DNA of 32,000 nucleotides from positions 1 through 32,000 of the forward strand of contig OY780959.1 in assembly GCA_963675915.1 (NCBI GenBank), in the 5' to 3' direction. Below are positions 1 through 32,000 of this stretch, one piece after another. Position numbers and translations under genes: made by a program. The stretch comes from Coprobacillaceae bacterium. GTDB lineage: Bacteria; Bacillota_I; Bacilli_A; Erysipelotrichales; Coprobacillaceae. Positions within the stretch are counted from its first letter, which is position 1. The number at the start of each line of letters is the position of its first letter. The notes beneath the pieces were generated by a model, which was given only the letters and a program-made list of their open reading frames with translations, ran no database searches and was not told where the DNA came from.

Positions 1-2
1 CT

Positions 3-161
3 CCAAGAATGTACGGGAAGATGGAAATTATGGAAATTTTCCAGGATGCCAAGGACATAATTGAATTATTCGCAAAAACTAAGACTAATCCGGTCAATTT
101 TCCCGGCGAGGAGAATGTCCTGCGTATCAGACGAATGGGGGCCTATGCCAATAGCCATTGA
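3..161 (+). CDS. 3' end of an unidentified gene entering from the left edge (53 codons, ends ...RIRRMGAYANSH*)
   Basis: Frame 3 is open from the window edge to TGA at 159-161 and is followed by a stem-loop at 183-203. It is too short to assign a family. Confidence 0.35.
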   Translation, partial: PRMYGKMEIMEIFQDAKDIIELFAKTKTNPVNFPGEENVLRIRRMGAYANSH

Positions 162-182
162 TTTTGGATAAGGGATACAAAA

Positions 183-205
183 AGTCAGCAACGAATGCTG
201 ACTTT
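183..205. terminator. Stem-loop of a bidirectional intrinsic terminator, cut off from its plus-strand T-tract by the IS
   Basis: AGTCAGCA-acgaa-TGCTGACT. An A5 run upstream gives a T-run on the minus strand. The plus-strand T-run is restored only if 206-2488 is deleted in silico (TGCTGACTTTTAG). Confidence 0.55.
198..205. repeat. Left copy of the 8-bp target-site duplication CTGACTTT
   Basis: Identical octamer at 2481-2488, directly abutting both ends of the transposase-bearing segment. Confidence 0.75.
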
Positions 206-452
206 GAGTATCTAAGATAGTTTAATATTGCCGCTCCGAACAATATGAGTGATGGTTTACTTTTGTAGGACCATTTATTAGCTACAACGATTGTTGAGGT
301 GTAATTCTAAAAAACAGGCTTAGCTCCATGATTCATTTTGGTGCTTTGCCTTTTTTTTTGGTATTATATTAGTATATAAACATCTTTTAGAAAGGAAAAA
401 AGATAGAAATCTCCCCTACCAAGTTTGATTTCTATCTGCTCATAAGAACAAT

Positions 453-866
453 ATGATAATAATAAAAAATGAAACAAAAATCAAGTATATCAACCAAAAA
501 TCCTACTCCAACACAGTTAATTCAATCAATTTTTCACAAATGAGCTGCTCTTGTGGTGCGACAAACTCTTTCAAGACACATTCCTACTACGTTAGAAATG
601 TGTCGTTTTTAGGTCTCAAATTCAAAATTAGGATCATGAGGCTCATTTGCGGGGACTGCGGTAGAACTCATGCCATCCTGATTGAATCAATGGTTCCATT
701 CTCAATTTTGTCAAAAGATGACATAGTTTCTATCATTGTAAACAACAACCATTACGATCCTTCGTATCTCAGTTATCTGCGGCAGTCTTTCGACATCAAT
801 CTAAGCTATGAAGATTTTTGTATTCTAAAATCAAGAAAATTTGACTGTATCTTCATTACCACATAA
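453..866 (+). CDS. Small Cys-rich zinc-ribbon protein carried by the IS (resembles DUF6431-type IS accessory proteins)
   Basis: 137 aa with CSCG...x31...CGDCG followed by THAILIESMVPFS. Same strand as the transposase and 69 nt upstream of it. No convincing SD, so the start is uncertain. Confidence 0.55.
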   Translation: MIIIKNETKIKYINQKSYSNTVNSINFSQMSCSCGATNSFKTHSYYVRNVSFLGLKFKIRIMRLICGDCGRTHAILIESMVPFSILSKDDIVSIIVNNNHYDPSYLSYLRQSFDINLSYEDFCILKSRKFDCIFITT

Positions 867-934
867 CTTTCATACGATTAAACCGGGTTTATTTGTACAA
901 TCTACTTGTAAAATGAATTTTAGGAGGAAAACGT

Positions 935-2353
935 ATGGAATCGAATAATAAGTCTAATCTTTCTACGTGTTTGGCGACGAATCCTAACACGGGTGCGTCT
1001 ATTGATGACATTTATATTAGAAAACTATTCAATCTTGAAGACAAACGGATTAAGAAAATCCATGTCAATCATCAGTTTGATGGTGTTCATGTGTATGTTG
1101 AACTTGAATGTGTCCCCCACATATGCCCGGTCTGCGGAACCGAGACCACCATCGTCAATAACTACGTTAACAAGAAAATAACCCACTCTATCCTAAATGG
1201 TATTCCTTGCTATATCAACTACCATGCCCGCAGGCACAAATGCCCCGCCTGCAACAAAACATTCTATGAACACAATCCGTTCACCCTCAAAGGTATGAAA
1301 ATCTCTTTGGCGACCGTATATAATGTCCTGAAGGATTTGAAATCGTTTAATGAAACATTCAAGAGCGTTGCTTATCGTCACAACATATCGCCCACCACAG
1401 TTGCTTCGATATTTGACAAGCATGTAAGAGTATCAAGAAGAACGCTGCCGGAGTATATCTGCATTGATGAAGTTTATGCCTTCAAATCGAAAAGAAGCAA
1501 CTATGTTTGCGTGCTGCTTGATTATCAAAACCAGAAAATAATTGATCTGTTGCCAGAACGAAAAAAATACAGTTTGCTTAACTACTTCACCCTGATTCCC
1601 AGGAAAGAACGGGAAATAGTTAAAGTCGTATCAACTGATATGTGGGAAACTTATCGAATCGTAAGCAAGCGTGTATTCCCAAATGCCGTTGTGGCCTGTG
1701 ACAAGTTTCATGTAATCCAGGAGCTTACCAAGAAGGTTGACAGAGTTAGAATCGATGTTATGAACAAGGTCAAAGTCCCACCAAATCTAATTAAGGAGAA
1801 TCTCACCCCAAAAGAGATTGTAGAAATCAAAGAACGTAAGAAGCAATATTATGTGCTCAAAAAATTCAATTGGCTTCTTTACAAGAATGATCCAAAGATA
1901 TTCGATCCGAACGTCAAAAAGAAATACAATAGAGTGCTTGAAGGTTATTACAATCCCTATGATCTTCTTGACTACATAATGAAAATCGACCCACAACTCG
2001 AAGAAGCTGTAGATTTAAAAGATGAAGTAATAAGATTCTTTAAAAAGAGCAATTATAAAACAGCGAAACGGAACCTTGAGGAAATAATTGACGAATTTAG
2101 AAAAAGCAATGTAAAAGGAATGAACGATTTCGCTAATACGATGGTTAGGTGGAAGAACGAAATAATCAATTCGTTCATCGAAATAACCAAAGGTCATAAA
2201 ATCAATAATGGAATAATCGAAAACAGAAACAAAACCATAAAAAGCATCAAACGAAACGCCAATGGCTATAATAACTGGGAAAGATTCCGAAGCAGGGTGC
2301 TATATGTCTTGAACGATGATGTGAATTACTATATCTACCCCTCGACAAAATGA
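935..2353 (+). CDS. ISL3 family transposase
   Basis: N-terminal zinc finger (CPVCG ... HKCPACNKTF) and a DDE core (CIDEVYAF, VSTDMWETY, CDKFHV). C-terminal NNGIIENRNKTIKSIKRNANGYNNWERFRSRVL. Strong SD (AGGAGG) 7 nt upstream. Confidence 0.93.
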   Translation: MESNNKSNLSTCLATNPNTGASIDDIYIRKLFNLEDKRIKKIHVNHQFDGVHVYVELECVPHICPVCGTETTIVNNYVNKKITHSILNGIPCYINYHARRHKCPACNKTFYEHNPFTLKGMKISLATVYNVLKDLKSFNETFKSVAYRHNISPTTVASIFDKHVRVSRRTLPEYICIDEVYAFKSKRSNYVCVLLDYQNQKIIDLLPERKKYSLLNYFTLIPRKEREIVKVVSTDMWETYRIVSKRVFPNAVVACDKFHVIQELTKKVDRVRIDVMNKVKVPPNLIKENLTPKEIVEIKERKKQYYVLKKFNWLLYKNDPKIFDPNVKKKYNRVLEGYYNPYDLLDYIMKIDPQLEEAVDLKDEVIRFFKKSNYKTAKRNLEEIIDEFRKSNVKGMNDFANTMVRWKNEIINSFIEITKGHKINNGIIENRNKTIKSIKRNANGYNNWERFRSRVLYVLNDDVNYYIYPSTK

Positions 2354-2357
2354 AAAA

Positions 2358-2387
2358 GTGACTGGAAATCATACGATTTCCAGTCAC
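2358..2387 (+). other. Perfect 13-bp hairpin just after the transposase stop
   Basis: GTGACTGGAAATC-atac-GATTTCCAGTCAC with no T-run. Could be a transcript-stabilising or terminator-like element inside the IS. Confidence 0.4.
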
Positions 2388-2480
2388 CCTATTGTGGCTA
2401 TAATCATTCATGAGGTAGTAAGCACATCAAATAATTCTATTGCTTATAACAAGTGCTACCTCAAGTTATTTTAGAGTACC

Positions 2481-2488
2481 CTGACTTT
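2481..2488. repeat. Right copy of the 8-bp target-site duplication CTGACTTT
   Basis: Identical to 198-205. Confidence 0.75.
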
Positions 2489-2502
2489 TAGTTTATATTC
2501 AA

Positions 2503-3528
2503 TTATGGAGTAATCATTACCGAATTTTCCAGATCAGTAGTAAGATATTCAAACTCTTCCAGGGCGATGTGCCCAGATTCGTACAACCCGCCGTCAATGG
2601 TAAGAATTACCCGGTCGATGGAATAATATCCACCAAAGGTATTGGCAATGCACTGGAGCATCATGGCTTCATAACCGGCTCCAGCGTTCATTTCGCTAAT
2701 GTAGTCGCTACTGAGGTCGATATAGACCATCCCATCTTGATTCAGATAGTACCAGTTGATTTTGGTGTTGGTGGTGAAAACCGGTCCGACACCTTCGGGT
2801 ACGTCATCCTTGTAGGCTTGCTGGAGCACCAGACGGGTAACGTCGTTGGTGTTGAAGGCAATTTCCCGGGACAGATAATAGATATTTCCGTCGTTGATAT
2901 TGGGATAATGGAAGGCGATGTTTTGAACTAACTGAGCATCTTCTTCAATTGAATCCAAAGTCGAGGTTACTTCATATCCGATACCGGTACTGATGGTTTT
3001 AATCAGGCCGACATCTTTGGCATAATAATCAACGCTGGAATAATTGGTTGCTTCAGTTGTCACTTCGATAGCAGAGTAAGTACCTGATCCGGTTTCCAAA
3101 TCAACATCGACAGCAGTTATTGAACGGGTAGAGCCGTCACTAAGTGTCCAGGTTGTTCCCGTTTCAATCGGGCCTTTGAGGAGGATTTCGGAACTTTCAT
3201 TAGTTTTGTCCAGGAAGTTTTCCCGGTGATATGTTTCCCCCTGACTGTAGAGAAGTTTGACCTGATTATCATCGATTCCGATTACTTCCACCATTACCGT
3301 ACCGCCATTGTTGATTCGCAATTGGTATTTGTCAGTTGAGGTATAGTCGATATTGGTCGTATAGGCGGCATATTCATTGCCGTCACCGGAGTAACTGTAG
3401 CTGGTGTTTTCCAAAATCGGGAAATAATCCGCCGCTGAAGTAGCAACGGGATCATCGGTTGACGGGGTACAGGCACTAAGAAATCCGGTAGTTAGAAACA
3501 ATGTGGTTATAATGGATATTTTATTCAT
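2503..3528 (-). CDS. Lipoprotein with one [unknown beta-rich domain + GerMN-like domain] module
   Basis: Signal peptide with lipobox (LTTGFLSAC). The C-terminal half fits the GerMN pattern (FHYPN...TRLVLQQAYK...GPVF..NTKINWYYLNQDGMVYIDLS...AGYEAMMLQCIANTF...V.LTIDGG). SD AAGGAG upstream. Paralogous to the modules of the next gene. Confidence 0.85.
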   Translation of the reverse strand: MNKISIITTLFLTTGFLSACTPSTDDPVATSAADYFPILENTSYSYSGDGNEYAAYTTNIDYTSTDKYQLRINNGGTVMVEVIGIDDNQVKLLYSQGETYHRENFLDKTNESSEILLKGPIETGTTWTLSDGSTRSITAVDVDLETGSGTYSAIEVTTEATNYSSVDYYAKDVGLIKTISTGIGYEVTSTLDSIEEDAQLVQNIAFHYPNINDGNIYYLSREIAFNTNDVTRLVLQQAYKDDVPEGVGPVFTTNTKINWYYLNQDGMVYIDLSSDYISEMNAGAGYEAMMLQCIANTFGGYYSIDRVILTIDGGLYESGHIALEEFEYLTTDLENSVMITP

Positions 3529-3587
3529 TGGGTCATCTCCTTGGTGTTTTCCGGCCGGTTTTTCAACCGAATGGGAAAATGTCTGTT

Positions 3588-6500
3588 TTATAATGCGACC
3601 GAGTCTTCGGTATTGACAGTCAGATATTCGAATCGTTCCAGATAAATATGGCCTGACTCATAAAGCCCCCCATCGATTGTCAGCAAAACGCGGTTGTTTT
3701 GATAATAACTGCCAAAGGTGTTGGCAATACATTGAAGCATCATTGCCTCGTATCCCGAACCAGCGTTCATTTCAGTGATATAATCTTGGCTAAGATCGAT
3801 ATAGACCATGCCATCGCGGTTGAGATAGTACCAGTTGATTTTGGTGTTGGTTGAAAAAACCGGACCAACACCGGCAGGAACGTCCTTATAGGCATTTTGC
3901 AGGACAATTCTGGTGATATCGTTGGTATGGAAACTGATATTCCGGGTTTCAAAATAAATTTTATCATCATTGATATTCGGGTAGAAAAACCGAATATTCT
4001 GAACCAGGGGAGTATCGTACTCTACGGTCTTGAGTGATGAGCTTACTTCGTAGCCTTCACCGGTATTGACCTGTTTTACCAGTCCGATACCTTCGACATA
4101 ATAATCGACATTCTGGTAATTGGCAGCGGAATTGGTAACTTCAATGGCATTATAGCTGCCACTTGGAGTAGTTACATTGGCGGAAACACTGGTGATTGTC
4201 CGGGTTGTTCCGTTGCTTAACTGCCAGCTGGTACCTACTTCGATTGGTCCTTGAAGCAGGATTTCCGAAGTGTTGTTTTTATTTAGGGAATTTTCCCGAT
4301 AGTATGTTTCGGCTTGATTGTAAACGACGGTAATCCGGTTTTCTTCGATATTGAGAACCCGGACAACTTCGGTTCCGGTATTGTTGATTCGCTGTTGAAT
4401 TTTTGAAGCGTTGGTATAGTCTACATAGACATCATAGCCTGCATATTCATTGCCATCGCCTTCATAGACATAGTGAGTATTTTCCAGAATTGGGAAATAA
4501 CTTTGAGCGGTTGTATCGGCCGAATCGACCAATGTTGAAAGATCTTTACAGTCGTCGGTTTTGACATCCAGATATTCAAATCGGCCCAGCGCGATATGCC
4601 CGGACTCATAAAGACCACCGTCGATGGTCAAAACGACATCATTGACCCCGTAATATTCACCGAAGGTATTGGCGACACACCGCAGAATCATGGCTTCGTA
4701 TCCGGCCCCGGCATTCATCTCACTGATAAAAGCCTGATTGAGATCGATATAGGCCATTCCGTCCCGGTTGAGATAGTACCAGTTGATTTTGGTGTTGGCT
4801 GAAAATACCTGTCCCGGCTGGTTTTCAATCTGTTCCTTGTAGGCGTTTTGCAGGATGATTCTGGTGATATCGTTGGTATGGAAACTGATATTCCGGGTTT
4901 TAAAATAAATTTTATCATCATTGATATTCGGGTAGAAAAACCGAATATTCTGAACCAGGGGAGTATCGTACTCTACGGTCTTGAGTGATGAGCTTACTTC
5001 GTAGCCTTCACCGGTATTGACCTGTTTTACCAGTCCGATACCTTCGACATAATAATCGACATTCTGGTAATTGGCAGCGGAATTGGTAACTTCAACGGCA
5101 TTATAGCTGCCACTTGGAGTAGTTACATTGGCGGAAACACTGGTGATTGTCCGGGTTGTTCCGTTGCTTAACTGCCAGCTGGTACCTACTTCGATTGGTC
5201 CTTGAAGCAGGATTTCCGAAGTGTTGTTTTTATTTAGGGAATTTTCCCGATAGTATGTTTCGGCTTGATTGTAAACGACGGTAATCCGGTTTTCTTCGAT
5301 ATTGAGAACCCGGACAACTTCGGTTCCGGTATTGTTGATTCGCTGTTGAATTTTTGAAGCGTTGGTATAGTCTACATAGACATCATAGCCTGCATATTCA
5401 TTGCCATCGCCTTCATAGACATAGTGAGTATTTTCCAGAATTGGGAAATAACTTTGAGCGGTTATATCGGCCGAATCGACCAATGTTGAAAGATCTTTAC
5501 AGTCGTCGGTTTTGACATCCAGATATTCAAACCGGCCCAGCGCGATATGCCCGGACTCATAAAGACCGCCATCGATGGTCAAAACGACATCACTGACCCC
5601 GTAATATTGACCAAAAGTATTGGCGACACACCGCAGAATCATGGCTTCGTATCCGGCCCCGGCATTCATCTCACTGATAAAAGCCTGATTGAGATCGATA
5701 TAGGCCATTCCGTCCCGGTTGAGATAGTACCAGTTGATTTTGGTGTTGGCTGAAAATACCTGACCCGGTTGGTTTTCAATCTGTTCCTTGTAGGCACTTT
5801 GGAGAACAAAGCGGGTGATATCATTGGTGTTGAAACTGATGGCCCGAGATGTGTAATAGATTGTGTCGTCGTTGATATTTGGATAATAGAAGTTGATGTA
5901 CTGGATCAACGGAGTATCTTCTTCGATAGTTTCCAGAGAAGCAGTGACTTCATAGTTTGCCGCGGTGGAGATACTTTTCACCAGTCCGATATCCTTGACG
6001 TAATAATCATGAGTTGTCGAATCCGGATATTCGGTTGTAACTTCGATTGCGGTGTAATTACCACTAGGAGTGGTAACGGCTATAGCCCCGTTGGTGATGC
6101 TACTGGTTACCCCGGCACTTACCGTCCAGGTTGTTCCTACGGCAATGGGACCTTGAAGCAATACTTGGGAAGTGTTGGTTTTATTCAAGGCATTTTCACG
6201 ATAATAAACTTCGCCTTTTTCGTAGACGCAGGTAATTCGGTTTTGTTCAACCTTGATAACTCTGATCATTTCAGTTCCGCCATTGTTGATTCTCAGTTGG
6301 AAGCTGTCTTCATCGAAAAAATCCACATAGGCATCATAAGAAGCATATTCATTTCCGGACCCTTGATAAATGTAATGGACATTGTCAAGAATTGGGAAAT
6401 AATCACTGGCGACGCTTGTCACATCGACATCATTGCCATACTCGCTGATATCCAGGGAATTGATGGTGTCAACTGTCAGATATTCGCCTTCCATGAATGC

Positions 6501-7457
6501 AAAGTGCCCGGATTCATACAGCTCGCCATCAATTGTCAGATTGACATTGTTTACCATATAGTAGGAACCGAAAGTATTGGCGATGCTTTGGAGAATCATT
6601 GCTTCAAAGCCGGAACCGGCATTCATTTCGGTCAAAAATTCCTGATTCAAATCAAGCTTTACGACATCTTCTTCCATCAGATAATATTCATTGATCTGAG
6701 TGTTGGTCGAGAATACCCGGCCCAGTTCCTCAGGATGTTCATCCTTGTAAGCGGCAGCCATAATGGCTCCGGTTATATCGTTGGTACCAAATTCCAAATC
6801 AACTGACTTGTAGTAGTACAGGTCACTTTCAATGTCAGGATAGTATAAATTGACTGTTTTGGTCATCTTGACGTCATTTTCAATCCCAATCAACAATGAG
6901 GAAACCTGCATGTTTTGAGCGAGGTATTCCGTCTTGACTAGACCGATATCCTTGACGTAGTAATCGATAGTTTGATAGTCGAGTCCCTCGGTGGTTACCG
7001 CAACGGCACTGTAATTGGTGTCGGGGGCCTCAACGGTCGTATCGATGCTGGTTATTGTCCTGGTGAGATTGTCTTGAACCGTCCAGGTTGTTCCCACTTC
7101 GATAGGATCTTGAAGCAAGACTTCATTGATTTCGTTTTTGGCCAGGAAATTTTCCCGATAGTAAATTTCGCTTTGTTGGTAGACAAGGCTGACCTGATTA
7201 TCTTCAATTGCGAGCACTTCGACGGTTTCACTGCCCCCGTTATTGATCCGCTGTTGAATGTGGTTGCTGTCATTGTAATCAATATAGACATCAAAAGATG
7301 CATATTCATTTCCTTCGCCCTGGTAAATATAATGGACGTTTTCGAGAATCGGAAAATAGTCCATTGCGGATGTGGTTGTTGGCACATCCGTCACATTACA
7401 CGCTGTTGCGAGCAAGAGAATCAAACTTAACTTGATGACAAAAGTGATTTTTTTCAT
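3588..7457 (-). CDS. Giant lipoprotein (1289 aa) with four tandem [unknown domain + GerMN-like domain] modules
   Basis: Lipobox LLLATAC and SD AGGAG 7 nt upstream. The (D/S)YFPIL(E/D)N module start recurs at 7361, 6404, 5453 and 4502, spaced 957, 951 and 951 nt. Each module ends with a GerMN-like segment. Confidence 0.9.
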   Translation of the reverse strand: MKKITFVIKLSLILLLATACNVTDVPTTTSAMDYFPILENVHYIYQGEGNEYASFDVYIDYNDSNHIQQRINNGGSETVEVLAIEDNQVSLVYQQSEIYYRENFLAKNEINEVLLQDPIEVGTTWTVQDNLTRTITSIDTTVEAPDTNYSAVAVTTEGLDYQTIDYYVKDIGLVKTEYLAQNMQVSSLLIGIENDVKMTKTVNLYYPDIESDLYYYKSVDLEFGTNDITGAIMAAAYKDEHPEELGRVFSTNTQINEYYLMEEDVVKLDLNQEFLTEMNAGSGFEAMILQSIANTFGSYYMVNNVNLTIDGELYESGHFAFMEGEYLTVDTINSLDISEYGNDVDVTSVASDYFPILDNVHYIYQGSGNEYASYDAYVDFFDEDSFQLRINNGGTEMIRVIKVEQNRITCVYEKGEVYYRENALNKTNTSQVLLQGPIAVGTTWTVSAGVTSSITNGAIAVTTPSGNYTAIEVTTEYPDSTTHDYYVKDIGLVKSISTAANYEVTASLETIEEDTPLIQYINFYYPNINDDTIYYTSRAISFNTNDITRFVLQSAYKEQIENQPGQVFSANTKINWYYLNRDGMAYIDLNQAFISEMNAGAGYEAMILRCVANTFGQYYGVSDVVLTIDGGLYESGHIALGRFEYLDVKTDDCKDLSTLVDSADITAQSYFPILENTHYVYEGDGNEYAGYDVYVDYTNASKIQQRINNTGTEVVRVLNIEENRITVVYNQAETYYRENSLNKNNTSEILLQGPIEVGTSWQLSNGTTRTITSVSANVTTPSGSYNAVEVTNSAANYQNVDYYVEGIGLVKQVNTGEGYEVSSSLKTVEYDTPLVQNIRFFYPNINDDKIYFKTRNISFHTNDITRIILQNAYKEQIENQPGQVFSANTKINWYYLNRDGMAYIDLNQAFISEMNAGAGYEAMILRCVANTFGEYYGVNDVVLTIDGGLYESGHIALGRFEYLDVKTDDCKDLSTLVDSADTTAQSYFPILENTHYVYEGDGNEYAGYDVYVDYTNASKIQQRINNTGTEVVRVLNIEENRITVVYNQAETYYRENSLNKNNTSEILLQGPIEVGTSWQLSNGTTRTITSVSANVTTPSGSYNAIEVTNSAANYQNVDYYVEGIGLVKQVNTGEGYEVSSSLKTVEYDTPLVQNIRFFYPNINDDKIYFETRNISFHTNDITRIVLQNAYKDVPAGVGPVFSTNTKINWYYLNRDGMVYIDLSQDYITEMNAGSGYEAMMLQCIANTFGSYYQNNRVLLTIDGGLYESGHIYLERFEYLTVNTEDSVAL
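3908..5796. repeat. In-frame tandem direct repeat, period 951 bp (317 codons), about two copies, nearly identical
   Basis: 3908-4845 and 4859-5796 align base for base at an offset of 951, with only about a dozen mismatches visible by eye (for example 3949 c/t and 4145 t/c). Confidence 0.9.
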
Positions 7458-7915
7458 ATTATCGCTCCTAAACTATTATTTAAACTTTATCGTTATGAGT
7501 TTTAGAAGATGTCTATGATTTAAATGACTGGTATTCAATTGTTAGTAAGCAGGGAAAACCATCGGACATGACGCTCAGGATAATGATTTAAAGTGTAATT
7601 AGCCATTGGTCTTTTGTTGTGACTGGGGATTGTCGTTATTATCAATTGTGTAGATGAAAAAAACAGTGGTTTTATCTACCTAAATTATACCACTAATTAT
7701 TAAAAGATACAGTATTTTATCATTTGTCCGAAACTTTTAGTCCTATTTAGGTATTTTATTCCAAACTGAGGTTATTGGGGATATCATTTAAGCGGTGATG
7801 ATTGAGCCTGAGTTGTATTAATCTCTTGGTTGTGATTTAATTAAAGTAGTAAAGTGGCTAATTGTCACCTAAAGTCAGTACGTCAGTCAGTGATTACTTA
7901 TCGGAGGTGGGTATC

Positions 7916-8497
7916 GTGATTTCAGAAAAATTAAAAATAATCGGCTTACTTATGATTGGCGGGGCACTGGGGGGATCACTGACGGGATGTTCTGGAATCT
8001 CCAGCCGGCTCGACAATGATTATGACCCGGATAAATACTATATTTATGTCAATCCCGAGATGGGCGAATTCAGTGATGTTTCCCAATACGACCAGATGAC
8101 TCATATCTATTTGATGAATTTGGAAATTCCTGACGATTTTGAAAACGAAGAAGAAAAGCTCCATTTGAGCGAGATTTATAATCGGAGTTTCATTGATAAT
8201 AATCAGGAATACAGCTTGGAAATCGAAAAGGCCACTCAATGGGAAAATATTCACTTATATGACCCTGAAGGGAATGTCCTTATTGATTTTGACACTGGAA
8301 CTATTGTCGAGGAAGTCGTGTCAATCGGGATTACCAGTTCAAATTACGAGACCGCGACGACGTCCCAAAATGTGACTTTTACTGAAGAGACCGAACTGGT
8401 GAAGCTGCATCTTATTTTAAATAAAGCAATTGTCGAATATAATTATGAACCGGTATTATATAATTTTAATCTGATTGTCCTGATTGATTTTAAGTGA
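7916..8497 (+). CDS. Small lipoprotein, family shared with 8565-9104 and with the C-terminus of 9579-11345
   Basis: GTG start 9 nt after GGAGGTG. Signal peptide with lipobox SLTGC. The C-terminus VKLHLILNKAIVEYNYEPVLYNFNLIVLIDFK matches the two neighbours. The ORF-track start at 7862 has no SD. Confidence 0.75.
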   Translation: MISEKLKIIGLLMIGGALGGSLTGCSGISSRLDNDYDPDKYYIYVNPEMGEFSDVSQYDQMTHIYLMNLEIPDDFENEEEKLHLSEIYNRSFIDNNQEYSLEIEKATQWENIHLYDPEGNVLIDFDTGTIVEEVVSIGITSSNYETATTSQNVTFTEETELVKLHLILNKAIVEYNYEPVLYNFNLIVLIDFK

Positions 8498-8564
8498 AAA
8501 GTGGCTCAATTCAAAGAAAATGGGCTTTTGGTAGAAATTTCAAACAAAGAGAAGAGGTGGCCAA

Positions 8565-9104
8565 ATGGGTGGCAAGCATACGATGAATTTTATGAAATTG
8601 ATTTTGCCGGTTGTCATCCTGGTTGGTCTTGGTGGCTGTTCAGTTGAAAACGGTTGGGATACAACCAAAGTTTTTGGTTTTTTGGATGAAGCTCCAATGG
8701 AAGCAACGGATATCAGTGATTTTGAGTATCTGGCTGTCTACGATTTGAGTAATGAGCCTGACAGAGCCCCCTTTGATCATCTGGAAATACCTCTTTCCCA
8801 TGCCGGGGAGGGCTATATTTTCAAAATCGAAACTGAGGAACAATGGCCGACATGTTTGTTGTTGAACAATCAACAAGACATTTTAATCGAATATTCCTTG
8901 GTCAATATAATTGATGACCTGATTGATGGAGAGAACGGTTATCAGGTAGGAGATGATTACATTTACCTGGAACATGAATATTCCCGTCAGGAAACCTGGA
9001 ACGATATCACAATGAAGCTCGTATTTTTCCGTGCTACCGTCAATTATAATTACACTCCTCCAAGTTATTCTTTCGAATTTGCGCTATTGCTTGATTTTGG
9101 CTGA
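8565..9104 (+). CDS. Small lipoprotein, paralog of 7916-8497
   Basis: SD GAGGTGG. Signal peptide with lipobox GLGGC. C-terminus ITMKLVFFRATVNYNYTPPSYSFEFALLLDFG. Confidence 0.8.
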   Translation: MGGKHTMNFMKLILPVVILVGLGGCSVENGWDTTKVFGFLDEAPMEATDISDFEYLAVYDLSNEPDRAPFDHLEIPLSHAGEGYIFKIETEEQWPTCLLLNNQQDILIEYSLVNIIDDLIDGENGYQVGDDYIYLEHEYSRQETWNDITMKLVFFRATVNYNYTPPSYSFEFALLLDFG

Positions 9105-9112
9105 TGCTTGTC

Positions 9113-9150
9113 AAAACCCGATTATCCCATAGCAGGTAAATCGGGTTTTT
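9113..9150 (+). terminator. Intrinsic terminator after the lipoprotein pair
   Basis: AAAACCCGATT-15 nt loop-AATCGGGTTTTT. Confidence 0.8.
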
Positions 9151-9540
9151 CCATCAGGAATCTTCTTTAATTCTGATGATATCAAACTGGTCTGTGGTCA
9201 TTTTGGGGCATGATTGAGGATTGTAAGAGCGGAGGAAAATATTTACCACGTGAGTACTAAATTGATAATTTGTAACCGGATTTCTTGAATTTGAGGCCCG
9301 GATATGGTTAAATAAAAGAAAGAGATATAAAGTAATGATTTGATTTATATTGAGAATAAATATTTAACAAATTATGTGTTTGTGTATTAAAATCGAAAGC
9401 AATTATCCCGTTAATAACTCTAAATGTGAGATAATTGTATTTTTATCTTATTTTGAGGTCATCGTGATAGCGGGTCTGAATTATCAACCCATAGTAAACT
9501 CACCTGGAAAAGGTGAAAATATATCCGAGGATGTTTTTTG

Positions 9541-9561
9541 AATAGTTTATGATAAACTATT
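9541..9561 (+). promoter_or_regulatory. Perfect 21-bp palindrome abutting the SD of the membrane-protein gene
   Basis: AATAGTTTA-tga-TAAACTATT, 9-bp arms. It lies 18 nt upstream of the ATG at 9579. Could be an operator or a translational hairpin. Confidence 0.35.
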
Positions 9562-9578
9562 ATGAAAGGATGATATCG

Positions 9579-11345
9579 ATGAACAATCTATCGAAAGTAT
9601 TTGATCGTCTTAAAGGCTTGACCAAAGCAATCATTCGTTATCCGTTGACTGAGGCAATCCTGGTGGCGGCGGCAATCTTGAACACAATCGCCATCAATAC
9701 GACATTCGAATATGAAAAAGAGTTGCTGTCCTTGTTGGTTGGAGCGGTTTTGACCGCGACTTTGCAAGGTGTCTATGAACGTTTTTTCACCAAGGATCTC
9801 TACCGTTTCGGTTTGATGATTCTAGGGGCCTTGTTGACCTTTGGATATTATCTGATTTTACTTAGAGCTCCGGAATTATCAGTTGAAATCATGGTTAGAA
9901 CCCTGGTGGCCTTGTTTGCCCTGCTGATTGGGTATATCTGGGTGCCGGTTATCAAGAGCAATACTGATTTCAATGCGAGTTTCATGGCGGTTTTCAAGGC
10001 GTTTTTCCAGACTGTCCTGTACTCAGGTGTGTTATATGGGGGCGTGAGTCTGATCATTTTCGCAATCAATTATTTGATTGTTGAAGTCAGTGGTAAGGCA
10101 TTTGCCCACAGTGCTAATATCGTATTTGTGCTTTTTGCACCGCTGTTCTTCTTTTCTCTGGTGCCGGTTTTCCTTGGGGAAAGACATAAGGATCTCGGGA
10201 CCGAGGAACTTGAACCCCTTGAAGCAGCGATAGCCAAAGCAACTTATTGCCCGAGATTTCTGGAAATTCTGATTTCCTATATCATCGTGCCGGTTGCGGC
10301 TGTTTACACCGTGATTTTGGTTTTATATATCGGACTTAATGTGACCGGAAGTTTCTGGTCGCGAAATCTGATGGAACCTTTGCTGGTAAGTTATGCTATT
10401 GCCGTAATTCTGGTCTACATCCTGTCGAGCACGATTGACAACAAGTTTGTCAATCTGTTCAGAATGATTTTCCCGAAAGTGCTGGTTCCGGTAGTGTTGT
10501 TCCAGATTGTCTCTTCATATCTTAATCTTGGCAATACCGGGATTGTCCATACCAAATACTATGTCTTGCTTTTTGGAGCATTCGCGGCGTGTTCCGGAGT
10601 GGTGATGAGTATCTTCCCACCTAAACGAAACGGAATTATAGCCGGATTGTTGATTGCTTTTGCTTTGGTGTCGATAGTCCCACCGGTCGATGCCTTCACT
10701 GTTTCGAAAAACAGTCAGATCAATATGCTTGAAGCAGCTTTAAAAGCCAATGGAATGCTGGAAGATGATGAAATCATTCCCAATGGAAATGTGAGTGAAG
10801 ATGATCGGATTAGAATCTCTCAATCGGTATCATATCTCTACAATATGGGTTATCTCGACCAACTTTCTTTCATGCCCGGAGACTTCAGAATGTACAGTGA
10901 TTTCTTCGATACATTTGGCTTCAATGAGTATTATGATTCTGATTATCCAAACGGAGAATTCCGTGATTTCTATGTTAATTATGATTATTCAAGACCTTTT
11001 GATGTATCGGGATACAATTTTGTTCGGACTTTGAGCCTGCATGAAGAAGGATATTTCGAGTCGGCGAATTTCACTGACGGCAGTGAAACATATCACTTCG
11101 AACTTGAAGGTATGAATCTGGTTTTCATGGACAAGGCCGGCAGCGTGGCGATTACTTTCAATCTCGATAAAATTATGACCGAAGTCGAAGCGATGCCAAA
11201 TGGGATGTTTAGCGAAGAAAAATCATTTGAAGCTGAAAATGATGTTGTCAAAGTAAAACTTATCCTGACAAATGCGCAAATTATGTATTATGGCGCTGAT
11301 CGCTCTTATTATGTGGACTTCTTTGTTGCGGTCAAATTCAAATAA
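9579..11345 (+). CDS. Polytopic membrane protein (about 11 TM, DUF4153-like from memory) with a ~220-aa C-terminal extracytoplasmic domain
   Basis: Start chosen at the ATG 8 nt after AAAGGA; the 9549 ATG lies in the loop of the palindrome. Eleven hydrophobic segments. The C-terminal soluble region ends VVKVKLILTNAQIMYYGADRSYYVDFFVAVKFK, like the two lipoproteins. Confidence 0.85.
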   Translation: MNNLSKVFDRLKGLTKAIIRYPLTEAILVAAAILNTIAINTTFEYEKELLSLLVGAVLTATLQGVYERFFTKDLYRFGLMILGALLTFGYYLILLRAPELSVEIMVRTLVALFALLIGYIWVPVIKSNTDFNASFMAVFKAFFQTVLYSGVLYGGVSLIIFAINYLIVEVSGKAFAHSANIVFVLFAPLFFFSLVPVFLGERHKDLGTEELEPLEAAIAKATYCPRFLEILISYIIVPVAAVYTVILVLYIGLNVTGSFWSRNLMEPLLVSYAIAVILVYILSSTIDNKFVNLFRMIFPKVLVPVVLFQIVSSYLNLGNTGIVHTKYYVLLFGAFAACSGVVMSIFPPKRNGIIAGLLIAFALVSIVPPVDAFTVSKNSQINMLEAALKANGMLEDDEIIPNGNVSEDDRIRISQSVSYLYNMGYLDQLSFMPGDFRMYSDFFDTFGFNEYYDSDYPNGEFRDFYVNYDYSRPFDVSGYNFVRTLSLHEEGYFESANFTDGSETYHFELEGMNLVFMDKAGSVAITFNLDKIMTEVEAMPNGMFSEEKSFEAENDVVKVKLILTNAQIMYYGADRSYYVDFFVAVKFK

Positions 11346-11363
11346 ATAATATTATAAATCAAG

Positions 11364-11402
11364 ATACTCTAAAAGCCTCAATTACGGCTTTTAGAGTATT
11401 TG
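11364..11402 (+). terminator. Intrinsic terminator
   Basis: Perfect 14-bp stem ATACTCTAAAAGCC / GGCTTTTAGAGTAT followed by TT. Confidence 0.75.
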
Positions 11403-11466
11403 TGCAGTAGGCATGTACCAAGTTAAAATGGCGACAAAAAATCAAAAAGATCGGAGGTTTTGAAAA

Positions 11467-13572
11467 ATGGTAAATAATCAACTGTTTATGCGGCTTAGAT
11501 TATTGTCTACCCAGGATACCAATCAAGTCCATATGTTCAGCTCAATTATTGACACAATTGGAAAAAGCCTCGATCTTTCCCGAGTCAGAGTATTTTTAAA
11601 CAATAAGAAATCCAATCACACCAAATCGATTGCCACCTGGGGACCGGAAAGATACCAGGGCGTCGAGCTTGATAATGAAGAATTGAAGGGAGTATATCAC
11701 CTGCTTTCCCAAAATGTGGTAATTGAAAAAGAAAAAATCGAGGAAATTTCAGGTCCGGTCTGGAATCGTCTCAACCTTGACGGAGCTGGTCCGGCAATAA
11801 TTTATCCGATTGCAAGTTCTGGAATTGTCTGGGGTTTTATTGCCTTTGCGGCAGAATCAAAAAGTCGGGAATTTGGAGTTGAGGATCGTGAAGTCTTCGA
11901 TTTTGCTGCCAAATTGATTGCCAGCAGCCTTGATTATCAAGAAAATCAAGTTGCCTCGATTCAAAGCTGTCGGAGCATTTTCGAACGTCTTGATCAGTTT
12001 GTGATTGTCTGGTATAAAAACGGAGAAATAATTTATGGCAACCAGTATATCTGCGACCTGTTGGAATATACAAGTCGGAATCTGATAAGTCACAATATTA
12101 ACGATATCACCAGAAATATTTTTGACACTAAAAGCAACAGTCCGATGGAATCGATTGCAACCGAAGACGACTGCAATGTTTCTTTGGATCTGGTTGGCAA
12201 TGGCCGGGAAACAATTTCCGCTGAGGGGCAGATCATGTCAATGACCTGGGAACACATCCATTACTCAATTGGAGTTTTCAAAAAAGTTTCTTTCCATCAG
12301 GATGAACTGATGATGTTTATCAAGATGTTCAAAAACAATCCGTCGCTGATCGCGCTGGTCAGTTTACCGGATCTCAAGTTGATTGATGCAAACATCTCTC
12401 TTGAGGATAAAACCGGTTATGGTCTGGAAGAACTCAAAGGCAAACCACTTTATCGAATCCCGCTTTTCACCGAGTCCAAAGATTATTATCCGGTGCTTGA
12501 AAAGATTGTCGAAGAGCGTGAAGCCAAAGATATCGAAATCGAGGTTCACTGCAAAAACGGCAGTATTCTTGAGGGGCTTTTTTCAGCTGAAATTATTTCC
12601 CACAAGGGCCGGGAGTATGTTTTGATGGTCTTGGTCGACATTTCCAAACAAAAACAGATTCAGGCCTTGTACGGGGAGGAAAGAAAACGCCTTAACAGTA
12701 TTATCGAGGGAACCCGTCTGGGAACCTGGGAATGGAATATCCAAACCGGGGAAATTGTTATTAATGACCGATGGGCGAATATGTTGGGCTATGATCTGGC
12801 CGAACTCGAGCCGATTTCAATTCAGACCTGGACCGATTTGATGCACCCGGATGATTTTAAGCGAAGTGAAGAATTGCTCGAACGTCACTTCAAAGGGGAA
12901 ATAAACTTTTATGATATCGAATGCCGCCTGCGTCGTAAAAACGGGAGCTGGCTTTGGGTTCATGATCGCGGTAAGGTGATTGATTGGGACTCTCAAGGAA
13001 ATCCTTTGATGATGTATGGAACTCATTCGGATATTAACAAAAAAAAGGAATTTGAAAAACGGATCAATGAGATCTCCATTAGAGATCCGCTGACCAATAT
13101 CTACAACCGGCGCTTCATTTATGAACAGTTGGAAAAAGATCTGGAACGATATAAACGCAACAATATGCTTTGTTCGGTAGCGATTCTGGATATCGATTAT
13201 TTCAAGGGAATCAATGACCGCTTCGGTCATCTTGCCGGCGATTACATTCTCAAGGAATTCACTTTGCTGATAAGTGAAAATCTGCGTGATTATGATTTGC
13301 TGGGACGATATGGCGGCGAAGAGTTCATTATCATCATGTACGACAGCAACCGCCGTGATTCGGCAACGATTATCGAAAGAATCCTGGATATAACCCGTGA
13401 GAAAAAATTCCACTACAATGGCAATGAAATAAGTTTCACCTTTAGCGCTGGAATTGCCGATATCTCCGAATTCACCCAAACTGATCTGACCAACGAAAAA
13501 ATAATCTCGCTGGCTGATCAAAGGTTGTATGCTGCCAAACAGAGTGGTCGCAACAAGATCATTTTTGACTAA
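11467..13572 (+). CDS. Cytoplasmic GAF-PAS(x3)-GGDEF diguanylate cyclase
   Basis: SD GGAGG. GGEEF at 13312-13326. RDYD (RxxD I-site) sits exactly 5 residues upstream at 13285-13296. Also DIDYFKGINDRFGH, RLYAAKQSGRN and the PAS signature GTWEWN...WANMLGY. No TM segments. Confidence 0.93.
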   Translation: MVNNQLFMRLRLLSTQDTNQVHMFSSIIDTIGKSLDLSRVRVFLNNKKSNHTKSIATWGPERYQGVELDNEELKGVYHLLSQNVVIEKEKIEEISGPVWNRLNLDGAGPAIIYPIASSGIVWGFIAFAAESKSREFGVEDREVFDFAAKLIASSLDYQENQVASIQSCRSIFERLDQFVIVWYKNGEIIYGNQYICDLLEYTSRNLISHNINDITRNIFDTKSNSPMESIATEDDCNVSLDLVGNGRETISAEGQIMSMTWEHIHYSIGVFKKVSFHQDELMMFIKMFKNNPSLIALVSLPDLKLIDANISLEDKTGYGLEELKGKPLYRIPLFTESKDYYPVLEKIVEEREAKDIEIEVHCKNGSILEGLFSAEIISHKGREYVLMVLVDISKQKQIQALYGEERKRLNSIIEGTRLGTWEWNIQTGEIVINDRWANMLGYDLAELEPISIQTWTDLMHPDDFKRSEELLERHFKGEINFYDIECRLRRKNGSWLWVHDRGKVIDWDSQGNPLMMYGTHSDINKKKEFEKRINEISIRDPLTNIYNRRFIYEQLEKDLERYKRNNMLCSVAILDIDYFKGINDRFGHLAGDYILKEFTLLISENLRDYDLLGRYGGEEFIIIMYDSNRRDSATIIERILDITREKKFHYNGNEISFTFSAGIADISEFTQTDLTNEKIISLADQRLYAAKQSGRNKIIFD

Positions 13573-13675
13573 GAAGATTGTTCATTAATTAACAAGTTAT
13601 AATCCTTGTTACCATCTTTGATTATTGGTAAGGTATAACCATAAAATATGGTAATACAATTATGGAGGATTAATT

Positions 13676-14077
13676 ATGTTTACATTAGCAACCCCGACTT
13701 TATTGTTTTCTGCGATTTCGTTGTTGATGATTGCCTATACGTCACGATATGTGGCAATATCGGCAGTTATTCGGAATCTTAACGAAAACCCCAATATCGA
13801 ACTAAATCGGAAAGTGGAGTGTCAGATTGAATCGTTGATGCGCCGGGTTAGATATATCCGTGATATGCAAATAAGCGCCCTGATAGGATTTTCGTTGAAC
13901 ATCCTGTCAATGATGCTGATAGTTTTAGAAGCCCATGCCTGGGTGGCACCGTTGTTTTTTTCAAGTTTGGTGTTTGTCTTTATCAGCTTGGTGATCTGTA
14001 TTGTGGAAATCGGTTTGTCAGCCCAAGCTTTGAATATTTCGTTGGATGAAAATTATTCCAAATGCAAAAGAAGATAA
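13676..14077 (+). CDS. Small membrane protein, DUF2721-like
   Basis: 133 aa with N-terminal TPTLLFSAISLLMIAYTSRYVAISAVIRNL, then a polar helix and 2 TM segments. SD GGAGGA. Confidence 0.65.
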   Translation: MFTLATPTLLFSAISLLMIAYTSRYVAISAVIRNLNENPNIELNRKVECQIESLMRRVRYIRDMQISALIGFSLNILSMMLIVLEAHAWVAPLFFSSLVFVFISLVICIVEIGLSAQALNISLDENYSKCKRR

Positions 14078-14100
14078 GCAGCCGTCAGGCTGCTTATCTA
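14074..14100. terminator. Bidirectional terminator between convergent genes
   Basis: ATAAGCAGCC-gtca-GGCTGCTTAT followed by a T-rich run. Overlaps both stop codons. Confidence 0.7.
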
Positions 14101-14997
14101 TTTTTCAAAATATTCGATTATGTTTTCGACAGCTTGCAGGCCGACCCTTTCAAGCGATTCAGAGGTATTGATACCGATATGGACGGTAGCAATGAAGTTT
14201 TCCAATTTGAGCAGAGGATTGTCCTTGGCAACTGGTTCTTCGGCGAATACGTCGGAAGCAGCCCCTTTTATTTTTCCGTTTATCAAGGCTTCATAAAGGT
14301 CGTTTTCATTTACGATTCCACCTCTTGAAGTATTGACAAGAATCAAATTTTTATTGGCTTTTTCAAAAATGTTCCAATTGATCATATTGGCGGTTTTGGC
14401 ATTCAAAGGGACATTGATGCTGACATAATCCATGGTGGCGAAAAGTTCTTCCAGGGAATCAATTTTTACAAATCCAAGTTGCTTACATTCTTCACTGTTT
14501 TTGCCGGGATTGAAGCAGTAAACCTGGCAGGAAAAGCCGTTTTTCATAATAGTCGCAATCTTACTGGCAATATCGCCACAACCCACAAAGCCGATTTTTT
14601 TTCCATGGACCTCGGTGCCAATTGCCTTCGAAGGGGAAGAAGTTTCATATCTTCCTTCACCAAGGCCGATATTGATTTCTTTCAATCTCCGGCTTAATGA
14701 AATCATGTATCCCACCGCCAGTTCGGCAACCGAATTAGCGGCTACTCCGGTAACGTTTTTGACAGTAATCCCTCTTCGGGTAGCTTCGGCAACATCGATA
14801 TTGTCGGTTCCCACTCCGTGTTTGGAGATTATCTTCAAATTCGGCATTTTATCGAGAGTGGCTTTATCGAGCGGGAAGACGCGGACAATGGCCCCGACGA
14901 TTTCATCAGGATTGTTCAAGTTGTCGACAATTTCATATTTTCCGACCAACTTATGCATGGCTTTATTATCAATGTGTTCGCTTAGGTATATCTTCAT
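14098..14997 (-). CDS. D-isomer-specific 2-hydroxyacid dehydrogenase (phosphoglycerate dehydrogenase-like)
   Basis: GFVGCGDIASKIA (NAD fold), NTSRGGIVNENDLYEAL and DVFAEEP. Start set at the ATG (MKIYL) 6 nt after AAGGAG rather than the upstream ATG at 15054. Confidence 0.88.
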   Translation of the reverse strand: MKIYLSEHIDNKAMHKLVGKYEIVDNLNNPDEIVGAIVRVFPLDKATLDKMPNLKIISKHGVGTDNIDVAEATRRGITVKNVTGVAANSVAELAVGYMISLSRRLKEINIGLGEGRYETSSPSKAIGTEVHGKKIGFVGCGDIASKIATIMKNGFSCQVYCFNPGKNSEECKQLGFVKIDSLEELFATMDYVSINVPLNAKTANMINWNIFEKANKNLILVNTSRGGIVNENDLYEALINGKIKGAASDVFAEEPVAKDNPLLKLENFIATVHIGINTSESLERVGLQAVENIIEYFEK

Positions 14998-15095
14998 GGG
15001 CATCTCCTTAATATGTGATGATACTATTTTATTATCTTGATAATTTTTTGTCAATAATATTTATGCCAAGATTATCGTAAAAAAGTCAGATGACG

Positions 15096-15125
15096 TTGTA
15101 ACGGTTGTCATTAATTAGATATAAT
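15096..15125 (+). promoter_or_regulatory. Putative sigma-A promoter for udp
   Basis: TTGTAA-18 nt-TATAAT, 37 nt upstream of the start codon. Confidence 0.5.
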
Positions 15126-15161
15126 CTATTAAAATAGGACATTTATGCAAAGGAGAATACT

Positions 15162-15947
15162 ATGAAATACGCTGAACAAGGGAAACAATACCATATCGCT
15201 GTTGGCAGTGGCGAAGTGGGTAAATATGTTATTTTGCCTGGTGATCCGAAGCGATGTGCAAAAATCGCCAAATATTTTGATGATGCCAAACTTGTCGCTG
15301 ACAATCGTGAATATGTCACTTATACCGGTTATCTTGATGGAGTCAAGGTCAGTGTTACTTCAACTGGAATCGGAGGACCGTCAGCCTCAATCGCCATGGA
15401 AGAGTTGGTAAAGTGTGGGGCGGACACTTTTGTCAGAGTCGGAACCTGTGGCGGTATGCAGTTGGAAGTTGAAAGTGGTGACGTGGTGATTGCGACTAGT
15501 GCCATTAGAAATGAAGGTACTTCAAGAGAGTATGCACCCATGGAATTCCCGGCGGTAGCTTCTTTGGAGGTGACTAATGCTTTGGTCAAGGCATCAAAGG
15601 ACCTGGATTACCACCACCATGCCGGAGTGGTGCAATGCAAGGACTCATTTTATGGGCAACACTCTCCTGAAATCATGCCAGTGAGTTACGAATTGTTGAA
15701 CAAATGGGAAGCCTGGAAACGCCTGGGCTGCCTGGCTTCGGAAATGGAGTCAGCGGCATTGTTTGTGGTGGCCAGCCATCTCAAAGTGCGGGTGGGCTCT
15801 TGTTTCCTGGTTGTTGCCAATCAGGAAAGAGAAAAAGAAGGTTTGTCCAACCCGGTAGTTCATAATACCCAAAAAGCCATCGAAGTAGGGGTGGAAGCTC
15901 TTCGTAATTTGATCAAAGAGGACCGTGAAAACGGGATAATTGAATAA
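15162..15947 (+). CDS. udp: Uridine phosphorylase (PNP/UDP family nucleoside phosphorylase)
   Basis: [48 protein letters not shown]. Confidence 0.85.
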
Positions 15948-15968
15948 TAGTTCAGCTAATTGAAATGG

Positions 15969-16002
15969 GGCCGGATCGGTATAATCGATCGGTCTTTTTT
16001 TT
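15969..16002 (+). terminator. Intrinsic terminator after udp
   Basis: GGCCGGATCGG-tataa-TCGATCGGTC stem with a bulge, followed by T8. Confidence 0.7.
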
Positions 16003-16075
16003 GTTGGCGAATTATTTTCATGATTATCGATCTGGAGATAGGACTTAACTCCTTGATAGATGACGCTCAATAATT

Positions 16076-16108
16076 TTGGCACCAGTGCCAAGTGCCAAAT
16101 TGAATTTT
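16076..16108 (+). promoter_or_regulatory. Putative MtlR operator, site A
   Basis: TTGGCAC-ca-GTGCCAA-GTGCCAA-ATTGAATTTT. A near-identical block lies at 21838-21870. The half-sites equal the TTGNCAC/GTGNCAA half-sites reported for Bacillus/Geobacillus MtlR operators, as I recall them. Confidence 0.55.
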
Positions 16109-16115
16109 GGTTTCG

Positions 16116-16145
16116 TTGAAAACCATAAATGATAGCGCTTATAAT
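16116..16145 (+). promoter_or_regulatory. Putative sigma-A promoter PmtlA
   Basis: TTGAAA-18 nt-TATAAT. The -35 starts exactly 40 nt after the first base of the operator block. Confidence 0.6.
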
Positions 16146-16212
16146 GGAATTGTAAACAAGAAGTACTTGGCCAAAAAACTTCTATTTCGACAAATTCAAA
16201 GGAGAGTATATA

Positions 16213-17589
16213 ATGAAAGAAAAAGTACAAAGTGTCGGCCGCTTTCTCAGCGGTATGGTTATGCCAAACATCGGAGCGTTTATCGCTTGGGGATTGATTA
16301 CCTCATTCTTTATTCCAACTGGATGGATTCCAAATGAAACCTTCGCTGGTTTAGTTGGTCCCATTATCACATATCTTTTACCGCTATTGATTGCCTATAC
16401 AGGTGGTAAGATGGTTCATGGAGCTCGTGGTGGAGTTATCGGGGCCATTGCAACTATGGGGGTTATCGTTGGTTCCGGGAATGTAATGTTCCTTGGAGCA
16501 ATGATGGTAGGTCCGGCTGCGGCTTGGGTATTGAAACAATTTGATGAAAGAGTTGAAGATCATATCCGCCCGGGATTTGAAATGTTGATCAACAACTTCT
16601 CACTGGGAATTATTGCTTTTGGTCTGGCTTTATTGTCAATGAAAGGTATCGTTCCTGTTGTTGATGGAATCACCAATGGTTTGTCTGCAGGAGTTCAATT
16701 CTTCGTTGACAGAAATTTATTACCTCTTGCATCGCTGTTCATTGAACCGGCTAAAATCCTGTTTTTGAACAATGCCATCAATCATGGTATCTTCTCGCCT
16801 CTTGGAATTGCCCAGGTTGAAGAAGTAGGTAAGTCGATTTTCTTCCTGCTTGAAGCCAATCCGGGACCAGGTCTTGGTATTTTGTTGGCATACATGATTG
16901 CTGGAAAAGGAAACTCGAAAGCTTCTGCACCTGGTGCGATTATCATCCATTTCCTTGGTGGTATCCATGAAATTTATTTCCCATTCGTATTGATGAATCC
17001 GTTGTTGATTCTGGCTGTAATTGCCGGGGGAGCTTCAGGTGTTCTTACATTCTCATTATTCAACGTCGGTCTTACTGCACCTGCTTCACCAGGTTCGATT
17101 CTGGCAGTATTGGCGATGTGTTCAAGAGACAGTTATATCGGACTGATTTTAGGGGTAGCTATTGCAGCTGCGGTTTCAATGATTGTCGGTATTGCAATCC
17201 TGCGTTTTTCTTCAAAAGACGGTTCTTTGGAAGCGGCTCAGGAAAAAACAAGTGCCATGAAAGCTGCTGCTAAAAATGTGGCAACAACTGCGGAACCTGT
17301 TATCGGTAAAGTGAAAAAAATTGCTTTTGCCTGTGATGCCGGAATGGGATCAAGTGCCATGGGAGCATCGGTATTGAAAAAGAAAATAAAAGAAGCCGGA
17401 TTGGATATCGAAGTAATTCACACATCGGTTTCGTCAATTCCTGAAGATGTTCAAGTTGTCGTAACTCACGAAGAGTTGGAAGCTCGGGCTCGAACAAGCA
17501 ATCCAAGTGCAAAGCTGGTATTGATCACCAATTTCCTTGGTGCGCCTGAATATGACGAATTAGTTGAGTATTTACTGGAAAATAGATAG
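16213..17589 (+). CDS. mtlA: PTS mannitol-specific EIICB
   Basis: VQSVGRFLSGMVMPNIGAFIAWG, NNAINHGIFSPLG, EANPGPGLG and GGIHEIYFPFVLMNP. C-terminal EIIB has KKIAFACDAGMGSSAMGA. SD AAAGGAG. Confidence 0.95.
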   Translation: MKEKVQSVGRFLSGMVMPNIGAFIAWGLITSFFIPTGWIPNETFAGLVGPIITYLLPLLIAYTGGKMVHGARGGVIGAIATMGVIVGSGNVMFLGAMMVGPAAAWVLKQFDERVEDHIRPGFEMLINNFSLGIIAFGLALLSMKGIVPVVDGITNGLSAGVQFFVDRNLLPLASLFIEPAKILFLNNAINHGIFSPLGIAQVEEVGKSIFFLLEANPGPGLGILLAYMIAGKGNSKASAPGAIIIHFLGGIHEIYFPFVLMNPLLILAVIAGGASGVLTFSLFNVGLTAPASPGSILAVLAMCSRDSYIGLILGVAIAAAVSMIVGIAILRFSSKDGSLEAAQEKTSAMKAAAKNVATTAEPVIGKVKKIAFACDAGMGSSAMGASVLKKKIKEAGLDIEVIHTSVSSIPEDVQVVVTHEELEARARTSNPSAKLVLITNFLGAPEYDELVEYLLENR

Positions 17590-17604
17590 ATATCCCCAAA
17601 AACC

Positions 17605-17627
17605 GGGCACGGAAGTGTCCCTTTTTT
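17605..17627 (+). terminator. Weak terminator/attenuator-like hairpin between the two EIICB genes
   Basis: GGGCAC-ggaa-GTG(T)CCC with one bulge, followed by T6. Confidence 0.4.
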
Positions 17628-17652
17628 GGTATAATAACTTTAGGTGATTATA

Positions 17653-18969
17653 ATGAAAGAAAATATTATTAAAATTGCAAAGTTTTACGCTTCGGTGATA
17701 ATGTCATGCATCGGGATTTTCATCTTCCTGGGAATTTTGAACACGATAAACAGCTTTCACCCCAATGAGATTACAGCCAAAGGGACTGAGATGATAATCG
17801 ACATCATCCTCCCGGTGATGATAGCTTATCTTTCCAGCAAACGGATTTCCAACCACCAGGGTGGGATAATTGGGGCACTGGGGGTTTTGGGTCTGGTTGT
17901 CAGCCAAACGTCCTTCAATATCATCGGAGCTTTTATAATCGGAACCGGTGCCGGTCTTTTGACTGCCCGGGTTTTGGAACGGCTATTTGAAAAAATACCT
18001 TCTGGTTTCGAATTGCTGATCAAGAATCTGGTTATCGGAGTAGCGGCCTTGATAATCAACGTTGCAGCCTTGTATCTGCTTATTCCCGGACTTGAAGTCC
18101 TGGGTGATTCCTGCATCAAAGCAATCGATTATCTCATCTCCAACGAGTTGCTACCCTTGATTGCGATAATAATCGAACCGGGAAAGGTGTTCTTTTTGAA
18201 TAATTTGATCAATCACGGAATTCTGGTTCCGATTGGTCTTTCCCAGGTAAGCCATGAGGGCAGTTCGATTTTGTTTTTCCTGGAAACCAATCCTGGGCCT
18301 GGAGCCGGGGTGATTTTAGCGCTGGCATTTACCCGGAAGCGGGAATTGAAACAGATGCTTTCTTATGGGCTGGTTGAGTTTTTAGGTGGGATTCATGAGA
18401 TTTACTTTCCGATTGTGCTGGAATTCAAGCAACTGTTCATTTCGCTGATTCTCGGGGGAATGACCGGAATCATCACAATCGAACAAATGGGAATCGGTCT
18501 GACCAATCCGATAAGTCCCGGAAGTATCCTGACCATAATTCTGGGGACTACTCCCAAGATGCAATCGATGGTCATAGTTCCGATAATGGCTTCGTTTCTG
18601 GTTTCGCTTATCACCGGAATGGTTTTGCTTCAAATGAAGAAAAACCCCAAGAAAGAATTGCGCAGTGAGCCAATTCGAGCTGAAAAAATTCATAAAATCG
18701 TATTCACCTGTGATGGTGGGTTTGGATCTTCGGTGATGGGTTCTTCCCTTTTCAAACGCAAGATCAAAAAATATAATTACAATATCGAGGTTGTAGCCAA
18801 ATCAGTAGACACCATCGATGATGACGGTGATATCATCGTTTGTCAGGATGGGTTCCAGGATACTGTCAGGCAATATCAACCTGAAAAGGAAATATATGTG
18901 GTAAAAGAATTTCTGGATAATTCAAGTTACCAAAAACTGATTGAAATGATTATGGAAAGGAACCAGTGA
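17653..18969 (+). CDS. Second, divergent mannitol-family PTS EIICB
   Basis: Keeps NNLINHGILVPIG, ETNPGPGAG, GGIHEIYFPIVL and the EIIB motif KIVFTCDGGFGSSVMGS. Its N-terminus lacks the canonical MtlA motif. ATG 6 nt after AGGTGA. Confidence 0.85.
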   Translation: MKENIIKIAKFYASVIMSCIGIFIFLGILNTINSFHPNEITAKGTEMIIDIILPVMIAYLSSKRISNHQGGIIGALGVLGLVVSQTSFNIIGAFIIGTGAGLLTARVLERLFEKIPSGFELLIKNLVIGVAALIINVAALYLLIPGLEVLGDSCIKAIDYLISNELLPLIAIIIEPGKVFFLNNLINHGILVPIGLSQVSHEGSSILFFLETNPGPGAGVILALAFTRKRELKQMLSYGLVEFLGGIHEIYFPIVLEFKQLFISLILGGMTGIITIEQMGIGLTNPISPGSILTIILGTTPKMQSMVIVPIMASFLVSLITGMVLLQMKKNPKKELRSEPIRAEKIHKIVFTCDGGFGSSVMGSSLFKRKIKKYNYNIEVVAKSVDTIDDDGDIIVCQDGFQDTVRQYQPEKEIYVVKEFLDNSSYQKLIEMIMERNQ

Positions 18970-18970
18970 T

Positions 18971-21028
18971 ATGAGTTTTGCACCAAGAGTCAATAGTATT
19001 TTGCTAGAACTGTTAAAACATGATAATCTTTCCGTCAAGGAATTGGCCGCTTTGGTCGGGGTATCCAAAAGAACCATGCAGCGGGAGCTGAACAATATCA
19101 ATTATGAACTGGATGATTTTGCTCTTAGTTTCAAGACCAAACCCGGTAAGGGAGTCTGGCTTGAAGGGACCGAGGAGGCCAAACTGGCATTGCTAAGGGA
19201 AATAGAAGGCGATACCACGATTGATAATTCATCTGCCCAGGCCCGACAAAAGAAAATCCTGCTCGAATTGCTCAAGACCCAGAATGTGCAAAAAATAATC
19301 ACTTTTGCCAGAATGATTGATGTCTCCGAAGCGACAATCAGGCTCGATCTCAAGGAAATTGAAAAATGGCTCCGGTCTTTTGAGCTTGCTTTGGAAAAGA
19401 CGCCTGGTCTTGGAGTGCGTTTGCGCGGTAGTGAAGCCGATGTAAGAAGGGCAATCAGAGCCTATTTCACCAACTTTGCCACTCACAACAAATCGGGACA
19501 GCGGTTTGATGAAATCAAAGAATTCATGGTCAACAATCATCAGGAGATTACGGAATTGCTTGATGAAGATATCCTTGATCGGGTTATTGACTGTCTTGAA
19601 GACATTGACTCCAACCAGATCAGCAAGTTGACTGAAAGTTCCTACATCGGACTGGTAATCCATCTGGCGATAGTTGTCAAACGGATTCAGGATGGTGAAA
19701 CCATCACTTATAACAAAGAGTTGATTTCAAGCAGCGATGATGACAATGAGGCCAAACTGGCCAGAATTATCGCCGAGTTTCTGGAGGCGGAATTTGATAT
19801 CGAACTTGATGAAATGGAGCAATATTACATTGCACTCCATCTCAAAGGGACCAAGCACCAGATGATGGATGCCAAAAATCTGAATATCGACAATGTCTCA
19901 ATCAGGATTCTGATCAATGAAATGATTGATGCATATGATGAAAAGTTGGCTTTCCGGCTTAAACAGGATGATATCTTTATCAATGGCTTGCTGGCTCATC
20001 TCCAGCCGACCTTGATCAGACTGAACAATGACATGGTTATTTCCAATCCGTTGCTCGAGCAGGTCAAGAGCAAATATCCTATGGAATTTGAAAAATGCCA
20101 AAAGGTTGCTGATGTTCTTGAAAAGTGGACTGGTAGAGTAGTGCCCGTCGGAGAAGTCGGTTTTTTGACGATCCATTTCGGAAGTGCCGGAATCAGGATG
20201 AATGTTCAGGATAAAATCCGTCGCAAGGTAAATGTCGGGGTTATCTGCGCTACCGGAATTGGCTTGTCCCGGCTGATGGCGGTAAGTCTTGAAAAAAAAT
20301 ATGGTGAAAAAATCAATGTTTACTCCTATTCGAAAAATGATGCATTCAATGATGACAGGATCGATTTCTATCTCTCCTCAATCAAGATTGAACATCCCGG
20401 CAACAATCTGATTTATGTCAATGCGATTATCAGTGATGAAGATGAAAAAAATATCGAAACGGCAATTGAGGAATATGCTTATCAGCCTGAAAAAAATAAT
20501 GACAGGAAAATAGATGTTTTGGACAAACTAGAAAAAATTCATTATTACAGTCATATTATCAATGAACTGCTGACAAATCTGGCGGTGTTCAAGGTTTCCG
20601 GGAACAGTTCCTTTGAATCCATTGTCCGAGTGATTGATGAAGGATTGGGGGAAGCTGGCGATTTCGGAATTTATGATGACCTGATGAGAAGAGAAAAGAT
20701 CGGAAGTCAGATTTTCAAAGAACTCGGATTTGGGTTGCTTCATAGCAAAACAGCAGGAGTTGACAAGCCGCTGATTGCCATAATTATCCCGGACAAAGGC
20801 GAGAGTTTTAGCGATAAATATCTTGAAAATGTCGGAGTTATCGTTTGTCTGCTGATGCCAATCAATGACCGAGTCAGTGAAAATTCGGAAATTCTCGGCT
20901 ACTTCTCTTCAATATTGATTGAAGATGATGAGCTTCTGGGAATTCTCGGGCGGGGCGAATCGGATCAAATCACCGATTATCTCGCCAAACACTTCGAATT
21001 GTTTCTAAATAATGTGATCCGATCATAA
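18971..21028 (+). CDS. mtlR: PRD-containing mannitol operon transcriptional activator (HTH-Mga-PRD1-PRD2-EIIB(Gat)-like-EIIA(Mtl)-like)
   Basis: 685 aa. N-terminal wHTH LSVKELAALVGVSKRTMQRELNNI. PRD histidines (HLAIVVKR, LLAHLQPTL). EIIB-like VGVICATGIGLSRL and EIIA-like GLLHSKTAG. Its ATG lies 1 nt after the stop of the preceding gene. Confidence 0.92.
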   Translation: MSFAPRVNSILLELLKHDNLSVKELAALVGVSKRTMQRELNNINYELDDFALSFKTKPGKGVWLEGTEEAKLALLREIEGDTTIDNSSAQARQKKILLELLKTQNVQKIITFARMIDVSEATIRLDLKEIEKWLRSFELALEKTPGLGVRLRGSEADVRRAIRAYFTNFATHNKSGQRFDEIKEFMVNNHQEITELLDEDILDRVIDCLEDIDSNQISKLTESSYIGLVIHLAIVVKRIQDGETITYNKELISSSDDDNEAKLARIIAEFLEAEFDIELDEMEQYYIALHLKGTKHQMMDAKNLNIDNVSIRILINEMIDAYDEKLAFRLKQDDIFINGLLAHLQPTLIRLNNDMVISNPLLEQVKSKYPMEFEKCQKVADVLEKWTGRVVPVGEVGFLTIHFGSAGIRMNVQDKIRRKVNVGVICATGIGLSRLMAVSLEKKYGEKINVYSYSKNDAFNDDRIDFYLSSIKIEHPGNNLIYVNAIISDEDEKNIETAIEEYAYQPEKNNDRKIDVLDKLEKIHYYSHIINELLTNLAVFKVSGNSSFESIVRVIDEGLGEAGDFGIYDDLMRREKIGSQIFKELGFGLLHSKTAGVDKPLIAIIIPDKGESFSDKYLENVGVIVCLLMPINDRVSENSEILGYFSSILIEDDELLGILGRGESDQITDYLAKHFELFLNNVIRS

Positions 21029-21175
21029 ATAATGTGTTTCATTTGAATTTCTCGGTTGTAAGTGATAAATTGATTTTAATAAATCCGGTAACATTAGATT
21101 ATTTAATCGTTACTTTGGGTAGCGGGTCCGGATCCGAAACGATTCAATAAGGACTAAATGGAAGGGGAAATTAAA

Positions 21176-21772
21176 ATGAATGGATATATTGATTTGATTA
21201 AAAAAAGAAGAAGCAATTATTCGCTGGGTCGCAATATCGAGGTTGACGATGAACGGATTATTGAGTTGGTTGAAACTGCGGTTTTGTACAACCCTTCACC
21301 CTACAATTCACAGGCTTCGAAAGTGATTGTGCTATTCAATGAGGAGCATGACCGTTTATGGGAAGCGATTAAAGCGGCTTTGGAACAAATAGTCAAACCG
21401 GAACGGTTTGAAAGAACCCGAAAAAAGATTGATGGCTTCAAGAGCGCTTATGGAACCATTCTATACTTTTCTGATGAAAACATCATGGACGACTTGAGGG
21501 AAAAATTTCCCAAATATGCCCATAATTTCACTCTTTGGTCACAGCAGTCGGGCGGAATGCTGCAATATGCGATTTGGACCGGATTGGGGACGCTGAATCT
21601 CGGTGCCAGTTTGCAACACTATAATGAAGTTATTGAGGACCAGGTCCGGGATATGTATCATGTCGATTCCAAATACCGCCTGCTAGCGCAAATGCCATTT
21701 GGTTCGATTGAGAAAGCTCCCAAAGAAAAGGAAATCAGTCATGAAGACCGGATTGAAATAATCGGAAGATAA
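21176..21772 (+). CDS. Nitroreductase family protein
   Basis: LIKKRRSNYSL and PSPYNSQ motifs. Start set at the ATG 8 nt after GGAAGGGGA. Confidence 0.85.
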   Translation: MNGYIDLIKKRRSNYSLGRNIEVDDERIIELVETAVLYNPSPYNSQASKVIVLFNEEHDRLWEAIKAALEQIVKPERFERTRKKIDGFKSAYGTILYFSDENIMDDLREKFPKYAHNFTLWSQQSGGMLQYAIWTGLGTLNLGASLQHYNEVIEDQVRDMYHVDSKYRLLAQMPFGSIEKAPKEKEISHEDRIEIIGR

Positions 21773-21779
21773 TAATCAA

Positions 21780-21821
21780 AACACCCTAGCTAAACTAATT
21801 TTCAGTCAGGGTGTTTTTTTG
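21780..21821 (+). terminator. Intrinsic terminator after the nitroreductase gene
   Basis: AACACCCT-20 nt loop-AGGGTGTT followed by T7. Confidence 0.65.
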
Positions 21822-21837
21822 TTGCAATTACGAATAT

Positions 21838-21870
21838 TTGGCACTAAGTGCCAGTGCCAAATCGAATTTT
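21838..21870 (+). promoter_or_regulatory. Putative MtlR operator, site B
   Basis: TTGGCAC-taa-GTGCCA-GTGCCAA-ATCGAATTTT. Same composite motif and length as site A. Confidence 0.55.
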
Positions 21871-21877
21871 CAAAACA

Positions 21878-21906
21878 TTGAAATGTATGGGGTTTAAGGA
21901 GATAAT
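21878..21906 (+). promoter_or_regulatory. Putative sigma-A promoter PmtlF
   Basis: TTGAAA-17 nt-GATAAT. The -35 again starts 40 nt after the first base of the operator block. Confidence 0.55.
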
Positions 21907-21946
21907 TGGAGTGTAGAAAAAATCTGATTACGAAAGGAAAGTTGTT

Positions 21947-22411
21947 ATGTTGTTTGGTAAAAGCAAAGCAAAGAAAATAGAAATACCTTTATTGAAAAAA
22001 GATAATGTCATAGTTGGAGCAAAAGCTGAAAACAAAGTTGATGCGATCAAACAGGTCGGTCAGCTATTGGTCGACAGTGGATATGTAAGAGAATCATATA
22101 TTGAGGGAATGATTGCCAGAGAGGATACTTTCGCCACTTATATGGGAAATTATCTGGCGCTGCCTCATGGAGTCGAAGCTGTCAAGGATGATATCCTGAG
22201 TTCGGGAATCGCAGTAATGATATTCCCGGATGGAGTCGACTGGGATGGCAACGTTGCTAAAATTGTGATTGGGATTGCCGGTAAAGGCGGTGAACATATC
22301 GAAATCCTTTCCAATATTGCAACCAAGCTGATTGATGTCGAGGTTTGCGAAGAGATCATCGAAAGTGATCCGGAAGCGATTTATGAAATATTGACTAGTG
22401 GGGTGGAATAA
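21947..22411 (+). CDS. mtlF: PTS mannitol-specific EIIA
   Basis: 154 aa with REDTFATYMGNYLALPHG (phosphorylatable His) and IVIGIAGKG. Confidence 0.92.
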   Translation: MLFGKSKAKKIEIPLLKKDNVIVGAKAENKVDAIKQVGQLLVDSGYVRESYIEGMIAREDTFATYMGNYLALPHGVEAVKDDILSSGIAVMIFPDGVDWDGNVAKIVIGIAGKGGEHIEILSNIATKLIDVEVCEEIIESDPEAIYEILTSGVE

Positions 22412-23343
22412 TGATAGTAACTATTACAATGAATCCGGCCATCGACAAGACGATTGAAATCACTGAATTCAATCTGGGTGGTCTCAACCGAATCAAAACA
22501 GTGATCCAGGATGCCGGTGGGAAAGGAATCAACGTTTCCAAAACCATCAAGGCTTTGAACGGCGACTCATTGGCATTGGGGTTTGTCGGTGGTAATACCG
22601 GGAGGTTCATCACTGATTCGCTGGACAAAATCGGTGTCAGTCACGATTTTGTCAAACTCGATGAGGATACCCGAGTAAACACCAAGGCGATTGAAGCTGA
22701 TGGAAGAGTTACTGAAATAAACGAACCGGGACCGATAATCAATACCGCCAAAGTAGACGAGTTGTTGGAAAAGGTGCGTCAGTATGCCAATGAAGATACC
22801 TTGTTTGTGGTGGCTGGATCGGTGCCTCAGGGAGTTTCCAAAAATATTTATTCGAAAATTACCGATATCGCCCATCTTGCCGGGGCCCAAGTCCTGCTTG
22901 ATGCCGATGGTGAACTGTTTAGAGAAACGCTGGTTTCCAACCCTGATTTCATCAAGCCTAATCGGGAAGAATTGGAAGCTTATTCGAATCTCAATCATAA
23001 GCCAAGTCGTGATGAGCTTATTGAAATCGCCCGGGACTTGAAAACCAAAGGTGTCGGGAATGTGGTTGTTTCAATGGGAAAAGCCGGTGCATTGTTTTTA
23101 ATGGAAGAGCAGGAAGTATTCGTACCGGGCCTGAAGGTTGAAGCGCATTCGACTGTAGGAGCTGGGGATGCCCTGGTGGCCGGACTGGCGTACAGCATTG
23201 AAAATAAACTGGATTTTGAAGAATTGGTCAGATTATGTGTCGGGGTTTCCGCTGGGGCGGTGACGACCATCGGAACAAAACCGCCGGAGTTGGAATTGGT
23301 CAATCAATTAAAAGCACAAGTAAAAATTGAAAATATAGGTTAA
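22411..23343 (+). CDS. fruK: PfkB-family 1-phosphofructokinase-like sugar-phosphate kinase (FruK/LacC type)
   Basis: MIVTITMNPAIDKT, AGGKGINVS, GAGDALVAG. The ATG overlaps the mtlF stop (TAATG). FruK and tagatose-6-P kinase cannot be told apart by eye. Confidence 0.8.
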   Translation: MIVTITMNPAIDKTIEITEFNLGGLNRIKTVIQDAGGKGINVSKTIKALNGDSLALGFVGGNTGRFITDSLDKIGVSHDFVKLDEDTRVNTKAIEADGRVTEINEPGPIINTAKVDELLEKVRQYANEDTLFVVAGSVPQGVSKNIYSKITDIAHLAGAQVLLDADGELFRETLVSNPDFIKPNREELEAYSNLNHKPSRDELIEIARDLKTKGVGNVVVSMGKAGALFLMEEQEVFVPGLKVEAHSTVGAGDALVAGLAYSIENKLDFEELVRLCVGVSAGAVTTIGTKPPELELVNQLKAQVKIENIG

Positions 23344-23354
23344 GGAGAAAATAT

Positions 23355-24620
23355 ATGAAAACAAAAGCAGTAAGAATGTATGGAGCAGACGATCTTCGTT
23401 TGGAAGAATTTGAATTACCACAAATCAAAGATGATGAAATTTTGGTCAAAGTAATGAGTGACAGTATCTGTATGTCGACCTACAAACTGGCGATTCAAGG
23501 TAAGAAACACAAAAGAGCGCCCCAAAATATCGATACCAATCCAATCATTATCGGTCATGAATTTGCCGGTGTGATTGTCGAAGTCGGTGAAAAATGGAAA
23601 GATCAGTTTAAACCGGGAATGAAATTCGCGCAACAGCCGGCCTTGAATTACAAAGGATCACTGGCGTCACCGGGATATTCATATGAGTTCTTCGGCGGAG
23701 CCTGCACTTATTGTATCATTCCTCAGGAAGTGATGGAACTGGGTTGTTTGATGGAATACAACGGTGAAAGTTTCTTCGAAGCTTCACTTGGCGAACCGAT
23801 GTCTTGCATTATTGGGGGATATCATGCCAATTACCATACCAACAAGCGCAACTACGATCATGCCGGAGGAACTAAAGAAGACGGGAATATCATCATCCTT
23901 GGGGGATGTGGTCCAATGGGTCTTGGTGCCGTTTCGTACGGTCTGCAATTTGAAAACAAACCAAAACGAATTGTGGTATCCGATATTGATGATGCTAAAA
24001 TCGCTCGGGCTCGAGAAGTCATTTCTGAAGAATCAGCTAAGGAAAAAGGGGTTGAACTGATCTATGTCAACACTGCTAAAATGGCTGATCCAATCAAGGA
24101 ATTGCGTGATATCACAGATGGTGTCGGGTATGATGATGTGTTTGTCTATATCCCTAACCGCGCCGTTGCTGAAATGGGTGACAAACTCTTGGCATTTGAC
24201 GGTTGTCTGAACTTCTTTGCCGGTCCGACTGACAACCAGTTCTCAGCCCAAATCAACCTTTACAATGTCCACTACATCGCAACTAAAATCATCGGTTCTA
24301 CCGGTGGGAACAATGATGATTTGATCGAAGCCAATGAGTTGGCGGCCCAAAAACGGATTGAACCGGCGGTAATGGTGACTCATGTCGGCGGGATTGACTC
24401 AATTGCCAAGGCAACTCTAGATCTCCCAAATATTCCAGGTGGTAAAAAATTGACGTACACTCAATTAGATATGCCACTTACTGCAATTGAAGATTTCGAA
24501 GAATTGGGTAAAACCGACCCATTGTTCAAAAAACTTGATGAAGCATGCAAGGAAAATCGTGGTTTATGGAATGCCAAAGCCGAACAAATCCTGTTTGAAC
24601 ACTATAATGTAACATACTAA
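23355..24620 (+). CDS. Zn-dependent medium-chain dehydrogenase of the ~420-aa L-sorbose-1-phosphate reductase (SorE)-like type
   Basis: DSICMS and GHEFAG (Zn ligands), GGCGPMGLG (Rossmann fold). The 421-aa length is typical of SorE-like enzymes rather than ~345-aa GatD or sorbitol dehydrogenases. SD AAGGAG. Confidence 0.75.
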   Translation: MKTKAVRMYGADDLRLEEFELPQIKDDEILVKVMSDSICMSTYKLAIQGKKHKRAPQNIDTNPIIIGHEFAGVIVEVGEKWKDQFKPGMKFAQQPALNYKGSLASPGYSYEFFGGACTYCIIPQEVMELGCLMEYNGESFFEASLGEPMSCIIGGYHANYHTNKRNYDHAGGTKEDGNIIILGGCGPMGLGAVSYGLQFENKPKRIVVSDIDDAKIARAREVISEESAKEKGVELIYVNTAKMADPIKELRDITDGVGYDDVFVYIPNRAVAEMGDKLLAFDGCLNFFAGPTDNQFSAQINLYNVHYIATKIIGSTGGNNDDLIEANELAAQKRIEPAVMVTHVGGIDSIAKATLDLPNIPGGKKLTYTQLDMPLTAIEDFEELGKTDPLFKKLDEACKENRGLWNAKAEQILFEHYNVTY

Positions 24621-24636
24621 TATTTACAATTTGCCC

Positions 24637-24665
24637 AAAGCAACCGATCTCCCGGTTGCTTTTTG
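24637..24665 (+). terminator. Intrinsic terminator ending the mtlF operon
   Basis: AAAGCAACCG-atctcc-CGGTTGCTTT followed by TT. Confidence 0.8.
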
Positions 24666-24709
24666 CCTGTTTGATAGGTTATCATTAATGATGATGGGAG
24701 GAATTGATC

Positions 24710-25423
24710 ATGAAAAAAATTCTTAGAAGAATCCTGATAATCATAGCAGGATTGATCGTGATTTTAGCAGTCGGTTTCTTTTTTTATGTTAATGATTACT
24801 ACCGGGCGGATGAGACAGCTCTGGCGGTTTTGGAGCTTGATGGAGTAACTTTGCAACAAAATGGAGATATTTATTTTACCGCCAATGATCTTCCTGACCA
24901 TGAGGAGGATGACCTGGTGATTTTCTATCCTGGTGGCAAGGTCGAGGAACAGGCATATCTGCCGCTGGCCAAGAAAATATCCGAAGCCGGAATCAATGTG
25001 GTGGTGCTCAAGATGCCGTTTCGACTGGCGGTTTTTGGCATCAACAAAGCCGATAATTACATCAACAAGATTTCAGAAATTGACGATTACTATCTGATGG
25101 GACATTCGCTTGGCGGAGCGATGGCCAGCTATTATTCCAGCAAAAATCAGAATACAGTTTCCGGATTGATCCTGCTAGGAGCTTACCTGTACGGCGATTA
25201 TCCTGAAGAAAAACAGCTTACCATCTATGGTGAAAATGATGGGGGCATAACTGAAAATATCGACTATGAGAAAAATATTTATGAAATACCAGGCGGAAAT
25301 CATGCGGCTTTTGGTAATTATGGGGCCCAAAAAGGCGACGGCGAACTGGAGATAACCAGGGAACAGCAACAGAATATCGCGGTTGAATACATCCGGGAGT
25401 TTATCGGGAAAGGGGAGTTTTGA
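24710..25423 (+). CDS. Membrane-anchored alpha/beta hydrolase
   Basis: N-terminal TM segment (ILIIIAGLIVILAVGFFFY) and nucleophile elbow GHSLGG. ATG 9 nt after GGGAGG. Confidence 0.8.
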   Translation: MKKILRRILIIIAGLIVILAVGFFFYVNDYYRADETALAVLELDGVTLQQNGDIYFTANDLPDHEEDDLVIFYPGGKVEEQAYLPLAKKISEAGINVVVLKMPFRLAVFGINKADNYINKISEIDDYYLMGHSLGGAMASYYSSKNQNTVSGLILLGAYLYGDYPEEKQLTIYGENDGGITENIDYEKNIYEIPGGNHAAFGNYGAQKGDGELEITREQQQNIAVEYIREFIGKGEF

Positions 25424-25665
25424 TGTTGAAATTCGAAAAAGCGAAAAAGGACCAGAAAATAAGGGAGTTGCAGTACTACTATGCAAAAAACTTTGACGAG
25501 GATATCGGACTGATCAAGGCAGAACAGATTTTTGATTTTTTTGTCAGCCTGATCGGTGATGAAATCTACAATCAGGGACTCGATGATGCCAGTGACTTTT
25601 TGAAAAAGCAACTTGGTGAAGTTCAGTTTGAGTATTATAATCTTTACCGTGGTGACGAGTATTGA
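25423..25665 (+). CDS. DUF2164-like small protein
   Basis: 80 aa with IGLIKAEQIFDFFVSLIGDEIYNQG, matching the remembered DUF2164 signature (IG.L.A..LLDFF...IGP.IYNQ). The ATG overlaps the upstream stop (TGATG). Confidence 0.65.
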   Translation: MLKFEKAKKDQKIRELQYYYAKNFDEDIGLIKAEQIFDFFVSLIGDEIYNQGLDDASDFLKKQLGEVQFEYYNLYRGDEY

Positions 25666-25710
25666 AAAACCGGCCCGTTTGAGCTGATTGCTTTGACAGG
25701 CCGGTTTTTT
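25665..25710. terminator. Bidirectional terminator between convergent genes
   Basis: AAAAACCGGCC-23 nt loop-GGCCGGTTTTTT. Confidence 0.75.
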
Positions 25711-25797
25711 CGTATCCGGCGGTCTATAAACAAAAAAACTCATAACCGCTTCGAGGACCATATTTGGTCTTCAAAGGTGATTATGAGCAATTATAAT

Positions 25798-26859
25798 TTA
25801 TTTGATGGTGCTTTCAATCAATCCACCGCCAAGAATGACACCGTCTTCGTTGTAGAATACCAGTGCTTGGCCAGGGGTGATAGCCCGCTGTTTGTCCTCG
25901 AAGATGCACTTATAGGTATCTTCGTCAATCTTGGTGATGACACAGTTACTCGGTCTTTGCGAATATCTCGCTTTGGCCTGGCATATTAAAGTATCATCAA
26001 TGTTTTCGATTCCCATGAAATTGACCTGATTGAAAATACAACCACGGTCGAACAAATCTTCATTGTCGCCAAGGGTGATCTCATTGGTTTTAGCGTTGAT
26101 ATCGATGACAAAAGCTTTTTTGTTCAAATTGATATCAAGTCCCTTACGTTGGCCGATTGTGTATTTGGCGATTCCTTTGTGGCGGCCAATTACATTTCCA
26201 TTAGTATCAACGTAATTTCCTTCCGGGAATTTGCGATGGGTATACTCTTCGATGAAGGTGATGTAATCGTCTTTTTTAACAAAACAGATTTCCTGAGAAT
26301 CGGATTTTACAGCGATTCTGGCGTTGATGTTTTGGGCTATTTCCCTAACTTCGTCTTTTTCGAGGTCGGCCAGCGGGAACAAGGTTCGTTTGAGCTGGTC
26401 TTGAGTCAGATTGAAAAGCATATAAGTCTGATCTTTGGTTGCGGTCTTGGCATGCTTGATGGCATAGCGGCCGTTATCCAACTGGACTATTCTGGCGTAA
26501 TGTCCGGTTGCCACATAATCGAAATCAATTCCGACTTTTTCATGAAGCAACATTCCCCATTTGATTTTGCGGTTGCAGATCACACAAGGGTTCGGGGTGC
26601 GGCCATTAAGGTATTCATCAACGAAATAATCGATGACATTTTCCTGAAAATCTTCGCGAAGATCAACTACTTTAAGTTCGATTCCAAGAGTGTCGCAGAC
26701 TTTTTTTGCGTCAGCCAGGTCTTTTGGTTCACCTTGGGATTTAGGCAAAGTTATCATATGAACACCAGTCACGTGGTAACCTTGTTGCAATAAAAGATAG
26801 GCAGTTACCGATGAATCAACGCCACCGCTCATGCCTACAAGTACATGTTTCTTTTCCAT
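25798..26859 (-). CDS. mnmA: tRNA 2-thiouridine(34) synthase
   Basis: HVLVGMSGGVDSSV PP-loop, NPCVICN, typical 353-aa length, SD GGAGGA. Confidence 0.95.
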   Translation of the reverse strand: MEKKHVLVGMSGGVDSSVTAYLLLQQGYHVTGVHMITLPKSQGEPKDLADAKKVCDTLGIELKVVDLREDFQENVIDYFVDEYLNGRTPNPCVICNRKIKWGMLLHEKVGIDFDYVATGHYARIVQLDNGRYAIKHAKTATKDQTYMLFNLTQDQLKRTLFPLADLEKDEVREIAQNINARIAVKSDSQEICFVKKDDYITFIEEYTHRKFPEGNYVDTNGNVIGRHKGIAKYTIGQRKGLDINLNKKAFVIDINAKTNEITLGDNEDLFDRGCIFNQVNFMGIENIDDTLICQAKARYSQRPSNCVITKIDEDTYKCIFEDKQRAITPGQALVFYNEDGVILGGGLIESTIK

Positions 26860-27007
26860 AATATTCCTCCATTAAATCACAGCTAAAAGATTTAAAAGAT
26901 CCAAAGCTATTGAATGTACTGTAATACTATAACATAAATCGTAAAAATGTAAATAATAAAAAAGCTTGATAAAAACAGGATATTATATCTTGATACCGGA
27001 CTGACAA

Positions 27008-27031
27008 CAAAAAAACACCCATTGGGTGTTT
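27008..27031 (-). terminator. Intrinsic terminator of the ABC operon
   Basis: On the minus strand: AAACACCC-aat-GGGTGTTT followed by T-rich TTTTTGTTGT. It starts within the stop codon. Confidence 0.75.
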
Positions 27032-27827
27032 AGTCGACCAGTAACATACGGTCGTTGGCGAATGACTCGTGGTTGACTTCTTCAAATTTCTTGAGCAAGT
27101 CACTGACAGTAAGATTTTTCTTTTCCTCTCCGGAAACATCATAGACGATTTCTCCTTTGTTCATCATGATCAGCCGATTGCCGATGGCAATGGCGTCATT
27201 CATGTTGTGAGTTACCATCAAAGCAGTCAGGTTGTTTTGGGCAACGATGTCGGTAGTCAACTCCAGTACTTTCTTGGCGGTACGGGGGTCGAGTGCAGCT
27301 GTATGTTCATCGAGCAAAAGCAGTTTGGGCTTCTTCAAGGTTGCCATCAACAAAGTCAGCGCCTGACGTTGTCCTCCTGAAAGCAGTCCGACTTTGGAAG
27401 TCAGACGGTCTTCAAGACCCAAGTCGAGTTTTTTAAGCGCGTTGTAATAGATTTCTTTTTCATTGGCTTTGATACCCCATGAAAGTCCACGTTTTTTGCC
27501 TCTTCGGTAGGCCAGGGCCAGGTTTTCGATGATTTCCAGGTTCGTCGCCGTTCCCATCATCGGATCCTGGAATACCCGGCCGATATTGTGGGCAATCTGA
27601 TCTTCTCTTTTCAATGATACATCTTCATCATCAAGATAGATGTGCCCGCAGTCGATGCTGTATACACCTGCGATAATATTGAGCATTGTCGATTTTCCTG
27701 CTCCGTTTCCGCCGATGATAGTGATGAAATCACCCTCATTGACTGTAAGCGAAATATTCTTAAGAGCTTTTTTCTCGTTGATAGTACCGAGATTAAATGT
27801 TTTGGAAATGTTATTTATCTTCAGCAT
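27030..27827 (-). CDS. ABC transporter ATP-binding protein
   Basis: Walker A GGNGAGKST, signature LSGGQRQAL, Walker B LLLDEHTAALD. ATG 7 nt after AAAGGAG and overlapping the end of the permease gene. Confidence 0.92.
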   Translation of the reverse strand: MLKINNISKTFNLGTINEKKALKNISLTVNEGDFITIIGGNGAGKSTMLNIIAGVYSIDCGHIYLDDEDVSLKREDQIAHNIGRVFQDPMMGTATNLEIIENLALAYRRGKKRGLSWGIKANEKEIYYNALKKLDLGLEDRLTSKVGLLSGGQRQALTLLMATLKKPKLLLLDEHTAALDPRTAKKVLELTTDIVAQNNLTALMVTHNMNDAIAIGNRLIMMNKGEIVYDVSGEEKKNLTVSDLLKKFEEVNHESFANDRMLLVD

Positions 27828-28737
27828 TGTCAAGCTCCTTTGTCATTTTTTTGTAGTTGGTCACCTGACGGCGTTTGGCGATGAATGTCGGTACCGCCAA
27901 AGCTATTGCCACTAACAGCGCGGTGAACAACTTGAGATCATCAGTTGAAAGTCCAGCTTGAAGCACCAGGGAAATGATGATCCGATAGATCACCGAACCG
28001 ACAATGATTGCGATCAATGTAACGAAAAAGTTGACTCCTTTGGAAATCAAAACTTCCCCGATTACAATTGAAGCCAGGGCGATTACGATGGCCCCGATTC
28101 CCATTTTGATATCGGCATATCCTTGGGATTGGGTCACGATGGCCCCGGAAAAACCGATCAGACCGTTGGAAAGCATCAATCCGATCATTTTGGTCATATT
28201 GGTGTTGACACCAAGCGAACGGACCATTTTCTCGTTGTTTCCGGTTGCCCGAATGGCACTTCCCAGTTCGGTTCCAAAAAACCAATAACAGATTCCGACA
28301 ATCAATCCGGCAGAAATGATTCCGATAACCATTACATTCCAGTTGTTTGAAAGGTCAAGGAAGTTATAGTCCTTGAACAGGTTGTTGGTTCTAAGCAAGG
28401 GCAGGTTCGAACGCCCCATGATTCTAAGGTTGATCGAATAAAGCCCGATTTGGGTCAGGATCCCCGCCAGTATGGCCGGGATATCGAATTTGGTATGCAG
28501 GATACCGGTGATTGCTCCGGCAATGAAACCGGCAATTGTCGCTAATAAGATGGCTAAGATTGGGTTGATTCCATTAGTCAACGCTACTGCGCAGACAGCT
28601 CCTCCGGTTGCGAAGGAACCATCCACCGTTAAATCGGGAATGTCCAATAGCCTAAAAGTAATAAAAACGCCTAGGGCCATGACACCCCAGAGGATGCCTT
28701 GGCCGACAGCGCTTTGTACTGCAAGTAAAAAAGCCAC
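27811..28737 (-). CDS. ABC transporter permease (single-permease type that partners PF04392 binding proteins)
   Basis: About 8-9 hydrophobic segments with N-terminal ILWGVMALGVFITFRLLDIPDLTVDGSF. The GTG start overlaps the binding-protein stop (TAGTG). Confidence 0.88.
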   Translation of the reverse strand: MAFLLAVQSAVGQGILWGVMALGVFITFRLLDIPDLTVDGSFATGGAVCAVALTNGINPILAILLATIAGFIAGAITGILHTKFDIPAILAGILTQIGLYSINLRIMGRSNLPLLRTNNLFKDYNFLDLSNNWNVMVIGIISAGLIVGICYWFFGTELGSAIRATGNNEKMVRSLGVNTNMTKMIGLMLSNGLIGFSGAIVTQSQGYADIKMGIGAIVIALASIVIGEVLISKGVNFFVTLIAIIVGSVIYRIIISLVLQAGLSTDDLKLFTALLVAIALAVPTFIAKRRQVTNYKKMTKELDNAEDK

Positions 28738-29699
28738 TATTCTACGAAGTTAGCTTGTGATGACAAACTTTCAGGGATGGTAATTCCCAGTAAATCAGCA
28801 GTAGTCTGATTGATTGTAAGTTCACAGTCTTCCTTGTCAAGATATACGATTGGCATAGTTGCCGGATTAGTACCGTTTTGAAGAATTTCGATCGCCTGTT
28901 GACCAGCTAAATATCCCAGCTCGTAATAATCGATTCCGTAAGTTGCCAAACCACCATTAGAAACCATTCCGGCTTCACCGACGATAGTTGGGATGTTGTT
29001 TTCGTTACATACCATGGCAACTGTCTGCATGGCATCAGCCAGCAGGTTGTCAGTCGGGATGTAAATCGCATCAACTGCACCAATCGCTGATTCAACAACC
29101 TGTTGGATCACGTTTGAATCAGATACGGTATATGCCTGATATTCCATCCCCAATGCTTCGATTGCTGCTTGGGCAATGTTGGCTTGGAAGATCGAGTTGT
29201 CTTCCGATGAGTTGTACATAACGCCGATTGTTGTTGCTTCAGGAAGCAATTCTTTCAACAATTCGATCTGTTCTTTGATTGGGGTCAGGTCCGAAGCTCC
29301 AGTTACGTTAGTTCCTGATTCCTCGTTAGAAAGTACCAATCCTGAAGATTCCGGATCAGTAACCGCACTGATGACAATTGGGATGTCTTCGGTCTTGCTG
29401 GAAACCGACTGAGCTGCCGGGGTTGCAATTGCGTAAACCATGTCAACGCCATCATTGATGAATTTTGAAGCAATTGTATCACAGTTGGAAATGTCCGCCT
29501 GTGCGTTTTGGTCGTCATAAGTAACATCGATTCCCGCGTCTGCCAACGCGTCTTTGAATCCTTGGTTGGTTGCATCCAGGGCCGGATGCTGAACGTATTG
29601 GATGATACCAATAGTTGTGTCGGCAGATGATGTGCTTGAGCACGCGCCAAGTGCCAAAGCCATCGTTGCTACCAACAATGATTTGAATATTTTTTTCAT
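28737..29699 (-). CDS. ABC transporter substrate-binding lipoprotein (ABC_sub_bind / PF04392-like)
   Basis: Start at MKKIFKSLL with SD AAGGAAG and lipobox LALGAC. IGIIQYVQHPALD...GF and TNVTG fit the family. The upstream extension to 29843 has no SD. Confidence 0.88.
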   Translation of the reverse strand: MKKIFKSLLVATMALALGACSSTSSADTTIGIIQYVQHPALDATNQGFKDALADAGIDVTYDDQNAQADISNCDTIASKFINDGVDMVYAIATPAAQSVSSKTEDIPIVISAVTDPESSGLVLSNEESGTNVTGASDLTPIKEQIELLKELLPEATTIGVMYNSSEDNSIFQANIAQAAIEALGMEYQAYTVSDSNVIQQVVESAIGAVDAIYIPTDNLLADAMQTVAMVCNENNIPTIVGEAGMVSNGGLATYGIDYYELGYLAGQQAIEILQNGTNPATMPIVYLDKEDCELTINQTTADLLGITIPESLSSQANFVE

Positions 29700-29747
29700 A
29701 ATCTCTTCCTTCACTTTCTCCTTGTATTTTAGATGAAGATATATCTT

Positions 29748-29776
29748 ATAATATGCAATTATTGGACGACAGTCAA
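29748..29776 (-). promoter_or_regulatory. Putative sigma-A promoter of the ABC operon
   Basis: On the minus strand: TTGACT-17 nt-TATTAT, about 50 nt upstream of the start codon. Confidence 0.55.
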
Positions 29777-29860
29777 TAATATTTAGCAATACGCCAAATA
29801 AAGGGGGATGAGTTTTTAAAAACAACGAAAAGTCACCCTGCAATTAATGATGCATATTTG

Positions 29861-29889
29861 TTGATAAAAAGGGGAATCAATGCTAAAAT
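29861..29889 (+). promoter_or_regulatory. Putative plus-strand sigma-A promoter with no downstream ORF
   Basis: TTGATA-17 nt-TAAAAT. Confidence 0.4.
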
Positions 29890-29893
29890 ACAA

Positions 29894-29913
29894 TTGTTAG
29901 AAATATCTAACAA
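29894..29913. promoter_or_regulatory. Perfect 8-4-8 palindrome, candidate operator
   Basis: TTGTTAGA-aata-TCTAACAA, starting 5 nt after the putative -10. Confidence 0.4.
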
Positions 29914-30016
29914 CTATACATTTTATCTTTTAGAATTTCTTATCTTATCATAATCTTATCGAGATAAGACGGGCTTATTAACTCCTTTTAATAGCACATG
30001 TATTACACAGTGATTT

Positions 30017-30068
30017 GCATTGGCAAGAGGTCTGGCTTTAAATTAGGTCGGACCCTCTTGTTTGATGC
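30017..30068 (+). ncRNA. Long irregular hairpin, core of a candidate ~230-nt plus-strand small RNA (29896-30122)
   Basis: 20 base pairs with two single-nucleotide bulges. Five pairs are G-U only on the plus strand and would be C-A mismatches on the minus strand. Confidence 0.3.
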
Positions 30069-30093
30069 AAGCTTGGAACAGTTGTCGGATATG

Positions 30094-30122
30094 AAAAAAC
30101 GTCCTTGCGGGGACGTTTTTTT
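30094..30122. terminator. Bidirectional intrinsic terminator
   Basis: AAAAAACGTCC-ttgcgg-GGACGTTTTTTT, immediately after the stop of the minus-strand gene 30131-30760. Confidence 0.8.
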
Positions 30123-30130
30123 GGTTCATA

Positions 30131-30760
30131 TTATTTTTTGTTTTTTGGTTGAGGATCGGTTACGCCCTCAAGAGCACCATTGGCGATTGCTGTAAGATAT
30201 AAGGCTGCAACCTGACCATGAGGTTGGTAGCGTTTGCTATAACGTTCGAACTTGGCATCATCGATAGCACGGTGACGGTACAACATTCTCATACCTTTTA
30301 AGATCAGCTCGTTATCCTGAGAGATTTCAGGGACGGCACCACTGTTTTCACTTTTGAAAACTTCGATTCCTTTTTCGCTCATTCCTGGAATTTTTTCCAG
30401 TTCCTGATCCAACTCGATGCCGCTAAGGGCTGCGATGTTTTCAAGATTGATGTGGCGACGGTAAACTCTTGTGGCCAGATCTTTGATGTAGAGTGCCTGA
30501 GCATAAGTCATTCCGTAGTTTTGAAGTTTCTTCTCTTTGGATTTAACAAGATTACGAGGCGATAAATCTTTTAAATCTGCTTCGATGTTAGCGTAAATTT
30601 CCTCATAATTGTCAGCTGAAGCCAGGATGGCTTTGACAATTGTTTGGAAAGGATTAGTGTCTGATACATCGATGAAACCGATTTTTTGAATCGCTTCTTT
30701 GAATTTTTTATCTTTTTTTGACAAGTAGTCGATTTCTTCTTGCGTATAAGTAAAGCTCAT
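30131..30760 (-). CDS. HhH-GPD superfamily protein (DNA-3-methyladenine glycosylase II-like), divergent
   Basis: 209 aa with a helix-hairpin-helix-like LEKIPGMSEKGIEVF, an Asp about 18 residues later (ISQDNELILKG) and C-terminal PHGQVAALYL. The usual QQ-containing helix is not conserved. Confidence 0.5.
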   Translation of the reverse strand: MSFTYTQEEIDYLSKKDKKFKEAIQKIGFIDVSDTNPFQTIVKAILASADNYEEIYANIEADLKDLSPRNLVKSKEKKLQNYGMTYAQALYIKDLATRVYRRHINLENIAALSGIELDQELEKIPGMSEKGIEVFKSENSGAVPEISQDNELILKGMRMLYRHRAIDDAKFERYSKRYQPHGQVAALYLTAIANGALEGVTDPQPKNKK

Positions 30761-30902
30761 TATTAATACCTCCTATAATGACAACTTGACTATCATAACA
30801 TAATTATATTGGAAATACCAGTCATTATTAAAAGGGAGTAATTCGCCAAATCAAATAGATACTGTGAAAATAGACACAATATAAAGTTTTTTGGGCCATA
30901 TG

Positions 30903-30931
30903 TTGTATTTTGGGACATTCGGTAGTATAAT
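30903..30931 (+). promoter_or_regulatory. Putative sigma-A promoter
   Basis: TTGTAT-17 nt-TATAAT, 22 nt upstream of the ATG at 30953. Confidence 0.5.
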
Positions 30932-30952
30932 TAATTTAGAAACGGAGGCGAT

Positions 30953-31516
30953 ATGATGCTAGATAATAAAACTATCGTCGTGTATGGATTACCTTCTAAT
31001 GAAGTCAATTTGATTCAAAGAGCCAGTCTGGATTTCAAAGTTGATCTTATAACCTTGAAAACCTTCAATGAACTTTATGATAATGACTACTTCCTGGCAG
31101 TTTTGAACATCAATGAGTTAAGTGGTGAAGAACTTGACGGATTCACAGATTATTTAGAAAACATTGATCCAAACTTAACGACAAAAGTTGTTCTGGATGC
31201 TGAAAAAAGAAATTTGAGTGACTATAATAATTATATTTCTTTTACCAGTTTTCAAGGCATTGAAAATGAATTGAGCGTTTTAGTGAAAAAGGCGGTCCAG
31301 AAAGCCAAACGAGAGTTGAACAGTGCCAACAACAGTTTGAAACTTCTTACAATTTATAATTACCTGCAAAAAAACAGCGGAAGCGCCAAGGAAATCGCCG
31401 CGGCAACCAAGTTGGAGTTCAAGGAAGTGAAAAGATACCTGGGTGTGATCCAAATTATTTGCAAGGATATTCAATTTGACAAAGATAATAATAGCTATTT
31501 TAAAAAGGGAAATTAA
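30953..31516 (+). CDS. Hypothetical protein with a C-terminal winged-helix-like segment
   Basis: 187 aa, SD GGAGG. The C-terminus LLTIYNYLQKNSGSAKEIAAATKLEFKEVKRYLGVIQ looks like a wHTH. No family recognised. Confidence 0.6.
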   Translation: MMLDNKTIVVYGLPSNEVNLIQRASLDFKVDLITLKTFNELYDNDYFLAVLNINELSGEELDGFTDYLENIDPNLTTKVVLDAEKRNLSDYNNYISFTSFQGIENELSVLVKKAVQKAKRELNSANNSLKLLTIYNYLQKNSGSAKEIAAATKLEFKEVKRYLGVIQIICKDIQFDKDNNSYFKKGN

Positions 31517-31546
31517 TATTTCCTTTTTTTATCGGAATTTTTCGGG

Positions 31547-31575
31547 TTGACATGATATCTCATTTTAGCTATTAT
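31547..31575 (+). promoter_or_regulatory. Putative sigma-A promoter of prfC
   Basis: TTGACA-17 nt-TATTAT, preceded by a short hairpin plus T7 (GGAAAT-taat-ATTTCC) that overlaps the upstream stop. Confidence 0.6.
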
Positions 31576-31599
31576 TAGGAATACTGGAGGAAATGTGAA

Positions 31600-32000
31600 A
31601 TGAGCGATTTTATTAATGAAATTAACCGTCGTCGTACCTTTGCGATAATATCCCATCCCGATGCAGGGAAGACGACATTGACAGAAAAATTCTTATTGTA
31701 CGGGGGAGCGATTCAGCTGGCCGGGACAGTAAAAGGGAAAAAGAATTCCCGTCATGCGACTAGTGACTGGATGGAAATCGAGAAACAAAGAGGGATCTCG
31801 GTTACCTCATCGGTATTGCAGTTCGAGTACGATGGCTATTGCATCAATATCCTGGATACACCGGGCCATCAGGATTTCTCGGAAGATACTTACCGGACAT
31901 TGATGGCGGCTGATTGTGCCGTGATGGTAATCGATGCTTCAAAAGGGGTCGAAGCCCAAACTAGAAAACTTTTCAAAGTATGTACAATGAGAAATATTCC
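31600..32000 (+). CDS. prfC: Peptide chain release factor 3, 5' part (runs off the right edge)
   Basis: Not in the ORF track because no stop falls in the window. [30 protein letters not shown]...[13 protein letters not shown]...[16 protein letters not shown] 9 nt upstream. Confidence 0.93.

Follow-up and report, generated by a model that had tools for sequence, protein, structure and literature searches.

Tandem barrel-GerMN lipoprotein genes of a Coprobacillaceae bacterium: module anatomy, recent module amplification and a possible role in the wall space

Results

Two adjacent lipoprotein genes on the minus strand

The window, i.e. the whole stretch of 32,000 nucleotides that was analysed, contains two adjacent genes on the minus strand, and all features of this locus that are described with a direction below lie on that strand. 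The large gene (3588..7457) specifies a protein of 1289 aa with four didomain modules, in which Pfam recognises Germane four times as well as DUF3108_like. The small gene (2503..3528) specifies a protein of 341 aa with one didomain module and a Germane match. The product of the large gene is identical to a database protein (P0275) that is encoded on a contig of 2.63 Mb. An earlier note on this DNA had described two adjacent lipoprotein genes of these lengths, and both the ORFs and the lipoboxes were confirmed. In each protein, a basic N-terminus is followed by a hydrophobic stretch and a lipobox, which reads LLATAC in the large protein (signal peptide aa 1-20 with Cys20; 7398..7457; MKKITFVIKLSLILLLATAC) and FLSAC in the small protein (signal peptide aa 1-20 with Cys20; 3469..3528; MNKISIITTLFLTTGFLSAC). 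The lipobox cysteine is present in every one of 50 homologs, and across 111 it is at least 90% conserved. The prediction from these lipoboxes that both products are envelope lipoproteins, tethered to the cytoplasmic membrane on its outer side in a Gram-positive bacterium, is thus supported. Such lipoprotein status is common to the barrel-GerMN proteins and most GerMN proteins.

The two genes are separated by a spacer of 59 bp (3529..3587), in which a terminator scan reported no site. Co-transcription of the large and small genes is therefore likely, and they form a probable bicistronic unit. A candidate sigma-A-type promoter is located at 7684..7723, with an extended -10 element TGgTATAAT (7692->7684), and the large gene is preceded by a ribosome-binding site AGGAG (7469->7465); both of these assignments are consensus matches only. 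Measured from the candidate promoter, the leader of the large gene would be ~220 nt long. It gave no significant match in Rfam and a fold z-score of 0.47. A c-di-GMP riboswitch, which had been suspected because a GGDEF gene is located nearby, was rejected on these two results.

Each module is a barrel followed by a GerMN domain

The modules start at positions 7361, 6404, 5453, 4502 and 3429. Each of these starts, which the earlier note had listed, is an exact match of [DS]YFPIL[ED]N, and the motifs RINNGGTE, YYREN, GP.E.GT.W and DYYV..IGLVK that it had named can all be found in the module alignment. All five modules that had been counted are present at a length of ~317 aa, but the count includes one very recent, strain-specific duplicate. 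Module B1 (aa 33-351; 6405..7361) comprises a barrel at ~6870-7361 and a GerMN domain with linker at 6405-6869, and it is here that Pfam Germane scores best within the large protein (aa 204-312). It is followed by module B2 (aa 352-668; 5454..6404; barrel 5913-6404, GerMN domain with linker 5454-5912). Module B3 (aa 669-985; 4503..5453), which is the extra, duplication-derived module, consists of a barrel (4962-5453) and a chimeric GerMN domain (4503-4961); the DUF3108_like match of the large protein covers aa 693-812 in this module. Module B4 (aa 986-1289; 3591..4502) ends the large protein, with the barrel at 4011-4502 and the GerMN domain at 3591-4010. The boundaries of B1, B2 and B4 were taken from the module alignment. 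The single module of the small protein, S1 (aa 34-341; 2506..3429; barrel 2935-3429, GerMN domain 2506-2934), was delimited by this alignment and the AlphaFold2 (AF2) model.

In the above order, the modules are 319, 317, 317, 304 and 308 aa long, with pairwise full-length identities of 51-89%. This similarity is far beyond chance. At the DNA level, the repeats are likewise detected, with a period of 951-957 bp. Tandem Repeats Finder, with its maximum period of 500, reported nothing, and an offset-identity scan took its place. The linkers between modules are short, acidic and rich in Ser and Thr. The AF2 model of the whole small protein has a pLDDT of 92 and a pTM of 0.84, and the latter value implies a defined inter-domain arrangement. 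The module is thereby confidently predicted to be a compact didomain in which an all-beta barrel of ~168 aa precedes an alpha/beta GerMN domain. The N-terminal domain is therefore beta-rich, as noted previously, but by the refined boundary it is shorter than the ~190 aa that had been proposed.

The C-terminal half is a true GerMN domain

Germane (PF10646) matches the large protein in four stretches with 144.9 bits and the small protein with 43.5 bits, against a cut-off of 23, which bears out the earlier GerMN assignment. In Foldseek comparisons, the GerMN half matched GerM (6gzb/6gz8) and 5j7r with E-values from 4e-5 to 6e-4; its fold superimposes on that of 6gzb with an rmsd of 3.3-4.5 over ~140 columns, and its sequence profile finds 6gzb with an E-value of 1e-5. 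HMM, profile and fold agree that every module ends in a true GerMN domain.

The known GerMN proteins differ from the present ones in several respects. GerM of B. subtilis has the architecture GerMN-GerMN without a barrel, whereas here a barrel stands ahead of each GerMN domain, and the motifs EMNAG and YESGH of the barrel-GerMN family lack an equivalent in both GerM and 5j7r. Moreover, GerM works during sporulation as part of the SpoIIIA-SpoIIQ complex, whereas no sporulation link was found for the barrel-GerMN family. LpqB of Actinobacteria is likewise a lipoprotein that joins GerMN to an all-beta domain. However, this domain is a GMAD1 beta-propeller (PF10647) that follows GerMN, whereas the barrel precedes it here, and neither the large nor the small protein gave a match to PF10647. 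The LpqB gene also adjoins mtrAB, while no two-component system is located near the genes studied here.

The N-terminal barrel is a divergent relative of DUF3108_like proteins

The AF2 model of the barrel alone has a pLDDT of 95.5 and a pTM of 0.90. According to DSSP, it consists of 12 strands with a sole helix of 4 residues, and it has no alpha-helical lid or plug. The best structural matches in Foldseek were 4fvs (BDI_3050; TM 0.55 normalised to the query, E-value 3.8e-5) and 3fzx (BF2203; TM 0.52 normalised to the query, E-value 6.7e-5), both with a probability of 1.00. The modelled barrel thus shares the fold of solved DUF3108_like members and relatives, the 'YmcC-like fold'. Like the barrel-GerMN proteins, 4fvs and 3fzx are exported proteins or lipoproteins. 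However, each of them is a single-domain protein from the Gram-negative Bacteroidales, shares ~10-12% identity with the barrel and is not fused to GerMN. LolA, LolB, LprG, MucB and YmcC were also among the structural neighbours. The LolA-type proteins were matched with Foldseek probabilities of 0.85-0.96, but with TM values of only 0.30-0.39, and on this model the barrel would resemble LolA only remotely.

At the sequence level, PF21347 (DUF3108_like) matches the large protein with 36.6 bits, which exceeds the cut-off (27) only as a sum over several modules. A PF21347 search of the one-module small protein gave no match, and only 22 of the 111 barrel-containing relatives matched this model at E≤0.01. 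Neither 4fvs nor 3fzx was found when the barrel sequence profile was searched against the PDB (hmmsearch), and a search of the PDB with the small protein (phmmer) found nothing relevant. Only the comparison of folds connected the barrel with these structures. We regard the barrel as a divergent member of the uncharacterised family DUF3108_like, to which its sequence relationship is marginal. The N-terminal domain, for which the earlier note had offered no name, can thus be named and has structural relatives in 4fvs and 3fzx. Since DUF3108_like is itself uncharacterised, the match is not one to a well-characterised family of known function.

The single-module lipoprotein is widespread in Bacillota

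A database search with the small protein retrieved 456 homologs. Species-representative genomes gave 530 matching stretches, and the 80 matches listed were essentially all from Bacillota. The barrel alone was found in 1,281 representative clusters, and clustering at 50% identity puts the size of the didomain family at about 1,300. Germane co-occurs with the barrel in 108 of the 111 barrel-containing representatives. In these sequences, the stand-alone, single-module lipoprotein of ~350 aa is the normal form, present in hundreds of Bacillota species, which agrees with the earlier view of the module as the unit. Rare variants carry extra N-terminal SLH or ChW repeats, which are cell-wall-associated, or Cu_amine_oxidN1 before the didomain. 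About 50% identity is kept between Bacillota classes from very different habitats, and conservation falls mostly on Tyr, Trp, Glu, Gln, Arg, Asn and Asp. Invariant residues are Y46, G48, G50, E52, Q69, R71, R102, W127, Y168 and Y169 in the barrel and T227, N228, D271, E287, T297, Y316, S318, G319 and H320 in the GerMN domain.

The idea of a distinct, uncharacterised family holds insofar as NCBIfam contains no model for barrel-GerMN proteins and neither a full-length family model nor a paper on this family was found. However, PF21347 and PF10646 are both already assigned to the closest relative in its precomputed Pfam annotation. Databases already name proteins of this family 'GerMN domain-containing protein', and other labels on homologs are 'spore germination protein GerM' and 'Lipoprotein LpqB, GerMN domain protein'.

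An all-against-all clustering of ORFs revealed no conserved neighbour in 79 loci, and the neighbour families that did cluster were all generic (ABC ATPase, GGDEF, MFS, MCP and P-type ATPase). A conserved operon partner was discounted, as 54 of 75 family genes are without a close same-strand neighbour and look monocistronic. The neighbours at the present locus are PTS, PAS-GGDEF and DUF4153-like genes, and the presence of a PAS-GGDEF gene nearby is conserved within the clade. The synteny with the gene for the DUF4153-like membrane protein and its two small lipoproteins, which are paralogs of each other, is likewise conserved and specific to the clade. GGDEF proteins are encoded within 6 kb in ~17 of 80 loci, which is ~twofold over a background estimate that is rough, and we do not rely on this figure. 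Upstream of 72 family genes, neither the sporulation sigma-factor consensus sequences (sigma E, F, G and K, in their B. subtilis-type form) nor WalR boxes were enriched.

The fourth module arose by a recent in-frame duplication

Among the homologs found, multi-module genes were limited to loci L001-L003 and L081 and the metagenomic proteins P0125 and P0126. These carriers are a few relatives within the Erysipelotrichaceae/Coprobacillaceae, in which three modules are usual. At L081, P0003, P0012 and P0102, which are located on one contig, were rejected as separate tandem module genes; they are fragments of a frameshift-broken three-module gene that adjoins the small paralog. In the closest strain (L001), the ortholog of the large protein has 972 aa, lacks module B3 and contains a single copy of the segment that is duplicated in the window. 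The lengths agree with this difference (972 + 317 = 1289). The duplicated segment spans 3889..5804, with copies at 3889-4853 and 4840-5804 and a period of 951 bp. Identity at the 951-bp offset is 98-100%, the breakpoints fall inside a GerMN domain, and the copies differ at 18 positions, of which 10 are synonymous and 8 non-synonymous. The B3 barrel is 99% identical to the B4 barrel, and the B3 GerMN domain is 92% identical to that of B2. The B4 barrel, in turn, shows 100% amino-acid identity to that of module 3 of the L001 ortholog. Three modules are thus the ancestral state of the large gene, and the fourth module is a recent, strain-specific, in-frame tandem duplication of 951 bp. Tandem amplification in this lineage gave rise to a three-module gene and a one-module paralog, and unequal recombination between two GerMN-coding segments then added the fourth module in the strain studied here. 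All modules are under purifying selection, with dN/dS values of 0.06-0.16, about 0.1.

One might object that the fourth module is an over-expanded repeat in the assembly and that the real gene has three modules. Indeed, three modules are found in the nearest strain as in all other relatives, and over 951 bp the two copies of the repeat show 98% identity. However, the junction is exactly in frame and the contig belongs to a chromosome-scale assembly. Because the copies differ at 18 sites, both synonymous and non-synonymous, we judge such an artefact to be very improbable.

Discussion

Our analysis concerns, on the one hand, the anatomy and evolutionary history of these tandem barrel-GerMN lipoproteins, in which we have high confidence, and, on the other hand, their function, for which we offer a tentative proposal. 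Taken as a whole, the account of anatomy, history and binding or scaffold role has, in our estimate, slightly less than an even chance of being correct, and the functional mechanism by itself is the more doubtful part.

We propose that the module may be a non-enzymatic binding or scaffold unit that works in the wall space. Its target would be a conserved endogenous component of the envelope, such as peptidoglycan, a secondary wall glycopolymer, a lipid-linked precursor or, by analogy with GerS acting on CwlD, a wall-remodelling enzyme. Recognition could occur via polar and aromatic residues in the two domains that are strongly conserved and specific to the family, and a tandem array would then provide a higher valency and binding units that extend deeper into the thick wall, away from the membrane. 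The beads-on-a-string geometry and the surface exposure that the earlier note proposed remain an inference. The GERMN domain has been proposed as a binder of envelope carbohydrates (PMC2732212), and LolA-like lipoproteins of monoderms have been described to act on wall enzymes or cortex assembly, as exemplified by GerS-CwlD and SsdC (bioRxiv 10.1101/2025.01.13.632879). GerS, an activator of the amidase CwlD, and SsdC are membrane-tethered beta-barrel lipoproteins of the PLLLF superfamily in bacteria without an outer membrane, and they provide a precedent for the use of this fold as a protein partner of the wall-remodelling machinery rather than as a carrier. However, both are without GerMN and sporulation-specific, so that their likeness to the barrel-GerMN proteins is a functional analogy only; neither was present among the top 50 structural matches listed per Foldseek query. 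A Ser-Gly-His, an Asp and a Glu are invariant in the GerMN half and specific to the barrel-GerMN family, and such residues could serve metal binding or catalysis instead of passive binding.

An involvement in sporulation or germination deserves consideration, as the proteins might, like GerM, GerS and SsdC, be produced in sporulating cells and have the forespore envelope or cortex as their site of action. They share the GerMN domain with GerM, some homologs are labelled as such, the characterised LolA-like lipoproteins of monoderms (GerS and SsdC) are sporulation proteins, and the hosts include many spore formers (Bacillus, Neobacillus, Niallia, Clostridium, Desulfosporosinus and Pelotomaculum). 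However, the tandem architecture of GerM lacks the barrel, and the family is also present in Acetobacterium, Christensenella and Oscillibacter, which are generally described as non-sporulating. The sporulation-type consensus sequences of B. subtilis were not enriched at the 72 loci, the candidate promoter of the large gene has a sigma-A-like extended -10 element, and no sporulation genes are located near the two genes. A role of this kind is therefore unlikely. We attach the same low probability to a carrier of lipids, glycolipids or lipoproteins that works like LolA, LolB, LprG or LppX. Acyl chains would then sit in the barrel, which would move a lipid-anchored envelope molecule, such as a lipoteichoic-acid anchor or an undecaprenyl-linked precursor, outwards from the membrane, and the array would act as a relay. 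The structural neighbourhood of the barrel, with Foldseek probabilities of up to 0.96 for the Lol-related proteins, and the tethering to the membrane would fit such a role. Yet the TM values for these proteins are low, the single short helix of the model forms no lid or plug, the conserved residues are chiefly polar or charged instead of forming a greasy lining, and monoderms have no outer membrane as a destination for lipoproteins.

The strain-variable number of tandem repeats (3 versus 4), the acidic Ser/Thr-rich linkers and the PAS-GGDEF gene that is conserved nearby in the clade might also call to mind a surface adhesin, the repeats of which bind an external substrate or host ligand while their number tunes reach or evades recognition. 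The strong purifying selection on each module speaks against this view: with dN/dS about 0.1, adhesin-like diversifying selection was rejected. The identity that is kept across Bacillota classes of very different habitats is consistent with a conserved target of endogenous origin. In addition, the single-module form, which is held near the membrane beneath the wall, is the rule, and the leader carries neither a c-di-GMP nor another riboswitch. We regard an adhesin as improbable, even more so than a sporulation factor or a carrier.

Our preferred reading, the wall-space binding or scaffold unit, can be extended further, albeit with less confidence than the proposal itself. The barrel-GerMN didomain might be an unrecognised, phylum-wide envelope factor of vegetative Bacillota cells, in which a putative composite site formed by conserved polar residues of both domains binds a core wall component or, as in GerS-CwlD, controls a wall hydrolase. 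The three- and four-module forms could then represent a multivalent scaffold or a ruler that spans the wall. This extension is rather doubtful as it stands.

The novelty of the present locus is the lineage-specific tandem amplification of known kinds of domains. In the sequences compared, the unit is a widespread, single-copy lipoprotein of Gram-positive Firmicutes, which occurs in tandem only in a small Erysipelotrichaceae/Coprobacillaceae lineage. GerMN is among the most widespread envelope domains of undefined molecular role, and the DUF3108-like barrels are equally uncharacterised. Because the fusion of barrel and GerMN domain is obligatory, highly conserved, single-copy and monocistronic across Bacillota, this family offers a tractable entry point to the ligands of both domains, and the one-, three- and four-module forms in close relatives constitute a natural valency series. 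If the proteins do not take part in wall remodelling, the locus would still document well how modules of an ordinary lipoprotein gene were recently amplified in frame. If they do control wall remodelling, the GerS-CwlD paradigm would be extended beyond sporulation.

The two lipoproteins and their modules

An ORF scan of the window revealed two co-oriented genes on the minus strand, encoding a large protein of 1289 aa (3588..7457) and a small protein of 341 aa (2503..3528). Both proteins start with a short basic segment and a hydrophobic stretch followed by a lipobox cysteine at position 20 (the lipoboxes being LLATAC and FLSAC), which bears out the earlier note's view of two minus-strand genes for anchored lipoproteins. 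The motif [DS]YFPIL[ED]N starts at 7361, 6404, 5453, 4502 and 3429, exactly where five modules had been proposed to begin, and it sets module lengths of 319, 317, 317, 304 and 308 aa. Full-length identities in the alignment of these five modules were 51-89%, and repeats with a period of 951-957 bp were also seen at the DNA level. The five-module array is far beyond chance and is confirmed, and we are highly confident of the anatomy of the two genes and their modules. The linkers after the second and third modules, B2 (window 5454-5510) and B3 (4503-4559), DDCKDLSTLVDSAD.TAQ, contain one cysteine each, a residue that is otherwise rare in the mature large protein.

Identity of the two domains

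The C-terminal half of every module was assigned to Germane/GerMN (PF10646) by Pfam, with 144.9 bits in four stretches for the large protein and 43.5 bits for the small one (cut-off 23), and a GerMN sequence profile matched 6gzb with an E value of 1e-5. The GerMN assignment of the earlier note thus survived both types of search, and its place in this family is secure both by sequence and by fold. The N-terminal half, which had been left unnamed, matched PF21347 (DUF3108_like) with 36.6 bits summed over the modules of the large protein (gathering score 27); the one-module protein alone stayed below this gathering score in Pfam. Modelled with AlphaFold2 from 50 homologs, the small protein is confidently predicted (pLDDT 92, pTM 0.84) to consist of an all-beta domain (about aa 31-198) and then an alpha/beta domain. 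In a Foldseek search of the PDB with the whole model, the first domain retrieved 4fvs (lipoprotein BDI_3050) and 3fzx (BF2203, 'YmcC-like fold'), and the second retrieved the GerMN domains of GerM (6gzb, 6gz8) and the lipoprotein 5j7r. Modelled alone (pLDDT 95.5, pTM 0.90), the N-terminal domain has 12 strands and no real helix, and its Foldseek TM values were 0.55 against 4fvs, 0.52 against 3fzx, and only 0.30-0.39 against LolA, LolB, MucB and LprG (probability up to 0.96). No PDB entry was matched by the barrel sequence profile, and only 22 of 111 relatives matched PF21347 at E≤0.01.

In view of the fold matches to 4fvs and 3fzx, the unnamed domain can be placed with the DUF3108/YmcC-like barrels. 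It is predicted to be a divergent barrel of this kind, only remotely LolA-like, the link being mainly structural. The window protein genuinely belongs to the GerMN family and is a structural relative of DUF3108_like, of which it is a marginal member by sequence. It is neither a GerM ortholog nor LpqB, and it is not demonstrably a LolA-type carrier. Neither GerM nor 5j7r has an equivalent of the family-invariant motifs EMNAG and YESGH.

A widespread single-module family

At E≤1e-3 the small protein retrieved 456 homologs, and nearly all of the best 120 are 330-390 aa long and 45-60% identical to it. The names attached to these 120, if any, are 'GerMN domain-containing protein', 'Lipoprotein LpqB, GerMN domain protein' and 'spore germination protein GerM'. 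Relatives are encoded by 530 stretches (one genome per species). The 80 of these that were listed are essentially all from Bacillota, including Bacillaceae (Neobacillus, Niallia), many Clostridia, Desulfosporosinus, Acetobacterium, Christensenellaceae, Oscillospiraceae and Erysipelotrichaceae. A barrel-only profile matched 1,281 clusters among 1.84 billion representatives (239 at E≤1e-30), and almost all of the best 150 matches are proteins of 330-400 aa with a single barrel near the N-terminus. Since GerMN was also present in 108 of 111 barrel-bearing representatives, the fusion of the two domains is obligatory, and the earlier suggestion that the didomain is the unit holds good.

Rare variants carry extra SLH repeats, ChW repeats, Cu_amine_oxidN1, PrcB_C or DUF3221 ahead of an intact didomain. 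SLH, ChW and Cu_amine_oxidN1 are typically cell-wall-associated modules, and these variants support an extracytoplasmic role of the didomain. Five database proteins (P0137, P0079, P0228, P0187 and P0260) combine the didomain with three SLH repeats, three ChW repeats, Cu_amine_oxidN1, or PrcB_C plus DUF3221; one of them has a C-terminal FAD-dependent oxidoreductase that may be a gene-call fusion. The founding GerMN paper describes single, tandem, GMAD1, GMAD2 and amidase architectures, the barrel-GerMN combination being absent from it (PMC2732212). The earlier note's idea of an uncharacterised family stands, and NCBIfam has no model for it, but its novelty was overstated, since Pfam already lists both domains and databases already describe the proteins as carrying GerMN.

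How the array arose

Multi-module genes were found only in close relatives of the window and in two metagenomic proteins with two modules each. Among the related loci, the nearest strain (L001) encodes a protein of 972 aa, an Erysipelotrichaceae MAG (L002) one of 977 aa and a Coprobacillaceae MAG (L003) one of 975 aa, while in L081 the gene is fragmented by frameshifts; all four have an adjoining one-module paralog. In L081 the three-module gene (6833-9771) is called as fragments of 386, 463 and 74 aa, explicable either by indel errors in long reads or by a pseudogene. In a distance tree, modules from the clade are separate from single-module outgroups, which indicates that the array arose by lineage-specific expansion.

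The fourth module of the window is newer than this expansion. A 951-bp unit is present in two copies (3889-4853 and 4840-5804) that are 98% identical, and the breakpoints fall within a GerMN-coding segment, so that B3 has a chimeric GerMN domain. In L001 the flanks are about 97% identical and the duplicate is missing (972 + 317 = 1289). All five modules of the earlier note are thus present, but their number is the outcome of an expansion specific to the clade and one further duplication specific to this strain, a third respect in which the novelty was overstated. An assembly artefact is a very improbable explanation of the extra module (B3), because 18 sites (10 synonymous, 8 non-synonymous) distinguish the two copies and because public data also place the large protein on a contig of 2.63 Mb.

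Every module showed a dN/dS of 0.06-0.16 between the window and L001, marking both genes as functional and under purifying selection rather than diversifying repeats. The dS values for window 3588-7457 against L001 10001-12919 form a mosaic, being 0.11-0.26 in modules 1-2 but no more than 0.02-0.03 for modules 3-4 and for the small gene, a pattern suggestive of gene conversion or recombination within this locus.

Genomic context

No conserved neighbour was found across 79 loci, the recurrent families all being generic. For 54 of 75 single-module genes, no other gene on the same strand lies within 80 bp. The barrel-GerMN gene normally stands alone. The large and small genes of the window are separated by 59 bp, and no terminator-like site was found in this spacer. 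An AGGAG ribosome-binding site is readable on the minus strand ahead of the large gene, and a candidate extended -10 element (TGgTATAAT, minus strand, 7692->7684) matches the consensus about 230 nt upstream of the ATG. The leader of the large gene had no match in Rfam and folded no better than shuffled sequence, and no c-di-GMP riboswitch was found in it.

Divergently upstream lie genes for a multi-pass DUF4153-like membrane protein (9549-11345, plus strand) and a PAS-GGDEF protein of the diguanylate-cyclase type (11467-13572, plus strand), which are kept only in the clade (the window, L001, L003 and L081). GGDEF proteins occur within 6 kb of the single-module gene in about 17 of 80 loci, a weak enrichment at most. 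Two small lipoproteins (7862-8497 and 8565-9104, plus strand), found elsewhere in L001 only, share a domain with the C-terminal ~150 aa of the DUF4153-like protein (BLAST E values of 6e-9 and 2.5e-5); this domain has no Pfam match and ends in ..NYNY.P..Y.F.....DF.

Downstream of the small gene, an ISL3-family insertion sequence (206-2480) encodes a DDE_Tnp_ISL3 transposase with a DUF6431 ORF upstream of it (ORFs 453-866 and 935-2353, plus strand). It is flanked by the 8-bp direct repeat CTGACTTT (198-205 and 2481-2488), lies about 15-22 bp past the stop codon and is missing from L001. The element sits in what resembles a terminator hairpin of the small gene (arms 174-190 and 196-212), and a strong terminator-like hairpin is located inside the IS end (2355-2390, minus strand).

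Possible function

The didomain is a compact, membrane-tethered, extracytoplasmic unit that is highly conserved phylum-wide. Its gene is usually monocistronic and present once, and in the window the unit has been amplified in tandem. We tentatively propose that each module may bind or scaffold a conserved endogenous envelope component, and that tandem amplification would increase valency and reach into the wall. This proposal is based on the approximately 50% sequence conservation across classes of very different habitats, and on the conserved positions in both domains, which are dominated by polar and aromatic residues (mostly Tyr, Trp, Glu, Gln, Arg, Asn and Asp). It is also based on the envelope carbohydrate binding proposed for GERMN (PMC2732212), and on the characterised monoderm LolA-like lipoproteins GerS, an activator of the amidase CwlD, and SsdC, which serve wall enzymes or cortex assembly and are not carriers (bioRxiv 10.1101/2025.01.13.632879).

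A role as a sporulation factor is improbable, since the architecture is unlike that of GerM, the family also occurs in genera regarded as non-sporulating, and sporulation-type promoters (B. subtilis-type consensus) were not enriched upstream of 72 loci. It is equally doubtful that the protein is a lipid carrier, given its weak similarity to LolA, the lack of a helical lid in the modelled barrel and the polar residues at the barrel's conserved positions. An adhesin is less likely still, because the modules are under purifying selection. The barrel-GerMN family offers a clean handle on two long-standing domains without an assigned function.

Follow-up and report, generated by a model that had tools for sequence, protein, structure and literature searches.

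We analyzed a stretch of 32,000 nucleotides (the window) from a Coprobacillaceae bacterium, in which two small putative lipoprotein genes, LipoA and LipoB, precede the gene of a large membrane protein, M. An initial annotation had described these as three plus-strand reading frames with common C-terminal and upstream peptide blocks, and we located both the frames and the blocks where it had placed them. The features of the locus are as follows.

7916..8497, + strand: LipoA gene, 193-aa predicted lipoprotein, lipobox L-T-G-C (Cys25); domain copy at mature residues ~16-168
8565..9104, + strand: LipoB gene, 179-aa predicted lipoprotein, lipobox L-G-G-C (Cys25); tandem paralogue of LipoA
9113..9150, + strand: terminator-like hairpin with a T-run, directly 3' of LipoB (sequence and fold energy)
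9235..9578, + strand: conserved non-coding leader and putative promoter region of M, ~345 nt (comparison with the relative)
9579..11345, + strand: M gene, 588 aa, predicted 11-helix membrane protein (open reading frame)
9579..10694, + strand: M residues 1-372, DUF4153-type core with 11 predicted TM helices (hydropathy, AlphaFold2, K+R bias, homologues)
10695..10958, + strand: M residues 373-460, predicted extracytoplasmic linker with three helices (AlphaFold2)
10959..11345, + strand: M residues 461-588 and the stop codon, beta-rich C-terminal domain, predicted ectodomain (homology, AlphaFold2)
11467..13572, + strand: GAF-PAS-PAS-GGDEF diguanylate cyclase, downstream of M (Pfam)

Neighboring genes code for Germane-domain lipoproteins and for the GGDEF protein, and there is no ABC transporter among them. 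The diguanylate cyclase gene lies 3' of M, outside the domain duplication described below. Its ortholog (47% identical) starts approximately 3 nt after M in a syntenic locus, L011, and the cyclase may be a functional partner of M.

The signal peptides of LipoA (...GGSLTGC) and LipoB (...LVGLGGC) have a positive N-region, a hydrophobic core and a lipobox of the form [LVI][ASTVIG][GAS]C within approximately 35 residues, with a conserved cysteine. In the alignment, L22, G24 and C25 were invariant in all four lipoprotein sequences. LipoA has a GGAGGTG ribosome-binding site 5' of its GTG start. The lipoprotein reading frames are uninterrupted in three genomes, where they also have good ribosome-binding sites and keep their lipoboxes. 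LipoA and LipoB are shown, at the level of sequence, to be genuine, lineage-specific lipoprotein genes, the lipidation of their products being predicted.

The hairpin downstream of LipoB had a fold energy of -20.7 kcal/mol (z = -3.7); it escaped a simple scan because its loop is longer than 8 nt. A bicistronic LipoA-LipoB transcript likely terminates here. A gap of 475 nt separates the pair from M, whose leader matches that of the relative at 89% identity; for the lipoprotein coding sequences the figure is 73-77%. The leader shows weak signs of RNA structure, and no Rfam match was found anywhere in the window, the leader included. LipoA and LipoB would probably form their own, hairpin-ended transcription unit, while M would retain a separate conserved leader. 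The lipoproteins are predicted not to be co-transcribed with M, which counts against their acting as partner modules of M.

Family and predicted topology of M

M has 727 homologues, the best with E about 1e-150 to 1e-177 and 100% coverage, and hundreds of these are full-length at 45-51% identity. Neither M nor the proteins P0001 and P0002 matched PF13687 (DUF4153) in hmmscan at E<=1, and the 97% relative of M has merely a "weak" match in precomputed annotation. Three homologues that are 45-49% identical to M, P0070, P0110 and P0014, scored 56, 45 and 38 bits, respectively, against a gathering threshold of 27 bits, and the homologues carry PF13687 over residues ~29-389. Judged by full-length sequence homology, M is a DUF4153-family member, though itself under the Pfam threshold, which bears out the DUF4153-like core proposed initially.

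Hydropathy and the AlphaFold2 model (pLDDT 84.4) agreed on 11 TM helices. There were 14 K+R residues on the predicted inner side and 3 on the outer side; therefore, by the positive-inside rule, the C-terminus of M is placed outside. The predicted topology, with the N-terminus inside and the C-terminus outside, coincides with the 11 segments and the outward-facing C-terminal domain suggested in the initial annotation. In the model, linker helices occupy residues 372-390, 407-422 and 438-446 and precede the beta-rich C-terminal domain (C-domain), which is constant within the ~594-aa Bacillota DUF4153 subfamily.

The PF13687 model covers the TM core only and ends at approximately residue 389; therefore the C-domain is undescribed in Pfam. 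Foldseek searches of the LipoA and M models against PDB and of the LipoA model against BFVD gave no match at E<=0.001 (TM-scores <=0.27, normalised by query length), and scattered lipocalin, LolA and PUR-alpha matches were dismissed as noise. Sequence searches of PDB with both profiles found nothing. Scans of LipoA, LipoB and M against Pfam, NCBIfam, PADLOC and PHROG gave nothing significant, and a Pfam scan of 31 C-domain and lipoprotein sequences revealed no recurrent family; BsuPI was rejected, as it matched 5 of the 31 with a best E of merely 0.009. The view that this is an undescribed domain is upheld by its position beyond the Pfam model and by the lack of PDB or BFVD matches. No fold or family match hints at a ligand, which also counts against the lipoproteins being partner modules.

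LipoA and LipoB are diverged copies of the C-terminal domain of M

We compared the three proteins by BLASTP. LipoA and LipoB were 22% identical over 176 aa (E = 5e-10), and LipoA was 27% identical to M residues 495-588 over 105 aa (E = 9e-6). LipoB had no significant pairwise match to M, and its connection was made through profiles. In hhalign, a 4-sequence lipoprotein profile matched a 41-sequence DUF4153 alignment with 97.3% probability (E = 1.7e-11, 136 columns), so that the profile-profile comparison which had been proposed as a check came out in favor of homology. The match paired lipoprotein residues 16-168 with M residues 462-588 and reached both C-termini exactly.

With identities of just 15-28% and LipoB below BLASTP significance against M, one might suppose that compositionally similar beta-rich C-termini resemble each other by chance, a concern raised already in the initial annotation. 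We therefore built a C-domain HMM from 40 DUF4153 proteins, leaving out M and using no sequence from the window, and scored composition-preserving shuffles of each lipoprotein (2000 per lipoprotein, 8000 in all). LipoA scored 39.6 bits and its 69% relative 43.4, LipoB 20.4 and its 66% relative 28.3, while the highest shuffle scores were 13.3, 10.4, 6.3 and 5.9 bits, respectively. We also ran the 4-sequence lipoprotein profile in an exhaustive hmmsearch of 1.84 billion representative proteins, and the best non-lipoprotein match was the C-terminus of a 597-aa DUF4153 protein (P0110, residues 460-597, whole-library E = 9.6e-7). In AlphaFold2 models, which are not fully independent, the LipoA alignment having included C-domain sequences, the DSSP strings of LipoA and the C-domain of M had a common order of two strands, a four-strand meander, a helix and three long strands. 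The LipoA model (pLDDT 83.8, pTM 0.80) carries an added helix at mature residues 53-63.

The shuffle control, the whole-library match and the hhalign result together rule out chance resemblance for practical purposes, its probability being negligible; therefore the likeness represents homology rather than beta-rich composition. The collinear alignment to both C-termini and the agreement in predicted secondary structure argue in the same direction. We conclude that mature LipoA and LipoB represent diverged copies of the beta-rich domain that makes up the last ~128 aa of the neighboring M, LipoB being the most divergent copy. The homology is confined to these terminal residues, less than the full ~215-aa extracytoplasmic region, and the lipoproteins do not have the helical linker of M (residues 373-460).

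Distribution, origin and divergence of the lipoprotein genes

We looked for free-standing copies of the domain elsewhere. None was present at 80 other DUF4153 loci, the syntenic L011 included, and the 4-sequence lipoprotein profile found no other among the 1.84 billion representative proteins. JGI metagenome contigs and IMG/VR contained no relatives of the lipoproteins. Other matches of the exhaustive search were discarded: P0125, from a contig at 1.5x coverage, is a fragment that a frameshift has cut from a full-length DUF4153 gene, P0126 is a fragment, and in P0127 and P0128, both beta-propeller repeat proteins, the match is limited to a ~30-residue motif. At only 12 of 79 DUF4153 loci outside the window did any candidate lipoprotein lie within 2.5 kb, without a single match to the C-domain HMMs, and on these grounds we dismissed the idea that DUF4153 genes and small lipoproteins are generally linked. 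The lipoprotein form occurs only in the window, in a 97%-identical relative and in one more distant relative, and is thus private to one narrow lineage. The initial annotation had proposed a domain both tethered and lipid-anchored; this holds at the present locus, by homology and lipoboxes, but not as a general feature of DUF4153, and the survey which it suggested, of lipoproteins commonly flanking DUF4153 genes, was negative (0 of 80 other loci).

The relative L082 has the identical order of the tandem pair with a spacing of ~67-69 nt, the ~470-nt gap to M and the tandem arrangement are kept in the relative, and the order LipoA, LipoB, M is retained in the more distant one. At the syntenic locus L011 a mere ~400 nt take the place of the window's 2.1-kb lipoprotein segment. 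LipoA resembles the C-domain of its own M (27%, E = 9e-6) more than that C-domain resembles the one of the syntenic ortholog (18%, E = 1.7). In a neighbor-joining tree computed with Poisson distances the lipoproteins grouped with M of the window at 63% bootstrap, a grouping for which long-branch attraction could account, as all sequences are divergent. In this lineage a copy of the 3' end of M, or of M's immediate ancestor, may have arisen just upstream; this fragment would have acquired a lipoprotein signal peptide, and a tandem duplication of the new gene would then have produced LipoA and LipoB.

Situated immediately 5' of the parent gene and strongly diverged from it, the lipoprotein genes might be taken for decaying pseudogene fragments of a duplicated DUF4153 gene. 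However, dN/dS against the relative was 0.23 for LipoA and 0.22 for LipoB at dS of 0.8-1.0. Since dN/dS is about 0.22, the genes are under purifying selection. No relics of the TM core were found in 7458-9578, between the Germane-domain gene and M. Together with the intact reading frames, the good ribosome-binding sites and the lipoboxes conserved in three genomes, these results largely refute decay, which we regard as very improbable.

The lipoproteins do evolve fast. They are 65-69% identical to those of the relative where the N-terminal 128 residues of M are 97% identical, and their dN is approximately 10-13 times that of the N-terminal TM region of M. Such a high dN could reflect relaxed constraint or a new function rather than a role common with M. 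LipoA and LipoB might be independent, neofunctionalised paralogues, derived from the ectodomain of M, now serving an unrelated role and adjoining M only since the duplication was local. Their probable own transcription unit with its terminator and 475-nt gap agrees with this explanation, as do the marginal similarity of LipoB to any C-domain and the fact that most DUF4153 genes function without such partners. Against it stand the gene order kept in the more distant relative and the predicted compartment and fold in common with the domain of M, and we consider it rather unlikely, though to be taken seriously.

The C-domain itself is the fastest-evolving part of the family, with a mean identity of 39% compared with 63% for the TM core; that of M shares just 21% identity with the C-domains of other members, and of 14 differences separating M from its 97% relative, 6 lie within these 128 aa. 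Such divergence, and the high dN of the lipoproteins, would also be expected of decoys or shields, lipid-anchored copies that absorb or block a phage, bacteriocin or host factor aimed at the ectodomain of M and so drive the fast evolution of all copies. Yet the overall dN/dS is 0.22 and not >1, there were no links to PADLOC, PHROG or IMG/VR, and no prophage lies near the three genes, so that we find this explanation improbable.

Possible function and comparison with known systems

We favor, as reasonably probable, a duplication confined to this lineage, in which part of M, its 3' end, was copied and gave rise to accessory surface forms of the ectodomain, acting as extra or alternative binding modules. 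Processing by Lgt and Lsp would anchor LipoA and LipoB on the outside of the cytoplasmic membrane, in the compartment of M's own ectodomain. There they would most likely be extra or alternative copies of the extracellular binding module of M, and would recognise the kind of ligand or partner that M would bind, or else attach to the conserved outer loops of M, FWSRNLMEP and DAFTVS, thereby broadening or modulating what M senses or handles. The ligand or partner step is the weakest part of this explanation, because neither a function nor a structure has been established for any DUF4153 member in the literature, which scarcely mentions the family. As the initial annotation proposed, LipoA and LipoB may be interchangeable or competing modules for M. 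A bolder version, in which the C-domain is a new, fast-evolving extracellular recognition fold, M uses exchangeable lipid-anchored ectodomain copies as specificity modules or decoys, and the input reaches c-di-GMP signalling through the downstream diguanylate cyclase, seems to us doubtful. If true, it would provide the first functional handle on an uncharacterised family widespread in Bacillota.

Hundreds of Bacillota species carry DUF4153 proteins, and GTDB species representatives contain 403 related stretches. The lipoprotein copies suggest that the C-terminal ~130 aa of DUF4153 form a self-contained module, able to be exported and to exist by itself as a lipoprotein (lipidation predicted). 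They lend independent support to the outward topology of the C-domain and set domain boundaries for a new Pfam-type model. Mature LipoA offers a small soluble construct for structural and ligand work on DUF4153. As the duplication is private to one lineage, its reach in biology is narrow unless the lipoproteins prove to interact with M.

DUF4153 was formerly assigned to the Cache clan of Pfam, and Upadhyay et al. 2016 (PMC4822843) found it to be unrelated to Cache. M, LipoA and LipoB gave no Cache or PAS match in Pfam or Foldseek. DUF4153 genes frequently adjoin MCP or GGDEF/EAL genes. M is homologous to the ~594-aa Bacillota subfamily of DUF4153 (PF13687), at 45-51% identity and 100% coverage, and free lipoprotein forms of the C-domain are present in this lineage and were found nowhere else.

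The staphylococcal sensors BlaR1/MecR1 and the neighboring BlaZ lipoprotein have a fold and a ligand class in common. As here, the extracellular domain of a membrane protein resembles an adjacently encoded lipoprotein. The folds there and here are unrelated, however, and no enzymatic motif was identifiable in LipoA, LipoB or M; the output of BlaR1 is a cytoplasmic protease, and M has no domain recognisable as an output.

In Gram-positive ABC importers, such as GlnPQ and OpuA, the substrate-binding domain is either fused to the permease or a free lipoprotein. The present locus has no ABC ATPase or permease signature, and LipoA, LipoB and M, with a beta-rich domain of ~130 aa, matched no substrate-binding-protein family in Pfam or NCBIfam. 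The analogy is one of architecture only, and the common principle is that of an extracytoplasmic module which is both tethered to a polytopic protein and lipid-anchored, at one membrane face and encoded nearby.

LipoA, LipoB and the C-terminal domain of M

We wanted to see whether two small predicted lipoproteins, LipoA and LipoB, share a domain with the neighbouring membrane protein M. The initial annotation had placed three consecutive plus-strand reading frames here and quoted peptide blocks from them; the frames lie at those coordinates and all of the blocks were found in the window.

7916-8497, plus strand: LipoA, 193 aa; GTG start with GGAGGTG before it; signal peptide ending in the lipobox L-T-G-C
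8565-9104, plus strand: LipoB, 179 aa; GAGGTGG before the start; lipobox L-G-G-C
9113-9150: hairpin and T-run directly 3' of LipoB (fold energy -20.7 kcal/mol, z = -3.7)
9579-11345, plus strand: M, DUF4153-type membrane protein, 588 aa

LipoA and LipoB are separated by 67 nt, and LipoB and M by 475 nt. Because the hairpin and T-run directly follow LipoB, the two lipoprotein genes are probably transcribed together as a bicistronic unit, with a separate promoter and leader for M.

In BLASTP comparisons LipoA matched LipoB (E = 5e-10) and residues 495-588 of M (E = 9e-6); no significant pairwise match was obtained between LipoB and M. We then built a profile from the four known lipoprotein sequences and compared it by hhalign with a 41-sequence alignment of M homologues (97.3% probability, E = 1.7e-11, 136 columns). 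Residues 462-588 of M paired with lipoprotein positions 16-168, reaching both C-termini. As a control for beta-rich composition, we scored the lipoproteins with an HMM of the C-domain (the beta-rich C-terminal ectodomain of M, residues 461-588, and its equivalents in homologues), built from 40 DUF4153 proteins with the M of the window left out.

C-domain HMM scores and the top score among 2000 shuffles per sequence (bits)
LipoA: 39.6; shuffles 13.3
LipoA relative: 43.4; shuffles 10.4
LipoB: 20.4; shuffles 6.3
LipoB relative: 28.3; shuffles 5.9

When 1.84 billion representative proteins were searched exhaustively with the lipoprotein profile (hmmsearch), seven matches in all reached E<=0.001, and the top non-lipoprotein match was a 597-aa DUF4153 protein (residues 460-597, E = 9.6e-7). 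In the combined alignment lipoproteins and C-domains have in common D(I/V)xGYD, Y-x-L, L-x-D...I-x-F, F-x-x-E-N and the terminal motif (L/V)(I/V)x(F/I)K. Chance similarity, which the missing LipoB-M match might suggest, is refuted by these scores. The structural part of the initial interpretation, one ectodomain shared by three proteins, was right.

Family, topology and fold of M

We detected 727 homologues of M. The best 120 were about 590-610 aa long and 44-51% identical over approximately the full length, apart from one relative at 97%; they came from Bacillaceae, Acetobacterium, Lachnospiraceae, Oscillospiraceae and others, and most were annotated as PF13687/DUF4153. M itself had no hmmscan match. 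Since its homologues P0070, P0110 and P0014 exceed the Pfam cutoff, M can be assigned to DUF4153 as a divergent member. The PF13687 model spans residues ~29-389 only, and the last ~200 residues of M are outside any Pfam model. No M homologue more than 51% identical was found among GTDB r232 species representatives, while the search pattern DAFTVSKNSQ was present in M; the lineage of the window appears to be absent from that set, and the nearest relative sharing its synteny is a MAG of the Coprobacillaceae.

Hydropathy gave 11 hydrophobic segments. The AlphaFold2 model of M (pLDDT 84.4, pTM 0.71) has 11 TM helices, three helices at 372-446 and a beta-rich domain at 461-587. Loops predicted inside contain 14 K+R and those predicted outside 3, and this bias therefore supports a predicted topology with the N-terminus inside and the C-terminus outside. 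The presence of C-domain copies behind lipoprotein signal peptides independently supports a domain working outside the cell. In the LipoA model (pLDDT 83.8, pTM 0.80) the elements follow one another as in M 461-588 (two strands, four-strand meander, helix, three long strands), with one extra helix, although the alignment behind it included C-domain sequences, so that the two models are not entirely independent. The domain had no known relative by Foldseek in the PDB (best E = 0.02, query-normalised TM <=0.26) or BFVD, by PDB sequence search with profiles, or by Pfam scan of all 31 lipoprotein and C-domain members. Full M had no PDB analogue (Foldseek, best E = 0.26).

Surrounding genes and non-coding regions

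453-2353: small DUF6431 protein, then ISL3-family transposase (472 aa)
3588-7457, minus strand: Germane lipoprotein, 1289 aa, built of four repeats (~317 aa, 951-nt period), one Germane (GerMN) domain per repeat
7660-7735: conserved block of ~75 nt
9235-9578: non-coding leader of M, ~345 nt
11364-11399: perfect 14-bp inverted repeat, only a weak T-run after it
11467-13572: GGDEF gene, downstream of M
16213-21028: tandem paralogous PTS EIIC-EIIB gene pair, then a regulator with Mga and DeoR-type HTH, PRD and EIIA domains

The leader of M was 89% identical to that of a more distant relative (L082/L083); in the same comparison lipoprotein coding sequences were 73-77% and the N-terminal coding sequence of M 91% identical. 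The leader had no Rfam match, and its consensus fold contained 95 pairs with 1 compensatory change (single-sequence z-score -2.5). A long regulatory 5' UTR is one possibility for this region, and a complex promoter another. The block at 7660-7735 lies between the divergently oriented Germane-domain gene and LipoA. It was ~96% identical to L082 and probably serves both genes as promoter or operator; from there onward to LipoA conservation was poor, and L082 ends at the block, with no sequence upstream.

Genes for c-di-GMP turnover (GGDEF, GGDEF-EAL, EAL, GGDEF-HD-GYP) adjoin the DUF4153 gene on the same strand in the window and in 10 of 80 surveyed loci, and MCP genes do so in 4 further loci (together L011, L018, L020, L026, L030, L051, L057, L060, L076, L081, L007, L008, L010, L071); six of these are from Acetobacterium and hence not independent. 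A functional link between DUF4153 and signalling is possible. The M-GGDEF pair is syntenic with that of L011, a Coprobacillaceae MAG locus lacking the lipoproteins, where the gap is ~3 nt. The inverted repeat between the two genes could act as a partial terminator or as a bidirectional one, and it is therefore uncertain whether M and the cyclase gene of the window are transcribed together.

Two adjacent repeat copies of the Germane lipoprotein are 98% identical (DNA), and two of the four repeats gave weak DUF3108-like matches. The version in L001, the locus of the 97% relative, has 972 aa (~317 aa shorter), which points to recent repeat gain, loss or assembly collapse. About 1 kb separates the mobile element at 453-2353 from the cluster of Germane-domain genes. 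The PTS genes look like an ordinary sugar-uptake operon.

Constraint, origin and distribution of the lipoproteins

We compared substitution rates between the window and the 66-69% relative, which keeps the LipoA-LipoB tandem order and a ~470-nt gap to M.

Substitution rates, window against the 66-69% relative
LipoA: dN 0.18, dS 0.78, dN/dS 0.23
LipoB: dN 0.225, dS 1.02, dN/dS 0.22
First 128 codons of M: dN 0.017, dS 0.43, dN/dS 0.04

Protein-level change in the lipoproteins was ~10 times that in the N-terminal TM region of M. LipoA and LipoB are nevertheless functional genes, and pseudogene remnants are refuted as an explanation. Across the family, evolution is fastest in the C-domain (mean pairwise identity 39%; linker, residues 373-460, 52%; core 63%), and in the lineage of the window it is exceptionally diverged (21% identity to other members).

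L011 has two minus-strand Germane-domain lipoprotein genes, M and a GGDEF ortholog (47% identical protein) in an order syntenic with the window. The distance from the Germane-domain gene to M is ~400 nt in L011 versus 2.1 kb in the window, the latter carrying LipoA and LipoB. The C-domain of the window's M is 18% identical to that of its L011 ortholog (E = 1.7). LipoA is 27-28% identical to the C-domain of the neighbouring M versus a median of 21% for other C-domains, and NJ tree-building grouped all four lipoproteins with the window's M (63% bootstrap), a grouping open to long-branch attraction. Upstream of M we found no leftover of the TM core. In the simplest history, a partial duplication in this lineage would have copied the 3' end of M, the copy would have acquired a lipoprotein signal peptide, and the new gene would then have duplicated in tandem.

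The lipoproteins and the ectodomain of M are predicted to be co-localised on the outer side of the membrane, where LipoA and LipoB would provide the extracellular binding module of M in extra copies or in alternative ones. Rival explanations would give these fast-changing proteins a fully independent new function or make them decoys in an arms race.

We surveyed 80 DUF4153 loci from GTDB species representatives (<=6 kb flank per side), searching all ORFs with three HMMs. No free-standing C-domain copy was found, the extra matches being parts of the DUF4153 gene split off by frameshifts; small lipoproteins unrelated to the C-domain were likewise uncommon nearby. P0125, a 178-aa match, was rejected as a stand-alone copy, being a frameshift fragment on a low-coverage contig. 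Each lipoprotein has only two database relatives, one near-identical (L001, 2.57-Mb contig) and one 66-69% identical on short Logan contigs, and none was found in JGI metagenome contigs or IMG/VR. The idea of a common lipoprotein-DUF4153 pairing did not hold; the arrangement is private to one lineage.

A literature search returned just two papers mentioning DUF4153, and one of them (Upadhyay et al. 2016, PMC4822843) takes the family out of the Cache clan. What is new here is a DUF4153 ectodomain as a stand-alone lipoprotein.

Follow-up and report, generated by a model that had tools for sequence, protein, structure and literature searches.

A mannitol-type PTS locus of a Coprobacillaceae bacterium in which a SorE/YggP-family dehydrogenase and a 1-phosphofructokinase probably stand in for MtlD

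Examination of a 32,000-nucleotide stretch of DNA from a Coprobacillaceae bacterium (the window) reveals a locus with the components of an mtl operon, namely a mannitol-type EIICB, a PRD-type MtlR and an EIIA(Mtl), at which the canonical long-chain MtlD has likely been displaced by a module comprising a Zn medium-chain dehydrogenase (MDR) and a 1-phosphofructokinase (FruK). We propose that mannitol would be imported via EIICB(Mtl) and EIIA as mannitol-1-phosphate, which the MDR, acting as a D-mannitol-1-phosphate 2-dehydrogenase, would oxidize to D-fructose-1-phosphate at the phosphate-adjacent C2, with NAD+ as the probable cofactor. The co-translated FruK would then convert fructose-1-phosphate to fructose-1,6-bisphosphate, bypassing fructose-6-phosphate.

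Gene content and putative control elements

The locus is organized in two units (Table 1). All seven open reading frames lie at the coordinates given for them, and the family assignments of the preliminary description hold by their Pfam and NCBIfam scores. A gapped operator-like pattern of 34 nt has exactly two matches in the window, where none is expected, with one before each unit. The promoter-like site of unit 1 begins 7 nt past the first of these elements, and the operator-to-promoter spacing is equal in unit 2. Since the operator-like element precedes both, the two units presumably constitute one regulon activated by the PRD regulator MtlR, and the first element is a probable MtlR binding site; this regulation is inferred from the sequence alone. 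The terminator-like hairpin closing unit 2 is missing from the consensus-scan listing. The nitroreductase-family gene that separates the units, together with its own hairpin and T-run, was left unmentioned by the preliminary description. Between mtlR and mtlF, none of the 80 genome loci described below has a homolog of this nitroreductase, and the gene is probably outside the pathway.

Table 1. Genes and sequence elements of the locus (positions are those of the window)
Feature	Position	Strand	Basis or description
Operator-like element 1	16075..16108	+	TTTGGCACCAGTGCCAAGTGCCAAATTGAATTTT; inverted repeat TTGGCAC/GTGCCAA; aligns with element 2
Promoter-like site, unit 1	16116..16145	+	TTGAAA, 18 nt, TATAAT; 11/12 consensus matches
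mtlA-type PTS EIICB(Mtl) (EIICB1)	16213..17589	+	NF011663; identity to E. coli MtlA
EIICB2, diverged second EIICB of the Mtl family	17644..18969	+	GIHE motif and IIB cysteine kept
MtlR-type PRD transcriptional activator	18971..21028	+	HTH/Mga, PRD, PRD and C-terminal EIIA_2 domains
Nitroreductase-family gene, between units 1 and 2	21158..21772	+	Pfam PF00881
Hairpin and T-run 3' of nitroreductase gene	~21780-21820		Read off the sequence
Operator-like element 2	21837..21870	+	TTTGGCACTAAGTGCCAGTGCCAAATCGAATTTT
Promoter-like site, unit 2	21878..21906	+	TTGAAA, 17 nt, GATAAT
mtlF-type PTS EIIA (Mtl/Fru class)	21947..22411	+	PF00359 at 110 bits
FruK, PfkB-family 1-phosphofructokinase	22411..23343	+	TIGR03828; TAATG overlap with EIIA
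421-aa Zn medium-chain dehydrogenase (MDR), SorE/YggP family	23355..24620	+	ADH_N and ADH_zinc_N
Terminator-like hairpin closing unit 2	24640..24664	+	GCAACCG, 6-nt loop, CGGTTGC, then TTTTT; read off the sequence

In its Mtl EIICB, its MtlR with PRD and EIIA domains, its separate EIIA, its gene order and the terminal position of its dehydrogenase, the locus resembles the Geobacillus/Bacillus-type mtlA-mtlR-mtlF-mtlD operons. It differs from them in ending in a Zn MDR unrelated to the long-chain MtlD (PF01232/PF08125), in being split by the nitroreductase gene into two units with a common operator-like element, and in its predicted product, which is fructose-1-phosphate rather than fructose-6-phosphate; furthermore, operons of the MDR type usually add a 1-phosphofructokinase.

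The dehydrogenase and the position of mtlD

Domain searches recovered no MtlD (PF01232/PF08125) among the open reading frames of at least 150 aa in the 32-kb window, the rest of the genome being outside our scope, and E. coli MtlD as a tblastn query had no match to the window at E<=1e-3, in agreement with the earlier claim that the window lacks this gene. The same query also found nothing within 10 kb on each side of the MDR gene in 80 species-level genomes that code for the MDR at 65-88% identity. Mtl-family PTS genes adjoin the MDR in 78 of these 80 loci, most of which are mtlA-mtlR-mtlF operons with the MDR in the usual MtlD slot (typically mtlA-mtlR-mtlF-(fruK)-MDR); in about 68, the gene for the MtlR-type regulator keeps its place between mtlA and mtlF. 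A second set of 80 metagenomic operons was seeded with EIICB(Mtl) genes related to EIICB1, and 58 of them could be scored: MtlD closes 46 and the MDR 12, and no operon has both. Thus, the two dehydrogenases do not occur together locally in any of the 58 scored metagenomic operons or of the 80 genome loci.

The 421-aa protein itself contains the domains PF08240 (39.8 bits) and PF00107 (37.2 bits), both over cutoff. The motifs GHEFAG and GGCGPMGLG, which had been read from its translation, are found at residues 67-72 and 183-191, the latter including the GxGxxG signature (GCGPMG, 184-189). The catalytic Zn ligands Cys39, His68 and Glu69 and the EP-motif Glu147 are invariant across 87 family members, and the four-Cys structural-Zn lobe is absent. 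Foldseek searches with an AF2 model of the protein (pLDDT 94.9) returned Zn MDRs as the top matches, with probability 1.0 and a TM score of about 0.8 on the target.

The preliminary description had termed this enzyme SorE-like, which stands insofar as it is 42.5% identical to Klebsiella SorE over 414 aa and 42.3% identical to a Lactiplantibacillus sorbose-operon protein; it had, however, left out the nearer E. coli YggP, the closest named relative, with 52% identity over the full length. A Photobacterium homolog of the YggP clade is 50% identical, and no SorE-specific NCBIfam model exists for scoring. SorE of Klebsiella, E. coli and Lactobacillus and the MDR constitute one protein family of about 410-425 aa, with equal catalytic Zn ligands and common family-specific invariants (H306, Y307, K364, Y368, W405 and E410), within which the MDR clade is set apart from SorE at T42/S, R54/K, A96/N, A143/G and E273/T. 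YggP, of no known function, represents a clade of Cmt-PTS-linked MDRs of Enterobacteria and Vibrionaceae, and its gene, like that of the MDR, lies directly 3' of an Mtl-family PTS (cmtB-cmtA-yggP-yggF-yggD-yggC). Its cluster codes for a GlpX-type FBPase, an MtlR-repressor-family protein (PF05068) and the P-loop kinase-like YggC, whereas our locus instead has FruK and a PRD activator; tblastn searches with YggF, YggD and YggC found no homologs in the window or the 80 loci. We found no enzymology or genetics in the literature for YggP or any member of the MDR clade. At about 50% identity, members of the SorE/YggP family are encoded beside partners as different as an FGGY kinase, an aldolase-SDR fusion or a glycyl-radical enzyme, and function is therefore not conserved across the family as a whole.

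The full-length identity of 42-43% to SorE, and the name 'L-sorbose 1-phosphate reductase' that database sources give to some close homologs, raise the question of whether the MDR is a true L-sorbose-1-phosphate reductase that acts reductively on a PTS-imported ketose. The genes of true SorE enzymes lie behind a sorbose PTS of the mannose family (sorFBAM) and are accompanied by SorD, an SDR glucitol-6-phosphate dehydrogenase; this context is neither found in the window nor recurrent in the 80 loci, and the transporter at our locus is of the Mtl family. Moreover, a neighboring FruK would draw on the very ketose-1-phosphate that such a reductase needs, and we regard a reductive role as very improbable. 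Rather, we favor an oxidative role for the MDR clade, on the C2 epimer of the SorE hexitol phosphate, in conjunction with an Mtl-family PTS and FruK.

Linkage to 1-phosphofructokinase

The kinase encoded upstream of the MDR scores 324 bits with the 1-phosphofructokinase equivalog TIGR03828 (cutoff 292), far above its scores with LacC models (159-175 bits, cutoffs 410-469) and the Pfk-II model (137 bits, cutoff 353), which bears out its earlier description as FruK-like. Its start codon overlaps the EIIA stop in TAATG as previously read, and FruK is predicted from this to be translationally coupled to EIIA. While the kinase is FruK by family, its phosphorylation of fructose-1-phosphate at C6 is an inference only. 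The second step, the kinase family and the entry into glycolysis at fructose-1,6-bisphosphate are as in the fructose PTS pathway (fruBKA/fruRKA); in our locus, which has no Fru-type EIIBC, fructose-1-phosphate would arise by oxidation of a hexitol phosphate and not by PTS phosphorylation of fructose.

A FruK gene adjoins the MDR in 62 of the 80 genome loci. Within the metagenomic set it occurs in 7 of the 12 MDR-type operons and in none of the 46 MtlD-type operons (Fisher p=2.6e-6). The FruK partners belong to at least two lineages, the second being only 33-40% identical yet still over the 1-phosphofructokinase cutoff, and occur in at least three gene orders, such as MDR-fruK (locus L066), MDR-mtlA(CBA)-fruK (L053) and a bare MDR-fruK pair (L062); a subfamily at 49% identity (P0123) shows the order EIICB-EIIA-MDR-PfkB. 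An adjacent FruK is missing from 18 of the 80 loci, including those of Megasphaera, Roseburia porci, Butyrivibrio, Agathobacter and Shuttleworthella, which would need fruK from elsewhere in the genome.

These 18 loci, and the exact occupation of the mtlD slot by the MDR, would also fit an MDR that is an analog of MtlD and oxidizes the distal C5 of mannitol-1-phosphate to fructose-6-phosphate, with the PfkB protein being a 6-phosphofructokinase or part of another pathway. GatD, another MDR, works on the distal carbon of a hexitol phosphate in an oxidation, and therefore the MDR fold does not dictate regiochemistry; the GatD-like structure 4a2c is a weak match to our protein. We nevertheless consider distal oxidation improbable: the kinase is over the 1-phosphofructokinase cutoff and far under that of Pfk-II, in-operon FruK is confined to MDR-type operons in the comparison above, the characterized homolog SorE works beside the phosphate, and, were no fructose-1-phosphate formed, it would be difficult to see why two FruK lineages were recruited independently, in several gene orders and even as a bare MDR-fruK pair.

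Substrate of the transporter and the predicted route

EIICB1 scores over the curated mannitol cutoffs (666 bits with the NF011663 mannitol PTS model of NCBIfam, cutoff 589; 506 with TIGR00851 for mtlA, cutoff 468). Its identity to E. coli MtlA is 59% across the whole IIC-IIB region, as against 51% to CmtA, and it is thus a probable mannitol permease, the substrate being inferred. This identity is no proof of mannitol specificity, because CmtA, whose substrate is unknown, is itself 53% identical to MtlA. The EIIA is 35% identical to the IIA domain of E. coli MtlA. EIICB2 is a paralog, 34% identical to EIICB1, which at 277 bits falls under the mannitol-model cutoff; about a dozen related loci have a second EIICB in a similar place.

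The PTS and the MDR might, then, serve a polyol other than mannitol, for instance galactitol (via tagatose-1-phosphate), glucitol with its phosphate at C1, or a rarer hexitol, with the PfkB protein as the matching ketose-1-phosphate kinase. The diverged second EIICB here and in those other loci could be so explained, tagatose-1-phosphate kinases are close relatives of FruK, the host genus of L066 is named after galactitol use, and the cryptic E. coli proteins CmtAB and YggP lack both a known substrate and any literature that we could find. On the other hand, EIICB1 is nearer MtlA than CmtA, the kinase is over the fructose-1-phosphate kinase cutoff, and in a neighbor-joining tree the MDR-linked transporters are interspersed with those from operons ending in MtlD. 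The further neighbors that recur across the 80 loci are limited to ptsI, HPr, GlmS and a class-3 FBPase, with no tagatose-bisphosphate aldolase or other extra catabolic enzyme among them. We view a different polyol as unlikely, although it is not excluded.

As for the chemistry of the route from mannitol through fructose-1-phosphate, D-fructose-1-phosphate is the C5 epimer of L-sorbose-1-phosphate and D-mannitol-1-phosphate the C2 epimer of D-glucitol-6-phosphate; therefore the SorE reaction, at the same stereocentre, links mannitol-1-phosphate and fructose-1-phosphate, and it is this reaction that we propose for the MDR. The SorE proteins, the only genetically validated relatives of the MDR, act at C2 of a ketose-1-phosphate. 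The compounds that SorE interconverts are L-sorbose-1-phosphate and D-glucitol-6-phosphate (PMC12817954).

The preliminary description had inferred that oxidation next to the phosphate yields a ketose-1-phosphate for FruK, and this inference is supported and favored by the comparative data on the MtlD slot, the mutual exclusivity with MtlD, the FruK linkage, the SorE chemistry and the transporter. With substrate, C2 regiochemistry, cofactor and regulation inferred, we have fair confidence in a route from mannitol via mannitol-1-phosphate and fructose-1-phosphate to fructose-1,6-bisphosphate. No publication on such a variant was found, and the locus points to an undescribed yet widespread route from mannitol to glycolysis among gut bacteria.

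Gene organization and operator-like elements of the locus

An ORF listing recovered all the genes and coordinates of the preliminary description, and the sequence contains both the TAATG overlap of the EIIA and kinase genes and the GHEFAG and GGCGPMGLG motifs of the dehydrogenase. The absence from the window of MtlD, the long-chain mannitol-1-phosphate 5-dehydrogenase that usually supplies the last enzyme of mtl systems and yields fructose-6-phosphate, was also upheld: no MtlD domain was detected in ORFs of at least 150 aa, and tblastn with E. coli MtlD gave no match.

Features of the mannitol-family PTS locus with their positions in the window
Feature	Coordinates	Strand	Remarks
Operator-like element, copy ahead of unit 1	16075-16108	+	
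EIICB1	16213-17589	+	NF011663, 666 bits (cutoff 589); TIGR00851, 506 bits (cutoff 468)
EIICB2	17644-18969	+	Diverged paralog; 277 bits, under the mannitol-model cutoff; 34% identity to EIICB1
MtlR-type activator, 685 aa	18971-21028	+	HTH/Mga, PRD, PRD, EIIA-like architecture
Nitroreductase-family gene	21158-21772	+	Between mtlR and mtlF; own hairpin and T-run (to 21822)
Operator-like element, copy ahead of unit 2	21837-21870	+	

The first unit encodes two EIICB transporters and the MtlR-type activator. Neither the GIHE motif nor the IIB cysteine has been lost from EIICB2, whose substrate could be a second polyol; a second EIICB occurs in a comparable position in about a dozen related operons. 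The nitroreductase-family gene that follows was missing from the preliminary description. As no homolog of it was found among 80 related loci, it looks like a lineage-specific insertion, which appears to have split an ancestral single operon. Beyond it, the second unit begins with an Mtl/Fru-class EIIA gene, continues with a PfkB kinase gene and closes with the gene for the 421-aa Zn medium-chain dehydrogenase (MDR; 23355-24620), 3' of which lie a hairpin and T-run. The kinase had been called FruK-like, and it indeed passes the 1-phosphofructokinase equivalog TIGR03828 (324 bits against a cutoff of 292) while falling far under the tagatose-6-phosphate kinase and Pfk-II models.

Each unit is preceded by a 34-nt element, found exactly twice over the 32 kb against a chance expectation of zero, with the pattern TTTGGCAC..GTGCCA.GTGCCAAAT.GAATTTT and an internal inverted repeat TTGGCAC/GTGCCAA. 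Both copies end 7 nt upstream of a TTGAAA -35 hexamer. The element may resemble the operators of Bacillus MtlR, which are likewise inverted repeats. On the basis of this duplicated element the two units are predicted to constitute one regulon, and the second copy is inferred to restore control of the unit downstream of the nitroreductase insertion. The motif as such is not conserved in the other 80 loci, so that support for co-regulation is limited to the source genome. A cre-like sequence (TGATAGCGCTTATA, 16130-16143) overlaps the -10 box of the first unit; catabolite control through it is not relied on because such matches are not above chance in the window (7 observed, 4.0 expected; 7 was reached in 11 of 100 shuffles). 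The flanks of the window encode an ISL3-family transposase, two proteins with 'Germane' (spore germination) domains, one of them of 1289 aa, and a 701-aa protein with a terminal GGEEF motif (935-2353, 2503-7457, 11467-13572); these fit a spore-forming Bacillota host and are unrelated to the mannitol locus.

The dehydrogenase and its family

The dehydrogenase is a bona fide Zn MDR: 87 family members share Cys39, His68, Glu69 and Glu147 without exception, and the Rossmann motif is intact, with the structural-Zn lobe missing. Asp210, located after the Rossmann β-2 strand, suggests by inference that NAD+ is the cofactor. A fold search with a confident AF2 model (pLDDT 94.9) retrieved nothing but generic Zn MDRs with identities near 20%; hence, the family lacks a solved structure, and no solved relative informs substrate binding. 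In profile searches the protein reached no curated family cutoff.

The family is small, comprising some 22 clusters of full-length proteins at 50% identity, and at least 579 species-representative genomes have a relative of the dehydrogenase. The clade of the window protein is very widespread and strongly conserved: identities are 82-88% among Erysipelotrichaceae, Lachnospiraceae and Peptacetobacter, and the source organism is placed only near an Erysipelotrichaceae MAG, at 88%. Among named relatives are E. coli YggP (52%) and the true SorE of the Klebsiella and Lactiplantibacillus sorbose operons (42-43%). Candidate determinants of a change of specificity are five positions (T42/S, R54/K, A96/N, A143/G and E273/T) at which the Mtl/Cmt-linked clades are set apart from that of SorE.

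Assigning the protein to SorE or YggP by homology alone was rejected: contexts within the family are unrelated at about 50% identity, so function cannot be fixed in this manner and is not conserved at that distance. Two subfamilies at 52-54% identity (L170/L171 3790-8287; L172 221-3990) occur without a PTS, one (P0121) after an aldolase_II-SDR fusion and an unannotated 425-aa protein, and the other (P0122) with an FGGY kinase and a glucokinase-like gene downstream. A third (P0126, 45% identity; L168 568-6107, L169 707-5279) is encoded immediately downstream of a glycyl-radical enzyme and the corresponding activase, and a PfkB kinase gene lies upstream; this unusual gene set hints at a sugar or polyol-phosphate pathway that uses a radical enzyme.

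Displacement of MtlD and association with FruK

The grouping of EIIA(Mtl), pfkB and MDR genes was surveyed by tblastn with the window's proteins against 80 species genomes, and it recurs, usually in the order mtlA-mtlR-mtlF-(fruK)-MDR. Mtl-family PTS genes adjoin the dehydrogenase in 78 of the 80 loci, and FruK in 62. Unbiased ORF clustering of these loci yielded as further recurring neighbors only ptsI (29 loci), HPr, GlmS and a class-3 fructose-1,6-bisphosphatase (FBPase), and no recurring aldolase, isomerase or second dehydrogenase. As no other catabolic enzyme recurs, the catabolic module consists of nothing beyond the dehydrogenase, with or without FruK. Adjacency of the FBPase was considered as support for entry at fructose-1,6-bisphosphate (FBP) and set aside as only anecdotal, given that it is not statistically enriched in the Firmicute loci (5/91 MDR versus 0/46 MtlD loci, p=0.17). 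A Lacrimispora MAG has an 87%-identical dehydrogenase with no PTS, MtlR or FruK homolog within 10 kb, the sole such full-length locus in the set. In four loci (L094, L110, L116 and L137) the dehydrogenase follows a fused EIICBA(Mtl), with MtlR encoded upstream and FruK adjacent in none; in the first three an extra EIICB precedes the fused gene.

A metagenomic scan seeded with EIICB1 collected 80 loci with transporters 55-72% identical to it. Of the operons that could be scored, 46 end in MtlD, 12 in the MDR and none in both. When the transporters are placed in a neighbor-joining tree, those linked to the MDR and those linked to MtlD intermingle at several points; the tree is without bootstrap, and repeated swapping of the terminal enzyme on an orthologous mannitol-transporter backbone is merely suggested by it. 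That the pathway serves a different polyol must be judged against this background, with EIICB1 sharing 59% identity with E. coli MtlA, which is defined by experiment, versus 51% with the cryptic CmtA, and appears unlikely to us. A second alternative is that the dehydrogenase is an MtlD-like analog that forms fructose-6-phosphate. In its favor, an adjacent FruK is missing in 18 of the 80 loci; against it, in the metagenomic set FruK lies within 7 of 12 MDR-type operons versus 0 of 46 MtlD-type ones (p=2.6e-6); we give this alternative little credence.

The kinase, moreover, appears to have been recruited next to the MDR independently. In Caproiciproducens it lies 37 nt downstream in an mtlA-mtlR-mtlF-MDR-fruK array, with no fructose PTS nearby; another locus (L053) has a divergent DeoR-family regulator gene followed by MDR-mtlA(CBA)-fruK, and a third (L062) only an MDR-fruK pair flanked by housekeeping genes. 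These three kinases are 33-40% identical to the window FruK and score 326-353 bits with the 1-phosphofructokinase equivalog. A 49%-identity subfamily (P0123) shows the order EIICB-EIIA-MDR-PfkB-HPr-EI-MtlR, its PfkB being unscored. In Clostridium sp. Marseille-P2415 the fruK-MDR pair is tandemly duplicated (L051 8166-12823), each of the two MDRs having 74% identity to the window protein. Alongside SorE (subfamily P0124; Klebsiella and Lactiplantibacillus), by contrast, lie a mannose-family PTS and a SorD-type SDR. Thus, an SDR accompanies the MDR that reduces a ketose-1-phosphate and a kinase the MDR expected to make one, such that the accessory enzyme tracks the expected direction of the reaction. 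With these differing neighborhoods, we find it scarcely tenable that the window protein is itself a true sorbose-1-phosphate reductase.

A proposed route from mannitol to fructose-1,6-bisphosphate

D-mannitol-1-phosphate differs from D-glucitol-6-phosphate solely at the carbon farthest from the reacting center of SorE; D-fructose-1-phosphate is the C5 epimer of L-sorbose-1-phosphate and exactly the substrate of FruK. SorE interconverts L-sorbose-1-phosphate and D-glucitol-6-phosphate (PMC12817954), and therefore acts on the carbon beside the phosphorylated one. A SorE-type reaction, taken with these epimer relations, would yield fructose-1-phosphate from mannitol-1-phosphate. Hence, we propose that mannitol would be converted to mannitol-1-phosphate, which the MDR would oxidize to fructose-1-phosphate and FruK would phosphorylate to FBP. 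This interpretation, already offered in the preliminary description, is supported by comparative genomics without enzymology, and we regard the route as probable in the absence of biochemical or genetic data for the clade. The fuller claim, that the clade is an undescribed D-mannitol-1-phosphate 2-dehydrogenase which with FruK forms a third bacterial mannitol route, entering at FBP and taking the place of MtlD in Bacillota of the gut and rumen (hundreds of species) and in some Spirochaetes and Desulfovibrionaceae, may equally well stand or fall. The system is a non-orthologous displacement that, with its product inferred, also shifts the entry point into glycolysis.

The E. coli cmtBA-yggPF cluster has been cryptic for 30 years. 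In this cryptic mannitol PTS cluster (cmtB-cmtA-yggP-yggF-yggD-yggC; L081 6127-11481), the YggP dehydrogenase is paired with a GlpX-type FBPase, which would fit entry at FBP, and with an MtlR-repressor-family protein (PF05068). YggD and YggC homologs are also present in a Photobacterium locus (L084). A full-text literature search found no function for the cmt-ygg cluster, and no functional work on yggP, the MDR clade or a mannitol-1-phosphate dehydrogenase forming fructose-1-phosphate. In papers on Vibrio parahaemolyticus and on Salmonella Weltevreden a sorE-like gene is no more than listed beside cmtAB, and a Geobacillus genome paper has the canonical MtlD forming fructose-1-phosphate, which appears to be a slip.

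The MDR system is widespread and currently unannotated, its dehydrogenase being named "zinc-binding dehydrogenase" or "L-sorbose 1-phosphate reductase". As a polyol, mannitol is common in the diet and in pharmaceuticals, and gut Clostridia are major consumers of polyols; if the genomes with a relative of the dehydrogenase (at least 579) use the proposed route, current annotation and pathway-inference tools would call them mannitol-negative or leave a gap. The route would be a clean non-orthologous displacement in which the pathway entry point, and not merely the enzyme, has changed. It bypasses fructose-6-phosphate and control by PfkA and makes fructose-1-phosphate, which is a known regulatory metabolite; the bypass and this product could both alter flux and regulation during growth on mannitol. 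The same logic, if true, would give the E. coli cmtBA-yggPF cluster its first testable function, and offers a concrete hypothesis for the orphan cmtAB-yggP clusters of E. coli, Salmonella and Vibrio.
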